Positions 1 to 64,000 of a DNA stretch of 64,000 nucleotides are shown piece after piece. This DNA comes from an uncultured candidate division Zixibacteria bacterium. GTDB lineage: Bacteria > Zixibacteria > MSB-5A5 > GN15 > FEB-12. The translations under genes and the position numbers were made by a program. The DNA is taken from contig CAVTJJ010000003.1 in the NCBI GenBank assembly GCA_963735035.1, positions 544,001 to 608,000 on the forward strand, written 5' to 3'. The first letter of the stretch is position 1. Every line of letters starts with the position of its first letter. The notes under the pieces are model-generated. The model saw nothing but the letters and a program-made list of their open reading frames with translations, made no database searches and had not been told where the DNA came from.

Positions 1-76
1 CCACGAAACTAATAACGAAATCCCTGGCCTTGGTCTGCCGTGGGTCCTTCTGCGAATATACGAATCCTATGTCCAT
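1..76 (-). CDS. 5' end of a hypothetical protein running off the window edge (MDIGFVYSQKDPRQTKARDFVISFV...)
   Basis: ATG at 76-74 preceded by AGGGA; open frame to the window edge; same strand as selD. Confidence 0.45.
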   Translation of the reverse strand, partial: MDIGFVYSQKDPRQTKARDFVISFV

Positions 77-204
77 AAGTACTTCCCTGTGTGATTAAAC
101 AGTCAATCCGCAGATGAAGATCAACAACAACCGTATATTTTACAACTACGAGTTCCAGAACAATGTGCCCCGATAATAAAAATGCTCAGAAAAAGACATC
201 GGTT

Positions 205-530
205 AGCCGTAGGTCAGATCCGTCTTCGAACCTGCCACGGCGGTTTCCGCCGTTCTTCCCATGGCGGGCTTGAAGCAAGCCCTTCCTACAACAAATTGCT
301 ACACGATTGGTCCGCTATTCGAGTTTTGCCGTGGGACGGGGCGCAACTTCTCTTCTGTCTTGCCCCGCTTTAGGCGGGGCACCCAGGGATTGTGGAGTCG
401 GCTGCGTAAGAGAAAGTCCACTTGCCACCGAGCAGTATCTATACGAGCCGGCAGATGTGGGCATCTGCCGGGCACCGTATCTGGAAGCGTCAGGTCACAT
501 CCCGCCCAAGGGCGGGACAGGACCTGACGC
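205..530. repeat. Intergenic mosaic of REP-like palindromes
   Basis: Contains CCGGCAGATGTGGGCATCTGCCGGGCAC (448-475), GCGTCAGGTC...GACCTGACGC (487-530) and GGCGGG..GAAGCAA..CC.CCTAC, all recurring elsewhere in the window. Confidence 0.75.
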
Positions 531-542
531 AACCAACAATGG

Positions 543-1598
543 CTACAGGACCGAAATAACTTTGTCGGCGCGTGGTGTGACCTCGCCCACGACCGTCGCG
601 GGCAGTCCAGCCACCTGTAAGGCCTGAGAAAACGTCTCAGCCCGATCCGACGGGATAGCAATCAGCAGTCCGCCGGACGTTTGCGGATCGTACAAGACCT
701 GTTCGAGTGACTTCCTCACCCCCGAAGCCATGTCCACCCGATCCTGGAGCCAGGAACGGTTATCATTTGCCCCGCCCGGGTTGACTCCCTCGCCGGCGAG
801 ACGTTCGGCCTCGGGAAGGATCGGCAGTCGGTCGGCGAAGAACCGAAGGCTCGTCCCCGATGCTTCAGCCATTTCCATGGCGTGGCCGAGCAGGCCGAAA
901 CCGGTTATATCAGTGGCCGCGTGAACACCGTATTGGACCATCAACACCGCGGCAGTCCGGTTGAGTGCAGCCATCTGGCGGATGACCAGGTTGGCCAGTT
1001 CGGCGGAGACAACATTGCGTTTGATGCCGGTTGTAATAATACCGGTCCCGAGCGCCTTGGTCAAAAAGAGCTGGTCGCCCGGTTTCGCGCCGGCGTTGGT
1101 GACGATCTTGTTCGGGTCGATTATCCCCGTGACCGCCACGCCGTATTTCAGTTCTTTGTCTTTGATCGAATGACCGCCGACCACCACCGCTCCGGCTTCT
1201 TCGATCTTTTCGTTGCCGCCGCGAAGAATTTCGCCCAGAATTTCCGGAGGCATGGTCGTGACCGGGAAGCAAACGATATTCAGAGCCGTCAGCGGCCGTC
1301 CTCCCATCGCGAATACGTCCGACAGGGCGTTCGCCGCGGCAATCCGGCCGAAATCATACGGGTCATCAACGATCGGCGGGAAAAAGTCCACCGTCTGGAC
1401 CAGAGCTGTCCGCTCGTCGAGGCGAAACACCCCGGCGTCGTCGGCCTTGTTGAACCCGACCAGAAGGTCCGGATGGGTCGACTGCGGCAGGTCTTTGAGC
1501 AGATTGGCCAGGAACCCCGGCCCCAACTTGCTGGCTCAACCCGCGCAGGCGACTTCGGCAGTCAGCTTGATGGTGGTCTCTTTGCGTTTGTCTTCCAC
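543..1598 (-). CDS. selD: Selenide, water dikinase (selenophosphate synthetase), selenocysteine-containing
   Basis: GTG 1598; reads MEDKRKETTIKLTAEVACAG-TGA(1538-1536)-ASKLGPG in frame with ORF 543-1526; motifs DDAGV, QTVDFFPPIVDDPYDFGRIAAANALSDVFAMGG, GGHS, TDITGFGLLGH, DPQTSGGLL. Confidence 0.95.
1506..1522 (-). promoter_or_regulatory. Putative bacterial SECIS hairpin
   Basis: GGCCGGG-GTT-CCTGGCC stem-loop with G-starting loop 20 nt downstream of the in-frame UGA. Confidence 0.65.
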
Positions 1599-1725
1599 GG
1601 TGGAAGGGTAGTAAAGAGAACTTCGCTACGCAAGCTTGAGTCGTCTCCCCCCTGTTCACAAATTGAACACCGCCAAAGACTGGACCTCCGGGCCGTTTTG
1701 GCCGATTACATAGAGAACAGGAGGC

Positions 1726-3924
1726 ATGCGGTCAACTACAGCCGAAACAGGCCACCGAACCGGACTATCCGGGCGGGGCCAAGCGACCGCGCGCCCGGAA
1801 CGGGATGCCAAACAGACGCGCCGGTATATGACTCGTAAGAATTGCACGCTGCGTATCGACGAACTTCTCTTGAAGCAACAACTGGTGACCGAGGACCAGA
1901 TCAGGCTGGCCCTTGACCGCCAGCGTGAGCACGGCGGACGGCTCGGCTCCCACCTGATGAAGCTAGGCTTCATCACCGAGGACCAGTTGTTGAATGTGCT
2001 GACGACCCAGTTCAATTGTCAGTCTGTCTCGATCGTCCAACAGAACATCCCGGTGGAAGTCATCAGGATGCTTCCGGCCAATGTCGCCGTAGCACGCACT
2101 GTGATTCCATTCGCCTATGATCCGTCGCATGACCTTCTGAGTATAGCCTGCGAGGACCCAACCAACACTGACCTAGAATCCGAATTGAAATTTGTCACCG
2201 GTGGCAAGAATATCCGTCTGTTCGTGGCAGCAGAGTTGTCGCTTCGCGCAGCCATATCCAAACACTACACCGCGAATACTTCCACCGGGCGGGTAGCCGT
2301 CGTAACCGAGAGCGTCGTGGCCCAGCAGGCCGATTGGTCGTCGGGCAGCACAACCGTTCTGGTAGTCAGTGATGATCTCAACGGCGACAAACCGCTGGTG
2401 CAGGCGCTCAAGAACGAAGAGTTCCAGGTAATCTGCACCGAGTCGGCCGATGACGCCATCGATCTTATCGGTACCCACCGATTCTTTGCGGTGTTCATCC
2501 GCGATACGGTACCGGGCGATTATATCGACCTGATCGACCGGCTGCGCAAAGTCTCGCCCCGTACCAAAGTACGCTACTACGAATCGGCCGCCCAGATGCT
2601 GATTCATGAAACCGGCTACAAAGAGTCTGAAGATCTTTTGATCAAGAGTACTCAGTTGTTCACCGCGCTGCTGGCCGCCCGCGACCATTCATCCCACAAC
2701 CATGCGGCAGTCGTGGGTCGATATGTCGATCGGTTGTGTCGCCAGCTCGGACTCCCGGAAAAAGATCGATTGAGCGTTGTCGACGCCGCCTATTTGCACG
2801 ATGTCTCGCGCTACTACTACGGTGAATCACAGGCCGCCCCCGATTGCCGCACGCGCGTCCCGATGTCCGCCAAGCTGCTCGATTCGCTGAACTTCCCGCC
2901 GCTGGTAGTCGGGATGCTGAAGTCGATGTACATCGACCTTGAGCAGAAATACACTCGTCGCCTGCCGATTGAAGCGCTCGGCGGGAATATCCTGACCATC
3001 GTGGATGTGTTCTGTGAGAATGTGTCGTTCGACCGCCGGCTGTCGCTCGACAAATTCGAAAAAGTCCGGTCGAATCTGGAGTCGATGTCCGGCCGGTTGT
3101 TCCTGAAAGAAGTCACCACGGCTTTTGTGGAGTTAATCGAGCAGGAGATTCTCGACGATTCCCCGGTGCAGGACGGCACCCACAACCAGGTCTTGCTCTA
3201 TTGCGATGACAAGGGCTACCTCGAAAGTGTGACTGACCGGCTTCGCGACGAAGGCTTCCGGCCGCTGGCCATGGACAATATCGATAAGTTTACGGTCATG
3301 TACCGACGGTCGCGCCCTGACATCATTGTTCTTATAGAAAAGTCGGATGCCGCCAAGGCCCGTCAGACTGTCACAACCATAACTGAAAAGGGCGTCGACA
3401 TCCGTCAAGTGCCAACGTTCCTCGTTTCCTCCGGTCAGGCAGCGTCAGAACTGGCGGCCATGCTTGAACTGGGTCTCGAGGATGTGGTCGCGATCGAGAA
3501 CTCGCTCGATCTGCTAGTCGTCAAACTTCAGAAACTTCGCGCTCGAATCGCCCAGTCGGCGCATTCGGAACTGAAAATGGACGTCCACTCCCCGACTGTT
3601 ACATCCGGAAATATCGAAGACATGAACCTGGTCGATTTGATACAGGCGATGGGACCCGGCGGGCGAACCGCCAAGATCAGAGTCATGTCGACGCAGGGCA
3701 AGCTGACCGTCTGTTTGGATAGAGGCCGTATCATCTACGCTGAGAGCGACGACAAAACCGGCGCCGAGGCGGTTTACGATGCCGTCATGTGGCGCACCGG
3801 TAAATGGGTGGTCCAGACGCTCAAAGAAGATGAACTGCCGGAGCCAAACAACGATTCCGCCAACGAGGCGATCCTTATGGAAGGGTGCCGCCGCCTCGAC
3901 GAGATGTCCCGCGCCGGACAGTGA
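1726..3924 (+). CDS. Multidomain signalling protein: MshEN/GspE-N, REC-like, degenerate HD-GYP-like, REC-like, DUF4388-like
   Basis: RIDELLLKQQLVTEDQIRLALDRQ..RLGSHLMKLGFITEDQL tandem MshEN-type motif; AAYLHDV; C-terminal SGNIEDMNLVDLIQ...ILMEGCRRLDE; start may be ATG 1828. Confidence 0.8.
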   Translation: MRSTTAETGHRTGLSGRGQATARPERDAKQTRRYMTRKNCTLRIDELLLKQQLVTEDQIRLALDRQREHGGRLGSHLMKLGFITEDQLLNVLTTQFNCQSVSIVQQNIPVEVIRMLPANVAVARTVIPFAYDPSHDLLSIACEDPTNTDLESELKFVTGGKNIRLFVAAELSLRAAISKHYTANTSTGRVAVVTESVVAQQADWSSGSTTVLVVSDDLNGDKPLVQALKNEEFQVICTESADDAIDLIGTHRFFAVFIRDTVPGDYIDLIDRLRKVSPRTKVRYYESAAQMLIHETGYKESEDLLIKSTQLFTALLAARDHSSHNHAAVVGRYVDRLCRQLGLPEKDRLSVVDAAYLHDVSRYYYGESQAAPDCRTRVPMSAKLLDSLNFPPLVVGMLKSMYIDLEQKYTRRLPIEALGGNILTIVDVFCENVSFDRRLSLDKFEKVRSNLESMSGRLFLKEVTTAFVELIEQEILDDSPVQDGTHNQVLLYCDDKGYLESVTDRLRDEGFRPLAMDNIDKFTVMYRRSRPDIIVLIEKSDAAKARQTVTTITEKGVDIRQVPTFLVSSGQAASELAAMLELGLEDVVAIENSLDLLVVKLQKLRARIAQSAHSELKMDVHSPTVTSGNIEDMNLVDLIQAMGPGGRTAKIRVMSTQGKLTVCLDRGRIIYAESDDKTGAEAVYDAVMWRTGKWVVQTLKEDELPEPNNDSANEAILMEGCRRLDEMSRAGQ

Positions 3925-4070
3925 CTCTCACCGGCGTTTCCCTCACTCACTTATAAACGTCATTGCGAGGTCGCCCTTGGCGGCCGTGGCAATCTCTATT
4001 GTTGTAGGTCGGGACCCTGGTGCCTGCTCGCTACTTAGCAGACGGCCGTAAGGCCGTCATTCCTGCGAAG

Positions 4071-4223
4071 GGGCATGTTGAAAAACCCCCCCCGAATGTT
4101 GTTGCGTCAGGTCCTGCGCCGCCAAAGGCGGCGTGTGACCTGACGCGTTGCAGCGACTTAGGAAATCACTATCGTGCGTGGAATGATTCGAATTGAGCCA
4201 AGAGAGGCTTTTTCAACAGGCCC
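4071..4223. mobile_element. MITE-like non-autonomous element, copy 1
   Basis: Terminal inverted repeats GGGCATGTTGAAAAA / TTTTTCAACAGGCCC; near-identical copy at 43653-43803. Confidence 0.7.
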
Positions 4224-4321
4224 CTCCGCGGGTATGACGGGGCTGGCGCCCCGTTCTTTATCTCCGCAAAGAAGTTGGCAAGTCTGAAGCAAACCTGCCC
4301 ACAATAATTGTTTCCGCTCCC

Positions 4322-5353
4322 CTACTCCCCAAACCGCTGCAGATAATTAATCTTCGCGCTCTGACGACTGCGCGTCTCATCCGAAATACGAGCCTCGTAT
4401 GACCGGTAATGCTCTACGGTCGCTTTCAGATTGGCATCATCCGTCAGCCAGGTGCAGCATTGCGCCAGATGCCAATCACATTCGATCAGATTGAAATAGT
4501 TGCCGGGCGAACTATCGAGCCGGGTTCGCAATTCCAGAAAAGCGCGGGCCGCCTCGCCGTAGTGGGTCTGAAGAAACCGCGCCTGTGCAATCGGCCACAG
4601 GAAGGTATGGCCGTCGGGGTATCGTTTGACAAAATCCTCGGCCAGAGTCACGGCCGCGTCGTATTCCTTCTCATCAATGTATATCCAGATCAGAGCGCTT
4701 CGCGAAAGCTCGCGATGAAGCAGTGACGAGTCCGCCGCCCGGCGGAGTTCCGCGATACCCTTGTCCTTTTCATCCTTGAACAACCCGATCCAGCGCAGCA
4801 TCCCCGCCTTAGCCGATTTCCAGTAATGATACGAGCCGATCCCCATGTAGAGATCATACAACGAACTGTCGCGGCTCAACCCGGCTTCGTACTCGTCGAT
4901 ACTGGCCATGCCCATCTTGAGCGCCGCCATCGATGAACCGAACTTTGATTCGTACAGTGATCCGTAGGCCCGCGCGTGACCGCGCCAGAGGTACATCCAG
5001 GCGGCGGTGGGATTATTACAGGTATCAAGGATGCGGTCAGTCAGCGACACCACCGAGTCGAGCAACTGCCGGAAGAGCGCGCCGTTAACGTTCTCCTCGC
5101 GATCAGACATATCGGCAAATAGTGCCCCCGCCCGGAAGAGGTAGCCCGCCGGGTCCTGGGTACGAGCGGCGATCTCGGCCTGGTAGATCGAATCGACCTG
5201 AGCGAACCGGTCGTTGAAGAGCAGGCTTTGTGTCTCCAGAACCGTCCGAACGTATGTGCTGTCGAGCTGGGCGGACTGAGCGTGCATCAAAGGAGCAACC
5301 AGGTAGATTGCGATCGATAACAGGCTGCTTAAGAGTCTTCCTCGGGCGGACAT
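4322..5353 (-). CDS. Secreted TPR-like protein
   Basis: Signal peptide (MSARGRLLSSLLSIAIYLVAPLMHA) followed by alpha-helical TPR-like repeats; ORF open to 5458. Confidence 0.7.
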   Translation of the reverse strand: MSARGRLLSSLLSIAIYLVAPLMHAQSAQLDSTYVRTVLETQSLLFNDRFAQVDSIYQAEIAARTQDPAGYLFRAGALFADMSDREENVNGALFRQLLDSVVSLTDRILDTCNNPTAAWMYLWRGHARAYGSLYESKFGSSMAALKMGMASIDEYEAGLSRDSSLYDLYMGIGSYHYWKSAKAGMLRWIGLFKDEKDKGIAELRRAADSSLLHRELSRSALIWIYIDEKEYDAAVTLAEDFVKRYPDGHTFLWPIAQARFLQTHYGEAARAFLELRTRLDSSPGNYFNLIECDWHLAQCCTWLTDDANLKATVEHYRSYEARISDETRSRQSAKINYLQRFGE

Positions 5354-5584
5354 TCGGCCTAACCTAGGCCCGGACGAGCCGAAGGCAATTAAAAAACCGG
5401 CGCGTCCGTTGCGCCGGCACGAGACATCATGATCGGTTGTGTCAGTTCCTGCGACCACGATTTATCGGGGTCGTGTGAACTGACACCTGCTATCAGGCAT
5501 AGACAATGGCGGCAGGTCACACCCACCTGCGGTGGGCAGGACCTGCCGCAACCATGACCTATTCGTTCGTAGCTTTACACCTAA

Positions 5585-6406
5585 CTAAATCGGATTACGG
5601 TCGGGGAAGAAATCGAGCAGATCGACATCCCGATTCGAGCTCGCCGTCACGATCAGAGCGTTGCCGACCTGACGATATACCAACCGGCAGCCACGACAAT
5701 TATGGTCGTAGAATTTGGCGCCATTGCGATGTACGATGGTCTCGATTAATTCTTCCGGAACGGTCAGGAGGTCTTCGTCAATAACGAATACCGACACGAA
5801 ATGATCGTCGTTGTGGTAAATGAAATGAACCAGCGGGATGTTGTCCACCGTCTCGACCTGCCCGCCGATGAGTGTGAACGTTTTCACTTTCTCGGCTACA
5901 TCGTAGGATAGATTTTGCTGTGAAGTCGAGCGAGCCAGAGTCGTGGTGGCTTGGTCGCTATAGCCATCGTGATTATCAACCGCCGCCGCGTGTGATTGCT
6001 CCAGCGGCAGATAAGCGCCGTGAGTGTCGAAAACCGCCCGGCCGACAAAATAAGCGCCGATAACGACTACCAGCGACGCCGCAACAGCAAGCGCCCAGCC
6101 AAGCCGGAAAGCCGGTTTGGCAGGGTAATCATTTTTTTTTTCAAAGGAGGGTGACAGGGGACGATTTTCGCCATCGACCCGGTCGAGTTCGGCCAGTACC
6201 TTGAATTTCAGCGTGTCCAGCTTAGGCGTGGCCTGTCGATGCGCCAGCTTCTCCTGAATCAACTCGTTGACTGAACGCTCGAGCCGATAGACGCCGGAAC
6301 AGTCCTTGCAATTGCGCAGGTGTTCTTCTACTTCTTTGGCGTCGATTTCAGAGGCTTCTTTATCAATTATTTCATAGAGAAGATTGAGCGCTTCCTGGCA
6401 ATTCAT
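5585..6406 (-). CDS. Zinc-binding (zf-HC2/ZAS) membrane-anchored anti-sigma factor
   Basis: MNC...HLRNCKDC motif, one TM helix, extracytoplasmic domain; overlaps the sigma stop codon by 4 nt. Confidence 0.9.
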   Translation of the reverse strand: MNCQEALNLLYEIIDKEASEIDAKEVEEHLRNCKDCSGVYRLERSVNELIQEKLAHRQATPKLDTLKFKVLAELDRVDGENRPLSPSFEKKNDYPAKPAFRLGWALAVAASLVVVIGAYFVGRAVFDTHGAYLPLEQSHAAAVDNHDGYSDQATTTLARSTSQQNLSYDVAEKVKTFTLIGGQVETVDNIPLVHFIYHNDDHFVSVFVIDEDLLTVPEELIETIVHRNGAKFYDHNCRGCRLVYRQVGNALIVTASSNRDVDLLDFFPDRNPI

Positions 6407-6990
6407 TTAGCGAGGTCCTTGATGTAACCGTTCTTGACTGCGTAATCATAAAGCTTCTTTTGCAGGAGCTTCCGGCCGCGATGCAGGCGCGATTTTACCG
6501 TCCCTAGTTGAAGATCGACAATATCAGCAATCTCCTGATACGAGAAATCTTCCAGGAACGACAAGACCACTACTAACCTGAAATCATCCGGCAACTCCTC
6601 GATAGCCTTCTTGACGTCATCGTCAAAAATCTTCGCGAACAACTGCTCTTCCGGATTCTTATCCGGAGTCAGCGACGACAACTGTCCGTAGAGGAAGTTG
6701 TCATCGATATCATCCAGATTCACCGACACCGGCGTTCGAGACTTGGACCGATATTCATTGATGAATATGTTGGTCATGATCTTGAACAGCCAGGCGCGAC
6801 AGTTCGAACCCGGTTCGAACTTGTCCCAGAAGCGGTACGATTTGACCATCGTCTCCTGGACGAGATCTTCCGCGTCGGACTGATTCTTGGTCATTCTCAG
6901 TGCCGTGCGGTAGAGCGCGTCCATGTGAGGCAACGCCTCATTTTCGAACTGCTTCCGCTTGTCGAGCTGCTTGGTTGAACCTTCGGGCAT
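6403..6990 (-). CDS. ECF RNA polymerase sigma-70 factor (SigR/SigH-like)
   Basis: FENEALPHMDALYRTALRMT..DAEDLVQET, AWLFKIMTN, FSYQEIADIVDLQLGTVKSRLHRGR. Confidence 0.95.
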   Translation of the reverse strand: MPEGSTKQLDKRKQFENEALPHMDALYRTALRMTKNQSDAEDLVQETMVKSYRFWDKFEPGSNCRAWLFKIMTNIFINEYRSKSRTPVSVNLDDIDDNFLYGQLSSLTPDKNPEEQLFAKIFDDDVKKAIEELPDDFRLVVVLSFLEDFSYQEIADIVDLQLGTVKSRLHRGRKLLQKKLYDYAVKNGYIKDLAK

Positions 6991-7043
6991 ACTATCGACC
7001 CCTTACGCCCAAAAGTTCGTTGCTTTCGCAACCTATGTGTCTA

Positions 7044-7069
7044 AACAGTCGGTTCACTGGTGAAGTTCC
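7044..7069 (-). promoter_or_regulatory. Putative autoregulatory ECF promoter GGAAC-N18-GTT
   Basis: Exact SigR/SigH-type spacing about 55 nt upstream of the sigma start. Confidence 0.65.
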
Positions 7070-7563
7070 CGCTACGGTTGTTCGCGTTCTGTCCGGGCAA
7101 TATCCTGTGATCCAGCGTTTTGGACTGCAACGCAGGGTCGGCGGCCGGGCTCTTCGCGCTAGTCAAGATACAATATGGGCGAAAAAGACACAAGTGCCTC
7201 TAATCGCTTAACAGGACCCTTTTTGCCTTCTTTCATTATATTGTACGCTTGTAGTTCCACTTTGATTCAAGTCAAGTGCGGGGAGAATTTACGCGTTTGT
7301 CATGCCCCGGTTTAGCCGGGGCACCCAAGGGTTGAGTGAACCGTGCCCCGCAGATGTCCACATCTGCCGGAATCAGGGCACCCAAGGGTTGTCCAAACGT
7401 CATCCCCGAGAAGTCGGGGACCCAAGGGTGTCCTGATCGGCAGGGTTCCACCCCTGCCGGGGGATGGTGCCCCAGCGCTCGCGCCGGGTTGGTGTTTGAT
7501 TTGAAAAACGTAGGTCAGGCGGACTCGACGCCTGACGTCTTGCAGGTCGGGTTCGCCGCTCCC

Positions 7564-10500
7564 CTACTCGCACCCCACCTTGAAAGCGGCACTTGATATG
7601 AACAGATGGTCGATCATCAGCGAAATATCGCCGATCGTTATGTCACAACGGCCATTCACATCGCCAACCTTCGGGGGATCTATCGGCGTACCACCGATGA
7701 ACAGATGATCGACTAAGAGAGCAATATCGCCAATCGTGCAGTCGTGCGACCGGTTGACGTCACCCAGCGTCCAGGTCCAGAAATCGGACACCGCCGACAT
7801 GCTGAACAGCCCCCCGTTGTCGAGCGCCTTCACTCGCCACCAATAGCGGGTGCTGAACGACAGTGAATCTGCGAAATTGAACACCGTATCGACCAGGTTG
7901 TCGAACGGCACTATCATTGTAAAATTCTGATTGAGCGACAACTCCAGCCGGTATCGGACTTCGTCGAACGGGTCCGGGTCGGTCGCCGCGGTCCAGGTGA
8001 ACGCGGGCAGCATGTCGAACAGAATCAGGTTCTGCCCGATTGGTGCAATAGCAGTTGGCGTACTGGGTGCTTGTGGCATGCCGTTAACTGCGAAGAAGAA
8101 CCAGCTTGACGTGTCCGAGAATTCGTATCCGTCCCAGACGCGACAACGCCACGCGTAGATTGAATCTTCCGCCAAATACTCACTCACGGTCCACCCGGTG
8201 GAATCGGTCTGCTGCGGCACCAGATCGCTGACCATCAGCGGCGACGGATCGCCGGGGCTGTCATAGAGAAGGAACTGGTATGACAGCGAGTCGCTTTCGG
8301 GATCGGTCGAGTTATAGACGTAGAGCGTTGGCTGATACCCGGTAAATGCTCCGTTGTGCGGCGACGCAATGGCTGGCTTGACGGGCAGCGAGTTCATGCG
8401 GAAAGAGGTTTCGTACCAGGGCGTCCATGACCCGTTGAGTTTGGTCCGAACGCGGGCGTAGTACGTGGCGCCATCGAGCAACGTCGCCCCAGCATAGACA
8501 GTAGAAGCTTCTGTGCTTTGGGAGGGGGCCGGATTCCACATTTCCGCATAGGCCCAGTCGTTGTCGGAGCCGACCGCGATTTCGAATTCGGTCTGAGACC
8601 AGCCGAGAGCAGGATCGAAAGTCCAGCCCAATACCGGGGTGTGGCTCATAACATTTGTGGTGGACGGTTCAGCCGGCAGTGCAAGAGTAGCGGCGAGCGT
8701 GCAGGCGACATCGTACGCGCCGATCAACTGCCCGCATGAGTTGTTAGCCGCCGCACAGGGCGAGAAGTTGTATAGTGAGTAGTTGCCGTTGGCGGTATCA
8801 CAGAAGAGCGGATCAAGTGAGATGTTGCCGTTCTGGCCATACTGGTCAGCGATACAGCCGACCCAGTCACCACCGGCGTTTGCGATAACATTGGAGCAAG
8901 ACACAAGCGGCGCGATGCCGCCGTCCTGCAACACTATAGCTGCCCCTTGGCGGCCATCCGCAAATACACATTCTGAAATAGTTGGTGACCCAGTACCATA
9001 CGTGTAACTGCCACAAACAATGTGACTTCCCGTGGTCGCACTATTCCCCACGAAAGTACAGCCAGTCACATCTGATGTGCCCCAAGGTACAACATATAAC
9101 CCGGAAATGGCACCGCCTGCCTGGGCCTCATTTGATTCAAAGACGCACGAGTGAATTGACAAACCTTGAATACACGATCCCGCAATGATCTCAATTCCAG
9201 CCCCTCGAGATGCAACGTTACTCCGAAATCTGCAACGAGAGATTTCAACCGGTATGCTCGAATTGAAGCAACGAAGAGAAATTGCGCCTCCGGACTCAGC
9301 TACATTTCTTTCAAAATAACAACTATCGATGACAAGTCGAGAATCTCCCAACGAGCCCTCCCAGAAGCGCACACCAGCACCGGAACCACTCGTGATGTTC
9401 GCTGTAAACTCGCAATGCAACACTGACAGCTGAATTGGACTATCTTCTACCCATACACCAATTCCAGTCCCATTGCCACCAAACCTGCAGTTCGTGACTA
9501 GGTTTGTACCCCCTCGAAAATACAGTGCATCTCCAACATTGGCCTCAAATGAACACGAGTCAATGTCAGTCACACCTTGACCAAAGGATGCCCCACCGCC
9601 AGCATTGCGATTGATTTTGCAGGAAGTCAGTGCACCTACGTGCGAATACAGCCCTATTCCGCTGTTATCCTCTATTACGCAGTCTTTCAAGATTGCGCTT
9701 CCTGTCGAGACACCTGCTCCCTGATTTTCTCTAATGATACATGAGTCTAAAACTATATCTTGACCCTCCGCGAAGACCGCACTGCCGAAAGCATGCATGA
9801 TCGTAAGCCCGCGAATCGTTGTTGTACCACTAGTTAGCAGGAATCCAACATGCGGGTCGGCTGCCGAGGCATCACAGTCAATGACAGTGTTCTCCGGGCC
9901 ATTCTCCGACCTAACGACAATTACCTTCCCCGACACATCAACGTCGCGATTGCCCTCTCCTGTATATGTCCCATCTGCCACGAGCACTGTATCACCGTTT
10001 AGAGCAACATCAACACCGGCCTGGATTGTTGGTTGGTCAGACGGAACGCGTATTGTAGTCGGAACATGTGGCAAAGCAGTAAGATTCATTATAATCGATA
10101 CAGTGTTGGAGCTTTCGTTGGCCACGGTCAGATCATTGTCACCATCGCTGTCAAGGTCGCTCGAGTATATAGAAAAAGGACCGTCTCCAGCGGCAAAGTT
10201 GACTGCAGCTTCAAACGTCCCGTCACCATTATTCTTCAGAATCGACACGTTGTCAGAGCCTGCATTCGCCGCAACCAGATCGTTGTCACTGTCACGATCA
10301 AGATCAATTGCGAAGACAGCGCGCGGACGATCCCCCGCAACGTAGTTGACAGCGGCTTGAAAGGTCCCGTCACCATTATTCTTCAGAATTGACAAATTGT
10401 CAGAGTCAATGTTCGCCACGGCAAGATCATTGTCGCCGTCGCCATCAACATCGATCGCAAAAACAGAAATGGGCTCCGTGCCAGCCGCGTACTGCACACC

Positions 10501-11163
10501 AACTTGAAACGTACCATCACCGCTATTCTTCAGGACAGACACCCTGTCAGATGCAATGTCTGCGATGGCCAGATCACTATCACCGTCGCCATCTAGATCA
10601 CTCGCGAAGACGCACCAGGGTTTGCCTCCCACGCTATATTGGACTGCAGGCTCAAAAGTACCGTCCCCATTATTCATCAGAATCGACACACTGGCGGCAT
10701 CAACGTTTCCCAGAGCGAGATCGTTGTCACCATCAAGGTCAAAGTCACTGGCAAAGACCGTTATCCAGTCTCCGGGGCCATAATTGACCGCGGGCTGAAA
10801 CGTCCCATCACCGTTATTTTTCAGGATTGACACATTGTCAGAGTCGATGTTTGCTACAGCCAAATCAACGTCACCGTCACCATCCAGATCAATAGCGAAG
10901 ACAGAATACGATGTTGTACCAGTTGCATAGTTGACCGCAGTTTGGAACGTCCCGTCGCCATTATTGATCAGAACTGACACATTATCAGGGCTATAGTTTG
11001 CCACGGCCAAATCATTGTCGCCGTCTCCGTCAAGATCGCTCGCAGAAACAGAAAGCGGGCGACCTCCCACTCCATAGTCAACTTTCGTATCGAACCACGG
11101 ATCCTGGGCATGTGACATCGACGCCGCCAAAACCACCATCAATGCAATTATCACTCGGGCCAT
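7564..11163 (-). CDS. Large secreted protein: FG-GAP/VCBS repeats, right-handed beta-helix, FN3/Ig-like domains, dockerin-like C-terminus
   Basis: Signal peptide; about 7 DLDGDGDNDLAVAN repeats; TIRVPSDQPTIQAG..GDTVLVADGTYTGEGN; C-terminal GDVNRS..TIGDIALLVDHLF..GDVNGR..IGDISLMIDHLF. Confidence 0.9.
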   Translation of the reverse strand: MARVIIALMVVLAASMSHAQDPWFDTKVDYGVGGRPLSVSASDLDGDGDNDLAVANYSPDNVSVLINNGDGTFQTAVNYATGTTSYSVFAIDLDGDGDVDLAVANIDSDNVSILKNNGDGTFQPAVNYGPGDWITVFASDFDLDGDNDLALGNVDAASVSILMNNGDGTFEPAVQYSVGGKPWCVFASDLDGDGDSDLAIADIASDRVSVLKNSGDGTFQVGVQYAAGTEPISVFAIDVDGDGDNDLAVANIDSDNLSILKNNGDGTFQAAVNYVAGDRPRAVFAIDLDRDSDNDLVAANAGSDNVSILKNNGDGTFEAAVNFAAGDGPFSIYSSDLDSDGDNDLTVANESSNTVSIIMNLTALPHVPTTIRVPSDQPTIQAGVDVALNGDTVLVADGTYTGEGNRDVDVSGKVIVVRSENGPENTVIDCDASAADPHVGFLLTSGTTTIRGLTIMHAFGSAVFAEGQDIVLDSCIIRENQGAGVSTGSAILKDCVIEDNSGIGLYSHVGALTSCKINRNAGGGASFGQGVTDIDSCSFEANVGDALYFRGGTNLVTNCRFGGNGTGIGVWVEDSPIQLSVLHCEFTANITSGSGAGVRFWEGSLGDSRLVIDSCYFERNVAESGGAISLRCFNSSIPVEISRCRFRSNVASRGAGIEIIAGSCIQGLSIHSCVFESNEAQAGGAISGLYVVPWGTSDVTGCTFVGNSATTGSHIVCGSYTYGTGSPTISECVFADGRQGAAIVLQDGGIAPLVSCSNVIANAGGDWVGCIADQYGQNGNISLDPLFCDTANGNYSLYNFSPCAAANNSCGQLIGAYDVACTLAATLALPAEPSTTNVMSHTPVLGWTFDPALGWSQTEFEIAVGSDNDWAYAEMWNPAPSQSTEASTVYAGATLLDGATYYARVRTKLNGSWTPWYETSFRMNSLPVKPAIASPHNGAFTGYQPTLYVYNSTDPESDSLSYQFLLYDSPGDPSPLMVSDLVPQQTDSTGWTVSEYLAEDSIYAWRCRVWDGYEFSDTSSWFFFAVNGMPQAPSTPTAIAPIGQNLILFDMLPAFTWTAATDPDPFDEVRYRLELSLNQNFTMIVPFDNLVDTVFNFADSLSFSTRYWWRVKALDNGGLFSMSAVSDFWTWTLGDVNRSHDCTIGDIALLVDHLFIGGTPIDPPKVGDVNGRCDITIGDISLMIDHLFISSAAFKVGCE

Positions 11164-11915
11164 GAGCCCCCCTGTGTTCGCGTGTAAGTACGTTCTGTCA
11201 CATCCAAAATATCGAAAAGGGAGAGAATCGTCAAGGTTATTCGGGGGATAGGCGTCAGGTCACACCGTCTCGCCCGCCGTTGGCGGCCGAGTCGGCAGGA
11301 CCTGACGCAACCACGTCACAACCCTTGGGTGCCCCGCCTGAAGCGGGGCAAGACAGAATAGGCGCCGGGGCATGACAGAGTAGAAGCCGCGGCAGGGATG
11401 GAACCCTGCCGATCGCTTGCGGGACCCTGCCGATTGATTGATTCGTCGCCCCTTCCCCCCGTCCAAAAATGGACCTGCGAGGGCCCAAATCCACCCCCGG
11501 TCCAATTAAACAAACTTTCATAGCGCCGTCGATCCACCCTCCCGAACAGCCAAAATCGCGTAACTCGCTGCCAAACAACCGGTTTACAACCTCAGAAAAG
11601 CATCGCCTAAATTGCTTATAAACCTTGACATATAAGGCCGTGGCCGCTTCATTTGTGGCCGCTTGTGCCCTACGACTGATTTTGGGGACGGTGTTCATTT
11701 ACATCAACCCAATAATTCAGACCGAGAGTACAACGACGAGATGAGAACGTACTGTTCTTGAACGAAAACAAAACAATGTTTGCCGGTGACGCTTCATGCA
11801 GATGATGTTTGAACACGAACCGGACGGACACACACAGACCCGACCGACCCTGTCACTGTCCGTAGATGTTAACCAAAGCGTCCGCAAGGGCGGTCGGTCG
11901 AAAGGAAAAAACGCT

Positions 11916-12518
11916 ATGTCAACGCGTGTGTCGTCTATTCTGGTGGCACTCGCAATCGCGCTCTTGGTGACCGGTTGCGCCAAAGCTCCGACTGAGGAGC
12001 TCAAGACCAGTAGTGACGCTCTCGCCAACGCTGAGTTGGCCGAAGCCAAAGATTATGCTCCGGCGTCCTACCAGCAGGCAATGGATTCCCTCAACGCTGC
12101 CAAGGTTGAGATCCAGGCCCAGGATTCAAAGTTCGCTCTGTTCCGTGGCTACGGCCGGGCGAAAGAACTTCTGGCCGCCGCTGCCAGACTGGGTGACCAG
12201 GCCGTGACCGACGCTCAGGCCGGCAAAGAGCGGGTACGTCAAGAAGACCAGGCTCTGATCACTCAGATCGACGGTCTCTTTGTCACCGCCAAGGACGCGC
12301 TTGCCAAGGCCCCGAAGGGCAAAGGCACGAAGGCTGACCTCGAACTGATCGCCTCCGATCTGGCCTCAGTTGAAGCCGCTCATGCGGCTGCGCTGGCCGA
12401 TTTCAACGGTGGTAAGTTCCTCGTGGCCAAGCCGAAATTGGAAGGTGCGATTTCCCAGTTGAATCGTATAATTTCCGATATCGAAGCTGCTAAGGCCAAG
12501 GCTTCAGGGAAGCGCTAA
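11916..12518 (+). CDS. Alpha-helical lipoprotein (DUF4398-like)
   Basis: AAAGGA RBS; lipobox VTGC; AEAKDYAPASYQQA; Ala/Lys-rich helices. Confidence 0.8.
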   Translation: MSTRVSSILVALAIALLVTGCAKAPTEELKTSSDALANAELAEAKDYAPASYQQAMDSLNAAKVEIQAQDSKFALFRGYGRAKELLAAAARLGDQAVTDAQAGKERVRQEDQALITQIDGLFVTAKDALAKAPKGKGTKADLELIASDLASVEAAHAAALADFNGGKFLVAKPKLEGAISQLNRIISDIEAAKAKASGKR

Positions 12519-12617
12519 TTGTAGTTGTCTCACCCTGACAGCAACTTTCGTTTTTCGGAGGGTTGTCCGGCAACGGGCAGCCCTCCCCTTAGTTGTAGAA
12601 GACCGCAGGAACCACGG

Positions 12618-13712
12618 ATGACATCGGGCAAGAAACGGTGGATCATTGCCGTCTCGATTATCCTGCCCTTGCTTGTCGCCGGGGCATGGATCGCGGCGCT
12701 ACATTATCGCACCCCTCCCCTCGCCAGTCTCAATCAGGCCTACCGGGCCATAGACCGCGCCCGTCTGGCCGGAGCCGAACAACAGGCCCCGGTAATTCTT
12801 CGCCAGGCCGAATTCTGTCTGGAGCTGGGCGAAGGCTCCCTGCGACGGGAAAATGCCTCATACAATCCTTTCGGAACTTATCGCGAAGCCGACTCGTTGT
12901 TTGCTCTGGCGACCGTGAAAGCCGGTATCGCCCGCAAAACCACGACCGATTTGCAAGAGACGGCTCGCAACCAGGTCTCCGATGCTTTCTCCGCGACTCA
13001 GCGCGAAATCGACGGCTGGCGGAAACGTCTCGACGACGGACTTGCTCCGATGGAATGTCAACGAATCTTAATCTCGGCCGGGACAAGTTTGAGCCTGGCC
13101 CAGGACCTTATCTCCAGGAATCAGCACACCGAAGCTGAATCCCTGCTGCAGAAGACCGACTACCTGCTGGATAGGTTGTCGACCCAATACGGAAACTATC
13201 AAAGCCAAAACGTGGAAAGTCTGCACCACTGGCAGTCACTGGTCCGCGAAACCAAGCAGCATTCGAAAGCTACCGGCGAGCCGGCCATCGTGGTGGACAA
13301 AGCGGCACACAAATTATATCTGATTCTCAATGGTGATGTGGCGTCGGTGTATCCGTGTGATCTCGGTTACAGTTCCGCCAAGCAAAAATGGGTCTCCGGT
13401 GACGGCGCTACTCCTGAAGGCAAATATCAGGTGACCGAGATCAAGCACCACAGCAAATACTACAAGGCGCTGCTCATCAATTACCCGAACGATGCGGACC
13501 GGGTCCGCTTCCGCCAGGGTCAGCGTAACGGCAGCATTGGGGGACGGGCACGTATCGGCAGCCTGATTGAAATCCACGGCGAAGGCGGCAAGGGCAAAGA
13601 TTGGACCGAAGGCTGTGTGGCCGTCACGAACCCCCAGATGGATAAACTGATGAAATACGCGGTTAGAGGTATGTGGGTAACGATCGTGCGTATGACGGAG
13701 CCGATGCCATGA
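12618..13712 (+). CDS. L,D-transpeptidase (YkuD) with N-terminal TM anchor and helical domain
   Basis: IVVDKAAHKLYL, GDGATPEGKY, IEIHG...WTEGCVAV. Confidence 0.9.
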   Translation: MTSGKKRWIIAVSIILPLLVAGAWIAALHYRTPPLASLNQAYRAIDRARLAGAEQQAPVILRQAEFCLELGEGSLRRENASYNPFGTYREADSLFALATVKAGIARKTTTDLQETARNQVSDAFSATQREIDGWRKRLDDGLAPMECQRILISAGTSLSLAQDLISRNQHTEAESLLQKTDYLLDRLSTQYGNYQSQNVESLHHWQSLVRETKQHSKATGEPAIVVDKAAHKLYLILNGDVASVYPCDLGYSSAKQKWVSGDGATPEGKYQVTEIKHHSKYYKALLINYPNDADRVRFRQGQRNGSIGGRARIGSLIEIHGEGGKGKDWTEGCVAVTNPQMDKLMKYAVRGMWVTIVRMTEPMP

Positions 13713-14347
13713 ACAAGTGGTTCATAATCATTCCGGCGGGACTTCTCACGATAGTGCTGTTGTTGATCGGCATTCTCCTTTGGACTTCACAGGAATCATT
13801 CGTTAAGCCCAAAGTGACCGACAGCAAGCCGGCCGTGGGGGCCGACCAGGGCGGCAAGAAATCGCAGCGTCCGAAGTCCAGTCTGCCATCCGGGCGACTC
13901 AAAATGACGCGGCCGTACATTGTGATAGACCGCTATGCCAACAAGCTCTATTATCGCACCGAAGATTCAATCATTATCGCGGCGGATTGTTCCACCGGTT
14001 CCGGTGCGGAATTGACCGACACGTTGACCGGCCGTCACTGGACTTTCGGCACTCCGACCGGCGTCTTCGTAGCCGACAGCAAATTAGAAGGCCCCTGGTG
14101 GCGTAAGCCGGACTGGGCTTTCATTGAAGAAGGCGAGCAAGTCCCATTGACCGAGGAAGAACGCATGGACCCCAATACGATGGGCGCGTATGCGATTGGA
14201 TTCGGCAACGGCTATTTCGTGCACGGCACCCTGTACGAGCGACTGCTCGGGGTGAGCGTCACCCACGGGTGTGTTCGTCTGGGTGAAAAGGACCTGTCGA
14301 ATCTCTATGGACGCGTACAATACGGCACATACATATTCGTTTACTGA
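13709..14347 (+). CDS. L,D-transpeptidase (YkuD)
   Basis: TPTGVF, YFVHGT...THGCVRL; ATGA overlap with the upstream gene. Confidence 0.9.
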   Translation: MNKWFIIIPAGLLTIVLLLIGILLWTSQESFVKPKVTDSKPAVGADQGGKKSQRPKSSLPSGRLKMTRPYIVIDRYANKLYYRTEDSIIIAADCSTGSGAELTDTLTGRHWTFGTPTGVFVADSKLEGPWWRKPDWAFIEEGEQVPLTEEERMDPNTMGAYAIGFGNGYFVHGTLYERLLGVSVTHGCVRLGEKDLSNLYGRVQYGTYIFVY

Positions 14348-14348
14348 T

Positions 14349-15035
14349 ATGAACAGATCAAGACGACGACTTGCGACTGTAATTGGCCTGGTGCTGCTTC
14401 TGCTGTTGGCTACAGTGGCTTTTGACTCGGCGCCGGCCCAGGGTAAGAGCAAAGGCAAGACCCCCAAGCCGCCTCCGCCTCCGCCGGCGACTGACTATGC
14501 CAGCCGTTTCAAAGGCGCCGAGGCGGCCCTGGTTGGGGTGGATCGTCCCTATCTGGTGCTTGATTTCGCCAAATCTCAATTTCACCTTAAGCTCCGCGGC
14601 GTCTCCCTGCGCGACTACAAGTTCACACTCTTGAGCAGCCCCGATGAGCCCAGGGCGTTTACCGACCACGCTGCCGCCGGCGATACGGTCAGCAAATCGT
14701 TGGTTCGGATGCATGTATTCGAATCCGAACCTCAGCTCAACGACACCGTCCTTCGAATTGTCGCCGAGGCCACTACGGCTCCGGCCAATCTGATCCAACG
14801 CTACCGCCCGAAACATCTTTCGGTGACCTACTCGAACCGGCTCGCGCTCGATGTCTACGCTTCCGATATCGGCGGCAAATCGACGTCGTGGAGTGAGGAC
14901 CTCGCCGAAGAGCTCCGTCTGTTCGCGGATGGCGTCATGGGTGGCGAGCGGTTGAAGATTCAGATAAGTCGTGACGACGCCATGTCGTTCTACGGAATAT
15001 GCCGCGACGCGACACCCTTATTGGTAGCGCCCTAG
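14349..15035 (+). CDS. Secreted protein, possibly a degenerate YkuD fold
   Basis: Signal peptide, poly-Pro linker, YLVLDFAK..L and IQISRDDAMSFY..TPLLV ends, no HG..C catalytic motif. Confidence 0.6.
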   Translation: MNRSRRRLATVIGLVLLLLLATVAFDSAPAQGKSKGKTPKPPPPPPATDYASRFKGAEAALVGVDRPYLVLDFAKSQFHLKLRGVSLRDYKFTLLSSPDEPRAFTDHAAAGDTVSKSLVRMHVFESEPQLNDTVLRIVAEATTAPANLIQRYRPKHLSVTYSNRLALDVYASDIGGKSTSWSEDLAEELRLFADGVMGGERLKIQISRDDAMSFYGICRDATPLLVAP

Positions 15036-15075
15036 CAAATTCGCGACGCCATTCTCTCCCAACGCTCATTTCGTC

Positions 15076-15101
15076 GGAACCTGATTCCCCCGAAGATAGT
15101 T
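15076..15101 (+). promoter_or_regulatory. Putative ECF promoter GGAAC-N18-GTT upstream of glutathione peroxidase
   Basis: GGAAC ctgattcccccgaagata GTT; same architecture as 7044-7069. Confidence 0.6.
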
Positions 15102-15165
15102 CTCTTATCTACGCCCGTCCTGTTCTGCAGTTTCGGGAACACGACTGGCACGAAAGGAGTCAGTT

Positions 15166-15768
15166 ATGTCAAGATTCATGTATGTCTTCGTGTTGAGCCT
15201 CATCGGTCTCGCCGGTATGCTCATAGCAGGTACTGCGCCTCAGAAGATCGAAGCGACACCGGTCAGTGTAAACCAGGCGCAAGTTGTGAAGAGCGATGAT
15301 TATCGCCAGTTCCGGTTCGCCACCATCATGGGTGACACAACCAGCCTGGCGTCATTCGACGGCAAAGTCGTCCTGATCGTCAATGTCGCGAGTGAGTGTG
15401 GCAACACTCCGCAGTATGCGGGACTGGAGTCGCTGTATCTGAAGTACAAAGACAGCGGCCTGGTGATCATCGGTTTCCCGGCGAACAATTTCGGCGGACA
15501 GGAGCCGGGCAGCAACGAACAAATCCTTCAGTTCTGTACGTCCAAGTATGCGGTGACTTTCCCCATGATGGCCAAGGTCAGTGTCAAAGGCACGGACAAG
15601 AACCCGCTCTTTGTCGCGTTGACAGAAAAGTCAAAGCTGCCCGGCGAGATCAAATGGAATTTTTCGAAGTTTCTGCTAGACCGTCACGGCAATCTGGTGG
15701 CCCGATTCGATCCGACTGTCAAGCCCGATGCGCCGGAGTTGGTGAGTGCGATCAGGAAACTGTTGTAG
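15166..15768 (+). CDS. Glutathione peroxidase family protein (Cys type, signal peptide)
   Basis: VNVASECGNTPQY, GFPANNFGGQEPG, IKWNFSKFL. Confidence 0.95.
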   Translation: MSRFMYVFVLSLIGLAGMLIAGTAPQKIEATPVSVNQAQVVKSDDYRQFRFATIMGDTTSLASFDGKVVLIVNVASECGNTPQYAGLESLYLKYKDSGLVIIGFPANNFGGQEPGSNEQILQFCTSKYAVTFPMMAKVSVKGTDKNPLFVALTEKSKLPGEIKWNFSKFLLDRHGNLVARFDPTVKPDAPELVSAIRKLL

Positions 15769-16043
15769 GTCAGGCCGACTCGGGGCCTGACAGATGAGTC
15801 CGATGTAGGTCAGGCCGACTCGGGGCCTGACTCCTTTGGACATGTCAGGCGTCAAGTCCGCCTGACCTACAAGACTGTCATCGCGAGTCTCGACCGAGTT
15901 TCACGGGCGAGACGTGGCGATCTCAAGTGTCGCCAAGTGCCCGGCAGATGCCCACATCTGCCGGCAGTATTAATGACGGCGAATCGAGATTGCTGCGCTA
16001 CGCTGTCCCCACCCGACGGCGGGCCCGCCCCGTTCGCAATGAC
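15765..16043. repeat. REP/REPIN cluster
   Basis: Tandem GTAGGTCAGGCCGACTCGGGGCCTGAC (15765, 15805), inverted partner GTCAGGC..GCCTGACCTAC (15844-15870), nested CCGGCAGATG palindrome (15937-15964). Confidence 0.8.
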
Positions 16044-16089
16044 ATTGAGTGAGGTATATTCAACCCACCGCAAGCGGTGGGCCACTCGA

Positions 16090-17004
16090 CTACCACTTCT
16101 TGCGGTGCCACAGCCACAGGAAGGCCAGCACCGAAACCACGGCCAGGCTCATCACGATATAGAATGCCAGCGGATGCGCTTGAAGAGGTAATTCGACGTT
16201 CATCGAAAAGGCGCTGACCACAAATGTCGGCACCATGATGGCGATAGTGATGATATTGAGAAACTTGATAAGGACGTTCAGGTTGTTGCTCACGATCGAA
16301 GCCCTGGCGTCCATCAATCCGGCCAGAATGTTCGAATAGATCTCGGCCTGCTTATAGCACTGGCTGCTGTCGATGATGGTATCGTCGAGGAACTCCATCT
16401 CCTCCGTGCCGAACCCGACCTTGCTGGAGTTGACCTTCATCTTCTCCAACACCATGCTGTTTGAGTTCAGAGAGTTCAGATAATAGATCAAGCTCTTTTC
16501 CAGAGTGAAGAGATTGATCAGGCTCTTGTTCTCCATCGCCGTATTGATTTTGTCCTGCAGGCTGTCGGAAATCGCCGAAATAACTTTCAAGTGCGCCAGG
16601 AAATGCGCAGTCGAGCGGTTGAGCAATTTCAGCAGCAGGAAGCCGGGCGTAGTGATGCGAATTATCTGATTCGAATCGGTCAGCGGTACATCCTCGGAGA
16701 TAACAACTATCAACCGATCCTTGAAGAGAAATGCGCCGGTCGAAGCCACTCGAAACAGAAATTCGTCTTCATGTGAATAATTCTTCGGTCGCTTGAAGAT
16801 CAGCGCGATATGATCCGGCTCGAACTCAAGGCGCGACAATTCGTCGGGGTCAAGGGCCGAGTTGAGCGTGTGCTCATCTAACCTAAGACTATCGATGAGA
16901 TATCGTTTCTCCTGCTCGTCGGGATTGAAATAGACGGTGAGCAGGCTCTGCTCGTTCTGAGTCTCGACGAGTCGGCGCTCGACAATGTCATACCTTCGCT
17001 GCAT
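16090..17004 (-). CDS. corA: CorA family Mg2+/Co2+ transporter
   Basis: ALDPDELSRLE, SNNLN, PTFVVSAFSMNV (variant of GMN), two C-terminal TM helices. Confidence 0.85.
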   Translation of the reverse strand: MQRRYDIVERRLVETQNEQSLLTVYFNPDEQEKRYLIDSLRLDEHTLNSALDPDELSRLEFEPDHIALIFKRPKNYSHEDEFLFRVASTGAFLFKDRLIVVISEDVPLTDSNQIIRITTPGFLLLKLLNRSTAHFLAHLKVISAISDSLQDKINTAMENKSLINLFTLEKSLIYYLNSLNSNSMVLEKMKVNSSKVGFGTEEMEFLDDTIIDSSQCYKQAEIYSNILAGLMDARASIVSNNLNVLIKFLNIITIAIMVPTFVVSAFSMNVELPLQAHPLAFYIVMSLAVVSVLAFLWLWHRKKW

Positions 17005-17228
17005 CCGTTGCTTTCTCTGTTATCCTGACCGAGTCCACGATACCCGGTCTTGCCAAACGAGCCACGCGAAAGATTGGCCGGACTTCCCTTATACACCGAC
17101 GGTTTCCTGACCAGGCTACCCGCGCAATGTGGCTGGCAGTAAACACTCCCCTCAAGACAAACACAAGCCGAAAATCGAGACAAATGGGCGACCATCTCCC
17201 GTCTAGGAGGATCGCCCGATCAACCGCC

Positions 17229-17975
17229 CTAAGACATTACCGACTCGCGGACAATCCCGGTCTTGCAGTGCTCGAATATGCCGTTCAACCGCGAGGCCAT
17301 ATCCATGGCCTTCTGGAGGCGCTCGGTCTCCTGGGTCTCGAAGTTACCTTTGATTCGGCTCGACAGGAGATTGCAATCAGTGAAGATGACCGTGTCCCCC
17401 TCGGCTTCGATCATCAATATACCCGGGAGAGCCGCCAATTCAGGCCAGATATCGCGGGGGATTTGCCGGGACGCTTCCTGGGGGGTGCGTGAGAGGACTA
17501 CGTATTTCTTTGCAATTTCCGGCGAGGCTTCAAGGGGTACTTCTTCGAATCCCCCTATTTTGACCGCCAGTAGCGTCAGGCTGCCGAGCAGCTTCCACCC
17601 TCTTCCTTCACCGCCCAATAGGGGCGCCAGCCGGAGCGACGGCAACTGCCAGCCGTGCCCGACCAGGACCGTCTTCAGATCGGAGCTCTTGTCATTCCGA
17701 CCTTGCAGGACGCGACAGTCGTAGAGTGCATAGGAGCCGTGGTCGCGCTTGAAAACCTTGCTGACTCTGACCCCGCTTCCTTTTGGCTCGAGAATTCGAT
17801 TTAGTCGCTCTACCAAGGCCGGGTCAGGAGGCTCTTCACTGATGAAGCCGAGACGCTGGCGAATCTGACGGCACAATTCTTCATGCTTACGGGCAGCTTT
17901 AATAATCAGTGTCAGGATGAGCGCGAAGGCGCCGACGAACAAGAATGGAATGAACCATACCGGCATAGACTGCAT
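17229..17975 (-). CDS. Hypothetical membrane-anchored protein
   Basis: N-terminal TM helix, 248-aa ORF. Confidence 0.6.
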   Translation of the reverse strand: MQSMPVWFIPFLFVGAFALILTLIIKAARKHEELCRQIRQRLGFISEEPPDPALVERLNRILEPKGSGVRVSKVFKRDHGSYALYDCRVLQGRNDKSSDLKTVLVGHGWQLPSLRLAPLLGGEGRGWKLLGSLTLLAVKIGGFEEVPLEASPEIAKKYVVLSRTPQEASRQIPRDIWPELAALPGILMIEAEGDTVIFTDCNLLSSRIKGNFETQETERLQKAMDMASRLNGIFEHCKTGIVRESVMS

Positions 17976-18132
17976 CCTTTACTGCTGCTGAGAAAACTTC
18001 GCCTGCTTACCTCTAGATCGACCAACTCAGGATGTTCGTGAGTATCTTCGTTTAGTCTGAACCCGCCGCTCCCACTGGCTGTTTTCCCATTATCTGCCGA
18101 TGTCTGAAAGAGCACTTTGTGGACTGGATAAT

Positions 18133-18951
18133 ATGGCGTTACGCAAAAATGATTATGAGTATTTGCTTGGCGACGGCGATGCCGAGCTGGATCGGCTGAG
18201 ATTCCAGCAGTCTGTCTGGGGGCCGGTCACCCGGCGTTTCTTCGACCGCCTTCATGTCGCCCCGGGCTGGAACTGTCTGGATGTCGGCGCCGGACCGGGG
18301 TTCGTGTCCATGGACCTGCGGGAACTTGTGGGCGACAACGGGTCGGTGACGGCTCTGGAGCCCTCGGAATACTACTGTGACTGGTTTCAAGGTCAAATCG
18401 ACGCAAATGGCTGGCGTAATATCAAGATCATCAAGGGAAGTTCATTTGATGCCCCGCTGCTGGATCGATACTACGACCTGGTCTTTGTGCGCTGGGTCAT
18501 CGGCTTTGTCCCCGACCCCGAAGCTTTCCTGGCACCGCTCGTGGCGACTCTCAAGCCGGGCGGTATAATCGCGATTCAGGACTATGTGCACGAGGGTTGT
18601 TCGCTTTTCCCTAACGGCGGCATCTGGGACCGGATGCCTGAAGCTGTTCGCGCCTGGTGGCGGGCCGGGGGCGGCGACCCGTATGTATGCGCCAAGATGC
18701 CGGCGGTGATGAAATCATTCGACCTGAACCTGATCGACTATACGCCGAACTGTCTGTCGGGGGGTCCGGACAGCCCGGTGATGGAATGGATGGGGCGATT
18801 TCTCAAGAGCCAGATTCCGGTGATGGTCGAGAAGGGTATTCTCACGCTATCCGACGCCGATCTCATGCGTGATGATTGGCAGAAACATCGGGATAATCCC
18901 GCGACGGTGTTCTTCTCGCCGTTCGTGGTAGACGTGGCCGGGCGGAAATGA
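18133..18951 (+). CDS. Class I SAM-dependent methyltransferase
   Basis: YLLG...ELDRLRFQ, CLDVGAGPG, YDLVFVRWV, LKPGG. Confidence 0.9.
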   Translation: MALRKNDYEYLLGDGDAELDRLRFQQSVWGPVTRRFFDRLHVAPGWNCLDVGAGPGFVSMDLRELVGDNGSVTALEPSEYYCDWFQGQIDANGWRNIKIIKGSSFDAPLLDRYYDLVFVRWVIGFVPDPEAFLAPLVATLKPGGIIAIQDYVHEGCSLFPNGGIWDRMPEAVRAWWRAGGGDPYVCAKMPAVMKSFDLNLIDYTPNCLSGGPDSPVMEWMGRFLKSQIPVMVEKGILTLSDADLMRDDWQKHRDNPATVFFSPFVVDVAGRK

Positions 18952-19112
18952 AATTTCAGGTTGACCACCCGCCATACGATGCCCTGAACCAAAGGTCACT
19001 TTCTCAAATTGATCGGCTTTTTTTGGTTGCGCAGGCAGTGCGAATACGATTTACTAAGCCACTACAGAGTGGTCAATATTGTAGTGGAACGCTGTATTCG
19101 GAGGTCGGTCTG

Positions 19113-19637
19113 ATGGATGTCCAAGTTTGTACACTTGTAAAAGTTGTTGAGTACTTGGCCGGAAAGAAGCTAGATCTTACCGAATTCCCAGAACGGCTTT
19201 TTCTTCAAAAGGCCGTCTACTTGGCACAATTGGCACATGTCAATCTGGGTTACAGGTTCTCTTGGTACCGCCATGGGCCATATTCCTCGGATTTGGCCAA
19301 GACAGGCTTCCAGTATATGGAGAACCGCCAATACTACAACGAGCTTGTGGGAGAATATGTGCTCACTCAAGTTGGCCAAGCCCGACTGGATAAGATAAGA
19401 GCATTAGCTGACCATAACCCGGGGATGGAATTACCGCAGTGGATGGAATTGCTTGCTTCAATACACTACTTGAAATGGATAGCGTACCAGCCAAATCGGG
19501 ATGCTGTAACAGCCGAATCCGTCGGAGGCATCCTTAGGGAACATGGAAAAGAATTCTTGCCCGATCAAGTTAATGCAGCTTGGACGGAACTCGAGCGCAT
19601 AAACCTTATTGGTAACAAACTCCTTCCAGAATCATAG
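19113..19637 (+). CDS. YwgA / Panacea (SocA, DUF4065)-like winged-helix protein
   Basis: GGAGG RBS; LQKAVYLAQ..LGYRFSWYRHGPYSSDL; ELLASIHYL. Confidence 0.7.
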   Translation: MDVQVCTLVKVVEYLAGKKLDLTEFPERLFLQKAVYLAQLAHVNLGYRFSWYRHGPYSSDLAKTGFQYMENRQYYNELVGEYVLTQVGQARLDKIRALADHNPGMELPQWMELLASIHYLKWIAYQPNRDAVTAESVGGILREHGKEFLPDQVNAAWTELERINLIGNKLLPES

Positions 19638-19643
19638 GAGTTA

Positions 19644-20982
19644 TTGAGAGGGGACTTCGGCCGTCAAATATTCCTACAAGGTCTTCAATGACCCAATTCA
19701 TGGGCCAATCGGCTTGTCAAAGCTCGAGACGCAGATAGTCAACACACCCACTTTTCAGCGTTTGAGAAATTTGCGACAGCTTGGCCTTGCGGAGTTTGTG
19801 TATCAGGGTGCAACTCACTCTCGATTAGCGCATTCGATTGGTGTTATGCACATAGTCTCAAGGATCGTCGAGGCAATCGAGTCAAACGGTCGGAAGACCG
19901 GCATAACTTCTCCTTTTGGGACAGAAGATCAATCCCGAAACAAACAGAAGTTGCGTCTTGCTGCGCTACTTCACGACATCGGCCACTATCCCCTATCGCA
20001 CGCCACCGAAAAAGTATTCTGGCGAGCAGCGAAAATACCTGACGATTCAATCTCTCCCCCCGCAACCTCGACTATCGAAATGCCGTTGAACGACATGGCA
20101 AGCGTTGTTAAGAATAAGAACGTTGACCATGAAGTCTTTGGTCGGTTTCTTGTTGAACGCCGCCCTGACATAGCGGACACGTTGCGCGGTGATGACTTTG
20201 ACCCCGAAGAAATCAGCAAGATCTTCACTGGGGAGACTGGTGCCAATGATCTTTACTCGCAACTTATCCACAGCACTCTCGACGCGGATCGGCTCGATTA
20301 CTTGCTCCGCGACTCACATTATGCGGGTGTACCTTATGGACACATCGACCTTAATTTCATTCTGTCGCAATTGATATATTGCCCTACAGAGCGAGTGATT
20401 GCGGTAGCCCATAAGGGCATTCCCGCATTGGAGCATTACTTGATCGGTAGATACTTCACATACAACAACGTCACATACCACAAGACGATCGTCGGTTTCG
20501 AGACTGTTGCGCAAGCTCTATATTACCAGATGTTCAAAGAAGGAAAGGTAATAGGTGACCTGTCCAGCCTGACGAAGGTTGCCCTTGGCGACTGGTTACC
20601 TCAATTCGATGACAGCTACTTCTGGGGGAGTATGCGCACATGGATTTCAGACGACGAGTACTTTCGCGATTTGAAGGAGAGCTTTACCGATAGGCGACCA
20701 TTGTGTGTGCTGTGTGAAGAGCGAAAGCTAGTTCCTTTTGACAACACTGATTCACACTTCCTCCTGAATCCTCAGCTTCCCTACAATCAGCGTTTCCAGG
20801 CACTTCTTGATCAGTACGGCATTCAACGGGATTGTATCGCGCTAATAAGGCGGGTTCGAAGCAAACCCGCCCTACAAGACTACCCGTTAATCTTCTTTTC
20901 TAAGAACTCAAACACTTCCGCCGTCTTCATCCGCGTCTGCTCCATGCTGTCGCGCTCACGAAGCGTCATCGTGTCGTCCTGA
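19644..20982 (+). CDS. HD-domain phosphohydrolase (SAMHD1/YwfO-like dNTPase); start frameshifted, C-terminus probably truncated near 20848
   Basis: FNDPIHG upstream in frame, FQRLRNLRQLG, HSRLAHSIG, LLHDIGHYPLSH, LDADRLDYLLRDS, VTYHK. Confidence 0.85.
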
Positions 20983-22219
20983 AGCGTCTGGCCGTCGACC
21001 GTCACACAGTACGGCGTACCGGCTTCGTCCATGCGGGCGTAACGCCGTCCCACCGCGCCGGATTCATCGTAGAAGACTTTGAACTTCTTCTTGAGGTCGT
21101 GGTAGACCTTCTCGGCGTACTCCGGCATGCCCTCTTTCTTGACCAGCGGGAAGATCGCCACTTTGATCGGCGCGACTTTAGGTGACAGATGCAAGAACAC
21201 CCGCTTCTCACCTTTCACTTCGGCCTCGTCGTAGGCATCGACCAGAGATCGTCAGCAAGGTCCGATCGCATCCGGCCGAAGTCTCGATGATGTACGGAAT
21301 GAACTTTTCCGGGAAACGATCATCCTGATAGCGAAGGTCCTTGCCCGGATTCTTCCATGTGGCGCCGCAGATCGAAATCGGTCCGGTTGTGCACACCTTC
21401 GAGTTCCTGCCAGCCGAACGGGTATTCATATTCGACATCCCACGCCGCCTTGGCGTAGTGGGCCAGTTCGTCGGAAGCATGTTCGCGCCAGCGGAGTTTG
21501 GACATGTTGATGCCCAGCCCCTCGTACCACGCCCAGCGCTGTTCGCGCCAGTATTCCATCCACTTGGCATCTTCGCTCGGCTCGATGAAGAACTGCATTT
21601 CCATCTGCTCGAATTCGCGGGTCCGGAAAGTGAAATTGCCGGGCGTGATCTCGTTGCGGAACGCCTTGCCGATCTGGGCGATACCGAACGGGATCTTCTG
21701 ACGCGATGAATTCTTGACGTTCAGGAAATTGACATAGATACCCTGCGCGGTTTCCGGACGAAGATAGATTTCCGATGAGGAATCTTCGACCGGTCCCATG
21801 TGGGTCTTGAACATCAGGTTGAAATTGCGTACCTCGGTCAACTCGCCGCCGCATTCGAGCGGAGATTTCGACGGTTTCATCGGACAGCGGGACTCGGCCA
21901 GCTTGTCGGCGCGGAACCGCGCCTTGCACGTCTTGCAGTCGACCATCGGGTCGTTGAACTCGGCGACGTGTCCCGACGTGCGCCAGACCTGCGGATGCAT
22001 GAGAATGGCGGCGTCGAGGCCTTCGATATCGTCACGGCGGGCGGTCATGGCCTCCCACCAGTAGGTTTTCAGATTGCGTTTCAGTTCCGCGCCGAGCGGC
22101 CCGTAGTCCCAGCAGGACGTAAGTCCGCCGTAGATTTCGGACGACGGGAAAATGTAGCCGCGTCGCTTGCACAGGGAGACGAGTTTTTCCATCGTGTCGT
22201 TGGTTTTCTCAGAGCCCAT
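20880..22219 (-). CDS. glyQS: Glycine--tRNA ligase (alpha2 type), split by two +1 frameshifts (~21345, ~21246), likely sequence errors
   Basis: [61 protein letters not shown] spread over three frames. Confidence 0.95.
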
Positions 22220-22234
22220 AGTCGATCCTAATCC

Positions 22235-23026
22235 TCAACTCAGTTGACTGCTCTTCAGTTTATCAAGAAACTCCAGCGACTTGATATCCGAAACCAGCCC
22301 TGAATGGTGCTTGACGAACTTGGTTAGTGTGTCTACCAGGAGAGTGGCCTCCTGGAAGCCGAGCGGCACGGTCGCCGCCTCGTCCAGTGACGCCCGCTGC
22401 AGCACCGAAAGCAGACGGGCCTGCTGAACCGAAAGGCCAATATAATACTCGCCCGGCTTTTGGCAAGACGGACAGATCAGGCCGCCCCGCTCCGCCGAGA
22501 ACATCAACTTCCCCCCCGTTGGAGCAATTTCCTCCTGCCCTTTGCTGCAACCGGTGCAGTACGCCAGCGACGGATGGTACCCCAGCTGCGACATGGTACG
22601 GAGAAAGAAGCTGATAAACAGCGCCGGCAGGAACTGTTTCTCCTGCTCGGCTATCTTGTCGAGAAAACGGAGAAAATAGACAAACAACGCGGGTTGAGGT
22701 TCGCCCTCCGGCAAGAGCAACCAGAGCAATTCAGAGGCAGCCGATCCATAAGCCAGTCGTCCGAGCGAACCGGATTTCTCGAGAGAAAACTCGCGGATAA
22801 TATCGCAGTCACGAAGATAGGCCGAGACCTGTTTCTCCGACTTGTAGAAGGTCACTTCGAGATGCGCGAACGGCATCAGCCGTCCCCGTTTCGATTTGGC
22901 CGAACGACCTCCCTTGTCCACCAGCGCCACCTTGCCGAACCGTGCGGTGAAAAAGACGGCGGTCCGGGAAGACTCCGACCAATTGTATGTTTTGAGAACG
23001 ACCGCTTCGGATTTTTCCAGAGCCAT
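22235..23026 (-). CDS. recO: DNA repair protein RecO
   Basis: EAVVLKTYNWSESSR, LGYHPSLAYCTGC...GGLICPSC; adjacent to glyQS. Confidence 0.92.
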   Translation of the reverse strand: MALEKSEAVVLKTYNWSESSRTAVFFTARFGKVALVDKGGRSAKSKRGRLMPFAHLEVTFYKSEKQVSAYLRDCDIIREFSLEKSGSLGRLAYGSAASELLWLLLPEGEPQPALFVYFLRFLDKIAEQEKQFLPALFISFFLRTMSQLGYHPSLAYCTGCSKGQEEIAPTGGKLMFSAERGGLICPSCQKPGEYYIGLSVQQARLLSVLQRASLDEAATVPLGFQEATLLVDTLTKFVKHHSGLVSDIKSLEFLDKLKSSQLS

Positions 23027-23031
23027 GACGG

Positions 23032-23397
23032 TTACCGGGTGCGGTAACGATAGACGGTCTCGTTGGGACGAACCATGAAGTAGCGGGTGCGGGCCACCTG
23101 CTCGATATAGACCGGATCGTTGTCGAGCATGTTACGCACCCGGGTGGCGTCGATGAGGTCGGCCGCCAGGTTACGATTGGTCTCGACCAGCGCCTGTTTC
23201 TTCAGATTCAAACGCACGATGCGCGGTACGCTATACGGCCCGATCAGAAGTCCGTAGGCGAACAACACGGCCAAACCCCAGAGACCTATTTGAAGAAGGC
23301 GACGACGAAACCGACTGTCGGAATTCGACAGACGCTTCAAGAGGTCTCCGGCCGGGGCCAGGAGCGACGGCCTTCTCTGACGGGCTTTACGCAGCAT
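23032..23397 (-). CDS. Septum formation initiator (FtsB/DivIC family)
   Basis: TM helix, coiled coil, DPVYIEQVARTRYFMVRPNETVY. Confidence 0.85.
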   Translation of the reverse strand: MLRKARQRRPSLLAPAGDLLKRLSNSDSRFRRRLLQIGLWGLAVLFAYGLLIGPYSVPRIVRLNLKKQALVETNRNLAADLIDATRVRNMLDNDPVYIEQVARTRYFMVRPNETVYRYRTR

Positions 23398-23442
23398 GGT
23401 GCTTAGAAACGATCAGAACGGTCGGCAAGCAACAAAAACGTG

Positions 23443-23986
23443 CTAAAAGAGTCGCGGGAATCGTAAGGTGGGTGGCAGTTCGGTTTCGAAATAACCAAGT
23501 TCGGTGCCATAGCGATCATACCGGTCTTTTTCTATAGCCGAAACCCCGGCCAGTTTCCAAGCCGATTTGACCCGTCGGAAGAGCAGGAAGGTGTAGCGGA
23601 TCCGTTCGACGTTAGCACCGATGTGGGAGGCTTCGCCGGCCAGGGCGATTCGGGCAAACGGCGGCTCTACGGTCAGGTCTTCCAGAAGGAGCGTATCCGG
23701 GTTGGGCCAGCCCCCGAAGCGGGCTTCCAGGTACGGCGTCAAGCCGGAAACCCCGTACAGTTTGCGGGCGGATTTGAAGCGTCGGGCCTCGGCGCTATCG
23801 AGAAAACCAGCCAGTTCATCCGGGCGATTGGAGAGCGCCGCCTTTTGCAGGTCACGAAAGATAGTAACCAGGGTGTCAACCAGAGGCGGTTTTGCGGGTG
23901 CTGGCCGAGGTCTGGTTCAGCCCACGATGAGAGCACGCCCCCAACAGAACAAACACCGGAATCAACCAAAGCAGGTTCTTTCTCAG
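23443..23986 (-). CDS. Hypothetical lipoprotein, frameshifted near 23900
   Basis: GGAGG, then CTG start with RKNLLWLIPVFVLLGAC lipobox in one frame; body PAKPPLVDTLVTIF...PRLF continues in another. Confidence 0.5.
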
Positions 23987-24101
23987 ACCTTACCTCCTTG
24001 CCTTCTATTAACTTATCGGCAGAAAGGATCACCCCCCTTGAGGGTCATATTTTGTTTGTTGCTCGATGGCAGTTGTTGGCCGATATAGACTTACAGAGAC
24101 T

Positions 24102-25238
24102 ATGGCTACAAACACCCGCTCACGCCACTCGACAAAACCGAAATACTTGCGCCCGATCCTGCTGGTTGCAGTAGGGTTGTTACTGGCCGGAGCGGCGCTG
24201 GCAAACACCAATTGCCAGTATTGCGGAAAGGTCATTGATGACGAGTACGTCGAGTACAACAACCAACTTTACCACCCCGCCTGCTACCACCAGCACGTCG
24301 CCCCTCGCTGCGCTCTATGCGGCAAGGAAATCGATGGTGGCGGCATCACGTACGAGGGCAAGAATTACCATAGTAGCTGCTACAAGGATCAGGTCGCCCC
24401 ACGCTGTGCTCTCTGTGGGAAGGAAATCGAAGACGGCGGGATCATTTTCGAAGGAAAACATTATCACAAGCAATGCTACGAAGACAATGTGGCGCTTCGC
24501 TGCAGCGTCTGCGGCGGGATTATCGAAGGTGAGTACCTGATCGACCATTGGGGTAACAAGTATCACAAGGTCCACGAGAAGGAAATCGCCAGTTGTTCGT
24601 TCTGCGGACGGCTGTTCACCGATCCACTCGCCGGCGGCGGGATAGTGCTCGACGCTACCCACAAAATCTGCAATGCCTGCAACCAGACGGCCATCTCGAA
24701 TCTCGAAACGGCGCAACCCCTGATAGACCAGAGCTTGGACCTTCTTGCCAAAGTCGGGATCACGGTCAAACCAAAGTCCTTCAAGTTCAAGCTGGTCACC
24801 CGGGAGGAGTTGGGAAGTCTGACCGGGCAGGACAACCCGGATCAGTTCGGCCTGACCCACTACAAGAAGACCGAATACCTGGGCTTCCTTGAAGACAAGA
24901 AGCTGGTGGTCTATATCATTGACGGGTTGCCTCGGATGCATTTCATCTCGGCCGCCGCCCACGAACTGATGCATGTCTGGTTGTTTCTCAACTCCCGCTA
25001 CGATCCTGACGTCGCCGATCCGCAGATGATTGAAGGTAGCTGCAACGGTGCAGCGCAACTGGTGCTTCGGCAACTCGACGATGACATGGCCAGGTATGTT
25101 GTTCAGCAGATGGAAGAAGAGAAGAGCGTTGTTTACGGCGGCGGATTCCGTCGGGTCGAGAAGCTCATCGATAACCGGGGTGTGGAGTATTGGCTTCAGC
25201 ATCTGCGGTTGGACCCGGAATTTCCGATCGGGTATTGA
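24102..25238 (+). CDS. Secreted LIM-like zinc-finger repeat protein with DA1-like zincin peptidase
   Basis: Signal peptide; repeated CxxC-x16-HxxC; AHELMHVW and IEGSCN; YGGGFR. Confidence 0.8.
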   Translation: MATNTRSRHSTKPKYLRPILLVAVGLLLAGAALANTNCQYCGKVIDDEYVEYNNQLYHPACYHQHVAPRCALCGKEIDGGGITYEGKNYHSSCYKDQVAPRCALCGKEIEDGGIIFEGKHYHKQCYEDNVALRCSVCGGIIEGEYLIDHWGNKYHKVHEKEIASCSFCGRLFTDPLAGGGIVLDATHKICNACNQTAISNLETAQPLIDQSLDLLAKVGITVKPKSFKFKLVTREELGSLTGQDNPDQFGLTHYKKTEYLGFLEDKKLVVYIIDGLPRMHFISAAAHELMHVWLFLNSRYDPDVADPQMIEGSCNGAAQLVLRQLDDDMARYVVQQMEEEKSVVYGGGFRRVEKLIDNRGVEYWLQHLRLDPEFPIGY

Positions 25239-25301
25239 GTGACGGGGGTGCCGGGTGCAAAATGATGCGACAAGTGTTATGAGAACCAACGGTGAGTACT
25301 G

Positions 25302-25727
25302 ATGTGGCGTTCAATCTTTAAGCCCCGTCCAGAGGCTGAGCTTGAGCTTGAGCGTCAACGTACGCTGTGGTTGCTTGACCTTGTTGTGGGAACTGTGTAT
25401 TGCATACCGATGATGGCGGCGCTCATGGAGCTGCAAGGTTATTGGGTGAATGTCTTCTGGGGTGCCTCTGTGCCAGCCATGGCCGGGGCTTGCACAGCCT
25501 ATCTCATCAAGTGGGCCATGTTTCGAAAACGGAGAAGGTATCCGAGAACGCTATTCGCTCTACTCCTTCTCATATTCAATCTTTGGATTATGCAGTTCAC
25601 GCCGCCGGCTGTGGACCCATCAGCGTTAAGTAGGTGGTTGAAAGGTGTGTTTATTGTGTTTCTGATTTGGGGGTTGACCCGTTCCTTTGGAGTACCCATA
25701 GAGGGAAGGAGTCGGCGCAGCTCATGA
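25302..25727 (+). CDS. Hypothetical 4-TM membrane protein
   Basis: Four hydrophobic segments. Confidence 0.55.
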   Translation: MWRSIFKPRPEAELELERQRTLWLLDLVVGTVYCIPMMAALMELQGYWVNVFWGASVPAMAGACTAYLIKWAMFRKRRRYPRTLFALLLLIFNLWIMQFTPPAVDPSALSRWLKGVFIVFLIWGLTRSFGVPIEGRSRRSS

Positions 25728-25959
25728 ATTATCAGAACGCGGGACGTTGGCAGTACTGCAGCCCCAATTATCTTGTAGCCGGGTGCCCACAAATAAGTCA
25801 GGCTGAGCCTGTCGAAGCCTGGCTTACTTGCACATCATAAGTCACACTTCGACAGGCTCAGTGTGACTTAGAAGCCGGGTACCCTCAAACCGCCCATGCC
25901 ACGGAACCGCCCGGAAACTATCCTCTGGATATCTCACCCCCTCAGGCGTATAATGGGGC

Positions 25960-27057
25960 GTGGATAGTGCTACCCTCGAAAAGAAAGCCGAAGAACTCAC
26001 GACCCTGGCCGCCGACCTGTTCATAGTCGACGCCTACTACCTCCATCAAAAGCAGGTGGTCCTGAGCCTTCGCTATCGTTTTGAGTCCCAGAAGTCGCTC
26101 GCTCTCCTGAAAGACCGGCTAAAACTGGCGGGTTACCGCCATACTCTGAGCACTCACGAAGACAGCCTGCTCTTGTCGGTCAACCCGGAGCGGCAGTTAC
26201 GCATCCCGGTGCTGAACGTCGTCCTGTTCCTCGTGACCCTGGCGTCGGTTTATTTCGTTCCGGTCTACTACTTCAATGTTGAAATCTACGGCTTCGGCGG
26301 GGCGTTTCGTCACGCCTTGAGCGATTTGGCCGCCGGTCGCGGTTTGCAGTTTACGGCCGCTTTGATGTCCATTCTGTTGGTGCATGAAATGGGGCATTTC
26401 ATAGCAGGTCGAAGACGGGGCATTGTCACATCCTGGCCTTATTTCATCCCGGCGCCGAATTTTATCGGCACGTTCGGGGCGGTCATTAGGTCGAAGTCGC
26501 CGTTTTGGAACCGTCGTGATTTGATTGAAGTTGGCGCGACCGGACCCATTGCCGGCTGGCTGGTAGCCCTGGCCTGGCTGATCTACGGACTGACGAATTC
26601 CCAAATTCTGCCACCCAACGCGGCTCCGTTCTCGGGCATGGGTTTTTCTTTACAGGGAGAATCAATTCTGGTCAGGCTTCTGGTACCCTCGCTCATAGGC
26701 CCGTCCGGACCCAACACGTTATATCTGTTTTCCGAGGCGGCTTTCGCCGGATGGGTGGGTATGCTGGTAACGGCGCTGAACATGATGCCGATCGGTCAGT
26801 TCGACGGCGGTCATGTTATCTACGGTTTGGTCGGGAAACGTCAGGCGGTTCTCGGCTGGATAGCTCTGGCGGCTTTGGTTGCGCTGGGATTTCAGTCGCC
26901 GGCCTGGTGGGTGTTTGCGGCTCTTGGATTTGCCATGGGGGTAGCTCATCCTCCGACTCTGGATGATCGCAAACCGATGCCGATAGGGGCCTACCTGTGG
27001 GGATTGGCGGCGGTGGTGATTCTGATTCTTTCGTTTACGCCTGTGCCGTTTCAGTAG
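25960..27057 (+). CDS. Site-2 protease (M50 family)
   Basis: HEMGH, GTFGAVI, NMMPIGQFDGGH, multiple TM helices. Confidence 0.93.
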   Translation: MDSATLEKKAEELTTLAADLFIVDAYYLHQKQVVLSLRYRFESQKSLALLKDRLKLAGYRHTLSTHEDSLLLSVNPERQLRIPVLNVVLFLVTLASVYFVPVYYFNVEIYGFGGAFRHALSDLAAGRGLQFTAALMSILLVHEMGHFIAGRRRGIVTSWPYFIPAPNFIGTFGAVIRSKSPFWNRRDLIEVGATGPIAGWLVALAWLIYGLTNSQILPPNAAPFSGMGFSLQGESILVRLLVPSLIGPSGPNTLYLFSEAAFAGWVGMLVTALNMMPIGQFDGGHVIYGLVGKRQAVLGWIALAALVALGFQSPAWWVFAALGFAMGVAHPPTLDDRKPMPIGAYLWGLAAVVILILSFTPVPFQ

Positions 27058-28633
27058 ACAAAGCCTGGCCGAGACAGCCCATATCCTCGTCGCGTCCGTA
27101 CAACTGACGCAAATCCACCACCCCTGAATTGAGCACCGTGAGAAATGCTTTGACAAGAAATGGGTCGAACTGAGTGCCGATGTTCTCGGTCAGTTCGCGC
27201 ACGGCGACATGAAGCGCCGCTCCGACACGATACGGTCGGTCGGACATGACGGCATCGAAAGTGTCGGTTACCGCCAGCAAACGGCCTTCGATCGGTATCT
27301 CGTCCCCTTTCAGACCACGGGGATAACCGCTCCCGTCGTACCGCTCATGGTGAGCAATGATATAGGGGATGGACGGGCGGAAAAGGTCAATACCACGAAT
27401 GATCTTCAAACCGAGTTCGGGGTGCTTCATCATCATCTTGCGCTCGGGCTCGGTCAACAGACCGGACTTGTTCAGGATAGCGTCGGGAACGCCAATCTTG
27501 CCGATGTCATGCAGAGTACACCCCATGCGCAGCGCATGGATTTGCTTTTCGCGCCAGCCCAAATGATGCGCCACCAGTTCGGCCAGCTTGGTCACCCGGT
27601 CGGTATGACCGGCGGTATAGTGGTCTCGCGCTTCAATGGCGTTGGTCAAGGCGCGAATGGCCTGAAAATACGACTGCTGCAAATCTTCGTAGAGCTTCTG
27701 ATTCGCGAGCGCCGACGCCGCCGAACTGGCCAGCAATGCGAGAGCGTCGAGTTGCCCGGCGGGCACTGTATCCTGACGGGAAATAATGAGCGCGTTGATC
27801 ACCCCGGTAAGCGTGCGCCGGATCGTAATCGGTTGGCTTATAGTGATCCGATAGCGACTGTTACCGTCGACCAACCATGGTTCGACACTGACCAGGGGCA
27901 CGGTGTTGCCGCTGCCGCTGAACTGATCCAGCAGACGGGAATCCAAAACCGTGTCGCGCTCGTCCGGTTCGGAGCAGGCGGCCACCTGGCGAACGATTTC
28001 CCCGGAACGCGGATCAACTTCCAGAATGGCTGAGGCCACCGCCGACAGTTCGGTGTTGCACGATCGGAGCAACAACTCCATATAGTGTTCGAACTCCATC
28101 CCCGAACCAAAATAGGCGTTGGTTACTCTCAAGAATTCGACCTGTCCCTTGAGCGACAGGTTATCCCGAAGCACTTTCTGATGCGCCAGCCCGCGCTCGA
28201 CCGTCTGGTTCAGAATTTCCAATTTGAAAGGCTTCACCAGAAAATCATGCGCGCCCCGCTTCAAGACCGCGATGGCCGTCTCGACCGTGGGATGCGCGGT
28301 CATGAGCACTACGATGGCGTCGGGGTAGTTTTCCAGCGCGGCTTCGAGAACCTGCAGGCCGGAGCATTCCCCCATCATCAGATCGGTAAGGACAAGATCC
28401 ACCGGATTGGCAGACAGATAGTCGATGGCTCTGGCCGCCTCACTGAAAGCAACGATGTCGTAATTCGCCTGACTAAGAGACTCGACGACTATCTTGCAGA
28501 TGTACTGCTCGTCGTCGACCACCATAATCCGGCTCTTGCGATCGTGCACCATGCTTGTCCTTTCTGTAGTCCGGTCGCTCTTTTTATCGACCACCCGGCT
28601 TGATGTCTCAGCACCTGACCCCGGTTTGTCCAA
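27035..28633 (-). CDS. Response regulator with GAF-like and HD-GYP c-di-GMP phosphodiesterase domains
   Basis: IMVVDDE..DLVLTDLMM..KPF; RDHYTAGH, LHDIGKIG, HHERYDGSGYP; start may be 28552. Confidence 0.93.
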   Translation of the reverse strand: MDKPGSGAETSSRVVDKKSDRTTERTSMVHDRKSRIMVVDDEQYICKIVVESLSQANYDIVAFSEAARAIDYLSANPVDLVLTDLMMGECSGLQVLEAALENYPDAIVVLMTAHPTVETAIAVLKRGAHDFLVKPFKLEILNQTVERGLAHQKVLRDNLSLKGQVEFLRVTNAYFGSGMEFEHYMELLLRSCNTELSAVASAILEVDPRSGEIVRQVAACSEPDERDTVLDSRLLDQFSGSGNTVPLVSVEPWLVDGNSRYRITISQPITIRRTLTGVINALIISRQDTVPAGQLDALALLASSAASALANQKLYEDLQQSYFQAIRALTNAIEARDHYTAGHTDRVTKLAELVAHHLGWREKQIHALRMGCTLHDIGKIGVPDAILNKSGLLTEPERKMMMKHPELGLKIIRGIDLFRPSIPYIIAHHERYDGSGYPRGLKGDEIPIEGRLLAVTDTFDAVMSDRPYRVGAALHVAVRELTENIGTQFDPFLVKAFLTVLNSGVVDLRQLYGRDEDMGCLGQALSTETAQA

Positions 28634-28842
28634 TAATTGCGCTTGGCCGGAGTCAGAGTATTGGCAAGAGTCCCGTTATCCGCACCGTGAGCCGTTTCTG
28701 AACGAATCGGGTGGGGACTAAGTCGGCCGTCGGAGGGGCTTCCCCCATAGATCTCATCGACTCGAGCAAGGGTTCAAGGAAAGGGGGTGAAGTTTCGATA
28801 AGTATATGAGGAAGAAGGTTCAAACCTTTAAGGAGACGTTTC

Positions 28843-30984
28843 ATGTCTTATAGGACGGCCGCACTTCTCTGTCTGGGCAGTCTGTTGATTGGGTCAGTCG
28901 GCTTAGCCGCCGACAAACAAGCCGTTCGGGTGGAGCGCATTGGTGACATTTCCCCGCAGGACATCATTCTGGCTCCTTCGCTGATCTCAGCCGACACTTG
29001 CACTGTCACCAGCTACACGACACTGACAATGCGCATCGACGGCTGGGTGACCGGATTTGAATTGTACAAGACTCTCATGAACCCTGCCACCCGGTGTCCC
29101 AATCCGTATCCATACACGGTGATGGCGGTCAATATGCCGATGGGCTTCAGCAAGGCCACTACTCTGACCGTCTCAGTCGATGTCGAAGCGGTCGATTCTA
29201 CGACCATTCCCGGATGCCCGGTGCCGGGGGTTCTCCTGGCGCTCTCTTCGGACTATACCGTTAGTATTCCCGGTTCGGGATACTACGACATCTGGATTCC
29301 GCTTGATACTCCCAAAGCGGTGACCGGCCCGTTCTTTGCCGGATTCTATATCGGCAACGCGGTCGACCCGGCCGCCCAGGTGGCGTTGCTTACGGATGAA
29401 AACCCGATTGCGTGCGCGTCCTACAACATTTGGAGTGACTCGATCGGGTGGGTGGATCTGGTCAATAACGATGTTTTCAATTTCCCCGGCACTCTTGGGA
29501 TGGAGGCAGCCGGCAATCCCGGCGGGAATCCGTCAATCGTCCCCGACCTGCAAATTGTTTCTCCCGCTGACGGCGACTTGCTCTATGGCAGCGCCGAGCT
29601 TTGGGCCTGGGATCGAGCGCTTACCGGCGCGGTAGAGTATGTGGTATTCGAATACTCCACCGGCGGCGTGTTCACCGAAATTGGCAGGGATTTCGACGGC
29701 ACTTCAACCAATCGCAACGGAGTCAACACGGCTGCCGGCGGTACCGGTTACAACGTCACCTGGGATTTCTCAGCCTTGCCTGAAGGGACCTATACGATTC
29801 GCGCTACGCAAGTACCCACGGCCGGGAACCCGACATCGTCGTCCATAAGTGTCTATCTGGAACCTACTCCACCGATAGCGAGGGTTGTCTCTCCCGCCGC
29901 CAGTACTCCCCTCTGTCTGCCGGTGGACATCTACATGAATTGCCCCGATGAAAACATGGCGTCCGTTGAAGTCTTCCGTCGCCAGGCGGCTTCGTCTGTG
30001 TCGGTCGGTGTCTCGCCGATGAATCAAAACACGGTCGGCGACGTCAACGGTAACGCAGCGGACGGAAATCATGTTTCCAGCGGCGAGTTCGGCGACTACT
30101 ACTCCGGACCGGTGGCTGCAACCGTCGCGGCTATGGTCTGGTCGAGTCGCGGCTATCCGGCACTGGTACGTCAGGGAACAACTTCTTTGACTGTGCAACA
30201 GGTAGCCGAAGGGTTTGCCACTTCTTTCGGCACCAGAACGAAGACGGGCACGTATGACGAAGCGATGTTGACCGGTCTCCGAAGTTATGCCGTCTCCAAA
30301 GGGGGCGGGTTCAATTTCGATTTCAAACGCAACCCTGCCTATTATGATCTTCGCATTTGGGTTGAAGACGAATCGCGCGTGGTTATGCTCGGACTGGGAG
30401 GAACTCCCGGCCTGTGGATCACGGTTGATGGCTTTGCCGTCTGGCAGCGCGCCGACTCGTCGTACCTGGTGAGTGTCGCCGACCCGCTGACTGGCACTAT
30501 TCTGGACGCCTCCTGGCGCAACCGGAATGGCTATAGCGAACTAAGCATAGGTGGAGTGTGGCAGCGGGTGGAGATCATGGTATCGATGTTCGCGTCGGCC
30601 TATCCGGTCAACCGGACTCTGATCGGAGTTGATATCAATGGAAATGATGGCTGGAATGTTCACTGGTCCACCATCGGAATCGGCGACGGCACCCGCCACT
30701 ACCTTCACACCAGCGCCGAGGACACCGACGGTCATACCGGTCCTTACACGACCCTGGTCGAACATAACTGCGCCACCGCCTACGTGCATGGTGATTTTAA
30801 CGGTGATCGTACGACGACGATGGCAGATCTGTACCTGTTGATCGATTTCATTACCGGAGCCGGTTCGGCACCCTCTGGCGGCGCGGCTCGCGCTGACTGC
30901 AACTGCGACAACGTGGTAAACATCGCCGACGTCATCTACTACATGAATTATCTGTATGGACAGGCCAGCCCGCCCTGTCGCTAA
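28843..30984 (+). CDS. Secreted protein with Ig-like domains, pseudo-C39-like domain and dockerin-like C-terminus
   Basis: AGGAG RBS, signal peptide, GDFNGD..MADLYLLIDF..ADCNCDNVVNIADVIY. Confidence 0.8.
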   Translation: MSYRTAALLCLGSLLIGSVGLAADKQAVRVERIGDISPQDIILAPSLISADTCTVTSYTTLTMRIDGWVTGFELYKTLMNPATRCPNPYPYTVMAVNMPMGFSKATTLTVSVDVEAVDSTTIPGCPVPGVLLALSSDYTVSIPGSGYYDIWIPLDTPKAVTGPFFAGFYIGNAVDPAAQVALLTDENPIACASYNIWSDSIGWVDLVNNDVFNFPGTLGMEAAGNPGGNPSIVPDLQIVSPADGDLLYGSAELWAWDRALTGAVEYVVFEYSTGGVFTEIGRDFDGTSTNRNGVNTAAGGTGYNVTWDFSALPEGTYTIRATQVPTAGNPTSSSISVYLEPTPPIARVVSPAASTPLCLPVDIYMNCPDENMASVEVFRRQAASSVSVGVSPMNQNTVGDVNGNAADGNHVSSGEFGDYYSGPVAATVAAMVWSSRGYPALVRQGTTSLTVQQVAEGFATSFGTRTKTGTYDEAMLTGLRSYAVSKGGGFNFDFKRNPAYYDLRIWVEDESRVVMLGLGGTPGLWITVDGFAVWQRADSSYLVSVADPLTGTILDASWRNRNGYSELSIGGVWQRVEIMVSMFASAYPVNRTLIGVDINGNDGWNVHWSTIGIGDGTRHYLHTSAEDTDGHTGPYTTLVEHNCATAYVHGDFNGDRTTTMADLYLLIDFITGAGSAPSGGAARADCNCDNVVNIADVIYYMNYLYGQASPPCR

Positions 30985-31006
30985 CAATAACTAGTGCAAA
31001 AATGCC

Positions 31007-31033
31007 AAGGGCCGCTCAATAGAGCGGCCCTTT
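31007..31033. terminator. Intrinsic terminator between convergent genes, probably bidirectional
   Basis: AAGGGCCGCTC-aata-GAGCGGCCCTTTT. Confidence 0.8.
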
Positions 31034-31064
31034 TCGTTGCATGCCGGGGCTTCTCATAGAACGT

Positions 31065-32219
31065 CTACCAGCTCAGTTGCCAGTTGGCCGAATTAGGCAC
31101 CGATACTCGCTTGCGGAGAATCGTCCCGTCGCTACGGTTGATCGTAAACTCGTATGAGGGCGATCCGTTAAGCAGCGGAGAAGGGATCAGATCGAGATAG
31201 AAGTATCCGGACTCGTTCACAGTAGCAGTGACCGGAGTCGGAGAGATGATATTGCCGTTCTGCAGTGTCACTCCTCCGGGCAGCCGTGCAATAATTTTGG
31301 CATCGGTCTCGGCGCGACCGTCGGTGGTAAACAGATATCCATATACCCGGCACAACGACGGCGACGAAGGCGTCCCTGGATCAAACCAGGTCCCCGGAAC
31401 CGTGTCGGTTTTCGCGCCGGATATCGCGAGCGTATCGAAGGCTCCAAACATGAATCCCGGGGCCGTGGCAGTCACTAGGTAACTGCCGGCATCGAGGTTA
31501 GCGGTCGCATGTCCCGAAACATCTGTCACCGCCGACACGAGTAGAGCCGTCTGATCCAGATTTCGTATGCCGAGTGCAGCACCGGGTACTACGACGTGGT
31601 TGGACGTGTCAAACGCCAGCAACGTGACCGAATACGCTCCCGATCCGGCGATTCCGATAGCCTGATCCAGATCGACTGCGGTGTTATCTTCATCAAGGGA
31701 AGTCAACTGGCGGTCCGAATTGTCCCAGGGGTTATCATCGATCCCGGACACCGGCTCGTCCAGATTGTCGAGTCGCACCAGATAATCTGACAGTTCATCG
31801 CCGCCGAGTGTGAATGCAAAGCAATTCGGAGTCGGCAGACCACCGTCGCAATATAGGACCACCGTTCCGGTATAGAGACCCGCCCCTTCATCGTTGTCAA
31901 TGTCCGCGACCTGATCGACAAAGTAATAATATGTATGGCTCGCGAACCTCAGACTGTCAATATAGACGCTGCCGGCACCGGCGTTAGTCCAGCGGCAGGT
32001 ATATGAAACGGCGTCAGAGGTATTTTCCCCTTCGAACCAAACCAGCACATGACCAGAATCCGGCGCGACCGGCAAACCGGCGGAATCGAGCGCCTGAATC
32101 TCGAAACGAACGTAGTCAGCCGACGAGACCGCCCCCAGGTCCACGCCCGGCGCGACACCGGTTAGAATTGTGCACAGGAGTACACCAACGAATACCATCC
32201 TCATCTTCTTTGACCTCAC
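31065..32219 (-). CDS. Hypothetical protein with signal peptide and carboxypeptidase-regulatory-like (transthyretin-fold) repeats; last gene of the capsid cluster
   Basis: VPGAALGI..TDVSGHATANLDAGSYLVTATAPG; CRVYGYL..GYFYLDLIP. Confidence 0.65.
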   Translation of the reverse strand: MRSKKMRMVFVGVLLCTILTGVAPGVDLGAVSSADYVRFEIQALDSAGLPVAPDSGHVLVWFEGENTSDAVSYTCRWTNAGAGSVYIDSLRFASHTYYYFVDQVADIDNDEGAGLYTGTVVLYCDGGLPTPNCFAFTLGGDELSDYLVRLDNLDEPVSGIDDNPWDNSDRQLTSLDEDNTAVDLDQAIGIAGSGAYSVTLLAFDTSNHVVVPGAALGIRNLDQTALLVSAVTDVSGHATANLDAGSYLVTATAPGFMFGAFDTLAISGAKTDTVPGTWFDPGTPSSPSLCRVYGYLFTTDGRAETDAKIIARLPGGVTLQNGNIISPTPVTATVNESGYFYLDLIPSPLLNGSPSYEFTINRSDGTILRKRVSVPNSANWQLSW

Positions 32220-33277
32220 TGATTAGTAGTAAGCATGAACAGACGTCGCCGCGACGATGTTTCGGCTACCGCCGTGTGATAGTAGATTGTCACTTTGGGA
32301 CGATTGGCAGTTGTGGCGTTTTCAGACGACGCGAACACGGTGGAACCGTTTGTGCCAATTTCAACGAAGATCACACCGTAGGGCTGTTTGATGCCATCAT
32401 ACCAATCCTGAGCCAAATCGCCACCGACCCGAAAACGATACCAGGTCGGCGACGCCGATACGGTGACAGTGGTCATAGCCGTGGCCTTTCGGTCGGCCCC
32501 GGTACCGCTAAGACGATTCTGAGCGCCATGGTCGTTGACCGAATCGGCCATCTCTTTAGTCCATGCAGAATCATTGTGCCGCCAGTGGGTGTCATCGGCC
32601 GCACCTGATTCCACCGCGTTGTCACTGTTGCCTTCGTACCAGTCCTTCCACAACTCGAACATGCCAACGATTGCACCGGCCTGAGAGGTACAGTATAGAT
32701 CGATTGCCATCGAATCGATCACCTTGCCCATACCGACCGTATCCATGTTTGTGAACTTGAACAAGGATCGCCGGTTCAGTCCGGATAAATTCAGAACGGT
32801 CAACGTCTGCGAGGAGCCGAAATTGATATCATCGTAGTTCTGATACATCTTGGTGTCATATATGCCTGCCGAATTCTGGCCCTGAACGACCAGGCTGTCG
32901 GCTGCGGCGTGCGCCGAAATAATCGACAATGCCACAACGACGTATCGGAGCAACCTGAATAAGTGAACGTGACTTGTCACGGCTGAACCTTCCGACGTTT
33001 CGGACAGTGCCGGTTTCGGAGAAGCTTCGGCCTTCGTCCCAAACACTTCCTGTCTTACTTTCTGCACGGTCTTCCACAGTTCCTCATTGGACCTGTTCAC
33101 CGGCTGGATTTCTTTACACGATTGAATCATTTTGAGCAATGTCTCCGGTTTCTGGCTTTCGAAAATGACACGAGCGTTGTTGAGACACACCAGCATGATA
33201 TGGTCGTAAAGCAGGCGGACGTCTTCATCAACCGGCCGCTCGGTCTCGGCCTCACTTTTATCGGATTTCTTAATCAC
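32216..33277 (-). CDS. DNRLRE/CBM96-like domain protein (GTG 32980) apparently fused to a ~100-aa helical protein (GTG 33277)
   Basis: DTKMYQ..NFGSS..RSLFKF, FASSENATTANRPKVTI; internal signal peptide after GGAAGG and a GTGA overlap suggest two genes. Confidence 0.65.
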   Translation of the reverse strand: MIKKSDKSEAETERPVDEDVRLLYDHIMLVCLNNARVIFESQKPETLLKMIQSCKEIQPVNRSNEELWKTVQKVRQEVFGTKAEASPKPALSETSEGSAVTSHVHLFRLLRYVVVALSIISAHAAADSLVVQGQNSAGIYDTKMYQNYDDINFGSSQTLTVLNLSGLNRRSLFKFTNMDTVGMGKVIDSMAIDLYCTSQAGAIVGMFELWKDWYEGNSDNAVESGAADDTHWRHNDSAWTKEMADSVNDHGAQNRLSGTGADRKATAMTTVTVSASPTWYRFRVGGDLAQDWYDGIKQPYGVIFVEIGTNGSTVFASSENATTANRPKVTIYYHTAVAETSSRRRLFMLTTNQ

Positions 33278-33641
33278 CCAACTCCACAATCCACAGATCC
33301 ACCGTAATTGGCCCCGAGGCGGAGCTGTCCCGCGCTATCTTGAACCGATCAGCGGCTTCGCATCCGGTAACATACGCCGGCGCGCTTCCCTTGACCCGCA
33401 CGAATACCCTCGGGCTGTCCAATTGCGACGGCAGTGAATTGCCACGATGATCGGTCAGTTGACTGAACAACACTTCCTGCTGGCTCTCCCCGATCGACGC
33501 CGTACCGTAATAAACGGAGCGGGTGGATCCAATTTTCTCCAGGGCGAGATATTCATGCTCACCGATAGACGGTTGTCCCCAGACGGCAAGATCGGGCACG
33601 AACCAGGTTCTTCGCGAAGTCAAACGTTCCCATCCTGTCAT
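33270..33641 (-). CDS. Hypothetical protein in the capsid cluster
   Basis: AGGAG RBS; 123 aa; tightly packed in the operon. Confidence 0.65.
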   Translation of the reverse strand: MTGWERLTSRRTWFVPDLAVWGQPSIGEHEYLALEKIGSTRSVYYGTASIGESQQEVLFSQLTDHRGNSLPSQLDSPRVFVRVKGSAPAYVTGCEAADRFKIARDSSASGPITVDLWIVELGD

Positions 33642-33651
33642 GGTCTTCTCC

Positions 33652-34464
33652 TTAACTCCGCTGTGGATTTCGGGGACCGTTGAAAGGCGGGCGGAATCCT
33701 GTCAGCAGTTGATCGGATCGCCCGGCGTAGTCATCGGCCAGTTTGATCCAGACGGTGGCAATCTTGTCGGCACCGTTCTGCGAAGCCAGTTCGCGGCTGG
33801 CGGCCGCCCGGCAGACTATCTCCAGCGCCCGATACGTTGCGGCGGCACTCAGATTGGGATTAGCTTCGAATTCCCGCTCGGAATCCACCTCGGTCTGGAC
33901 CATACCGTTGGCCAGGGCGACAGCGTTCTCGATGATTTCATCGGTCACACTGACAAACACCGGTCGATAGTCGAGCCTGACCGTCTCCCCGGAGGCTATT
34001 TCGCCGCCCGTGAGACGCTTGATCTGTCCACCCGAAGCATCCAATCCATAATCACTCCCCTCTTCGTAGAGAGCGTAGGGCAGATACCATACGTGACGGT
34101 CTGCGTTGACGATAGACAGCCTCCGACTTTGGTCGAGAGGCGACCGCCCGCGTAGTCAACCACATAATCAACGTTCTCGACATAGACGGTGCCAAGCGAA
34201 CTGTCCGACGCCACCACAACTGAGTCGGGAATGATCATGCTCGGCGTGATCAAGGCCGAGCCGTCCGTGAATATGACACTCGAGCGTACAGGTGTGCGAG
34301 TCCGGATCGCCTTGACACGAACCGAGGTCGCGTCCACACCGCCGCCAAAGAAGCGAATGAACCCGGATCCAGACAATATCACCGAGTTGATCGACGACCT
34401 GCTCTTCGACCGGGTAAGGAATGACCAGATGCTGTCGGACCTGTTCCACGGTAGTGTATGACAT
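33652..34464 (-). CDS. Putative head-completion/connector protein (~270 aa), compensating +1/-1 frameshifts at ~34385 and ~34090
   Basis: N-terminal MSYTTVEQVRQHL and C-terminal IIENAVALANGMV..LSAAATYRALEI resemble gp6/gp15/Mu-gp36-type adaptors; three frames join into 813 nt. Confidence 0.5.
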
Positions 34465-34467
34465 AGT

Positions 34468-35889
34468 TTATCTCCTGAATGACATCATAGTGGCGTCGGT
34501 AGCGGCACTGATCTGACTGGCTACGGGCCCAGTGGAATAACCGGATACAACCTCGATCTTCACCCAGTACCGGCGTTGAGAATTGATGAGCCGCTTCTGC
34601 CAGTCATCAGGAAGAGCCGCGTAGTCGGTCCACATCAATATGTCGAAAGCGGACGATCCGAAGTTGGGATTCCCGTTGGCAGGAGTGAAAGCTTCCCAGT
34701 TGGCTCCGTCCCAATAGCTTACTTGCACCGAACCACCCACCCCGGTCTGTGAGAGTATCAGACGGGCCACGCGGAACGGCGCATCCATTCCTAGATACAG
34801 GATGTCCCCGGCGTCCTTCAGCAGGCAACCGGACGAAGCGTGATAGACATCAGCCACCTCCCAACCGGCCGCCTGAGACGTGACGTCCTGGTAGCCTTCG
34901 GACGCGGCGTGGTATAACAGAACTGAATCGAACTGGGCCGACCGGCGGTCGAGGACTTGCGACGAGCCAAAGCTGCCGGTACGGCGGTCACAGAAACGAG
35001 CCACTCTGGCTTCCCCGCCTATATCGTTCAGATAGACCACGGCCGCAATGTTACCCTCAAATAACACTTGTGGTGATGCTATCGGGTGTGACTCGATAAC
35101 CGCAACAGCTCCCCAGTTGTCACCGTCGGACTCGCGATAATAGAACTGGTCGCCGCACCAGGCGACTCCCAATCGATTATCCGCCCCAACAGCCGCGTCG
35201 AAACTACTCAGGCCGGAACCGTTGGCGACGGTAACGGCACTCGACCAGCTCCCGCCCGATAACGGGAGAGATCGGACATACACCGCCCAATCCTGGTCGT
35301 GGTACACTATGCGGACCCGGCTGGCATCAATAACCAGCTTCGACCAGGCGAACATCGAGCCGTTCGATATCTGATCACCGGCGTCATTAGCCCCGCTGCC
35401 CCAGGTCGCACCCGCGTCGTTGGAAGACTTGGCGTGAATCCATCGGTTCGGCGTAACATATCGGGAAAAGCTCACCCAGATTCGTCCGCCCGGCTCGATG
35501 GCAACTGATGGATCATAACACTGAGTACCGTTGTAAACCGTCACTTTGGCGCCGACCGACCAGAGTCCGCTTGCGAAAGTCAGCCTGCGAGTCACGAGAT
35601 AGCAGGTCGTCTGTTCGCTGTAGACCAGATGGATATCGCCATTGGGCGCCATTCGGGCATCAAAGCAACTGTCATCGGTATCCGAGACAACCGTCACGGG
35701 ACTAGACCATCCGGCCGCCGGCGCATCGGACCAAGCCAGCTTGATTTCACTCGGCGATGATTGAAACAATGCCACCCGTCGCCCGGAGTAAGTTCCGGTC
35801 GCGACCGTGAACAACCTGGCCTGCATGGACGTGCCCAGACCGTATGTCGCCGTGGTATCCGCAATTTTCTTCTGCATTGCGCCTCGCAT
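34468..35889 (-). CDS. Beta-propeller (BNR/Asp-box, sialidase-like) protein, putative particle appendage
   Basis: KSSNDAGATW Asp-box, repeated ..IHLVY/..WS blades, beta-rich C-terminal domain. Confidence 0.6.
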   Translation of the reverse strand: MRGAMQKKIADTTATYGLGTSMQARLFTVATGTYSGRRVALFQSSPSEIKLAWSDAPAAGWSSPVTVVSDTDDSCFDARMAPNGDIHLVYSEQTTCYLVTRRLTFASGLWSVGAKVTVYNGTQCYDPSVAIEPGGRIWVSFSRYVTPNRWIHAKSSNDAGATWGSGANDAGDQISNGSMFAWSKLVIDASRVRIVYHDQDWAVYVRSLPLSGGSWSSAVTVANGSGLSSFDAAVGADNRLGVAWCGDQFYYRESDGDNWGAVAVIESHPIASPQVLFEGNIAAVVYLNDIGGEARVARFCDRRTGSFGSSQVLDRRSAQFDSVLLYHAASEGYQDVTSQAAGWEVADVYHASSGCLLKDAGDILYLGMDAPFRVARLILSQTGVGGSVQVSYWDGANWEAFTPANGNPNFGSSAFDILMWTDYAALPDDWQKRLINSQRRYWVKIEVVSGYSTGPVASQISAATDATMMSFRR

Positions 35890-35890
35890 G

Positions 35891-35920
35891 AAAAGACGGG
35901 TCCGGTCGCCCGGACCCGTC
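35891..35920 (-). terminator. Intrinsic terminator directly after the major capsid gene
   Basis: GACGGGTCCGG-gcga-CCGGACCCGTC-TTTT on the minus strand. Confidence 0.8.
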
Positions 35921-35928
35921 GCTAATGA

Positions 35929-37032
35929 TTAGATGAAAGTGGTATCAAGAATGACCGACGCATCCCTTATGACCTTGGCGTAGGTCACCGATTCGGAGAT
36001 GACCGCCTCTTCGAACCGCTGCTCGATGATCTTGTCGTACTCGACCATGAGCGGCTGGGTGATGACTTCCTCGATGGCGAAACGGGTATCGAGTCCGATG
36101 ACAAAGTCGGTCGGGACTTCATCGGACCGCACCAGCGACGCTCCCAGCGGGCTGAACAGCTCACCGCTGTTCTGGAACCGATAACCGGCCAGCGGATCTT
36201 TGAACTCGTCCAGCGTGAGGATGGTCTTGAGCGTGTTGACATGACAGATGAGGCTGTTCATCTCGAACGGCGCGAATTGCGACCAGAGCGTGATCAGATC
36301 GTTGTAAGTCAGAGCGCCGGACGTGGCAGCGTTGACCGTCGCCGCCGGGTTAGCGTTGCCGTCGCCGTTGATCAGCGTATTGACCAGCATGCCGATCTTG
36401 TCGGTCTGCATGCGGAAGCCGATGTACCAGAGCAGGACTCGGAACTGCGACGTGCTCCGATAGCGCAACGCCTTGTAAGATGATTTCAGCGCCAGGCCGT
36501 AGTCGCGCACATTCACCGCGTGGTTCTGCTCGGTCACGATCAACTGCGGAATTTCGGCCCCTTCGCCGATCGGCCGCAGCGAGAAACGTTCCTTGCTGGT
36601 GGTGTCGATGTGGAATGGCGTGTAACGGTTAGTGTTGACGGTTGTGGTGTTGGCGATCAATTTGGCCAGCTCCGGCCGCATCGCCTGACCCTGCTTGATT
36701 TCGCGCAGGATGAACTCCGGCATCAGGACCGAAGCTTTCTGGAAGAACTGCTCGACCGTGGTCGGGTTCTTGCCGCCCAACTGTACTCCCGCCAGAAGGA
36801 GCTGCCGCTCGAACGCGTCGACGGGCGATCCAAGAGCGCTTGGGTCGTATTCGTCACACTCGAGCAGTTCCGAAAGAGTCAGACCGCGCGCCTCGGCTTG
36901 CAGATACAGGTCACGATCTATCTCGACCCCCGCTGCGCGACTGAGATCAGCGCGTGCGTTCGAGCCCGAACTGCGATCCTCATTCATAGAGGCGCCCACA
37001 GCGGCTGATTGCAGAAATTGATTGAAATCCAT
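35929..37032 (-). CDS. Phage-type major capsid protein (HK97 fold)
   Basis: GGAGG RBS; VLMPEFI..IGEGAEIP..YGLALKSSY..LINGDG..VEYDKII pattern; position in the head module. Confidence 0.8.
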   Translation of the reverse strand: MDFNQFLQSAAVGASMNEDRSSGSNARADLSRAAGVEIDRDLYLQAEARGLTLSELLECDEYDPSALGSPVDAFERQLLLAGVQLGGKNPTTVEQFFQKASVLMPEFILREIKQGQAMRPELAKLIANTTTVNTNRYTPFHIDTTSKERFSLRPIGEGAEIPQLIVTEQNHAVNVRDYGLALKSSYKALRYRSTSQFRVLLWYIGFRMQTDKIGMLVNTLINGDGNANPAATVNAATSGALTYNDLITLWSQFAPFEMNSLICHVNTLKTILTLDEFKDPLAGYRFQNSGELFSPLGASLVRSDEVPTDFVIGLDTRFAIEEVITQPLMVEYDKIIEQRFEEAVISESVTYAKVIRDASVILDTTFI

Positions 37033-37042
37033 GGTTGCCTCC

Positions 37043-37465
37043 TTAGTTCAATAGAATGACACAGTCGGTCGTGCCGTTTACCGCGAGGACTGTGCCGCGA
37101 GCGATGTTTCCGCCGGCCGGATCATAGCCGGTCAGCACCGGCGCCTGTTTGACCGTCCCGTTGCCACCACCGACTACTCGATTGCCCACGGTCGGAACGG
37201 TTGCCGACACCGCCAGTCGACATATGCCGCCAATCTGGACCGTCGCCTGGCGCTGGCCGTTGTCGTTGTCAGACAACGTCAGACTGATCAGCTTGCCCAA
37301 CAATTGACCGTTGTTAGCCAACGGCCCGATTTCGTTGCTGCCGGTCAGCATGACCGGTTCGCCGAGATCGGCATCCTTGAGATCGTCCACGCCGGTGGTC
37401 TGGTGGACGCTGAACGTCGCCAGCACCGGGGCAATGGTCTCAAGGTCTTGATTTCTTACTGCCAT
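37043..37465 (-). CDS. Putative capsid decoration/cement protein
   Basis: Small Gly-rich beta protein (ATVQIGG, VGNRVVGGGNGTVK, RGTVLAV) immediately before the capsid gene. Confidence 0.6.
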   Translation of the reverse strand: MAVRNQDLETIAPVLATFSVHQTTGVDDLKDADLGEPVMLTGSNEIGPLANNGQLLGKLISLTLSDNDNGQRQATVQIGGICRLAVSATVPTVGNRVVGGGNGTVKQAPVLTGYDPAGGNIARGTVLAVNGTTDCVILLN

Positions 37466-37543
37466 AAATTGCTCCTGAAAGTTCTGAATTGTTTGAGTTC
37501 GATTGGGGTATGCGACCACATGATGCTATCGCGTTTCCCCGCA

Positions 37544-37963
37544 TTACCGGGCCGACGGCTGTGCCTTGGGCCCACTGTAATTGCGTGGTCCGAAACTGCC
37601 GGGGAAACAATCCCGGAATCGGGCGGCGACACGACGATGCGTTTCCAGCAGGCGCGACGGCGTCTGTGTCGCCAGATCGTCGATGAGCGCCGCCGCTTCT
37701 TCCCATCGCTCCCGCTTCCGATCGACCGCCGCCACCGCCTTGATCATGCCGGCGACGCGTTGCTCGATATCCTGTCGCAATACGGCATGGCCTTCAGCCA
37801 ATTCCGCCAACCCGTTCAGGGTGGCACACATGGCGCGGAGACGGCTCTGAAGTTCATCGAAGTCGAGCCGTGCGAGGCTGGCTTCGTCCAGCAGACTGAC
37901 CACGCTCTCGAAATAGGCAATTTCGTTCTTAATGTTTTCCAAGGTTCTCTCCCGAGTATTCAA
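37544..37963 (-). CDS. Helical hypothetical protein (possible scaffold)
   Basis: Coiled-coil-like, lies between protease-like and capsid genes. Confidence 0.5.
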   Translation of the reverse strand: MNTRERTLENIKNEIAYFESVVSLLDEASLARLDFDELQSRLRAMCATLNGLAELAEGHAVLRQDIEQRVAGMIKAVAAVDRKRERWEEAAALIDDLATQTPSRLLETHRRVAARFRDCFPGSFGPRNYSGPKAQPSAR

Positions 37964-38240
37964 CCAGATAGTCTTCTATGCGAATGAGGCGGGCTTCGAC
38001 ATCCGAGGAGAAGCGAAAGAACTGTTCTTTGCTGACCGTACCTTCCTTGAGCAGAACTTCGATACTCGCTAATCTCTTGTCGAGCGTTCCCACCACGGCA
38101 CCTTCCGCCTTGGCTGCCAATTCAACTTTCAACGATTGAATCGTCATGAAGTAGGCTGCCGCGATCCCCAGAATGACCGAGAGCAGATTGATCCACCAGC
38201 TATGCAGGCGGAAGGTCGATTCGGAATTGTCACTGCTCAT
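37929..38240 (-). CDS. Small single-TM coiled-coil protein (holin-like?)
   Basis: WWINLLSVILGIAAAYFMTI TM, then VEARLIRIE coiled coil; ATGA overlap. Confidence 0.55.
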   Translation of the reverse strand: MSSDNSESTFRLHSWWINLLSVILGIAAAYFMTIQSLKVELAAKAEGAVVGTLDKRLASIEVLLKEGTVSKEQFFRFSSDVEARLIRIEDYLVEYSGENLGKH

Positions 38241-39793
38241 GCTGCTTCTCCTGCGTTCGTGCCTTCGGACAAGCGACCGAACAGGAAGTGATCTTCCCCT
38301 TTCAGCTTGATCGGGCGCAGAACAAACGAACCAGTCAGGTCGCCGGACAAATTGAATCGCCAGGCGTCGCCTTCTTGAGTTATGCGGTTGAGATGCCCGG
38401 TAAGAGTTCTTCCCCTCCAGACTGATCCTGGTAGCGGCCCTGATCGCCTGGCCAGGAAACGCTTCCCTGATGTCAGTTTGCTAAGGTCGAAGTCTGCCAG
38501 GTCTAATATCAGCGGGGCGATGTCTCCCCTGCCCAAAGTTGAACCACTTGATCGCAGAGTAAGATGTGCCAGACCATCACCGAGCCTGAGAGTAAGCTCA
38601 GAAGAAAATAAACGTCGCCGATTCTGACTTGGCGGACGATACCAATAGCCTTTGCCGGCAACCAGGGCAGTCGCCTGTGCACCGACCGGATGAATCTCAA
38701 CCCCGTCTTTGGTCATGACTTCCATGACAGCGTGCTCAAGTCGTTCGCGGGTCGCGATACGATAGGGCATCAGTCGAATTTCGTTTCTCGATCTTGAGGT
38801 TACACGGGGCAGCGTCACCATGCCCTGGCTGGGGAGAAGATGAAGCACTAGCCGCGTAACCGGACTGGTCCGACCTTCCAGATAGTCTTCCAACTGTTCA
38901 ACGGAGCAACGTTCTTTGCCGCGCTGTCCCACCAGAATACCGAGTAGTGATTCGCACCAGCGCAGCCCGATCGGGCCAAAATGATCGGACCGGCGAATCG
39001 GCTTTCCGTCCAACTGTGTCAGGGTAAGTCTATCCCCGTCTATCGCTGCAGATACCTGAAGTCCTACGTAACGTGGTATCACTAAGTAATCGGAACTCCC
39101 ACCGATATCGGCGAGGCTCAACACGGGTTCAACCGTCCATTCCGGACTCGCTATGACTGAGCTTTCGATATCGCCAGTCGTATCGCCGAGTTCTTTGACG
39201 ACCGCCGTGTTCGGAACCGCTCCCCGGTAGACCAGCGATGTTTCGAGAACCCGCTCGACCTGGCGATAGTTGAAATGACACGGTTCGGACGAGCCGGCAT
39301 GGTCGTATGACTCAAACGGCTGATGTTGACAGCGACGGATATCCTTGCCGCAGATGGAGCATTCCGGCAGATGGAAAGTGAACGCGATCGAACATTCCTT
39401 GTAGATGCCCCCGTCGAGATTGGCGCAGAACTCTTCGGCCCGGTCAGCCAGCTTCAGCCAGTAGAAATAGCTCTTCACCCAGGGACGTCCGTCCCGGTCA
39501 ACGGTCGTAGCGTGAAACGTTCGCGCTACCGGAAGTTGGTCTTTGCGATGTCCCACGAGAACCGGCGAGTCCACCAGAAGTTGGGCGAGTCCCGAATGCT
39601 CCTCAACCGGGAACCGGCCTCCGAAAGAGTTGACCTGGTCTGATACAATGTACATCGCCCTGATGTAGACGTCATCCGCCGATACCCGGGCCGGCGGCTT
39701 GATATTGACATTAATCAACTCCACCAACTCTGCCGGTATTTCCTGTCCCGGTTCGGCCAGTTCCGCTACTACCCTACCCATGCTCAGGGTCAT
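38237..39793 (-). CDS. Prohead protease-like protein with Cys/His finger, fused to degenerate ATP-dependent ligase and LigD-phosphoesterase-like domains
   Basis: GGAGG RBS; VLVGH, GGIYKECSIAF, CSICGKD..CQH, ETSLVYRGAVP; C-terminal half YLVIPRYVG..IDGDRLTL and FNLSGDLTGSFVLR. Confidence 0.6.
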   Translation of the reverse strand: MTLSMGRVVAELAEPGQEIPAELVELINVNIKPPARVSADDVYIRAMYIVSDQVNSFGGRFPVEEHSGLAQLLVDSPVLVGHRKDQLPVARTFHATTVDRDGRPWVKSYFYWLKLADRAEEFCANLDGGIYKECSIAFTFHLPECSICGKDIRRCQHQPFESYDHAGSSEPCHFNYRQVERVLETSLVYRGAVPNTAVVKELGDTTGDIESSVIASPEWTVEPVLSLADIGGSSDYLVIPRYVGLQVSAAIDGDRLTLTQLDGKPIRRSDHFGPIGLRWCESLLGILVGQRGKERCSVEQLEDYLEGRTSPVTRLVLHLLPSQGMVTLPRVTSRSRNEIRLMPYRIATRERLEHAVMEVMTKDGVEIHPVGAQATALVAGKGYWYRPPSQNRRRLFSSELTLRLGDGLAHLTLRSSGSTLGRGDIAPLILDLADFDLSKLTSGKRFLARRSGPLPGSVWRGRTLTGHLNRITQEGDAWRFNLSGDLTGSFVLRPIKLKGEDHFLFGRLSEGTNAGEAA

Positions 39794-39977
39794 CTATACC
39801 TCCACGTATGCATCTGCTCAAGGGGACAAATGTGCAATCTGCACTAAGTTAATACCGAAAGTGTGCAGACCATTTCAGAGAGGGGATTAATCCGTTTGGA
39901 GTAATTGGCTCTAGTTGTCAATGACTATCTTATTGCCCAGCAGTGCGTTCGCTATGCGCGAATCACCAAGAAGAAAC

Positions 39978-39993
39978 AGGCACGACCTTTGCT
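39978..39993 (+). promoter_or_regulatory. Sigma54 -24/-12 promoter of the PEP-CTERM gene
   Basis: aGGCACGacctTTGCT matches TGGCACG-N4-TTGCW; inverted repeat GTGCA-atc-TGCAC at 39832-39844 is a possible enhancer. Confidence 0.7.
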
Positions 39994-40043
39994 TAAACCT
40001 CGCCGAAGCCGCGCAACAATCGGCTCTGAAAGGTGAAAAGAAT

Positions 40044-40421
40044 ATGACACTGTATCGCAGTCGTACCAGCCAGCCACTCAAGTGGATTGTTGCTCTCTTC
40101 GTTTTCGCCCTCGTGATGGGAGTGACTTTCTCTGACGTCTATGGCCAGGACCATCACAACGGCGGCAAGCCGGGTGACAACAACTTTCACGGCGACCGTG
40201 GCAAGAATGACGATCATAACGGTGGCCACTATGGTAACAATGGTGGCAACGGCGGCGGCAACAACGGCGACCATGGAAATGGTGGCGGTGGAGACAATGG
40301 CGGCAACGGCGGCAATGATAACCCGGCCCCGTCTTCCGTTCCTGAACCGGGCACGTTGATTCTTCTCGCCGGTGGATTGAGCGCTCTTTATGTAGCTCGT
40401 CGGAACAAGTCAGTTAAGTAA
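40044..40421 (+). CDS. Small Gly/Asn/His-rich PEP-CTERM protein
   Basis: Signal peptide, low-complexity core, VPEPGTLILLAGGLSALYVARR. Confidence 0.92.
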   Translation: MTLYRSRTSQPLKWIVALFVFALVMGVTFSDVYGQDHHNGGKPGDNNFHGDRGKNDDHNGGHYGNNGGNGGGNNGDHGNGGGGDNGGNGGNDNPAPSSVPEPGTLILLAGGLSALYVARRNKSVK

Positions 40422-40505
40422 TCGAAGATATAGATCCCCAATCCCTCCCTTTAACGCCTTCCGGTCATACTTGAACCGGAGGGCGTTTTGCGTTTGGTCG
40501 ATCTC

Positions 40506-41852
40506 TCATACTGCTCCCACCCGAGGTGACGGCGAAAACACCGGCGAACTTCTTAACGGCCACAGGGCCAGACCCAGCGCCATGAGGGCATCGCATTCGT
40601 TGTTGTCGTCCCATCGCGCGGCCCGAAGTTCTGATTCAAGCGACCACGACCTTCCCGGACCATCCGGCAATTCCCAGCGATCATAGATGATCGTCTTCCG
40701 CGCGTGCCACAGCTCGACGTTGGTCAGAAGCTCGGCTTTGGACGCCGCCGTGAATATGACCGCTTCGGGGCGGTAGTCGCGCAACTGCTCAACCACAACA
40801 TCCCCCAAACCGGTGGCATCGATCACCAGCCGCCCCGGATAGAGCTGCTGGCGCTGCCTTATCTTTTCGAGCACCACCACCCAGTCAAATTGCTTGAAGC
40901 GTTCGAGCGCCACTATGCGGGCGCGGCCGTCCTTCACTTCGACAGTAATACCCACGGTCGCGGTCTTCTTCCGCGCGAGGTCCCAGCCGGAAATGTAGCG
41001 GCAACTCTTCGGATCGACAATTGCCGACTCTTGTCGACCGGCATCCAGCGCAGCATCGACATACTCGCCTTTGAGTATTTCGCCTCCGGAATCCACGAAC
41101 TGCCCCATAATGTTCTGCTTCAGCCGGCTCTCGGAGAAGTACTTCACCCGCTCATCGAGAAAGTCTCGTGAGACATTCGGATTGTCACGACTGTCGCCGG
41201 ACTGAAAGTATCCGGGACGATTGCCTTCACTGATCTCGCGGGCGCGGCGATAGAACCAATTCTTGCCGTTCGGGGTCGAGACCAGATCGAGCCGCCCTTC
41301 ACGGTCGGCCAGCCGCATCAGGATGACTTCCTCGACCACATACTCCGGCGATGTTTCAAACGCAACTTCATCGAAAATGAACAGGTCGTAGTCGTTCCCA
41401 AGCAGATACTCGCCGCGATTCTGAGTCGTGCGGGCTTCTATGGTCGCGCCGTTGCCGAATGTAAGACAGGGAAACGGCGTCCAGACCAAATCAGACATCA
41501 GCGACGACACCAGCGGCGACTGGCGCAGCAGTCGCAGCACTTGACTGAACACCAAGTTAGCCTGTGGTTGGGTTATCGACGCCACCACCGCGCGATACCG
41601 CTGCGTATCATCGAACTTGAGAGGCCGCACGCGGTAGATAGCGCCATGAATGAGCTTCACCGCCGATACGAACGACTTCCCCCACCGGTTGCCGGTAACC
41701 AGAACATTCTCGCTCCGGGTCGATCCGTTTAGCCAGGCCTGTTGCCCCGGATGCAATTCGACTTCGAGAAAATGCCGCGCGAAGAATGTCGGGTCTTCCA
41801 GCCCGCGCCGCCAATCGTCGTAAGTCGGCGATGGGATTACAGCAGGGTCCAA
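40506..41852 (-). CDS. Terminase large subunit
   Basis: LHPGQ, Walker A GNRWGKS, Walker B FIFDE, STPNGKNWFY, nuclease GWDLA, IDATGLGD, CDALMALGLA; intact ORF. Confidence 0.92.
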   Translation of the reverse strand: MDPAVIPSPTYDDWRRGLEDPTFFARHFLEVELHPGQQAWLNGSTRSENVLVTGNRWGKSFVSAVKLIHGAIYRVRPLKFDDTQRYRAVVASITQPQANLVFSQVLRLLRQSPLVSSLMSDLVWTPFPCLTFGNGATIEARTTQNRGEYLLGNDYDLFIFDEVAFETSPEYVVEEVILMRLADREGRLDLVSTPNGKNWFYRRAREISEGNRPGYFQSGDSRDNPNVSRDFLDERVKYFSESRLKQNIMGQFVDSGGEILKGEYVDAALDAGRQESAIVDPKSCRYISGWDLARKKTATVGITVEVKDGRARIVALERFKQFDWVVVLEKIRQRQQLYPGRLVIDATGLGDVVVEQLRDYRPEAVIFTAASKAELLTNVELWHARKTIIYDRWELPDGPGRSWSLESELRAARWDDNNECDALMALGLALWPLRSSPVFSPSPRVGAV

Positions 41853-43106
41853 ATCTTTTCGCGCGCCTGTTCCTTGTCGATCAACCCGGCCTGATAGAGT
41901 TTCAGGACATTGTCCACCCGGCCGCTTTCCATTGCGAGATTATCCTTCGCCTGATACGCGAAAGCATTGTCGAACTCATACCGACAGCGGACGTTTATTC
42001 CCGCCAAAGCCAGGTCAATCCCGGCGATCCATTCGAGAAAACGAGCCACCTCGGCCTGCACCGAGCGGACCTGCCGCATGACCACATCGAATTTGAACCC
42101 CGACCAGGTCGTGGTCGCACCGTAGGAGTATCCGAGTAGATATGGGGCCAGATGCGTCCCGGCGCAAATCTCCTCGATCATCGACCGATGGCTCATGAAC
42201 CAACTGCTGGTCACATCGCGCGATTTCTCAGGCGCGACATGGCCGATCTCAACATTGTCCCAGGTGACCGGGTTGTCGTCGATCTCAAGTGTCTTGATCA
42301 TTCGCACGGTGGCGTCGAAATACCCGTTGATACGATCGGTGTAGGCACTGTCCGACTCACCCCCCATCCGCTCCGGCGGGGTGATCTTCACGTGCAGCCG
42401 ATGAAACCCGGAATTGTGGCTGGATCGGCGCATGTCGTCCACCAGTTGTTGCTCTACGTAAGACACGAACGGAATGGCTTGCAGAATCGACCGTCCAAAC
42501 GGCTGCGCGATTCCACCGTTGAACGGGACGTAGTAGAAATCGGGACGGTCCAGCGCTATCGTAGTGTGATCCAGTTCCAGCATCAGCCGTCTTTGGCCTG
42601 TGTCTTGATCCGCGCGAAGATTGATCGGATCGACCGGGATAAACTGATCGACCCCTTCGTCCCCATGCACGGTCAGGAATCCCGCGAAGATCCCGTCACG
42701 ATATAGCGACATGAACAGGTCCGGCAACAGACTGTCCAGGCCGATCCGATTCCCCGACGGATTCGTGTACATACGGCGTACTAATTGATCGAGTCGTTCC
42801 TGCGCTTTGGCGGAAGTACGGCCGTCATCGTTGTCCATAACCTTGAATCGCCCCGGCGCGGCCGACAATCGCACCCAGGTCCAGATGCAGGCATTGATGA
42901 CCGGAATCTGGTCGGTGAGGAAATCGATAGAGTAGTTTGCGCCAGCGTCCTGATTCGATGTCCTGATAACTCCATCGCAACACTGCTTCCATCTTGTCGG
43001 CGGTGGCAAATTTGTTTCGTTCCATCGGCTTGATCAGTGTGGCGTCACGAAGTTGATTCGCCGACAAACCTGTTCCGTTTGACGGCGCGTGCCCGATTTC
43101 ATGCAT
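41837..43106 (-). CDS. Phage portal-like protein, one frameshift at ~42937
   Basis: AGGGAG RBS and ATG 43106; IPVINACI, FIPVDP, PFGRSIL, EEICAG..LAPYLLG, LYQAGLIDKEQAR; adjacent to TerL. Confidence 0.75.
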
Positions 43107-43229
43107 AGCATTTCTCCCTTTTGGTGAAACTCGGGGGCAACGGATCACCTTTGATGATCGTGTGAATTTGCGACCAACACGTTGCGAATCCCGCTGCGAC
43201 TGGCCCACTTCGACCACTCTACATGTGCC

Positions 43230-43955
43230 CGTCCCGCCGCGGCGGATCCACATCTGCCAGCTCGTACTACTACTGTCCCATGTCTGTCTTGCCCCGGTTT
43301 AGGCGGGCATCAAAGGGTGTCAATTCCCTCTTTAATCGGCAGGGTTCCAACCCTGCCGTGCGCATTCCGGCAGGCACAGAGGCCTGCCGATTAAAGTAAA
43401 CACTCTCTTGCCCCGCTTCAGGCAGGGCACCCAGGGGTTGTTTGATCGGTAGCCAGTAGGTCAGGAGCCCTTAGGCTCCTGACAATCGACATTCATGCTT
43501 TGCGCGAATCTCAATTGTAGGTCAGGCCTACTCGGGGCCTGACGTTTTGACTATCCGGCAGATGTGGGCATCTGCCGGGCACGGTTGCGCGAATGTCAGG
43601 CGTCAAGTCCGCCTGACCTACCGGTCTGTAAAATTTCGGTACCCCACCCAACGTGCCTGTTGAACCCCCCCCCGAACGTTGTTGCGTCAGGTCTTGCGCC
43701 GCCACAGGCGGCGTGTGACCTGACGCGTTGCAGCGACTTAGGGAATCACTATCGTGCGTCGAATGATACGAATTGAGGCAAGACAGGCTTTTTTAACAGG
43801 CCCCAACGGGTGGGATTATTAGTTGTCGAGATCGATCTCCTTCGCGAAGACCCACCTGTTAGGTGGGGTACAAGTTGTAGGTCAGGCCTACTCGGCGGCC
43901 TCACATCTTCACCGTAATCCAACCCGAATGTCAGGCGTCAAGTACGCCTGATCGG
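43230..43955. repeat. Dense nested REP/REPIN/MITE mosaic
   Basis: REPIN 43517-43621 with nested CCGGCAGATG palindrome; further GTAGGTCAGG copies; MITE 43653-43803. Confidence 0.8.
43653..43803. mobile_element. MITE-like element, copy 2, with 4-bp target duplication
   Basis: TIRs GTGCCTGTTGAA / TTTAACAGGCCC flanked by CAAC (43649-43652 and 43804-43807). Confidence 0.72.
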
Positions 43956-44093
43956 GAGCCAGTAAAGGCCCAATAACCCCCCTCCTCGCCTCACCGGAAT
44001 CCGGTTGCCATCGCCGCCCTTCGTCGTTATCTTCCCCATCGTGTGGTTATCGGGGCGGCGGTATGACTCATAAACCGCGCCTCAAACGATTAA

Positions 44094-45326
44094 ATGAGTG
44101 GTTGGGCAATGGAACCCGAGTGTAGCAGCAACAATCTGATCTATCTGGACAACGCGGCCACCTCCTGGCCGAAACCGGACAAAGTCTATCAGTTTATGAT
44201 AGACTTTTATCGTTCCTGCGGGGTAAATCCGGGACGGAGTGGTTTTGACAAGGCGATCGAGGCCGGCAACATTCTCGAAAATCTGCGCAAGAAACTTACC
44301 CGGTTTTTCGGCGGCGACGAGGCCCATCCGGAACGCCTCTGTTTCGGCTACAACGCCACCGACGCGCTTAACCTTCTGATTATGGGGATGCTCAGTCCCG
44401 GCGACCACGTCATCACGACCAATGTCGAGCACAACTCGGTCATCCGTCCGATCCGCCACCTGATGCGCGACAATGGCGTCGAAGCGACTTTCGTTCGCTT
44501 TGATGACAACGGGTTTGTCGATCCCGACGATATCAAGAAAGCGATCCGCAAGAACACTAAGCTGGTCGTGGTCAACCACGGCTCGAACGTGCTCGGAACG
44601 GTTCAGCCGGTGGCGCAGATCGGCGCTATCTGTCACGCTACCGATATCAGGTTTATCATAGACACGTCGCAGACCGCCGGTATGGTGCCGATCAACATGA
44701 AGGCGATGCAGGTCGACGCGCTCGCGTTCACCGGCCACAAGTCGCTCATGGGCTCGACCGGTATCGGCGGCATCTGTGTGGGCGACGGGGTCGAGATCAA
44801 ACACACTCGCGCCGGCGGCACCGGGGTGCGTTCGGCGTATCCGTATCATCTTGATGAATATCCGTACCGGATGGAATACGGCACGCCCAACATGGTCGGG
44901 GTGGCGTCGCTCTGGGCGGGGCAGGAATGGATCGACGAACAGGGCGGGGTGGATGCGATTCATGCTTACGAGATGAAGCTCGCGAAGAAGCTGGTGGACG
45001 GGTTCAAAAAGATCGACGGCGTCACGGTGTACTGCTGCGACTCGCTCGAGAATCATCTGTCGACGGTGACGATGAATGTCGACGGATTCGAGGCGGGGAA
45101 TGTCGGCACGATGCTGGATGTCGATTTCGATATCGCCACGCGGACAGGCTTGCACTGTGCGCCGCTCGTGCATGAACAACTCGGTTTGGTGGAGATACAC
45201 GGCGGGGTGCGGTTCGCGATTGGACCGTTCAACACCGAAGCGCATATCGACAAGGCGATTGCAGCGATTGCCGAGATCGCGAAGCGGGCGCAGAAGATCC
45301 GCAAGCCGGCCCTGCAGGGGAAGTAA
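44094..45326 (+). CDS. Cysteine desulfurase family aminotransferase class V
   Basis: IYLDNAATSWPKP, EHNSV, FTGHKSLMG, RTGLHCAP. Confidence 0.93.
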   Translation: MSGWAMEPECSSNNLIYLDNAATSWPKPDKVYQFMIDFYRSCGVNPGRSGFDKAIEAGNILENLRKKLTRFFGGDEAHPERLCFGYNATDALNLLIMGMLSPGDHVITTNVEHNSVIRPIRHLMRDNGVEATFVRFDDNGFVDPDDIKKAIRKNTKLVVVNHGSNVLGTVQPVAQIGAICHATDIRFIIDTSQTAGMVPINMKAMQVDALAFTGHKSLMGSTGIGGICVGDGVEIKHTRAGGTGVRSAYPYHLDEYPYRMEYGTPNMVGVASLWAGQEWIDEQGGVDAIHAYEMKLAKKLVDGFKKIDGVTVYCCDSLENHLSTVTMNVDGFEAGNVGTMLDVDFDIATRTGLHCAPLVHEQLGLVEIHGGVRFAIGPFNTEAHIDKAIAAIAEIAKRAQKIRKPALQGK

Positions 45327-45583
45327 TCGTGGGCGGTTAGCCTGCCCCCGACTTGATCGGGGGTCCTCGTCTGCCCCTTCATGGTGCCCCAGCGCTCGCG
45401 CTGGGTCTTCTGGGTGGCCCACCATTTATGGTGGGGTCGAACAATTGATTCTTATTGACGCCGCAGCAATGCGGCGTTATTTTTTGGTATGCGAGGTCGA
45501 GGCGCGGGGTATAGCAACTGGAATACGGAAGCACTGGACGGCGCTGTTGGGTGCTCACTTGTTGACCCTTTGAGGGTTAACTG

Positions 45584-46051
45584 ATGTCACTAATCAAATG
45601 TCCGGATTGTAGTAGAAGCATCAGCGATGGTGCCATAGCTTGCCCAAACTGTGGGTGCAAACTTACTCCGGTCAATATCTCTAAAGGGAAAAAGGCCGCC
45701 GAAAGGGAGGCCATTTCCGGCATAGGTTGCCTCACAGTCATGGTGGTCTGCGCTGTCATTGTCGGCGCTATCTTATTTCTTAATCGTGGCGGGGAAAACG
45801 GACCAGACAAAATGGGAGCTTTTGTAATGAGCCAGAGCTTCGTTGAAGAACGGCTGAAAGCGCCTGCAACAGCAAATTTCTGCTCTTACGGTGATGCAAC
45901 GGTTACGGATCTGGGTGGAGGTCGATTCAAAGTATTGGCATACGTGGATGCTGAAAACAGTTTTGGAGCCAAACTCCGAAATCATTACACGTGCGTTTTG
46001 AAAAGCAGTGATGGCTCAACTTGGTCCCTTGAAAGTCTGGATATGCAGTAG
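45584..46051 (+). CDS. Zinc-ribbon membrane protein
   Basis: LIKCPDC..SDGAIACPNCG, TM helix, LKAPATANF..VDAENSFGA. Confidence 0.75.
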   Translation: MSLIKCPDCSRSISDGAIACPNCGCKLTPVNISKGKKAAEREAISGIGCLTVMVVCAVIVGAILFLNRGGENGPDKMGAFVMSQSFVEERLKAPATANFCSYGDATVTDLGGGRFKVLAYVDAENSFGAKLRNHYTCVLKSSDGSTWSLESLDMQ

Positions 46052-46125
46052 TTTCCTGGTGGCGCAATTTCTCTGATCAGCAACTGGCATATAAGCAGGG
46101 TTTTGAATCAGGTTAAGAGGGTTCA

Positions 46126-46746
46126 ATGGCAATAGACTTCGGCAGCCTACAGAAAGAGGACCAGCAGAGAATTGCGGCATTCCTCATGACTGCGGACAAG
46201 TTGCAGCATTCCGACTTGTTCAAAGGCAAATTTTCCTTAAGGTATATCATAAAGTACGAAGCGGAGCAGGGGACTGTCCAAGAACGAATCGATCGGCCAT
46301 CAGAAAAGGATGTACGCGATGCGATATTGGATTTGCGGAAGTTTGTGGCAAATTCGGAAAGCATCTTCTTCAAGGCGATCTGTAATCGTCTATACTTGCT
46401 CTTGGATGATCCAGTAGCCCGAGAGAACCTCGACTCTGTGAGACAAGGATTCAAGGATTCGATGGCAGGGCTGGATGGTTCTGCAACAGTGAGAATTGGC
46501 CTTAAGTCGAGCCAAGGAGCAAGACCGGAGTTCCTTAAGCCAGAGAATGTCCTTGATCTCTATCTCAACGGCGACTATTTCCACATTGATAAAGACAAAG
46601 CTACGAAGCTGGAAGTAGTGAAGGCCATGGGTCCAGTGGCGGAACTTGCTTTTCTGCAAGCGATAGGAAACATTGCATCTTGTGTATTCTACTTAGCAGC
46701 CATGATCAGAAGAGAATTTGCACTACCCATTGAACTTCAGAAGTAA
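46126..46746 (+). CDS. Hypothetical protein (lower GC)
   Basis: 206-aa ORF with RBS; YLNGDYFHID. Confidence 0.65.
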   Translation: MAIDFGSLQKEDQQRIAAFLMTADKLQHSDLFKGKFSLRYIIKYEAEQGTVQERIDRPSEKDVRDAILDLRKFVANSESIFFKAICNRLYLLLDDPVARENLDSVRQGFKDSMAGLDGSATVRIGLKSSQGARPEFLKPENVLDLYLNGDYFHIDKDKATKLEVVKAMGPVAELAFLQAIGNIASCVFYLAAMIRREFALPIELQK

Positions 46747-46909
46747 ATCAAATCCGGTAGCCGACAGCTCTGCTGTGGGAGTTTTGGCATGTGAGCGCTG
46801 TCGGGTTTCGTCGCCGTTCGCTTCGCGAACGTGTCCGTGTTTCCGAGCTCGCAGGGAACCGGGACTGTTTCGAGAATGTTTGACGAACAGACAAGCAGGA
46901 GTATACAAT

Positions 46910-47108
46910 ATGAGCCAGAAACTCTATCTCATCATGTCGGGAGTCGTCTTTCTCGTTGTAGGCGTGATCCATCTCGTCAGGCTGATCAATCACGTGCCTG
47001 TAATGGTCGGCGCCACCGAAGTACCGATGGCTACTATCGTACGTCGGTTTTCCGGCCGCCCTTGTCCTTTGTATCTGGGCGTGGAGCTCGCTCAGAGCCG
47101 GACGGTAG
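46910..47108 (+). CDS. Small 2-TM membrane protein, +1 frameshift at ~47033
   Basis: AGGAG RBS; MSQKLYLIMSGVVFLVVGVIHLVRL..PM continues as SYVGFPAALVLCIWAWS in the next frame. Confidence 0.6.
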
Positions 47109-47785
47109 CCCGAGGCTCTGCTGTGGGGTGTTGGTATTCATGTGAGCCGGCAGATGTGGGCATCTGCCGGGCACGTATAAGGTCCGTCATGCCCGGCTCG
47201 GTCGGGCATCCATGACTACTCGCGGTCGCAAGGCCCCAATCGCAACAATTTAAGCCTGCCGGTCTTGATTACCCCATAGACCCCCGACGTCTCGGGGGTG
47301 ACGGAGCTGGTGCTCCGTAATGTTCCTTTCCACCATGAATGGTGGGCCACCCGTCTACAAGAAACGGGACGTCAGTCCCGTCATCCCGACGGAAGTCGGG
47401 ACCCAGTTGTGATCGATATGTCAGCGGCGTCTTGGCTTGACCTTCCCTTCGCTATGAAAGCTCAGAACATTAGCGTCTACGCTTTTTCCAACACAACTGG
47501 GCCCCGGTTTACACCGGGGTGACGGAGCTGGTGCTCCGTAATGTCTTCGAAACAGCTACCTACAATTCTTGGATGCCCCGGTCAAGCCGGGGCAGGACAG
47601 TGTTGGGGGAGGTTCATACGAGTCGGCAGATGTGGGCATCTGCCGGGCACGGTGTACGACAGGTAGGCCGCCCGTCCGCTCACACCACACCCAGCGCGAG
47701 CGCTGGGGCACCAGGTTTCCGTACATGCCGGCAGATGTGGGCATCTGCCGGGCACGGTGAACGACTGGCGGGCCGCCCCCCCCGG
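47104..47785. repeat. REP mosaic
   Basis: Three CGGCAGATGTGGGCATCTGCCGGGCAC copies (near 47147, 47623, 47728) and two GGGGTGACGGAGCTGGTGCTCCGTAAT copies. Confidence 0.8.
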
Positions 47786-47897
47786 TCGTTTTAACTTCCA
47801 TTGAATCGAATACGCGCATAATCTTCGAGTACAGTGTTGACGACACAGTCTATCGAATCACAAATCGAATAATAACGCTCGACTGAAAGGATACATT

Positions 47898-48788
47898 ATG
47901 CTCTTTATCTTAGCTTCACTGATAGCGCTCATAGCGCTGTTCGTCTGGTACCGGGCCAATCATTCCGGTTCGCGCGACATCAATGCCGTGCGGTTAGTCG
48001 GCACAATCGCGATGGTAGTCGCGCTGGTATTCGGTGTGGTAGCAGTCACACAATGCTTCACACAGATCCCCGCGGGGAATGTCGGGGTCGTGGACTTTTT
48101 CGGCATCGTGTCAACCCGCACTCTGCCGGCGGGCATAAACCCGGTGAACCCGATGGCGCGTGTGATCAAGTTCTCTATTCAGACCAAGGAATTGAAAGAG
48201 ACGATGCAGGTATTATCGCGTGAAGGTTTGACAATCGGCCTGGAGATAAGCGCCCTGCATCGCCTGATTCCGGATTCGGCCGCATCGGTGTACAAGTCGG
48301 TGTTGGGAGGCGACTATGAAAGTATCCTGCTGGTGCCGCAGTTCCGTTCGATCAGTCGCGCGGTGACGGCCGGTTTCCAGGCGAGTGCGCTTTACTCGAC
48401 CGAGCGTGAACGTCTCGGCTCCGCCATTCAGGAAGAGTTGGCGAGGACGATGCTCGCGCGAGGCGTGTATATCGAAACGACTCCGTTGCGTAATGTTTCA
48501 CTCCCGACCCAACTGACTGAAGCGATTGAGCAGAAGCAGCGCGCCGATCAGGAGAGTCAGCGGATGGAGTTCATTCTCACCAAGGAGAAACAGGAAGCCG
48601 ACCGGAAACGGATCGAGGCGCAGGGTATCTCCGATTTCCAGAAGATCGTGTCATCCGGGATCAGTGATCAGCTCCTGCGGTGGAAAGGGGTCGAGGCCAC
48701 CGAGAAATTGGCCGCGTCGGCAAATACCAAAGTGGTTATCATCGGTTCCGGCAAGGACGGTCTTCCGGTGATTTTGGATACGAAGTAG
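47898..48788 (+). CDS. SPFH/prohibitin family protein
   Basis: IPAGNVGVV, LSREGL, AIEQKQRADQE..EADRKRIEAQG. Confidence 0.92.
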   Translation: MLFILASLIALIALFVWYRANHSGSRDINAVRLVGTIAMVVALVFGVVAVTQCFTQIPAGNVGVVDFFGIVSTRTLPAGINPVNPMARVIKFSIQTKELKETMQVLSREGLTIGLEISALHRLIPDSAASVYKSVLGGDYESILLVPQFRSISRAVTAGFQASALYSTERERLGSAIQEELARTMLARGVYIETTPLRNVSLPTQLTEAIEQKQRADQESQRMEFILTKEKQEADRKRIEAQGISDFQKIVSSGISDQLLRWKGVEATEKLAASANTKVVIIGSGKDGLPVILDTK

Positions 48789-48876
48789 GCCTGCTGTGTG
48801 GTTATGACGGTGTTCGCTTTGCGAACGTATCCGAAACGGCAGCCAACAAGATTGGATTGACATAGGAGAACGTACT

Positions 48877-49278
48877 ATGTTTCGTGGGCGCATTCTTTCA
48901 TGTGGAGGAGTTCGATCTGAGCCGTACTTTGCGGCATTTGTCGTTGTCATTTGCGCACTGATGACCGGATGTCAATCCGAGCAGACTCTCCGCGGAGGCT
49001 CGAGCGCTCAGGTATCGGTGAGTCGACCGAGTGAGCTTTTTGTGCCGGAGAAAGGTTGCATACCAGATGAAGCGACGGCAATTCAAGTGGCCACGACAAT
49101 CTTGAAACCGGTCTATGGCGAAGGGATCCAATCTCAGCGCCCGTTTCGTGCTGAACTGATTGGAGACAGCGTGTGGGCCGTCGCCGGTACACTACCTCCC
49201 AGCCGCATTGGAGGTATCGCTTACATTGAGATCCGCAAGCTTGACGGTAGCGTCGTGGGAATGGGGCATAGTAAATAG
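48877..49278 (+). CDS. NTF2-fold immunity protein (YbbC/YhhH-like), probable lipoprotein
   Basis: IPDEATAIQVA..VYG..QRPFRAEL..VWAVAGTLP..GG.AYIEIRK.DG.V..H; MTGC lipobox. Confidence 0.75.
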   Translation: MFRGRILSCGGVRSEPYFAAFVVVICALMTGCQSEQTLRGGSSAQVSVSRPSELFVPEKGCIPDEATAIQVATTILKPVYGEGIQSQRPFRAELIGDSVWAVAGTLPPSRIGGIAYIEIRKLDGSVVGMGHSK

Positions 49279-49487
49279 CCCGGTATCCTGGTAGCCCATA
49301 GCCTTGCTGTGAGTGCGGTAGGAAGAAAGCCAATGTCGGGTTTCGTCGCCGTTCGCTTCGCGAACGTCTCCGAAATGCCGGCCAACAAGATTGTAAGAGA
49401 AACGGACGCGAGTATGTCATGCCCGATTCAGTCGGGCATCCATGACTACTCGCGGTCGCAAGGCCCAATTGCAACTACTAAAGCCTG

Positions 49488-49658
49488 TCGATCTTGATTA
49501 CCTCATAGACCCCCGACGTCTCGGGGGTGACGGAGCTGGCGCTCCGTAATATCCCCTCCCACCATGAATGGCGGGCCACCCGGCCCGGTTACAGGGCAAG
49601 GGGCAGACGAGGACGTCTGCCGCCCACACAACACCCACCCTCAAACCGGCAGATGTGG
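49488..49658 (+). repeat. 171-bp direct repeat, copy 1
   Basis: Near-identical to 51835-52005; partial copy at ~47263-47352. Confidence 0.85.
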
Positions 49659-49788
49659 GTCCGCCGCGGCGGACCAGGCACTTTTCACGAGCGAACCAAC
49701 CCACAGCAAGCTGTGGGGTACCGGTGTCCCCACTCTACCCCACCATAAACGGTGGACCATCCGACGTTGGTGGGCGTGTCCAATTGTC

Positions 49789-51543
49789 TCACTTCAACAG
49801 CAACATCTTCTTGGACTGGACATAATCGCCTGCCCGGAGTTTGTACAGGTAGACACCGGTCGCGACCGGCGTGCCCGAGCCGTCAGTCCCATCCCAGGTG
49901 ACGGTATATGGCCCGGTTAGTTGCTCTTGATCAACCAGCGTTCGCACTCTCCGGCCAAGCAAATCAAATATCTCAACGATCACATGACACGGTTCCGGCA
50001 AGCTGTACTGGATGGTCGTTGACGGGTTGAAAGGGTTGGGATAATTCTGAGACCAGAAAGACCACTCTGGTGATTTCGCGAAAACAGGATCCCTTTTAGA
50101 GGACCTGCGAACCATAAGGTCAGCCCGTATCCCCTCCGGTGTGACATTGATGTTTTTCACTCCGACCATAGTAGCGCCGGCAGTGTAGCTGTTAGAGGAT
50201 GGTGAACTCATGCTGTCGAAGGCCATGCGGTCGACCGATCCGGGCCAGGGGTCGCAGTCATCCCCCATGTTGTAGTGGTGTTCCAGGTCGTATCGGCCCT
50301 CCGCCTGCTCCAGCGCCACCATGAAGTGGTTTCGCCCGGGCAAGCCCGGATACCATAGCTGATCGTTGTTGTATTTGCTCCTATCAATGTGCCATATGAG
50401 TAATCCCTCACCGGGAAGAGCAGCGTCATAGCCGAAACGCCGCCGGTTCTCTAAGAGGAAGTACTCAGGTGATACGGTTCCGTAGTTCCAAAGCTTGTAG
50501 ATAAGACCGCCTTCCTCACCAATCGGTCTGATCAACTCGTCGGGTCGGTTGTCCCTGACATTCACGGCACGTGCAAGGCCGAGTTGGATCAGGCTCCAGG
50601 CGCCGGGATGGGCCGGGGAGTCGCCCATTCGGCCGTTCCAGCTGCCCAGGGCCATAATGTCCCACCGACCGACGCCATAAGAGCGAAAAGTCATATCGAT
50701 CAGATCGGGCAGCCCGAATCCATGCAGTAGTTCATGGCACGAAACACCACAAGTCATGTCTCCCGGGTCGAACCAGAATTCCGGCTGAATTGTGTAAGCA
50801 CTAACATAGACCCCCTCTCCCGTCAATCGCGGAGTGATGCCCCACTTGTGTGACCAAATGTCATGTGCATCCCCCGATACTTCGGAAGAGATTCCGGCGT
50901 GTACCACGAACAGGACGTCCACATCACCATCGCCGTCGTTGTCGTAGTTACCAAAATCAACCACTGGATCCACTGCATCAACCAGGTCCTCGACCAGCTT
51001 CTGAGAATTCTGAGGATATGGGCCAATGCCGAAGTCGTTGTCGGCGTAATATGCGTAATTTCGTGGGGCGCGAATCCAGTTCAGGGTCGAAGGCATGTTG
51101 ACCGTTACGATATCTACCCTGCCGCGCGATATCTCGCGGAAATAATCGCCAACCGTGCCTGTGCCCGGGCCGAAAACGAGGCTGTCAAAGAAAGTCGCGC
51201 GTGTCTGGGACATCTGGTCGGTAAAATCTACCAGGATAGCCAGGATGCGCAATTGCTTAACGCCCGGGATGCTAAGCTCGTTGCGACCTCCTTCACTTGT
51301 CCCAAAGCAGTCCTCCGGCGCCTCGATTCCGCGCGAAAGCAGCTCTGTCGGATTCGGCAATGGTGCCAGGACGCAATCAGTACCTTCCTGGGCGATTCGT
51401 GCTTTGAGCAAATCAGGGTGCGGTGGAATCGCTTGGGCAGCGCCGGCAATTATCATGATGGCCGCTAACGGTACACTGCTGGAGCGAATGAGGCTCTTCA
51501 ACGTAATCATCTCAGCCAGCCACGTTCTCATATTGTCTCCCAT
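49789..51543 (-). CDS. M6 family (immune inhibitor A-like) metalloprotease with FlgD/T9SS-type C-terminal domain
   Basis: ILVDF, VVHAG, IWSHKW, CHELLHGFGLPDL, EYFLLENR, QNYPNPFNP..GVYLYKL..KKMLLLK. Confidence 0.92.
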   Translation of the reverse strand: MGDNMRTWLAEMITLKSLIRSSSVPLAAIMIIAGAAQAIPPHPDLLKARIAQEGTDCVLAPLPNPTELLSRGIEAPEDCFGTSEGGRNELSIPGVKQLRILAILVDFTDQMSQTRATFFDSLVFGPGTGTVGDYFREISRGRVDIVTVNMPSTLNWIRAPRNYAYYADNDFGIGPYPQNSQKLVEDLVDAVDPVVDFGNYDNDGDGDVDVLFVVHAGISSEVSGDAHDIWSHKWGITPRLTGEGVYVSAYTIQPEFWFDPGDMTCGVSCHELLHGFGLPDLIDMTFRSYGVGRWDIMALGSWNGRMGDSPAHPGAWSLIQLGLARAVNVRDNRPDELIRPIGEEGGLIYKLWNYGTVSPEYFLLENRRRFGYDAALPGEGLLIWHIDRSKYNNDQLWYPGLPGRNHFMVALEQAEGRYDLEHHYNMGDDCDPWPGSVDRMAFDSMSSPSSNSYTAGATMVGVKNINVTPEGIRADLMVRRSSKRDPVFAKSPEWSFWSQNYPNPFNPSTTIQYSLPEPCHVIVEIFDLLGRRVRTLVDQEQLTGPYTVTWDGTDGSGTPVATGVYLYKLRAGDYVQSKKMLLLK

Positions 51544-51834
51544 TTGTTATCGCTCTCTTCGGCTTCTATGAGGGCAAATGTAAGAACTCCGTCAACCTAA
51601 AAAATGGGAAGCGTGCCACGGTCAAGCTGGGGCAAGACACCCGTCCCAGCGCGAGCGCTGGGGCACCAGGTTTTCGTACATGTCGGCAGATGTGGGTCCG
51701 CCGCGGCGGACCGGGCAAGTAGAAGGTCCGTCACGCCCGATTCAGTCGGGCATCCATGACTACTCGCGCTCGACATATCAAGGGGCAGACGAGGATCCCC
51801 GATCAAGTCGGGGACAGGCTTTGCCGCTCACGAA

Positions 51835-52005
51835 TCGATCTTGATTACCACTTAGACCCCCGACGTTTCGGGGGTGACGGAGCTGGCGCTCCGTAATATC
51901 CCCTCCCACCATGAATGGCGGGCCACCCGGACCGGTTACAGGGCAAGGGGCAGACGAGGACGTCTGCCGCCCACACAACACCCACCCTCAAACCGGCAGA
52001 TGTGG
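51835..52005 (+). repeat. 171-bp direct repeat, copy 2
   Basis: Near-identical to 49488-49658. Confidence 0.85.
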
Positions 52006-52287
52006 ACATCTGCCGGGCACGGTGTACGACTGGTGGGCCGCCCAGCCAGGCAAATTGTGTTGTGTGGCAAGGCGTTAGAGGAACTCTGTCGGACAAAACC
52101 CAGGGCAGAGCCCTGAGGCACCCGAGCGAAATGTTAAATTATGCTTATTACTTGCGGGGAAGGAATTTATCGCGAAGATAAATGAATCCTGTTCCCCCGG
52201 TCTTCCGTCTACTAAATTAGTGTTAATGCGTCTTCTTGCTATCGCAAATTCGCTATTTTCAAATAATACATTGTGGAGGTCTGCTTC

Positions 52288-53823
52288 ATGGGTCAGATGA
52301 CAAGGCGGAGATTCGTCCAATTGGGGGCCCAGGGGATTGTCCTTGCCGCTATTCCGAGCTTCTTCCGGTTCAATCCAACGGCGGCTTTTGCCCGTCCGGT
52401 CGGTGAAATGGCGTTGACCGATTACTATGCCCATTTCGGATTGGACGAACAGACTATTCGTGACGTCATGGCGGCGGCGCTGTCTCGCGGCGGCGACTAC
52501 TGCGACATCTTTGTTGAGCATACGCTCAGCAACAATCTGGTGCTCGAAGACGACAAGGTGAGCCGGGCTTTCACGACGGTCGATCTCGGAGCCGGTATCC
52601 GGGTGCTCAAGGGCGACCAGACCGGTTTTTCGTTCACCGAAGAGCTGACTCCCGAGGCGATGAAGCTGGCGGCCAAGACCGCAGCGACGATTGCAGCGTC
52701 GGGCAGCGGATCGGCCCCGGCCAGTCTGAAGTATGTCAAGACGCCCAATTACTTCGTAGTTGAGAACCCGCTCGAAGAGATCACGATCGACCAGAAGATT
52801 CCGCTTCTGCAGAAAGTAAACGAGAAGATGGCGAATCTGGAAAGCAGCCTGATCCGACGCCGGGTGTCCTATTTCGACGGATCATCATATGTCCTGATCG
52901 CTACTTCCGACGGGCGAGTTGTGTGTGATTACCGTCCGATGACCCAGATTTCCGGGTCGTGTACGTCCGAGATCGATGGCCGCCGGGAGTCCTGTGGATA
53001 TTCGGTCGCCGGTCGGAGAAGCGCCGACTACTTTGACGATCAGGTGTTGACTCGGATAGGGACGGAAGCGGTCAATCGGACGATGCAGATGTTCAAGGCA
53101 GTGAAGCCTGAAGCGGGTGAGATGCCCGTGGTATTGGCCTCAGGTCACTCGGGAATTCTTCTGCATGAAGCTATCGGACACGGCATGGAAGCCGATTTCA
53201 ACCGTCGGAACGAATCGGTCTTCGCCGACAAGATCGGCAAGCCGGTGGCGGAGAAGATCGTCACCATCATCGACGACGGTACCAATCCGTACGAACGCGG
53301 ATCGATCAATGTCGACGACGAAGCCAATGAGAGCAAGCGCACAGTCCTGGTCGAAAATGGTACTCTCCAGAGCTTCATGCACGATAACATAAGCGCGAAG
53401 TTCTACGGCGTTCAGCCGACTGGAAACGGACGGCGCGAGTCATTCCGCTACAATCCGATTCCCCGGATGCGGAACACTTACATGCTCAACGGGCCGAACA
53501 CGCCTGAGGAAATCATCAGCAGCGTGAAGAAAGGGCTCTATTGCGAGTCTTTCACCAACGGCCAGGTCAATATCGGCCCCGGCGATTTCACGTTCTATGT
53601 CCAGAACGGCAATTTGATCGAAGACGGCAAGCTGACGGCTCCGGTGAAGGATGTCAATCTAATCGGCAATGGTCCGCAGGTGCTCGCCAAGATCACCATG
53701 GTGGCCAATGATTTCAAGATGTCGGAAGGCACCTGGACCTGCGGCAAAGGGCAGTCAGTTCCAGTGTCGCTCGGGATGCCGTCCGTGCTGGTGTCGGCCA
53801 TTACCGTAGGGGGCAAAGGATAA
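52288..53823 (+). CDS. tldD: TldD metalloprotease with twin-arginine signal
   Basis: GGAGG RBS; TRRRFVQ; HEAIGHGMEAD; TGNGRRES; PRMRNTY; CGKGQSVPV. Confidence 0.92.
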   Translation: MGQMTRRRFVQLGAQGIVLAAIPSFFRFNPTAAFARPVGEMALTDYYAHFGLDEQTIRDVMAAALSRGGDYCDIFVEHTLSNNLVLEDDKVSRAFTTVDLGAGIRVLKGDQTGFSFTEELTPEAMKLAAKTAATIAASGSGSAPASLKYVKTPNYFVVENPLEEITIDQKIPLLQKVNEKMANLESSLIRRRVSYFDGSSYVLIATSDGRVVCDYRPMTQISGSCTSEIDGRRESCGYSVAGRRSADYFDDQVLTRIGTEAVNRTMQMFKAVKPEAGEMPVVLASGHSGILLHEAIGHGMEADFNRRNESVFADKIGKPVAEKIVTIIDDGTNPYERGSINVDDEANESKRTVLVENGTLQSFMHDNISAKFYGVQPTGNGRRESFRYNPIPRMRNTYMLNGPNTPEEIISSVKKGLYCESFTNGQVNIGPGDFTFYVQNGNLIEDGKLTAPVKDVNLIGNGPQVLAKITMVANDFKMSEGTWTCGKGQSVPVSLGMPSVLVSAITVGGKG

Positions 53824-53887
53824 CCGACGCGCCTGATTGGTTCAGGACTGGAAGTGTTCTGACGCACAACAAACTGGGATAAAGACT

Positions 53888-55210
53888 ATGAATAATAAAG
53901 AAAGACTGGAACTGGCGCGCTGGGCGGCCGGTGAATGCAAAAAGGCGGGCGCCGACGATGCGTCGGTCAACATCTCTTTTGATCGCAACGTGTCGGTGGA
54001 GCACCGTGACAAGAAGATCGACAACCTGAGCGAAGCGACCGAGAACTCGCTGAGCCTGTCGGTTTATCTCGGCGGTCGATATTCAAATCACACTACCTCC
54101 GATCTTCGCAAGGATACGCTGGGCGGATTCATTCAACAGGCGGTGGCGATGACCAAATACCTGTCGCCGGATCCGGACCGCACGCTGACCGATGCAAAAT
54201 ATTGTCAGGGCCTGCAAACGCGGGACCTCAAGCAGACGGATTCTACCTATGGTCAGGTTACGGCCGAAGAACGCGTCCGTCTGGCCAAAGAGTGTGAAGA
54301 TGCGGTGCTATCACGCAGCGACAAGATCGTGTCCTGTATGGGCAGTTATAGCGATTCGTACTCCGAGTCGGTGCTGGTGCTGACGAACGGTTTTGAAGGC
54401 GAGAAAGCCAGCACTAATTTCGACGCCTCGGCCGAGGTTACTCTGCAGGGCGCTGACGGCGTTCGGGTAGATGACTATGACTACGGCGGCGGTTGTTTCC
54501 GTCGCAACTTACCGTCGCCCGATGTTCTCGGCCAGAAGGCGGTGGAGCGCGCTATGGCTAAAGTGGGTCAGTCCAAGATGGAATCCGGTGTTTATGATAT
54601 GATTGTCGAGAACCGGGTGGCCTCAAGACTGATCGGGGCGACTCTTGGCTGTCTCAGCGGGCAGGCCATCTATCGCAAGAACTCGTTTCTGATCGACAAG
54701 CTGGGCCAGCCAATCGGCTGCGACAAGCTGACGATCATCGACGATCCATTCATCGAATCCGGCTATGGCTCGCGTCTGTACGACGGCGACGGGATGCCGT
54801 CACAGAAGCGCGTGGTCCTGGATAAGGGGGTTCTCCGCACCTATTTCATCGACTGGTATTACAGCCGCAAGCTGAAGACGGAGCCTACTACCGGCGGCAA
54901 TTCCAATCTTACTTATGAGTACGGGGACAAATCGTTGGATGGGTTGGTCAAACAGGCCAAGAAAGCGATCCTCATTACCAGTTTTATCGGAGGCAATTTC
55001 AACGCCACGACCGGTGAGTTCTCTTACGGCGTGACGGGGATGTATGTCGAAGACGGCAAGATTGTGCGGCCGATAAACGAGATGAATGTTGGCGGCAGTT
55101 ATGTCAGTCTCTGGAACCAACTGGTCGAGCTGGGTAACGATCCGTACTTGATGTCTCCGAATCGTCGACCAAGTCTCTATTTCAAGGACCTTCAGTTCGC
55201 GGGCAAGTAG
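53888..55210 (+). CDS. pmbA: TldE/PmbA partner subunit
   Basis: SFLIDKLG, IIDDP..GSRLYDGDG, NATTGEFS; no HExxxH; follows tldD. Confidence 0.88.
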   Translation: MNNKERLELARWAAGECKKAGADDASVNISFDRNVSVEHRDKKIDNLSEATENSLSLSVYLGGRYSNHTTSDLRKDTLGGFIQQAVAMTKYLSPDPDRTLTDAKYCQGLQTRDLKQTDSTYGQVTAEERVRLAKECEDAVLSRSDKIVSCMGSYSDSYSESVLVLTNGFEGEKASTNFDASAEVTLQGADGVRVDDYDYGGGCFRRNLPSPDVLGQKAVERAMAKVGQSKMESGVYDMIVENRVASRLIGATLGCLSGQAIYRKNSFLIDKLGQPIGCDKLTIIDDPFIESGYGSRLYDGDGMPSQKRVVLDKGVLRTYFIDWYYSRKLKTEPTTGGNSNLTYEYGDKSLDGLVKQAKKAILITSFIGGNFNATTGEFSYGVTGMYVEDGKIVRPINEMNVGGSYVSLWNQLVELGNDPYLMSPNRRPSLYFKDLQFAGK

Positions 55211-55472
55211 GATTGTTCGATAGATACTACGATGGTAAACGTCGCCGGTTAATTAGAGCCGGCGACGTTTTTCTTGAGTCGCAATCGCCAACGTGATCGT
55301 GCGTCGAGTCCGGCTGTGAGCCCGTTTAGTTTGACAAGCGCATACTTCTTTGCTAAGATTGATAAGGGATCCATTCCCGGTTTCGTTTGGTTCGGTTCTT
55401 ACGCGGTTAGTCCGCGGGCCAGGGCCTATCAATCGGGTAGTGTGATGCCGAAATGGCAAGAGAGAGAATGTA

Positions 55473-56444
55473 ATGAGAAAATTCATTTTCGTAGCAGTAT
55501 TCGTGTGTAGTCTGTGCTGTGTTGCAGCCGATGCCGAGATAACGATGAATGTAGCGCCGTACGCCAGAATAGGTTTTGGCGACACTCGCTACGAAATCTT
55601 CATTCTTGGCTATGATTCTGATAGTTCCCTGTTTAGCGGCGGTAGCAGACTAATCTATCCGATAGACGACGTTCAGACCGGAATTCGGTTCAACCTGAGT
55701 GTAATGGAGAAGGGGAATCGCGCCTGGACGGCTGAAGCTCGTATAGGCACGGCGGTGAGCAATCCGCATAGTCGGATGTCGGACGACGACTGGGAAAATA
55801 TCCAGAACGTGGAAGTGCTTTGGAGCCACACGCTCTCGGACGTTGACGGTTCCGCGAGCTCCGCCGGTCTGGAAGTTACCCGGCTCTTGAGCGCCGGACA
55901 TAGCGCTGAGTTGGGGGTGCTGGTAGGAATCCAGTACCAGAGGATCATGCAGAAGATGATCAGTCTCTATGGTTATCAGTACTGGGATGCCGATACCAAC
56001 GGACAGTTGGAAGTCTACCTGGCGTCTGATCGTGAACTGGCCCTCACCTATGAGATCCGCTATGTCCGGCCTCGGTTGGGGCTGGTTTCACGATGGCAGG
56101 CGGGTCCGTTCGGCACCGAGATAAAGGCCGCGCTTTCGCCGATGCTTTCCGTCAAAGATATCGATGATCATGTCCGTCGGGGATTCCAGATACGCACTGA
56201 TGGCAGAGGCGTTGGTGTTGGCTGCTCGGTAGCGCTCAGCTACGAGGCCCAGTCCTTCGGCGCCAGACCGTTTGTGACGCTCAGCGGCGATTTCTTTGGC
56301 GCCGATCTCAATACCGTCGGCACCCGCGATTACTACCGCGATTATGAAAAAGAAGGGATACATCGGGGAGATCGTTTTTCCGAGTCCCACCGGATCAGGA
56401 CCCGGCAGTACGGCATAGAACTGGCCGTGGGAATGAAGTTGTAG
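55473..56444 (+). CDS. Omptin family outer-membrane protease
   Basis: Signal peptide; SRLIY, MSDDDW and DIDDHVRR omptin-like motifs; beta-barrel alternation. Confidence 0.7.
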   Translation: MRKFIFVAVFVCSLCCVAADAEITMNVAPYARIGFGDTRYEIFILGYDSDSSLFSGGSRLIYPIDDVQTGIRFNLSVMEKGNRAWTAEARIGTAVSNPHSRMSDDDWENIQNVEVLWSHTLSDVDGSASSAGLEVTRLLSAGHSAELGVLVGIQYQRIMQKMISLYGYQYWDADTNGQLEVYLASDRELALTYEIRYVRPRLGLVSRWQAGPFGTEIKAALSPMLSVKDIDDHVRRGFQIRTDGRGVGVGCSVALSYEAQSFGARPFVTLSGDFFGADLNTVGTRDYYRDYEKEGIHRGDRFSESHRIRTRQYGIELAVGMKL

Positions 56445-56664
56445 CGGTTTTCGTTCAACATTCGAAGGGATGTTATCAGCCTTATCAGTCGTTTCACCCG
56501 TTTCACTGCGAGACGAATCTGAAACGGTCTCTGTTCCGACCTGAAACCTGATCCGATTGTTGGTCGAGTCACTATCCTCAGGCCTGTCGAATCGTCGTCA
56601 CTAAGTTATTGTCCTATGGTTGATTGGGGGAATTTCGCGGCAAGCATTGTGTGAGTGGCATCGT

Positions 56665-56680
56665 TGGCACGGAAGTTTCA
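56665..56680 (+). promoter_or_regulatory. Putative sigma54 promoter
   Basis: TGGCACGgaagTTTCA (one mismatch in the -12 box). Confidence 0.5.
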
Positions 56681-56691
56681 TACATAATCAG

Positions 56692-56928
56692 CGTCGAACG
56701 ACTTTGGCGAGGTTACTGGGGGGCTGGAAATCTCGCCAAAGGTCACGACACCGTGGGGAGGACAGCAGGGGGAGACAACAGGGGAGGACGGTTGAGCGAT
56801 AGGTTGAGCAGCTAGGATTCATTGGGGGGGAGCTCAAGGGATTGTGTACTGGCCCAGGGAATGGGCAAAGCACACGAAACACCACTTCACCGTGAAAACA
56901 GCCTGTACCGGCAGGCTGTTTTCGTTTT
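56692..56928 (+). ncRNA. Candidate GGA-rich small RNA (CsrB/Rsm-like)
   Basis: About 10 GGA motifs and hairpins between a sigma54-like promoter and a strong terminator; no credible ORF. Confidence 0.4.
56894..56928 (+). terminator. Intrinsic terminator
   Basis: GAAAACAGCCTG-taccgg-CAGGCTGTTTTC-GTTTT. Confidence 0.75.
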
Positions 56929-57030
56929 GTCTAAATCAGCAACTACTACCTCCATTTTCGGCCCGGCCTTCCGATCAGTTGTATAAGATTACCAAGAATG
57001 ATATCCTGATCGGCAGGATTGTAAAGGACC

Positions 57031-58161
57031 TTGAAAGTGGAAGCGCACGATCACAGCGTGGCAATAGGTAAAGTTGCTTCGAACTCGGTTGAAACCGAAC
57101 CGAGGCCTCGGGTATTGATCCTGCAACCTTCGAACGGTTCCGAGGCCCCGACCGCAGCCTTGATCGCGGCCGGATTGGCCGGAGAAGGCTGGGCCGCGTC
57201 CGGCTTTGCCATGACTCCCGGGCACCGTTCTGAATGGGTTTTCGACTTCAGAACGATCGAGCGGACGCTTACAGGAAAATACGAGTTCTTTCGGAGTCTG
57301 GTTCACAAAGTGTCGTCCTGCGACCTCGTGCACATCCCCTGCACGACCTCCCGTCAAATTGTGCGCGAAGCCCTGCCACTCTTGATTCTGACCAGATTTC
57401 TGGGCAAGCGTTCGGTCTTGCACTTCGTCTCTCCCGATATTGAAACTCTGCTTGAACGACGGCGTCGCTTTATCCTGCCCCTTCTCAAGCTGGCCGATAA
57501 CACCGTGGTGGGTTCGAGACATCTCCAGAAAATCATAGCCCGGACGGGGCTGAATGTACGCGCCCTGACCGCGCCGGTTTCAATTGAGCGCCTGACGCAC
57601 CGAGTGCGAGCCAGGTTGCAGCCGAAGATACTGGTGGTGTCACCACTTGAGGCCGATGCCAACGTCCAGGCGGCCATCAGAGCCTTTCGATTGGTCAAAC
57701 AGAAGTATCCTCGGTCTGAGATGATAGTGATCGGTCAAGGCAACCTGCGTCGGAACCTCGAAGACTTGACCGACCGGGGCAATATTGTCGGAGTTGAATT
57801 CCGAGGTGAAGCCAGTGAGAGTAGAATCACCGATGCCCTGAACGAGTGCGATATGCTTCTGCACGCGCCACTGGCGGATGAATCCCCCGCCATATTGATC
57901 AAAGCTTTTGCGGCCGGTCTGCCGGTCGTGACGAGCGACGCCGATGGATTTCTGCACATGGTCCGTGACCGGGTCAGCGCGCTTATCGTGCCGAGCGGCG
58001 ACCATGTGAAACTGGCGGATGCGATTCTTGAGTTGGTGGAGAATGAAGAATTATGCGCGCGGATGTCACTACAGGGGCGTCAGGAAGCTGAAAAATATTC
58101 CTGGTCCCGAGTGAGACAAGACTGGGCAAATTTGTATAAGACTATGAGGTCAACTAGTTAA
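57031..58161 (+). CDS. Glycosyltransferase family 4
   Basis: IRAFRLVKQKYP..IGQG, DESPAILIKAFAAGLPVVTS, YSWSRV. Confidence 0.85.
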   Translation: MKVEAHDHSVAIGKVASNSVETEPRPRVLILQPSNGSEAPTAALIAAGLAGEGWAASGFAMTPGHRSEWVFDFRTIERTLTGKYEFFRSLVHKVSSCDLVHIPCTTSRQIVREALPLLILTRFLGKRSVLHFVSPDIETLLERRRRFILPLLKLADNTVVGSRHLQKIIARTGLNVRALTAPVSIERLTHRVRARLQPKILVVSPLEADANVQAAIRAFRLVKQKYPRSEMIVIGQGNLRRNLEDLTDRGNIVGVEFRGEASESRITDALNECDMLLHAPLADESPAILIKAFAAGLPVVTSDADGFLHMVRDRVSALIVPSGDHVKLADAILELVENEELCARMSLQGRQEAEKYSWSRVRQDWANLYKTMRSTS

Positions 58162-58296
58162 CCAATACGTTACCTTCTTGTCGTGCAACGGAAGGGCCGG
58201 GACAACACCCGACCCTTCTTTTTTGTGTTTGTGGTTGGTACCCTGGTATTTAGTAAGTGATTGCGCCGCTTTGCCTACTGCCCTTATATTTGCGGT

Positions 58297-64000: not shown

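Follow-up and report, generated by a model that had tools for sequence, protein, structure and literature searches.

A phage-derived capsid and DNA-packaging gene cluster inherited vertically across the sampled Zixibacteria

Virus-derived genes for a capsid and for DNA packaging occupy ~12 kb of the minus strand in a Zixibacteria genome (positions 31065–43106 of the window, i.e., the whole 64-kb stretch analysed), raising the question of whether they are what is left of a prophage or a particle system kept by the host. A sequence-only reading had proposed a domesticated, tailless, GTA-like system and listed its genes, all of which were found where it had placed them and on the minus strand. 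Literature searches centred on Zixibacteria turned up no account of the cluster. The features discussed below are as follows.

28843–30984, plus strand: converging neighbour gene for a secreted protein with Ig-like and dockerin matches, from a multi-copy family (Dockerin_1, 5.6e-6)
31007–31032, minus strand: terminator-like hairpin at the cluster end (11-bp stem, 8 GC pairs)
31065–32219, minus strand: g16, secreted protein with signal peptide (PF13620, 5.5e-7, below the Pfam cut-off)
32216–33289, minus strand: g15, small basic helical protein fused in frame to a DNRLRE/CBM96-type domain (DNRLRE, 4.9e-11)
33270–33641, minus strand: g14, 123 aa, all-beta in appearance from its sequence (24/24 genomes; dN/dS 0.116)
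33652–34464, minus strand: head-tail adaptor, 270 aa in relatives (AF2 model of the G002 orthologue, pLDDT 84.5)
34468–35889, minus strand: g10, beta-propeller with C-terminal beta-sandwich, lectin-/sialidase-like (AF2 pLDDT 92.2, pTM 0.88)
35895–35920, minus strand: GC-rich hairpin and T tail immediately downstream of the MCP stop (11-bp stem, 9 GC pairs)
35929–37032, minus strand: major capsid protein (MCP), 367 aa (phrog_3922, 2.7e-59; PF25209, 2.3e-6)
37043–37465, minus strand: g8, capsid cement (decoration) protein, 140 aa (phrog_4588, 9.8e-7)
37544–37963, minus strand: g7, helical protein, 139 aa (family in 9/24 genomes, all of one order)
37929–38240, minus strand: g6, small, with a single transmembrane helix at its N-terminus plus a coiled coil (family in 19/24 genomes)
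38237–39793, minus strand: g5, 'protease-like' head protein, 518 aa (phrog_16951, 8.1e-19)
39993–40274, minus strand: hydrophobic 93-aa ORF of doubtful status (weak DUF4010/DUF3180 matches only)
40506–41852, minus strand: large terminase TerL, intact (phrog_2, 3.1e-34; PF03237, 3.7e-6)
41837–43106, minus strand: portal protein (phrog_3753, 1.1e-15)
43280–43950, no strand: short repeats, both direct and inverted, forming a mosaic upstream of the portal gene (families D3, D5, D6; I1, I2, I5-I7)
58261–61900, no strand: ancestral right-hand flank with genes for a PD-(D/E)XK nuclease, a 191-aa protein and a TPR protein (gene clusters across genomes, Pfam)

Gene content and condition of the cluster

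The portal gene precedes that of TerL, which overlaps the portal stop, bearing out the order noticed at the outset, and the gene order of the cluster was the same in the 20 diverse loci compared. In 16 aligned TerL sequences the ATPase motifs (Walker A GNRWGKS, Walker B D161-E162, STPNG) and the nuclease residues D291, D345, D351 and D421 were all kept. No recognisable small terminase was found. The cluster had been taken to be intact, which is true of TerL but not of the portal and connector (adaptor) genes, both frame-broken in this assembly. The portal gene, whose orthologues encode 413–460 aa, starts with ATG downstream of an AAGGGAG ribosome-binding site, and its first ~66 codons (43106 to ~42921) are out of frame with the remainder, tblastn with the portals of G002, G161 and G014 locating the two frames and their junction near 42921. 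Two breaks near 34385 and 34085 divide the 270-aa adaptor gene into three ORFs; it is also split in the same-genus genome G001 and intact in 20/20 loci (L011-L030). Three breaks thus fall within the 12-kb cluster vs. a single one found in the remaining 52 kb; this genome's copy may be impaired, or these sites may be misassembled.

As regards the shell, g8 resembles phage cement proteins (DUF2190/Phage_cement_2) by family similarity, with scores of 0.98 to DUF2190 clusters and 0.95–0.96 to Phage_cement_2 and Phage_cement clusters in the protein atlas; phrog_4588 is annotated as 'virion structural protein', no Pfam match was obtained at 0.01, and the gene is present in 24/24 genomes. The N-terminal ~200 aa of g5 are conserved, with H82 and S135 invariant in 22 sequences and a CxxC...CxH motif, and we read this domain as a putative maturation protease. 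When g5 was tested as an S78 (XkdF-like) prohead protease the atlas score was 0.76, and Peptidase_S78_2 (PF14550) was matched only by its relative in phage contig L125 (4.7e-4, below the Pfam cut-off). C-terminal to this domain lies a degenerate ATP-dependent DNA ligase domain that has lost the lysine of the KxDG motif (PRYVG), the domain being intact in L024, L117 and L118 (PF01068, 6e-29 to 6e-23). Similar-sized ORFs stand at the position of g7 in many other loci, a position from which a scaffolding role may be suggested. A transmembrane protein had been assigned to this region: the 93-aa ORF, which overlies a GGC/AAC repeat and lacked a counterpart in all 20 loci compared, is not conserved, but another small membrane protein, g6, is; it matched nothing in Pfam or PHROGs and might work in the manner of a holin or as a membrane tether. 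The terminator predicted after the MCP gene corresponds to a strong hairpin with a T tail, which could act as terminator or attenuator; hairpins of −20 kcal/mol or below follow the MCP stop in 18/24 genomes and a T run in only 4/24, counts made without a shuffle control.

The AF2 model of g10 aligned with seven-bladed lectins and glycoside hydrolases (PLL/PHL, GH145 and PL25; VIA Z 25–27), and its BFVD matches were propeller- or sialidase-bearing phage structural proteins. Its N-terminus is signal-peptide-like in one genome out of 24, the protein is predicted to be cytoplasmic, and it may be a receptor-binding appendage, although where it would sit on the particle is a guess. In the adaptor a beta domain is inserted at residues ~20–170, and structural matches in the PDB (Z 7–9) comprised phiCD508, P74-26, T4 gp13/14, Mu, HK97 gp6, SU10 and RcGTA 6tba; six of the top eight came from phage necks, connectors or adaptors, and one more from a podovirus tail (SU10), with Z 7.8–8.9. 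Such Z values are modest for helical folds, and it is the consistency of the hits, together with gene position, that leads us to assign the modelled protein to head-tail adaptors of HK97 gp6/SPP1 gp15-like fold, in which the N-terminal helix packs with the C-terminal helices into a bundle. The description of the cluster as 'head-only' goes too far, given its head-tail adaptor and a lectin-like propeller that may be an appendage. No match to g14 was obtained in Pfam, PHROGs, PDB sequences or by hhalign, and its position would suit a second neck or stopper layer.

The accessory genes reported at the cluster end are present, yet the last two (31065–33289) bear signal peptides and are not likely to encode virion parts. 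By alignment, the first ~100 codons of g15 correspond to a separate ~90–130-aa gene in relatives (small-protein family in 21/24 genomes), the signal peptide belonging to its DNRLRE/CBM96-type C-terminal part, for which a CBM96 match was found in G002. g16 occurs in 22/24 genomes, with a signal-like N-terminus in 19/22 orthologues and a conserved C-terminal ~190 aa with a CarboxypepD_reg-like sandwich. Both the g15 C-terminal part and g16 are accordingly predicted to be secreted.

The boundaries named in the sequence-only reading, a terminator and a 'REP mosaic', were recovered as the hairpin at 31032–31007 and the repeat mosaic at 43280–43950. The convergent dockerin gene beyond the hairpin, whose reading frame is backed by GC3 and whose matches to DUF7451, Big_3_3 and Big_7 are weak, has a family member within the locus in 15/24 genomes and is a candidate associate of the capsid system. 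As claimed, no integrase, repressor or replication family was detected when the cluster and 51 other window ORFs were scanned against Pfam, PHROGs and NCBIfam; the same scans of the window revealed no lysogeny genes, and the 64 kb hold no tRNA. In the whole 97%-complete genome no sheath or tape-measure family (Phage_sheath_1, PhageMin_Tail) was detected, nor Phage_capsid (PF05065), and neither a tail tube nor an endolysin was found. Composition is host-like, as it had seemed by eye: cluster GC (0.55–0.59) matches the flanks and MCP GC3 (0.77) matches host genes, i.e., the cluster is ameliorated.

Distribution, descent and selection

The MCP was detected in 192 of 201 genomes of a phylum-wide sample, almost always as one copy, in 145/151 genomes of a class-wide sample spanning the same 19 families, and in 38/41 close relatives; TerL was likewise found in 145/151 genomes, and the cluster is kept across 18/19 GTDB families sampled. 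MCP identity drops with kinship, from 82–86% within the genus to 67–79% in the family, 63–73% in the order and 55–65% in the class. The flanks are fixed within the order, whose members have flanking genes in common, and the right-hand flank genes (nuclease, 191-aa and TPR) that adjoin the portal in relatives lie 15 kb off here. Packaging and head halves are 91–109 kb apart, and both intact, in G083, G140 and G063. Parts have been lost elsewhere: G024 is without g6 to g15, G110 without MCP, TerL and portal, and the complete genome G064 lacks TerL while keeping MCP, cement protein, propeller and adaptor. As several lineages have lost parts, the system is dispensable.

Comparison of the MCP tree with the host phylogeny, one of the checks proposed beforehand, showed that the former mirrors RpoB: over 24 genomes, 19 of 21 splits were common, the four unshared ones having supports of 54 and 58 (MCP) and 27 and 86 (RpoB). 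Pairwise distances were correlated (r = 0.86), MCP averaging 1.23 times RpoB, so that the shell evolves about as slowly as RNA polymerase, while TerL and portal diverge 1.6–1.9 times as fast as RpoB. In the single closest pair, G091/G140, dN/dS of nine cluster genes ranged from 0.03 to 0.13 (cement protein 0.031, MCP 0.048, g16 0.073, propeller 0.089, adaptor 0.095, g14 0.116), with rpoB at 0.052. The cluster genes are under strong purifying selection, and inheritance has been vertical from the common ancestor of the sampled Zixibacteria.

The nearest phage or viral-contig MCPs are 33–37% identical, and belong to complete siphovirus-like genomes that have a different neck and tail set and share with the cluster only the module of TerL, portal, g5, g8 and MCP. 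Family profiles run on 85 loci from outside the Zixibacteria queries, two of which (L107, L116) proved to be of Zixibacteria type, matched MCP in 82, portal in 77, g5 in 69 and g8 in 33. Propeller, adaptor, g14 and g16 were absent from the phage-type loci scanned, bar the adaptor in L127, beyond which viral contigs yielded one weak adaptor match in IMG/VR. L116 is a Zixibacteria-type cluster already in IMG/VR.

A GTA-like reading and its alternatives

We consider it probable that the cluster encodes a domesticated particle system of viral origin ('viriform'), acquired from a tailed phage by the common ancestor of the sampled Zixibacteria and serving GTA-like DNA packaging. Traits by which GTAs and viriforms are recognised are found here: chromosomal phage-derived structural genes without replication, integration or lysogeny genes, vertical inheritance over a large clade, and purifying selection; as for a delivery device, an adaptor is present and the genome holds no sheath or tape-measure family. 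In such a system, protease-like g5 and helical g7 would aid MCP assembly on the portal, the cement protein would stabilise the shell, and TerL would cut DNA and pump it into the head. The cargo would most likely be host DNA taken up by the headful, because there is no phage genome to recognise. Adaptor and g14 would then close the portal; g10, placed on neck or shell, would bind a glycan of the recipient surface, and g6 and g16 may serve release or uptake. The particles would package more or less random host DNA and deliver it to other cells, for which the conserved TerL motifs are indirect support. A point against this reading is the lack of an evident route into the recipient, as neither a tail tube nor a tape measure, an endolysin or a recognisable small terminase turned up.

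That the cluster is instead a decaying, functionless prophage remnant could be argued from the three frame breaks in portal and adaptor, the split adaptor of G001 and the parts lost in some lineages, but is very improbable. Patchy presence at variable loci, neutral dN/dS and close homologs in complete tailed prophages, which the sequence-only reading had named as marks of such a remnant, were each looked for, and all three results ran contrary to it. A single-copy, phylum-wide cluster that co-diverges with RpoB, has an ameliorated composition and carries the adaptor intact in 20/20 other loci speaks against decay, and a remnant could not persist intact across 18/19 families; at the level of the phylum, a defective prophage is contradicted by near-universal presence, fixed flanks and low dN/dS, the frame breaks of this assembly being the exception. 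A domesticated capsid might alternatively have a role other than transfer, as a DNA decoy or anti-phage device, in DNA export or storage, or as a surface-binding particle whose lectin propeller outweighs its cargo. The extreme conservation of the shell relative to TerL and portal, the persistence of shell, propeller and adaptor in G064 without TerL, and the conserved membrane and secreted neighbours all point that way, and we regard such a role as unlikely but deserving of some weight. Against it, 145/151 genomes keep TerL and portal, motifs intact, even where these are unlinked from the head genes; on this argument the packaging of DNA belongs to the function under selection.

The gene content, limited to head, packaging and neck with no tube, sheath or tape-measure family in the genome, and an adaptor implying that something docks below the portal, would also agree with tail-less capsids that borrow the tails of infecting phages, a chromosomally fixed analogue of capsid-forming PICIs (cf-PICIs) that spreads host DNA or sabotages the phage. 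We hold this to be improbable: integrase, primase and excision functions are missing, inheritance is strictly vertical, the adaptor has an unusual inserted domain and is very rare in viral contigs, and tail compatibility would be hard to maintain over a whole phylum and changing phages.

The domesticated, GTA-like system is thus the reading that we retain. A bolder claim, attractive yet rather doubtful at present, is that it ranks among the oldest tamed viruses in bacteria, combining a phylum-old capsid, no tail tube, a plugged neck with a domain-bearing adaptor, a lectin-like propeller and a ligase-fused phage ancestry. If the particle carries DNA, it would represent a new gene-transfer architecture, with glycan-binding heads and tail-less DNA delivery; if it does not, a new kind of portal-bearing bacterial organelle. 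The system is fixed across an entire uncultured phylum, with a capsid protein conserved almost like RpoB. It offers a concrete gene set for expression and imaging, bears on how tail-less DNA-filled heads can work, and could serve to mark Zixibacteria DNA among virus-size material, which is useful given that virome surveys probably take the cluster for a provirus.

Comparison with known systems

Among host-kept shells of HK97 fold, encapsulins come without portal, terminase, cement protein or adaptor, all of which the Zixibacteria cluster has; with portal and TerL present, it is not an encapsulin. The cf-PICIs encode TerL, portal, protease, MCP and head-tail connectors and no tail, a set much like the present one, but as mobile islands they carry an integrase along with genes for replication and regulation, and they depend on helper-phage tails, whereas here the scans revealed none of these genes, flanks are fixed across the order and inheritance is vertical; assignment to the cf-PICIs was therefore rejected. 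Head modules of uncultured lambda-like or siphovirus phages (e.g., IMG/VR L170, L147) contain a homologous series of TerL, portal, g5-like, cement-like and MCP genes; their MCPs are only 25–37% identical to those of Zixibacteria, and they differ in small neck genes, a ~250-aa gene and, by size and position only, a ~1,800-aa ORF at the tape-measure place.

A close parallel is with the RcGTA-type GTAs of Alphaproteobacteria, which are likewise chromosomal, phage-derived head and packaging clusters; they lack genes for replication, integration and lysogeny, have passed vertically through a large clade under purifying selection, and may have their gene set spread over separate loci; the RcGTA adaptor (6tba_2A) also matches the 270-aa protein structurally (Z 7.2). 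The two are not one homologous family: the RcGTA MCP is an HK97-type Phage_capsid (PF05065), not found in this genome, whereas the Zixibacteria MCP matches PF25209 (Phage_capsid_4) and phrog_3922. The Zixibacteria cluster further differs in having no tail tube, tape measure, head-spike genes or recognisable small terminase, in placing portal before TerL, in its cement protein, propeller protein and protease-ligase relic, and in a host range that takes in a whole phylum of the FCB group. We therefore read it as GTA-like in logic and independent of RcGTA in origin, with a neck and with no tail tube found. To our knowledge, GTAs have been described from a small number of lineages, always with tails; another case of independent origin would mark capsid domestication as a recurrent and very old event in bacteria.

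Gene content of the head cluster

The minus-strand run at 31065-43106 leaves almost no gaps between its genes, four of which (portal, TerL, g5 and MCP) were identified by scans of the Pfam and PHROGs libraries.

Genes of the cluster, all on the minus strand of the window
41837-43106, minus: portal (phrog_3753, 1.1e-15)
40506-41852, minus: TerL, large terminase (phrog_2, 3.1e-34; PF03237)
38237-39793, minus: g5, head protein of 518 aa (phrog_16951, 8.1e-19; phage family without a name)
37929-38240, minus: g6, membrane protein
37544-37963, minus: g7, helical protein
37043-37465, minus: g8, predicted cement protein of 140 aa
35929-37032, minus: MCP, major capsid protein (phrog_3922, 2.7e-59; PF25209)
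34468-35889, minus: g10, predicted propeller of 473 aa
33652-34464, minus: predicted head-tail adaptor
33270-33641, minus: g14, 123 aa
32216-33289, minus: g15, small basic protein fused to a DNRLRE/CBM96 part
31065-32219, minus: g16, secreted protein

The g8 protein, encoded directly upstream of the MCP, scored 0.95-0.98 with the DUF2190, Phage_cement_2 and Phage_cement clusters of a protein atlas, a grouping on which we read it as the predicted capsid cement protein; a PDB sequence profile search with the cement alignment returned nothing useful. All 16 aligned TerL sequences have the Walker A, Walker B and coupling motifs as well as four nuclease aspartates. The g6 product has a coiled coil and crosses the membrane once; members of its family were recovered in 19 of 24 genomes. 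A T-tailed hairpin lies 3' of the MCP stop, a second hairpin ends the cluster and a short-repeat mosaic lies upstream of the portal. The gene list of the sequence-only reading was thus borne out gene by gene by library scans, protein atlas, structure models, hairpins and repeat mosaic, and so was its claim of host-like composition (MCP GC3 0.77, as in well-adapted host genes). The absence of integrase, repressor, replication and lysis genes that it had noted held among the window ORFs scanned, and the window contains no tRNA. When the search was extended to the whole genome (3.6 Mb, six contigs, 97% complete), neither the tail families Phage_sheath_1 and PhageMin_Tail nor Phage_capsid were found.

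Hairpins 3' of the MCP stop that are GC-rich and of -20 kcal/mol or stronger occur in 18 of 24 genomes (window 35895-35920), with no conservation of sequence and a T run behind them in just four of the 24, all counts being without a shuffle control. Among the regions upstream of portal, g5, g8 and g10, the only common 7-mers in clear excess over shuffled sequences were part of coding sequence; in the same search AATATAG was present upstream of the portal in 5 of 17 regions. The MCP gene of one single-contig genome (G014:C1:1805309-1806403, locus L011) carries a TAA about 18 codons short of the usual end.

The first ~200 residues of g5 are conserved, with H82, S135 and a CxxC...CxH motif invariant, and a phage relative of g5 weakly matches the XkdF-type protease family (PF14550, 4.7e-4); on these residues and this match we read the N-terminal domain, with moderate confidence, as a maturation protease. 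In the Zixibacteria family f17, as in the phage-like IMG/VR contigs L117 and L118, the remainder of g5 forms an ATP-dependent DNA ligase domain that bears a KYDG motif (PF01068, 6e-29 to 6e-23).

Copies of g5 with a ligase region
38237-39793 of the window, minus: KYDG lysine replaced
L024:10683-13016 (family f17): KYDG intact, LigD-type phosphoesterase domain in addition
L117:5967-8735: KYDG intact
L118:1759-4158: KYDG intact

The motif is intact in these three copies, but the ligase lysine is replaced in the window (PRYVG) and in most Zixibacteria, the ligase region of the window has a weak codon bias (GC3 0.53) and several families have deleted it. From sequence comparison, the ancestor thus appears to have carried a fusion of head protein and ligase that has since decayed. 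We know of no description of a capsid-protease-ligase fusion.

Inheritance, selection and losses

Of 41 close relatives 38 carry the MCP, as do 145 of 151 genomes sampled across the class and 192 of 201 sampled across the phylum (the same 19 families as the class sample), nearly always as one open frame; TerL is present in 145 of 151. Two ordinary window genes, in comparison, occur in 1/10 and 0/10 same-family genomes. MCP identity to the window drops with kinship: 82-86% for genomes of the same genus, 67-79% for those of the same family, 63-73% for the same order and 55-65% for the same class. MCP and RpoB trees of 24 genomes from 15 families have 19 of 21 splits in common, the remaining ones having support of 54 and 58 (MCP) and of 27 and 86 (RpoB), and every multi-member family is monophyletic in both.

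Pairwise protein distance relative to RpoB distance
MCP: 1.23 (r = 0.86)
Cement: 1.22
TerL: 1.6
Portal: 1.9
Propeller, adaptor and g14: about 2

In the closest pair of genomes (G091/G140, dS 0.8-1.3), dN/dS was 0.048 for the MCP, 0.031 for the cement gene and 0.052 for rpoB, and 0.07-0.13 for the seven other cluster genes measured. The checks proposed with the sequence-only reading therefore returned a presence that is not patchy, a selection that is purifying rather than neutral (0.03-0.13) and a capsid tree whose agreement with the host tree speaks against a decaying remnant.

In 20 loci from 15 families the genes follow the order portal, TerL, g5, g6, (g7), cement, MCP, propeller, adaptor, g14, small basic protein, variable gene(s), g16. 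The adaptor and g14 exchange positions in families f18, f11 and f5, and genes for secreted, up713-like surface proteins are inserted between MCP, propeller and adaptor in f10 (L016, L022), and as further up713-like copies between portal and g5 in G064 (L113). The 419- and 469-aa ORFs of the latter genome, considered as divergent portal and TerL, were rejected as members of this surface-protein family. In three one- and two-contig assemblies (G083, G140, G063) 91-109 kb separate the packaging pair from the head genes, in several more genomes the two are on different contigs, and both halves are intact in all of these. The same flanks recur in families f1, f2 and f4 of the order: a PD-(D/E)XK nuclease, a 191-aa gene and a TPR gene on the portal side, and a secreted Ig-like and dockerin protein on the opposite side. 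In the window, ~15 kb (43280-58260) separate the portal from these old neighbours at 58261-61900, which adjoin it in eight related genomes. This stretch starts at the repeat mosaic (43280-43950) and holds a cysteine desulfurase, a T9SS M6 protease, TldD/PmbA, an omptin-like protein and a glycosyltransferase. Elsewhere in the window, the lowest-GC stretch (0.50) encodes a protein of 1,199 aa (7564-11163, minus) that combines an Ig domain and a beta-helix with FG-GAP repeats.

Losses are on record as well, and those in four genomes are independent. G024 (L114) keeps portal, TerL, g5 and g16 with g6 to g15 deleted; in G077 (L115) a search for the MCP found none, and the 20 kb around TerL contain just TerL and the portal; G064 (L113/L018), a complete genome of 2.1 Mb, has portal and head genes and no TerL, profile search included; and in G110 neither MCP, TerL nor portal was found.

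The copy in the window is itself broken as assembled. The first ~66 codons of the portal are out of frame with the remainder (junction near 42921), and the adaptor has breaks near 34385 and 34085, between which the homologous reading (64% identical to the relative G002) runs in another frame, so that the gene as assembled ends after ~100 codons. The adaptor is intact in 20 of 20 other loci (L011-L030) and split once in the same-genus genome G001. Outside the cluster a single break was detected, in the TPR gene (60412-61900, minus), where overlapping ORFs of 231 and 292 aa stand against one ORF of 505-541 aa in relatives; rpoB and all window ORFs above 1 kb are intact. With three breaks in the 12 kb of the cluster and one in the other 52 kb, local decay may be real, though detection is weaker outside the cluster, and the background rate of breaks is uncertain, two candidate split host genes being found in just 1/10 and 0/10 same-family genomes. 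In another genome, G113, rpoB is split into two adjacent frames (L219/L220, G113:C4:919343-923111), which suggests indel errors in that five-contig assembly.

Propeller, adaptor and distal genes

The propeller, the gene after the MCP, has a confident predicted structure (pLDDT 92.2), a beta-propeller with a C-terminal sandwich, whose closest counterparts among solved structures are seven-bladed lectins and enzymes of the GH145 and PL25 families (Z 25-27, VIA); among viral models it resembles structural and fibre proteins bearing a propeller or sialidase. A PDB sequence profile search gave nothing useful (best 4irt_A, E = 0.0017). A podovirus nozzle of the T7 gp12 type was considered too: Foldseek placed one phage portal-tail chain (9efk_M) seventh, and in the VIA re-alignment the top 50 were lectins, glycoside hydrolases and generic propellers; these results speak neither for nor against a nozzle.

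The adaptor is one 270-aa ORF in relatives. Compared with ~48,000 solved chains by a method other than Foldseek, the model of the G002 orthologue (pLDDT 84.5) had its highest-ranking matches in phage neck and adaptor proteins (Z 7-9), among them those of phiCD508, P74-26, T4 gp13/14, Mu, HK97 gp6, SU10, Carin1 and the gene transfer agent (GTA) of Rhodobacter capsulatus, RcGTA; the fold emerged only from this wide comparison. The Foldseek PDB search returned a sole, domain-level match, of the beta domain inserted at residues ~20-170 to a phi812 baseplate chain (1.1e-6), and this domain also matches phrog_807, 'major tail protein with Ig-like domain' (3.2e-6). PDB sequence profile searches with the adaptor and g14 alignments gave nothing useful, complex prediction for adaptor and propeller gave no verdict (score 0.00), and an IMG/VR scan with the adaptor alignment found one weak domain match, in a 184-kb contig.

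At the distal end, a clear signal peptide opens g16 in the window, and 19 of 22 orthologues look signal-like at the N-terminus when judged by a crude test. In g15 a DNRLRE/CBM96 domain, which has a signal peptide, makes up the C-terminal two thirds. The variable genes at this position in other genomes include disaggregatase-type repeats, which occur in 2 of 18 variable or g16-position proteins scanned. Signal-like N-termini number 0-2 of 24 in the MCP, cement, propeller, adaptor and g14 sets. Judged by their sequences, the C-terminal part of g15, g16 and the variable genes encode exported glycan-binding proteins and probably not virion parts.

A small, basic, helical protein, separate in 21 of 24 genomes and normally encoded 3' of g14, is the counterpart of the first ~100 codons of g15. 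Families f18 and f11 have its gene between those of portal and TerL, which makes it a weak candidate for the small terminase.

Small basic helical protein
32990-33289 of the window, minus
L019:3379-3798
L023:15004-15426

The window encodes the small basic and the CBM96/DNRLRE parts in one ORF of 357 aa; in G002 (L111:13764-14875) they are two ORFs, of 116 and 317 aa respectively, which lie in different frames and share ~190 nt.

Proposed nature of the particle and its phage relatives

That the cluster is a domesticated phage-derived capsid system is strongly supported. The conserved portal and motif-intact TerL, kept even where unlinked from the capsid genes, point to a capsid that these two would fill with DNA; the lack of a phage genome to package points to host DNA as the probable cargo; and the neck adaptor and cytoplasmic lectin-like propeller point to a closed head, which would bind glycans through the propeller. 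Taken together, these points therefore favour a GTA-like particle of independent origin, a function that we infer and consider the probable one.

A capsid put to some non-transfer use has the slow change of the shell proteins in its favour and the retention of both packaging proteins against it; we regard it as unlikely, if a serious competitor. A system that borrows tails could make use of the neck adaptor in a genome from which the tail families searched for are missing, and has the vertical inheritance of the cluster against it; we rate it as rather improbable. The frame breaks and scattered losses would suit a dead remnant, to which the MCP tree and the dN/dS values leave hardly any probability. 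No description of the system surfaced among the papers listed in full-text searches on Zixibacteria and on vertically inherited gene transfer agents; a paper that has both Zixibacteria and capsid in its text mentions the former once, in a tally of MAGs.

The nearest MCPs in the phage collection and IMG/VR are 25-37% identical, except that of L116, an 11-kb contig with an MCP 56% identical and the Zixibacteria gene order, which is probably a chromosomal fragment. Over 85 viral or non-Zixibacteria loci, two of them of Zixibacteria type (L107 and L116), family profiles found the MCP in 82, portal in 77, g5 in 69, g8 in 33 and TerL in 7. When the adaptor, g14 and the small basic protein were compared by hhalign to ten ORF families located 3' of the MCP in phage relatives, no match was significant, the best result being the helical part of the adaptor against c0 (E = 0.0044, probability 8%). 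After the MCP, the phage relatives carry small neck genes and an ORF of ~1,800 aa that occupies, by size and position, the place of a tape measure, whereas the propeller, domain-bearing adaptor, g14 and g16 of the cluster are absent from them, with the exception of an adaptor in L127 (7e-59). What the cluster and its phage relatives have in common is a module of TerL, portal, a g5-like protein, a cement-like protein and MCP, the closest portals and g5 proteins being those of L117-L119.

Follow-up and report, generated by a model that had tools for sequence, protein, structure and literature searches.

A predicted capsid-maturation protease with a degenerate DNA ligase/phosphoesterase-like module in a phage-head-type gene cluster of the Zixibacteria

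The window, a stretch of 64,000 nucleotides from an uncultured bacterium of the candidate division Zixibacteria, contains on its (-) strand a head-type gene cluster (positions 31065..43253) in which all genes recognizable from PHROG or Pfam matches are phage head genes. Along this strand, the portal gene (41837-43253), which contains a frame change, is followed by the gene for the large terminase (TerL; 40506-41852), identified by PHROG/Pfam, and then by the open reading frame considered here, P0001 (38237..39793; 518 aa), which appears to encode a capsid-maturation protease joined to a degenerate ligase/phosphoesterase (PE) module. ORFs of 103, 139, and 158 aa lie between P0001 and the gene for the major capsid protein (MCP; 35929-37032), which is followed by the gene for a 473-aa protein and five further ORFs, all on the same strand. 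The P0001 reading frame has 557 homologues, nearly all of them full length at about 500 aa, and the alignment shows that its start is common to them. One candidate, P0177 (1446 aa; five stretches), is repetitive and unrelated and was dropped from the family. Sequence and profile searches of Pfam, NCBIfam, and the PDB with P0001 itself gave no usable match, the single PDB row, for Fyn kinase, having an E value of 2 and being regarded as noise.

The order of genes in the cluster is maintained in 8 of 8 genomes, representing 7 families. The protease gene is present, almost always as a single copy, in 80 of the 81 genomes sampled from the phylum and in 55 of 55 genera, whereas MCP and TerL were found in 79 and 78 of the 81, respectively; the MCP sequences share 55-86% identity throughout the phylum. 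In one genome (G020), TerL is located about 100 kb away from the remaining cluster genes. If this were an ordinary prophage, the fusion would serve the normal infection of a resident temperate phage, and this would account for the exclusively head-type character of the recognizable genes and for the relationship of the protease and MCP to proteins of real phages, including the phrog_3922 MCPs. However, single-copy occurrence throughout nearly all genomes and every genus sampled, the level of MCP identity, and the maintenance of gene order between families argue against a resident phage, as do the surroundings of the cluster, where genes for an integrase, a repressor, or replication were not recognized and the flanks consist of cellular genes; a prophage is a very improbable explanation. 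The distribution suggests instead that the cluster represents a domesticated, GTA-like particle. It should be recognized that the copy of the cluster in the window may not be fully functional because of the frame change in the portal gene. The genomic context may outweigh the gene itself in importance, with a head gene cluster conserved in about 98% of the genomes sampled from an uncultured phylum that has been little studied; a literature search covering titles and the beginnings of abstracts found no domesticated phage-derived particle in this phylum.

The N-terminal region of P0001, residues 1-205 (39179..39793), of which about residues 20-205 are folded, is assigned a capsid-maturation protease fold of the HK97/T4 gp21/assemblin type on the basis of an AF2 model (pLDDT 81), structural alignment with VIA-align, and PHROG. 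The closest structures in VIA-align are T4 gp21 (5jbl_A; Z 8.5, 137/165), the VZV protease (1vzv_A; Z 7.9), the HCMV protease (8j3s_A; Z 7.0), and 1fl1_A (Z 5.2), and, of the five chains that reach Z ≥5, four are capsid proteases, with the reservation that the best Z of 8.5 barely exceeds the range rated as common by the tool. With this model, Foldseek found nothing in the pdb at E ≤0.001, the best E being 0.015. The sequence comparisons point in the same direction as the structural alignments: the domain matches PHROG 16951 (E 8e-19), and tblastn identifies annotated phage head-maturation proteases as its homologues, one of which (tblastn E 1e-5) exceeds the cut-off for Peptidase_S78 (23.7 bits versus 21), a family that gave no match in the Pfam search of P0001 itself. 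The genes of the phage homologues are situated between portal and MCP, as is that of P0001.

Within this domain, His82 (codon 39548..39550, (-) strand) and Ser135 (codon 39389..39391, (-) strand; in the sequence KECSIAF) are present in 180 of 180 aligned family members; His82 aligns with a His of a Flavonifractor phage protease and the ECS sequence is kept in the phage homologue, making these residues the candidate catalytic histidine and serine of the protease. The sequence Cys145-x2-Cys148-x6-Cys155-x-His157 (39323..39361, (-) strand), assigned from the 180-member alignment, is a probable zinc knuckle inserted within the protease fold: the three cysteines occur in 180 of 180 members and the histidine in 179, and the Cys3-His arrangement, which would be expected to bind metal, is also found in the phage homologue. 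Residues 206-233 (39095..39178, (-) strand) form a variable linker that is unconserved, has a gappy alignment, and receives low pLDDT values where the N-terminal model ends.

The remainder of the protein was modeled from the family alignment (residues 226-518; pLDDT 86.9). Residues 234-393 (38615..39094, (-) strand) are assigned from their fold and from hhalign as a degenerate adenylation (NTase) domain of an ATP-dependent DNA ligase, the structure search with the model having matched the NTase domains of archaeal, T4, and human ligases (Z 11-12.2, rmsd 3.0-3.5 Å, 150-160 residues aligned). The 46 chains with Z ≥5 are all of the ligase/capping type or LigD-PE, except for one chain of a monkeypox polymerase complex, and a structure search of BFVD recovered only ordinary viral ligases and nothing linked to capsids. 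In hhalign, the profile of the C-terminal half of the family aligns with 10 true ligases of the phylum (Prob 92.9%, E 3.6e-7) with what is left of motifs I, III, IIIa, and IV occurring in the correct order; the ligases used in this comparison came from other genomes, since neither P0001 nor any other part of its own genome has a match with PF01068.

The original prediction had described P0001 as a prohead protease-like protein fused to a catalytically dead DNA ligase/LigD-PE-like module, and had read the spacing of the ligase motifs from the sequences DYLVIPRYVGLQVSAAIDGDRLTLTQLDG (residues 235-263), LLGILVG (283-289), RLVLHLL (314-320), and KDGVEI (362-367), all of which are present in the translation. 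The protease-like and adenylation folds that it proposed are those found above. Its placement of motifs I, IIIa, and IV also agrees with the hhalign alignments, in which R241, part of the motif I remnant P240-R241-Y242-V243-G244 (39062..39076, (-) strand), falls on the adenylated lysine of motif I, while motif IIIa is matched by RLVLHLL and the EG of motif IV by D363-G364; the proposed replacement of that lysine by arginine is correct, positions 39062-39073 of the (-) strand encoding RYVG. Its motif III does not hold: LDG (residues 261-263) is paired with the ligase strand coming after motif I, and the true equivalent is L283-L284-G285-I286, within LLGILVG. Among the 180 members, the residues required by the ligase motifs have largely been lost. 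Position 241 is occupied by R in 55, H in 27, F in 24, A in 22, Y in 21, C in 8, and N and L in 6 each, and is Lys in only 4, which are without the other motif residues; the Arg of motif I (KxDGxR) is replaced by Pro in 100 members, the position of the motif III Glu, 286, varies (L40, R34, H21, Q20, and others), that of the motif IV Lys, 368, is Trp in 128, and the motif V/OB region is deleted in the P0001 family. The loss of these residues supports the view that the ligase module is catalytically dead, as had been proposed.

Residues 397-510 (38264..38605, (-) strand) are assigned as a degenerate β-barrel of the LigD 3'-phosphoesterase type from their fold and from a BLASTP match with P0211. 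The model aligns with 3p43 (Z 11.3, 103/124 residues, rmsd 2.7), 3p4h_A (Z 10.3), and 3n9b_A (Z 9.4), and LigD-PE is the sole fold matched by this segment above Z 4.6, in agreement with the earlier suggestion of such a barrel from the tail sequences HLTLR (410-414), GKRFLAR (443-449), and FNLSGDLTGSFVLR (480-493), each of which is present. In LigD PE, metal is bound by His, His, and Asp, and an Arg and a His are catalytic. HLTLR had been likened to the His-x-Asp-x-Arg strand of PE, a resemblance that is sound with respect to the barrel but shifted by one residue in register, A409, H410, and T412 being the equivalents of His, Asp, and Arg; the shift is immaterial, as conservation is lacking at all three positions. 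Positions 403, 409, 410, and 412, which align with the PE ligands, are all unconserved among the 180 members, consistent with the predicted inactivity of this part of the module. At the sequence level, PF13298 was not found in the Pfam search of P0001, and the alignment of canonical LigD_N (seven true sequences) with the family profile in hhalign is not significant (Prob 2.5%, E 0.019). The models show P0001 to consist of three predicted folds, those of a capsid protease, a ligase adenylation domain, and a LigD-PE-type barrel.

The relationship with apparently intact enzymes becomes clearer from longer proteins of 734-789 aa that occur in 4 of the 81 genomes and combine a P0001-type protease with a ligase, an OB, and a PE-like domain. 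In these intact fusions, the ligase matches PF01068 (E 6e-29 to 2e-33) in one open frame with the protease domain. As to whether the orthologs of P0001 keep KxDG, most do not, but these four do, the complete KxDGxR being present, and they look to be still catalytically competent. Their PE-like domains score 14.5-22.7 bits against a PF13298 cut-off of 31.1, and the spacer of about 120 residues between protease and ligase contains no Pfam family except for the start of the ligase domain. The C-terminal profile of the P0001 family aligns with the four intact fusions in hhalign (97.7%, E 2.4e-12) over 274 collinear columns, the approximately 500-aa family skipping the OB domain. In BLASTP, the N-terminal domain of P0001 is 54% identical with that of P0211 (E 1e-73), and the barrel matches the P0211 PE-like domain (E 7e-5). 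At the sequence level, the barrel is connected to LigD by way of the intact fusions, in which the PE-like domain has diverged and, as noted, does not itself reach the Pfam cut-off.

Forms of about 600 aa retain the OB domain, which is included in their hhalign alignment (99.6%, E 4e-24). PF01068 matches a member of this type directly (29.5 bits, cut-off 26.2), and a Pfam ligase match is present in three genome-derived forms of this length but in none of ten library members. That the ligase-like motifs and folds are a coincidence or an artifact of modeling might be argued from the failure of P0001 itself to match any Pfam, NCBIfam, or PDB sequence. Nevertheless, the agreement of a structure search that did not use Foldseek with the profile-profile alignments and with the Pfam ligase match in a longer member, together with the presence of the same protease domain in the intact fusions, makes a chance resemblance so improbable that it can be set aside. 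The alignments show, at the level of sequence, that the C-terminal module is related to ligase and PE by homology, beyond similarity of fold alone.

The phylum contains, in addition, short forms, and 20 of 20 such loci that were fetched encode the protease domain alone. A single phylum holds a series made up of an intact-looking enzyme, a dead form with the OB domain, a dead form without it, and a form with no module, and this makes the purpose of a capsid-borne ligase directly testable. A tree of the N-terminal domain, obtained by a rapid search in which SH-aLRT was the sole measure of support, was constructed from 66 rows: 29 forms of about 500 aa (28 chosen at random and P0001), 11 long, 4 intact, and 20 short forms, together with 2 phage outgroups. 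The forms of about 500 aa constitute one group and the intact forms another, with support of 93 for each, and the short forms require at least 3 changes. The root of this tree and the order of gains and losses are not established, because the outgroup branches have lengths of about 10 changes per column. Since many lineages have dropped the module entirely, it appears to be accessory rather than essential.

Such losses would also be expected of a functionless appendage, and the module might be a relic that decayed once its activities had become useless and is tolerated as a mere tail or spacer attached to a protease that is itself essential. The missing catalytic residues, the deletion of the OB domain, and the lower conservation of the module (median identity to P0001 among 167 members of 0.34 for the NTase-like part and 0.28 for the barrel, versus 0.64 for the protease) fit with this. 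However, after such divergence, an unconstrained remnant would be expected to be truncated or unfolded, whereas most of the 31 open frames from genomes (472-585 aa) are without stops and the family alignment yields a confident fold prediction. P240, Y242, R295, and G364 are invariant among the 180 members, and R291, G292, R314, and T361 are nearly so. A basic charge is also maintained across the family, the median pI of the two parts of the module being 9.1 and 9.6 as compared with 5.8 for the protease domain (n = 168). A relic is, on this evidence, an unlikely description of the module. The basic charge is in itself a weak indication of DNA binding.

The conserved basic residues raise a different alternative, in which the old pocket or an Arg/Lys cluster (R291, K/R293, R295, R314, R/K362) has acquired a new ligand or reaction, for example the binding of a cap or nucleotide as in snurportin. 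The m3G-cap-binding domain of snurportin-1 is among the structural matches (1xk5_A, Z 8.4), and its fold can bind without catalysis. Against this, the R-G-[KN]-x-R stretch also occurs in the intact fusions and is an inherited feature rather than a new one, and, among the 180 members, none of the Lys, His, Asp, or Cys residues of the C-terminal half from which a new catalytic center might be formed is invariant (the best Lys column being 135/180). The Trp found at the motif IV lysine position in 128 of the 180 members may in addition fill the former nucleotide pocket. Neo-functionalization of the module seems less plausible still than its decay into a relic.

The explanation that we consider probable is that P0001 is the capsid-maturation protease of a conserved head cluster, the C-terminal 290 residues of which are a pseudo-enzyme derived from a protease-ligase-OB-phosphoesterase fusion and have an accessory role. 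In this mechanism, the polypeptide would enter the procapsid during assembly by virtue of its protease domain, as is the case for the head modules of other tailed phages, and the appended module would travel inside as a head-internal accessory. The intact forms would place a DNA-end-healing and -sealing enzyme beside the packaged DNA, and in the P0001 lineage the chemistry would have been lost, leaving a non-catalytic part that contacts nucleic acid or is structural, which is the most likely nature of the module. Its basic charge and its fusion to a head-module protease may be hints that the module is itself packaged or binds DNA ends. A more specific and more speculative proposal, which we regard as possible but doubtful, is that the particle is GTA-like, that its protease once delivered a LigD-type ligase, OB domain, and 3'-phosphoesterase into the head, and that the P0001 form is a later, non-catalytic, DNA-contacting stage. 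If this were true, packaged linear DNA would be accompanied by its own repair and joining enzyme, and this would be the first NHEJ-type ligase to be built into a capsid by means of a protease. Prohead proteases fused to scaffolds are known, as are ligase folds that persist as binding modules, and a search of the literature by titles found no fusion of a capsid protease with a LigD-type ligase/phosphoesterase.

The cluster resembles GTAs such as the RcGTA of Rhodobacter in being lineage-wide, single-copy, collinear, and free of recognizable integration and replication genes, but differs in that tail genes were not identified. RcGTA has split loci, with which the distant TerL of genome G020 may be compared. 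P0001 shares with the prohead proteases (Peptidase_S78), T4 gp21, and assemblin the fold and the placement of the gene, and its invariant His and Ser are candidates for the catalytic pair, but it is distinguished by the Cys3-His insert and by the 290-residue extension derived from ligase and PE. In snurportin-1, an NTase-type fold likewise serves binding as opposed to covalent catalysis, but this is a eukaryotic protein without sequence relationship to P0001, and its own ligand pocket is intact whereas that of P0001 is seemingly dismantled. The ATP-dependent DNA ligases (PF01068) have in common with P0001 the NTase fold and the ordered motif remnants, and are its homologues by way of the intact fusions; P0001 differs from them in having no conserved nucleophilic lysine, motif I Arg, motif III Glu, motif IV Lys, or OB domain and in the location of their counterpart behind a capsid protease. 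The resemblance to the LigD 3'-phosphoesterase (PF13298) is in the barrel fold (Z 9.4-11.3) and does not extend to conservation of the aligned His, Asp, and Arg positions or to a match with the canonical LigD_N profile. The order of domains also differs, in that the separate LigD-type genes of the phylum encode PE followed by ligase, whereas in P0001 the ligase-like domain precedes the PE-like barrel.

Translation of 38237-39793 on the minus strand gives a single open reading frame of 518 residues, P0001, which is without a match in Pfam, NCBIfam or PDB sequences and whose sole match, over residues 24-206, is to PHROG 16951, a family of unknown function. The structures of its domains discussed here are all predicted models. 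The N-terminal domain had been described as protease-like, and this agrees with the model of residues 1-215 (pLDDT 81), which resembles the T4 capsid assembly protease gp21 (Z 8.5, 137 of 165 residues) and the proteases of three herpesviruses, varicella-zoster virus (Z 7.9), cytomegalovirus (Z 7.0) and KSHV (Z 5.2); just one further chain had a Z of at least 5, and Foldseek gave the same kind of match, weakly (best E 0.015). Among 180 family members of 440-640 residues, H82, D85, E133, S135, C145, C148, C155, E184, S186 and R190 of this domain never vary, and all but one have H157. A tblastn search of phage records returned six matches, among them a Flavonifractor phage gene annotated as "major head and protease protein" and an Enterococcus phage gene annotated as "head maturation protease", each lying between portal and major head protein. 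The Flavonifractor phage protein aligns with an E of 6e-17 and keeps the His, the serine of the "ECS" motif and the Cys-x2-Cys ... Cys-x-His insert; the Enterococcus phage protease passes the Peptidase_S78 cut-off (23.7 bits against 21), and its adjoining major capsid protein is annotated as phrog_3922, the family of the capsid protein in the window.

The remainder of P0001, a module of about 290 residues, was the subject of the original prediction, a catalytically dead DNA ligase followed by a LigD 3'-phosphoesterase (PE)-like barrel; the strings that it quoted are all found in P0001 at the positions given, and 39062-39073 on the minus strand codes for R241-Y242-V243-G244. Both proposed folds are recovered in an AF2 model of residues 226-518 (63-row alignment, mean pLDDT 86.9). 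Residues 226-393 (model 1-168) superpose in VIA-align on ligase adenylation domains with Z of 11-12.2 and rmsd of 3.0-3.5 Å over 150-160 aligned residues, and residues 397-510 (model 172-285) on the archaeal LigD-PE 3p43 with Z of 11.3 and rmsd of 2.7 Å over 103 of 124 residues. The best Foldseek matches in the PDB are human LIG1, a marine bacterial ligase, archaeal ligases and capping enzymes (E 2e-4 to 5e-3), and two LigD phosphoesterase structures are also among the matches. In a structure search independent of Foldseek, 46 of 48,161 chains compared had Z of at least 5; two are LigD-PE (3p4h_A, Z 10.3; 3n9b_A, Z 9.4) and the other 44 are DNA ligases, RNA ligases, capping enzymes, the snurportin cap-binding domain and RNA-repair ligase complexes, together with one chain of a monkeypox polymerase complex. 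For the barrel, no fold other than LigD-PE exceeded Z 4.6 among the chains compared.

The module is homologous to a ligase-PE enzyme, beyond likeness of fold. When its family profile was compared by hhalign with ten true ATP-dependent ligases from other genomes of the phylum, it matched with a probability of 92.9% and E of 3.6e-7, placing motif I (E-x-K-x-D-G-x-R) on I239-Q246 with the lysine on R241, motif III (L-D-G-E) on L283-I286, motif IIIa on R314-L320 and motif IV (E-G) on D363-G364. The "LDG" at 261-263, earlier taken for motif III, instead aligns with the strand after motif I. The profile did not match seven true LigD_N domains from the same source (probability 2.5%). Four other genomes encode intact fusions of 734-789 residues, in all of which the protease domain is in frame with a Pfam-recognized ligase (PF01068, E 6e-29 to 2e-33) that contains KxDGxR, LDGE, EGxxxK and WxKxK and is followed by an OB-like stretch and, in three, by a weak LigD_N match (14.5-22.7 bits, cut-off 31.1). 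The module profile matches these fusions with a probability of 97.7% and E of 2.4e-12 over 274 collinear columns, skipping the OB domain, and the forms of about 600 residues match them with a probability of 99.6% and E of 4e-24 over 368 columns, OB domain included. In direct comparison with one fusion, P0211 (L010:736-3066), the protease domain of P0001 is 54% identical (E 1e-73) and its barrel aligns with the PE-like domain (E 7e-5), which in P0211 keeps a His ... His-His-Asp-x-Arg pattern; the nucleotidyltransferase parts align weakly (E 0.36) but in register, with R241 on the lysine. A 474-residue genome-derived form, its frame cut by a contig end, matches PF01068 directly (29.5 bits against a cut-off of 26.2), and two complete long forms (630 and 650 residues) fall below that cut-off.

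In the intact fusions the PE-like part has itself diverged: all are under the Pfam LigD_N cut-off, and a second fusion, P0212 (L008:541-2742), has His-His-Asn-x-Arg where P0211 has His-His-Asp-x-Arg. Phosphoesterase decay may have started earlier than ligase decay. The fusions also carry an extra stretch of about 120 residues between protease and ligase domains (L010:2032-2424, minus strand; L008:1180-1560, plus strand), with no Pfam match. Ordinary separate LigD-type genes, in which LigD_N leads directly into the ligase domain, occur in a minority of genomes (G043:C7, G074:C7, G065:C30, G042:C18 and G005:C5); PF01068 was matched in 14 and PF13298 in 8 of the 81 sampled, and neither in the window's own genome.

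As to whether orthologs keep KxDG, the four intact fusions do and most others do not. At the motif I lysine position the 180 members have Arg (55), His (27), Phe (24), Ala (22), Tyr (21), Cys (8), Asn (6), Leu (6) and Lys in only 4; these four belong to the shorter class and lack the Arg of motif I, the Glu of motif III and the Lys of motif IV. Of 12 members of the longer class, 10 have Ala there. Position 286, where motif III would have its Glu, is variable; at position 368, where motif IV would have its Lys, 128 members have Trp; the C-terminal columns have Lys in at most 135; and conservation is absent at the positions that correspond to the His, Asp and Arg of PE. These residues indicate that the ligase and PE chemistry of the module has been lost in the window's lineage. 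The N-domain tree has no reliable root; the change is taken to have run from active to dead because a degenerate ligase would hardly be expected to regain the full set of motifs.

A word-indexed search gave 557 relatives of P0001; the 120 listed are mostly of about 500 residues with end-to-end query coverage, and all 14 organism-named matches among them are Zixibacteria metagenome-assembled genomes. In a 47-sequence alignment, the first 200 residues are strongly conserved and the C-terminal half has only scattered invariants (P240, Y242, G292, R295, T361 and G364). When residues 224-518 were searched exhaustively on their own, 108 proteins were found, nearly all matching at about 220-500 within a protein of about 500 residues, so the module is not seen as a separate protein. 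Whole-genome searches with the protein located the gene, mostly in one copy, in 80 of 81 genomes and 55 of 55 genera. Measured from stop to stop, the frame is 734-789 residues in the 4 genomes with intact fusions, 589-719 in 17, 472-585 in 31 (one cut by a contig end) and 433 or less in 28 (one split, one a 109-residue fragment). At all 20 short-form loci fetched the protease domain stands alone, and no open frame of at least 60 residues in those stretches matched the module profiles (E ≤ 0.001). Having apparently been lost repeatedly, the module is most likely an accessory.

The gene lies in a head-type cluster of about 12 kb (31065-43253) whose head genes are on the minus strand: upstream of the protease are the portal, matched to phrog_3753 (E 1e-15), and the large terminase, matched to phrog_2 (E 3e-34) and Terminase_6N, and three small frames and then the major capsid protein (phrog_3922, E 3e-59) are downstream, followed by a 473-residue protein and five more frames. 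The capsid protein was matched in 79 of 81 genomes (55-86% identical) and the large terminase in 78. This gene order is kept in eight regions of 17-20 kb from seven families (L050-L057): six have portal, terminase, protease, 103- and 158-residue proteins, capsid protein, 473-residue protein, small frames and a 384-residue protein, and those of G037 and G020 have the order from the protease onward, with neither portal nor terminase in the stretch fetched. Frames of 139 and 357 residues were matched in only some of the eight. The window's cluster is flanked by cellular genes, a cysteine desulfurase-type aminotransferase and an HD-GYP response regulator, and no integrase or replication gene was recognized beside it.

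Several further features of the cluster were observed. The terminase is about 100 kb from the protease and capsid genes on G020:C1 (~961 and ~859-862 kb), about 57 kb from them in G030 and on a separate contig in others, G007 among them. The portal appears to change reading frame (42825-43253 and 41837-43009, minus strand) near 42921; residues ~54-101 of two relatives' portals align in one frame (~42921-43064) and 101-461 in another. The junction shows no homopolymer, and a sequencing error, a genuine frameshift or damage to the gene could account for the change. Between terminase and protease, on the opposite strand (39915-40421, plus), is a 168-residue protein rich in Gly, Asn and His that carries a PEP-CTERM sorting signal (Pfam E 2.6e-5), found at the same spot in two same-family relatives (L050 and L051) and unmatched in six more distant genomes. 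The 473-residue protein (34468-35889, minus strand) has faint BNR/glycosyl-hydrolase-like Pfam hints (E 0.002-0.01), follows the capsid gene in all eight compared genomes and might be a head decoration, fibre or receptor-binding part.

P0001 is a head-module protease that bears a folded, basic appendage: the two module parts have a median pI of 9.1 and 9.6, and the protease domain has one of 5.8 (n = 168). Among the titles and opening lines of abstracts in the literature, we found no description of a protease-ligase-PE fusion, nor of a capsid cluster conserved in the phylum. Kept in order across the phylum, the cluster has the look of a domesticated, GTA-like particle system. When tailed phages assemble, the prohead protease is incorporated into the procapsid, and a protein joined to it or to a capsid-targeting peptide finishes inside. 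Because of this, the protease domain of P0001 may likewise carry its appendage into the assembling head: in the intact forms, an enzyme that heals and seals ends would lie next to the packaged DNA, and the window's lineage would be left with a non-catalytic internal protein, probably DNA-contacting or structural.
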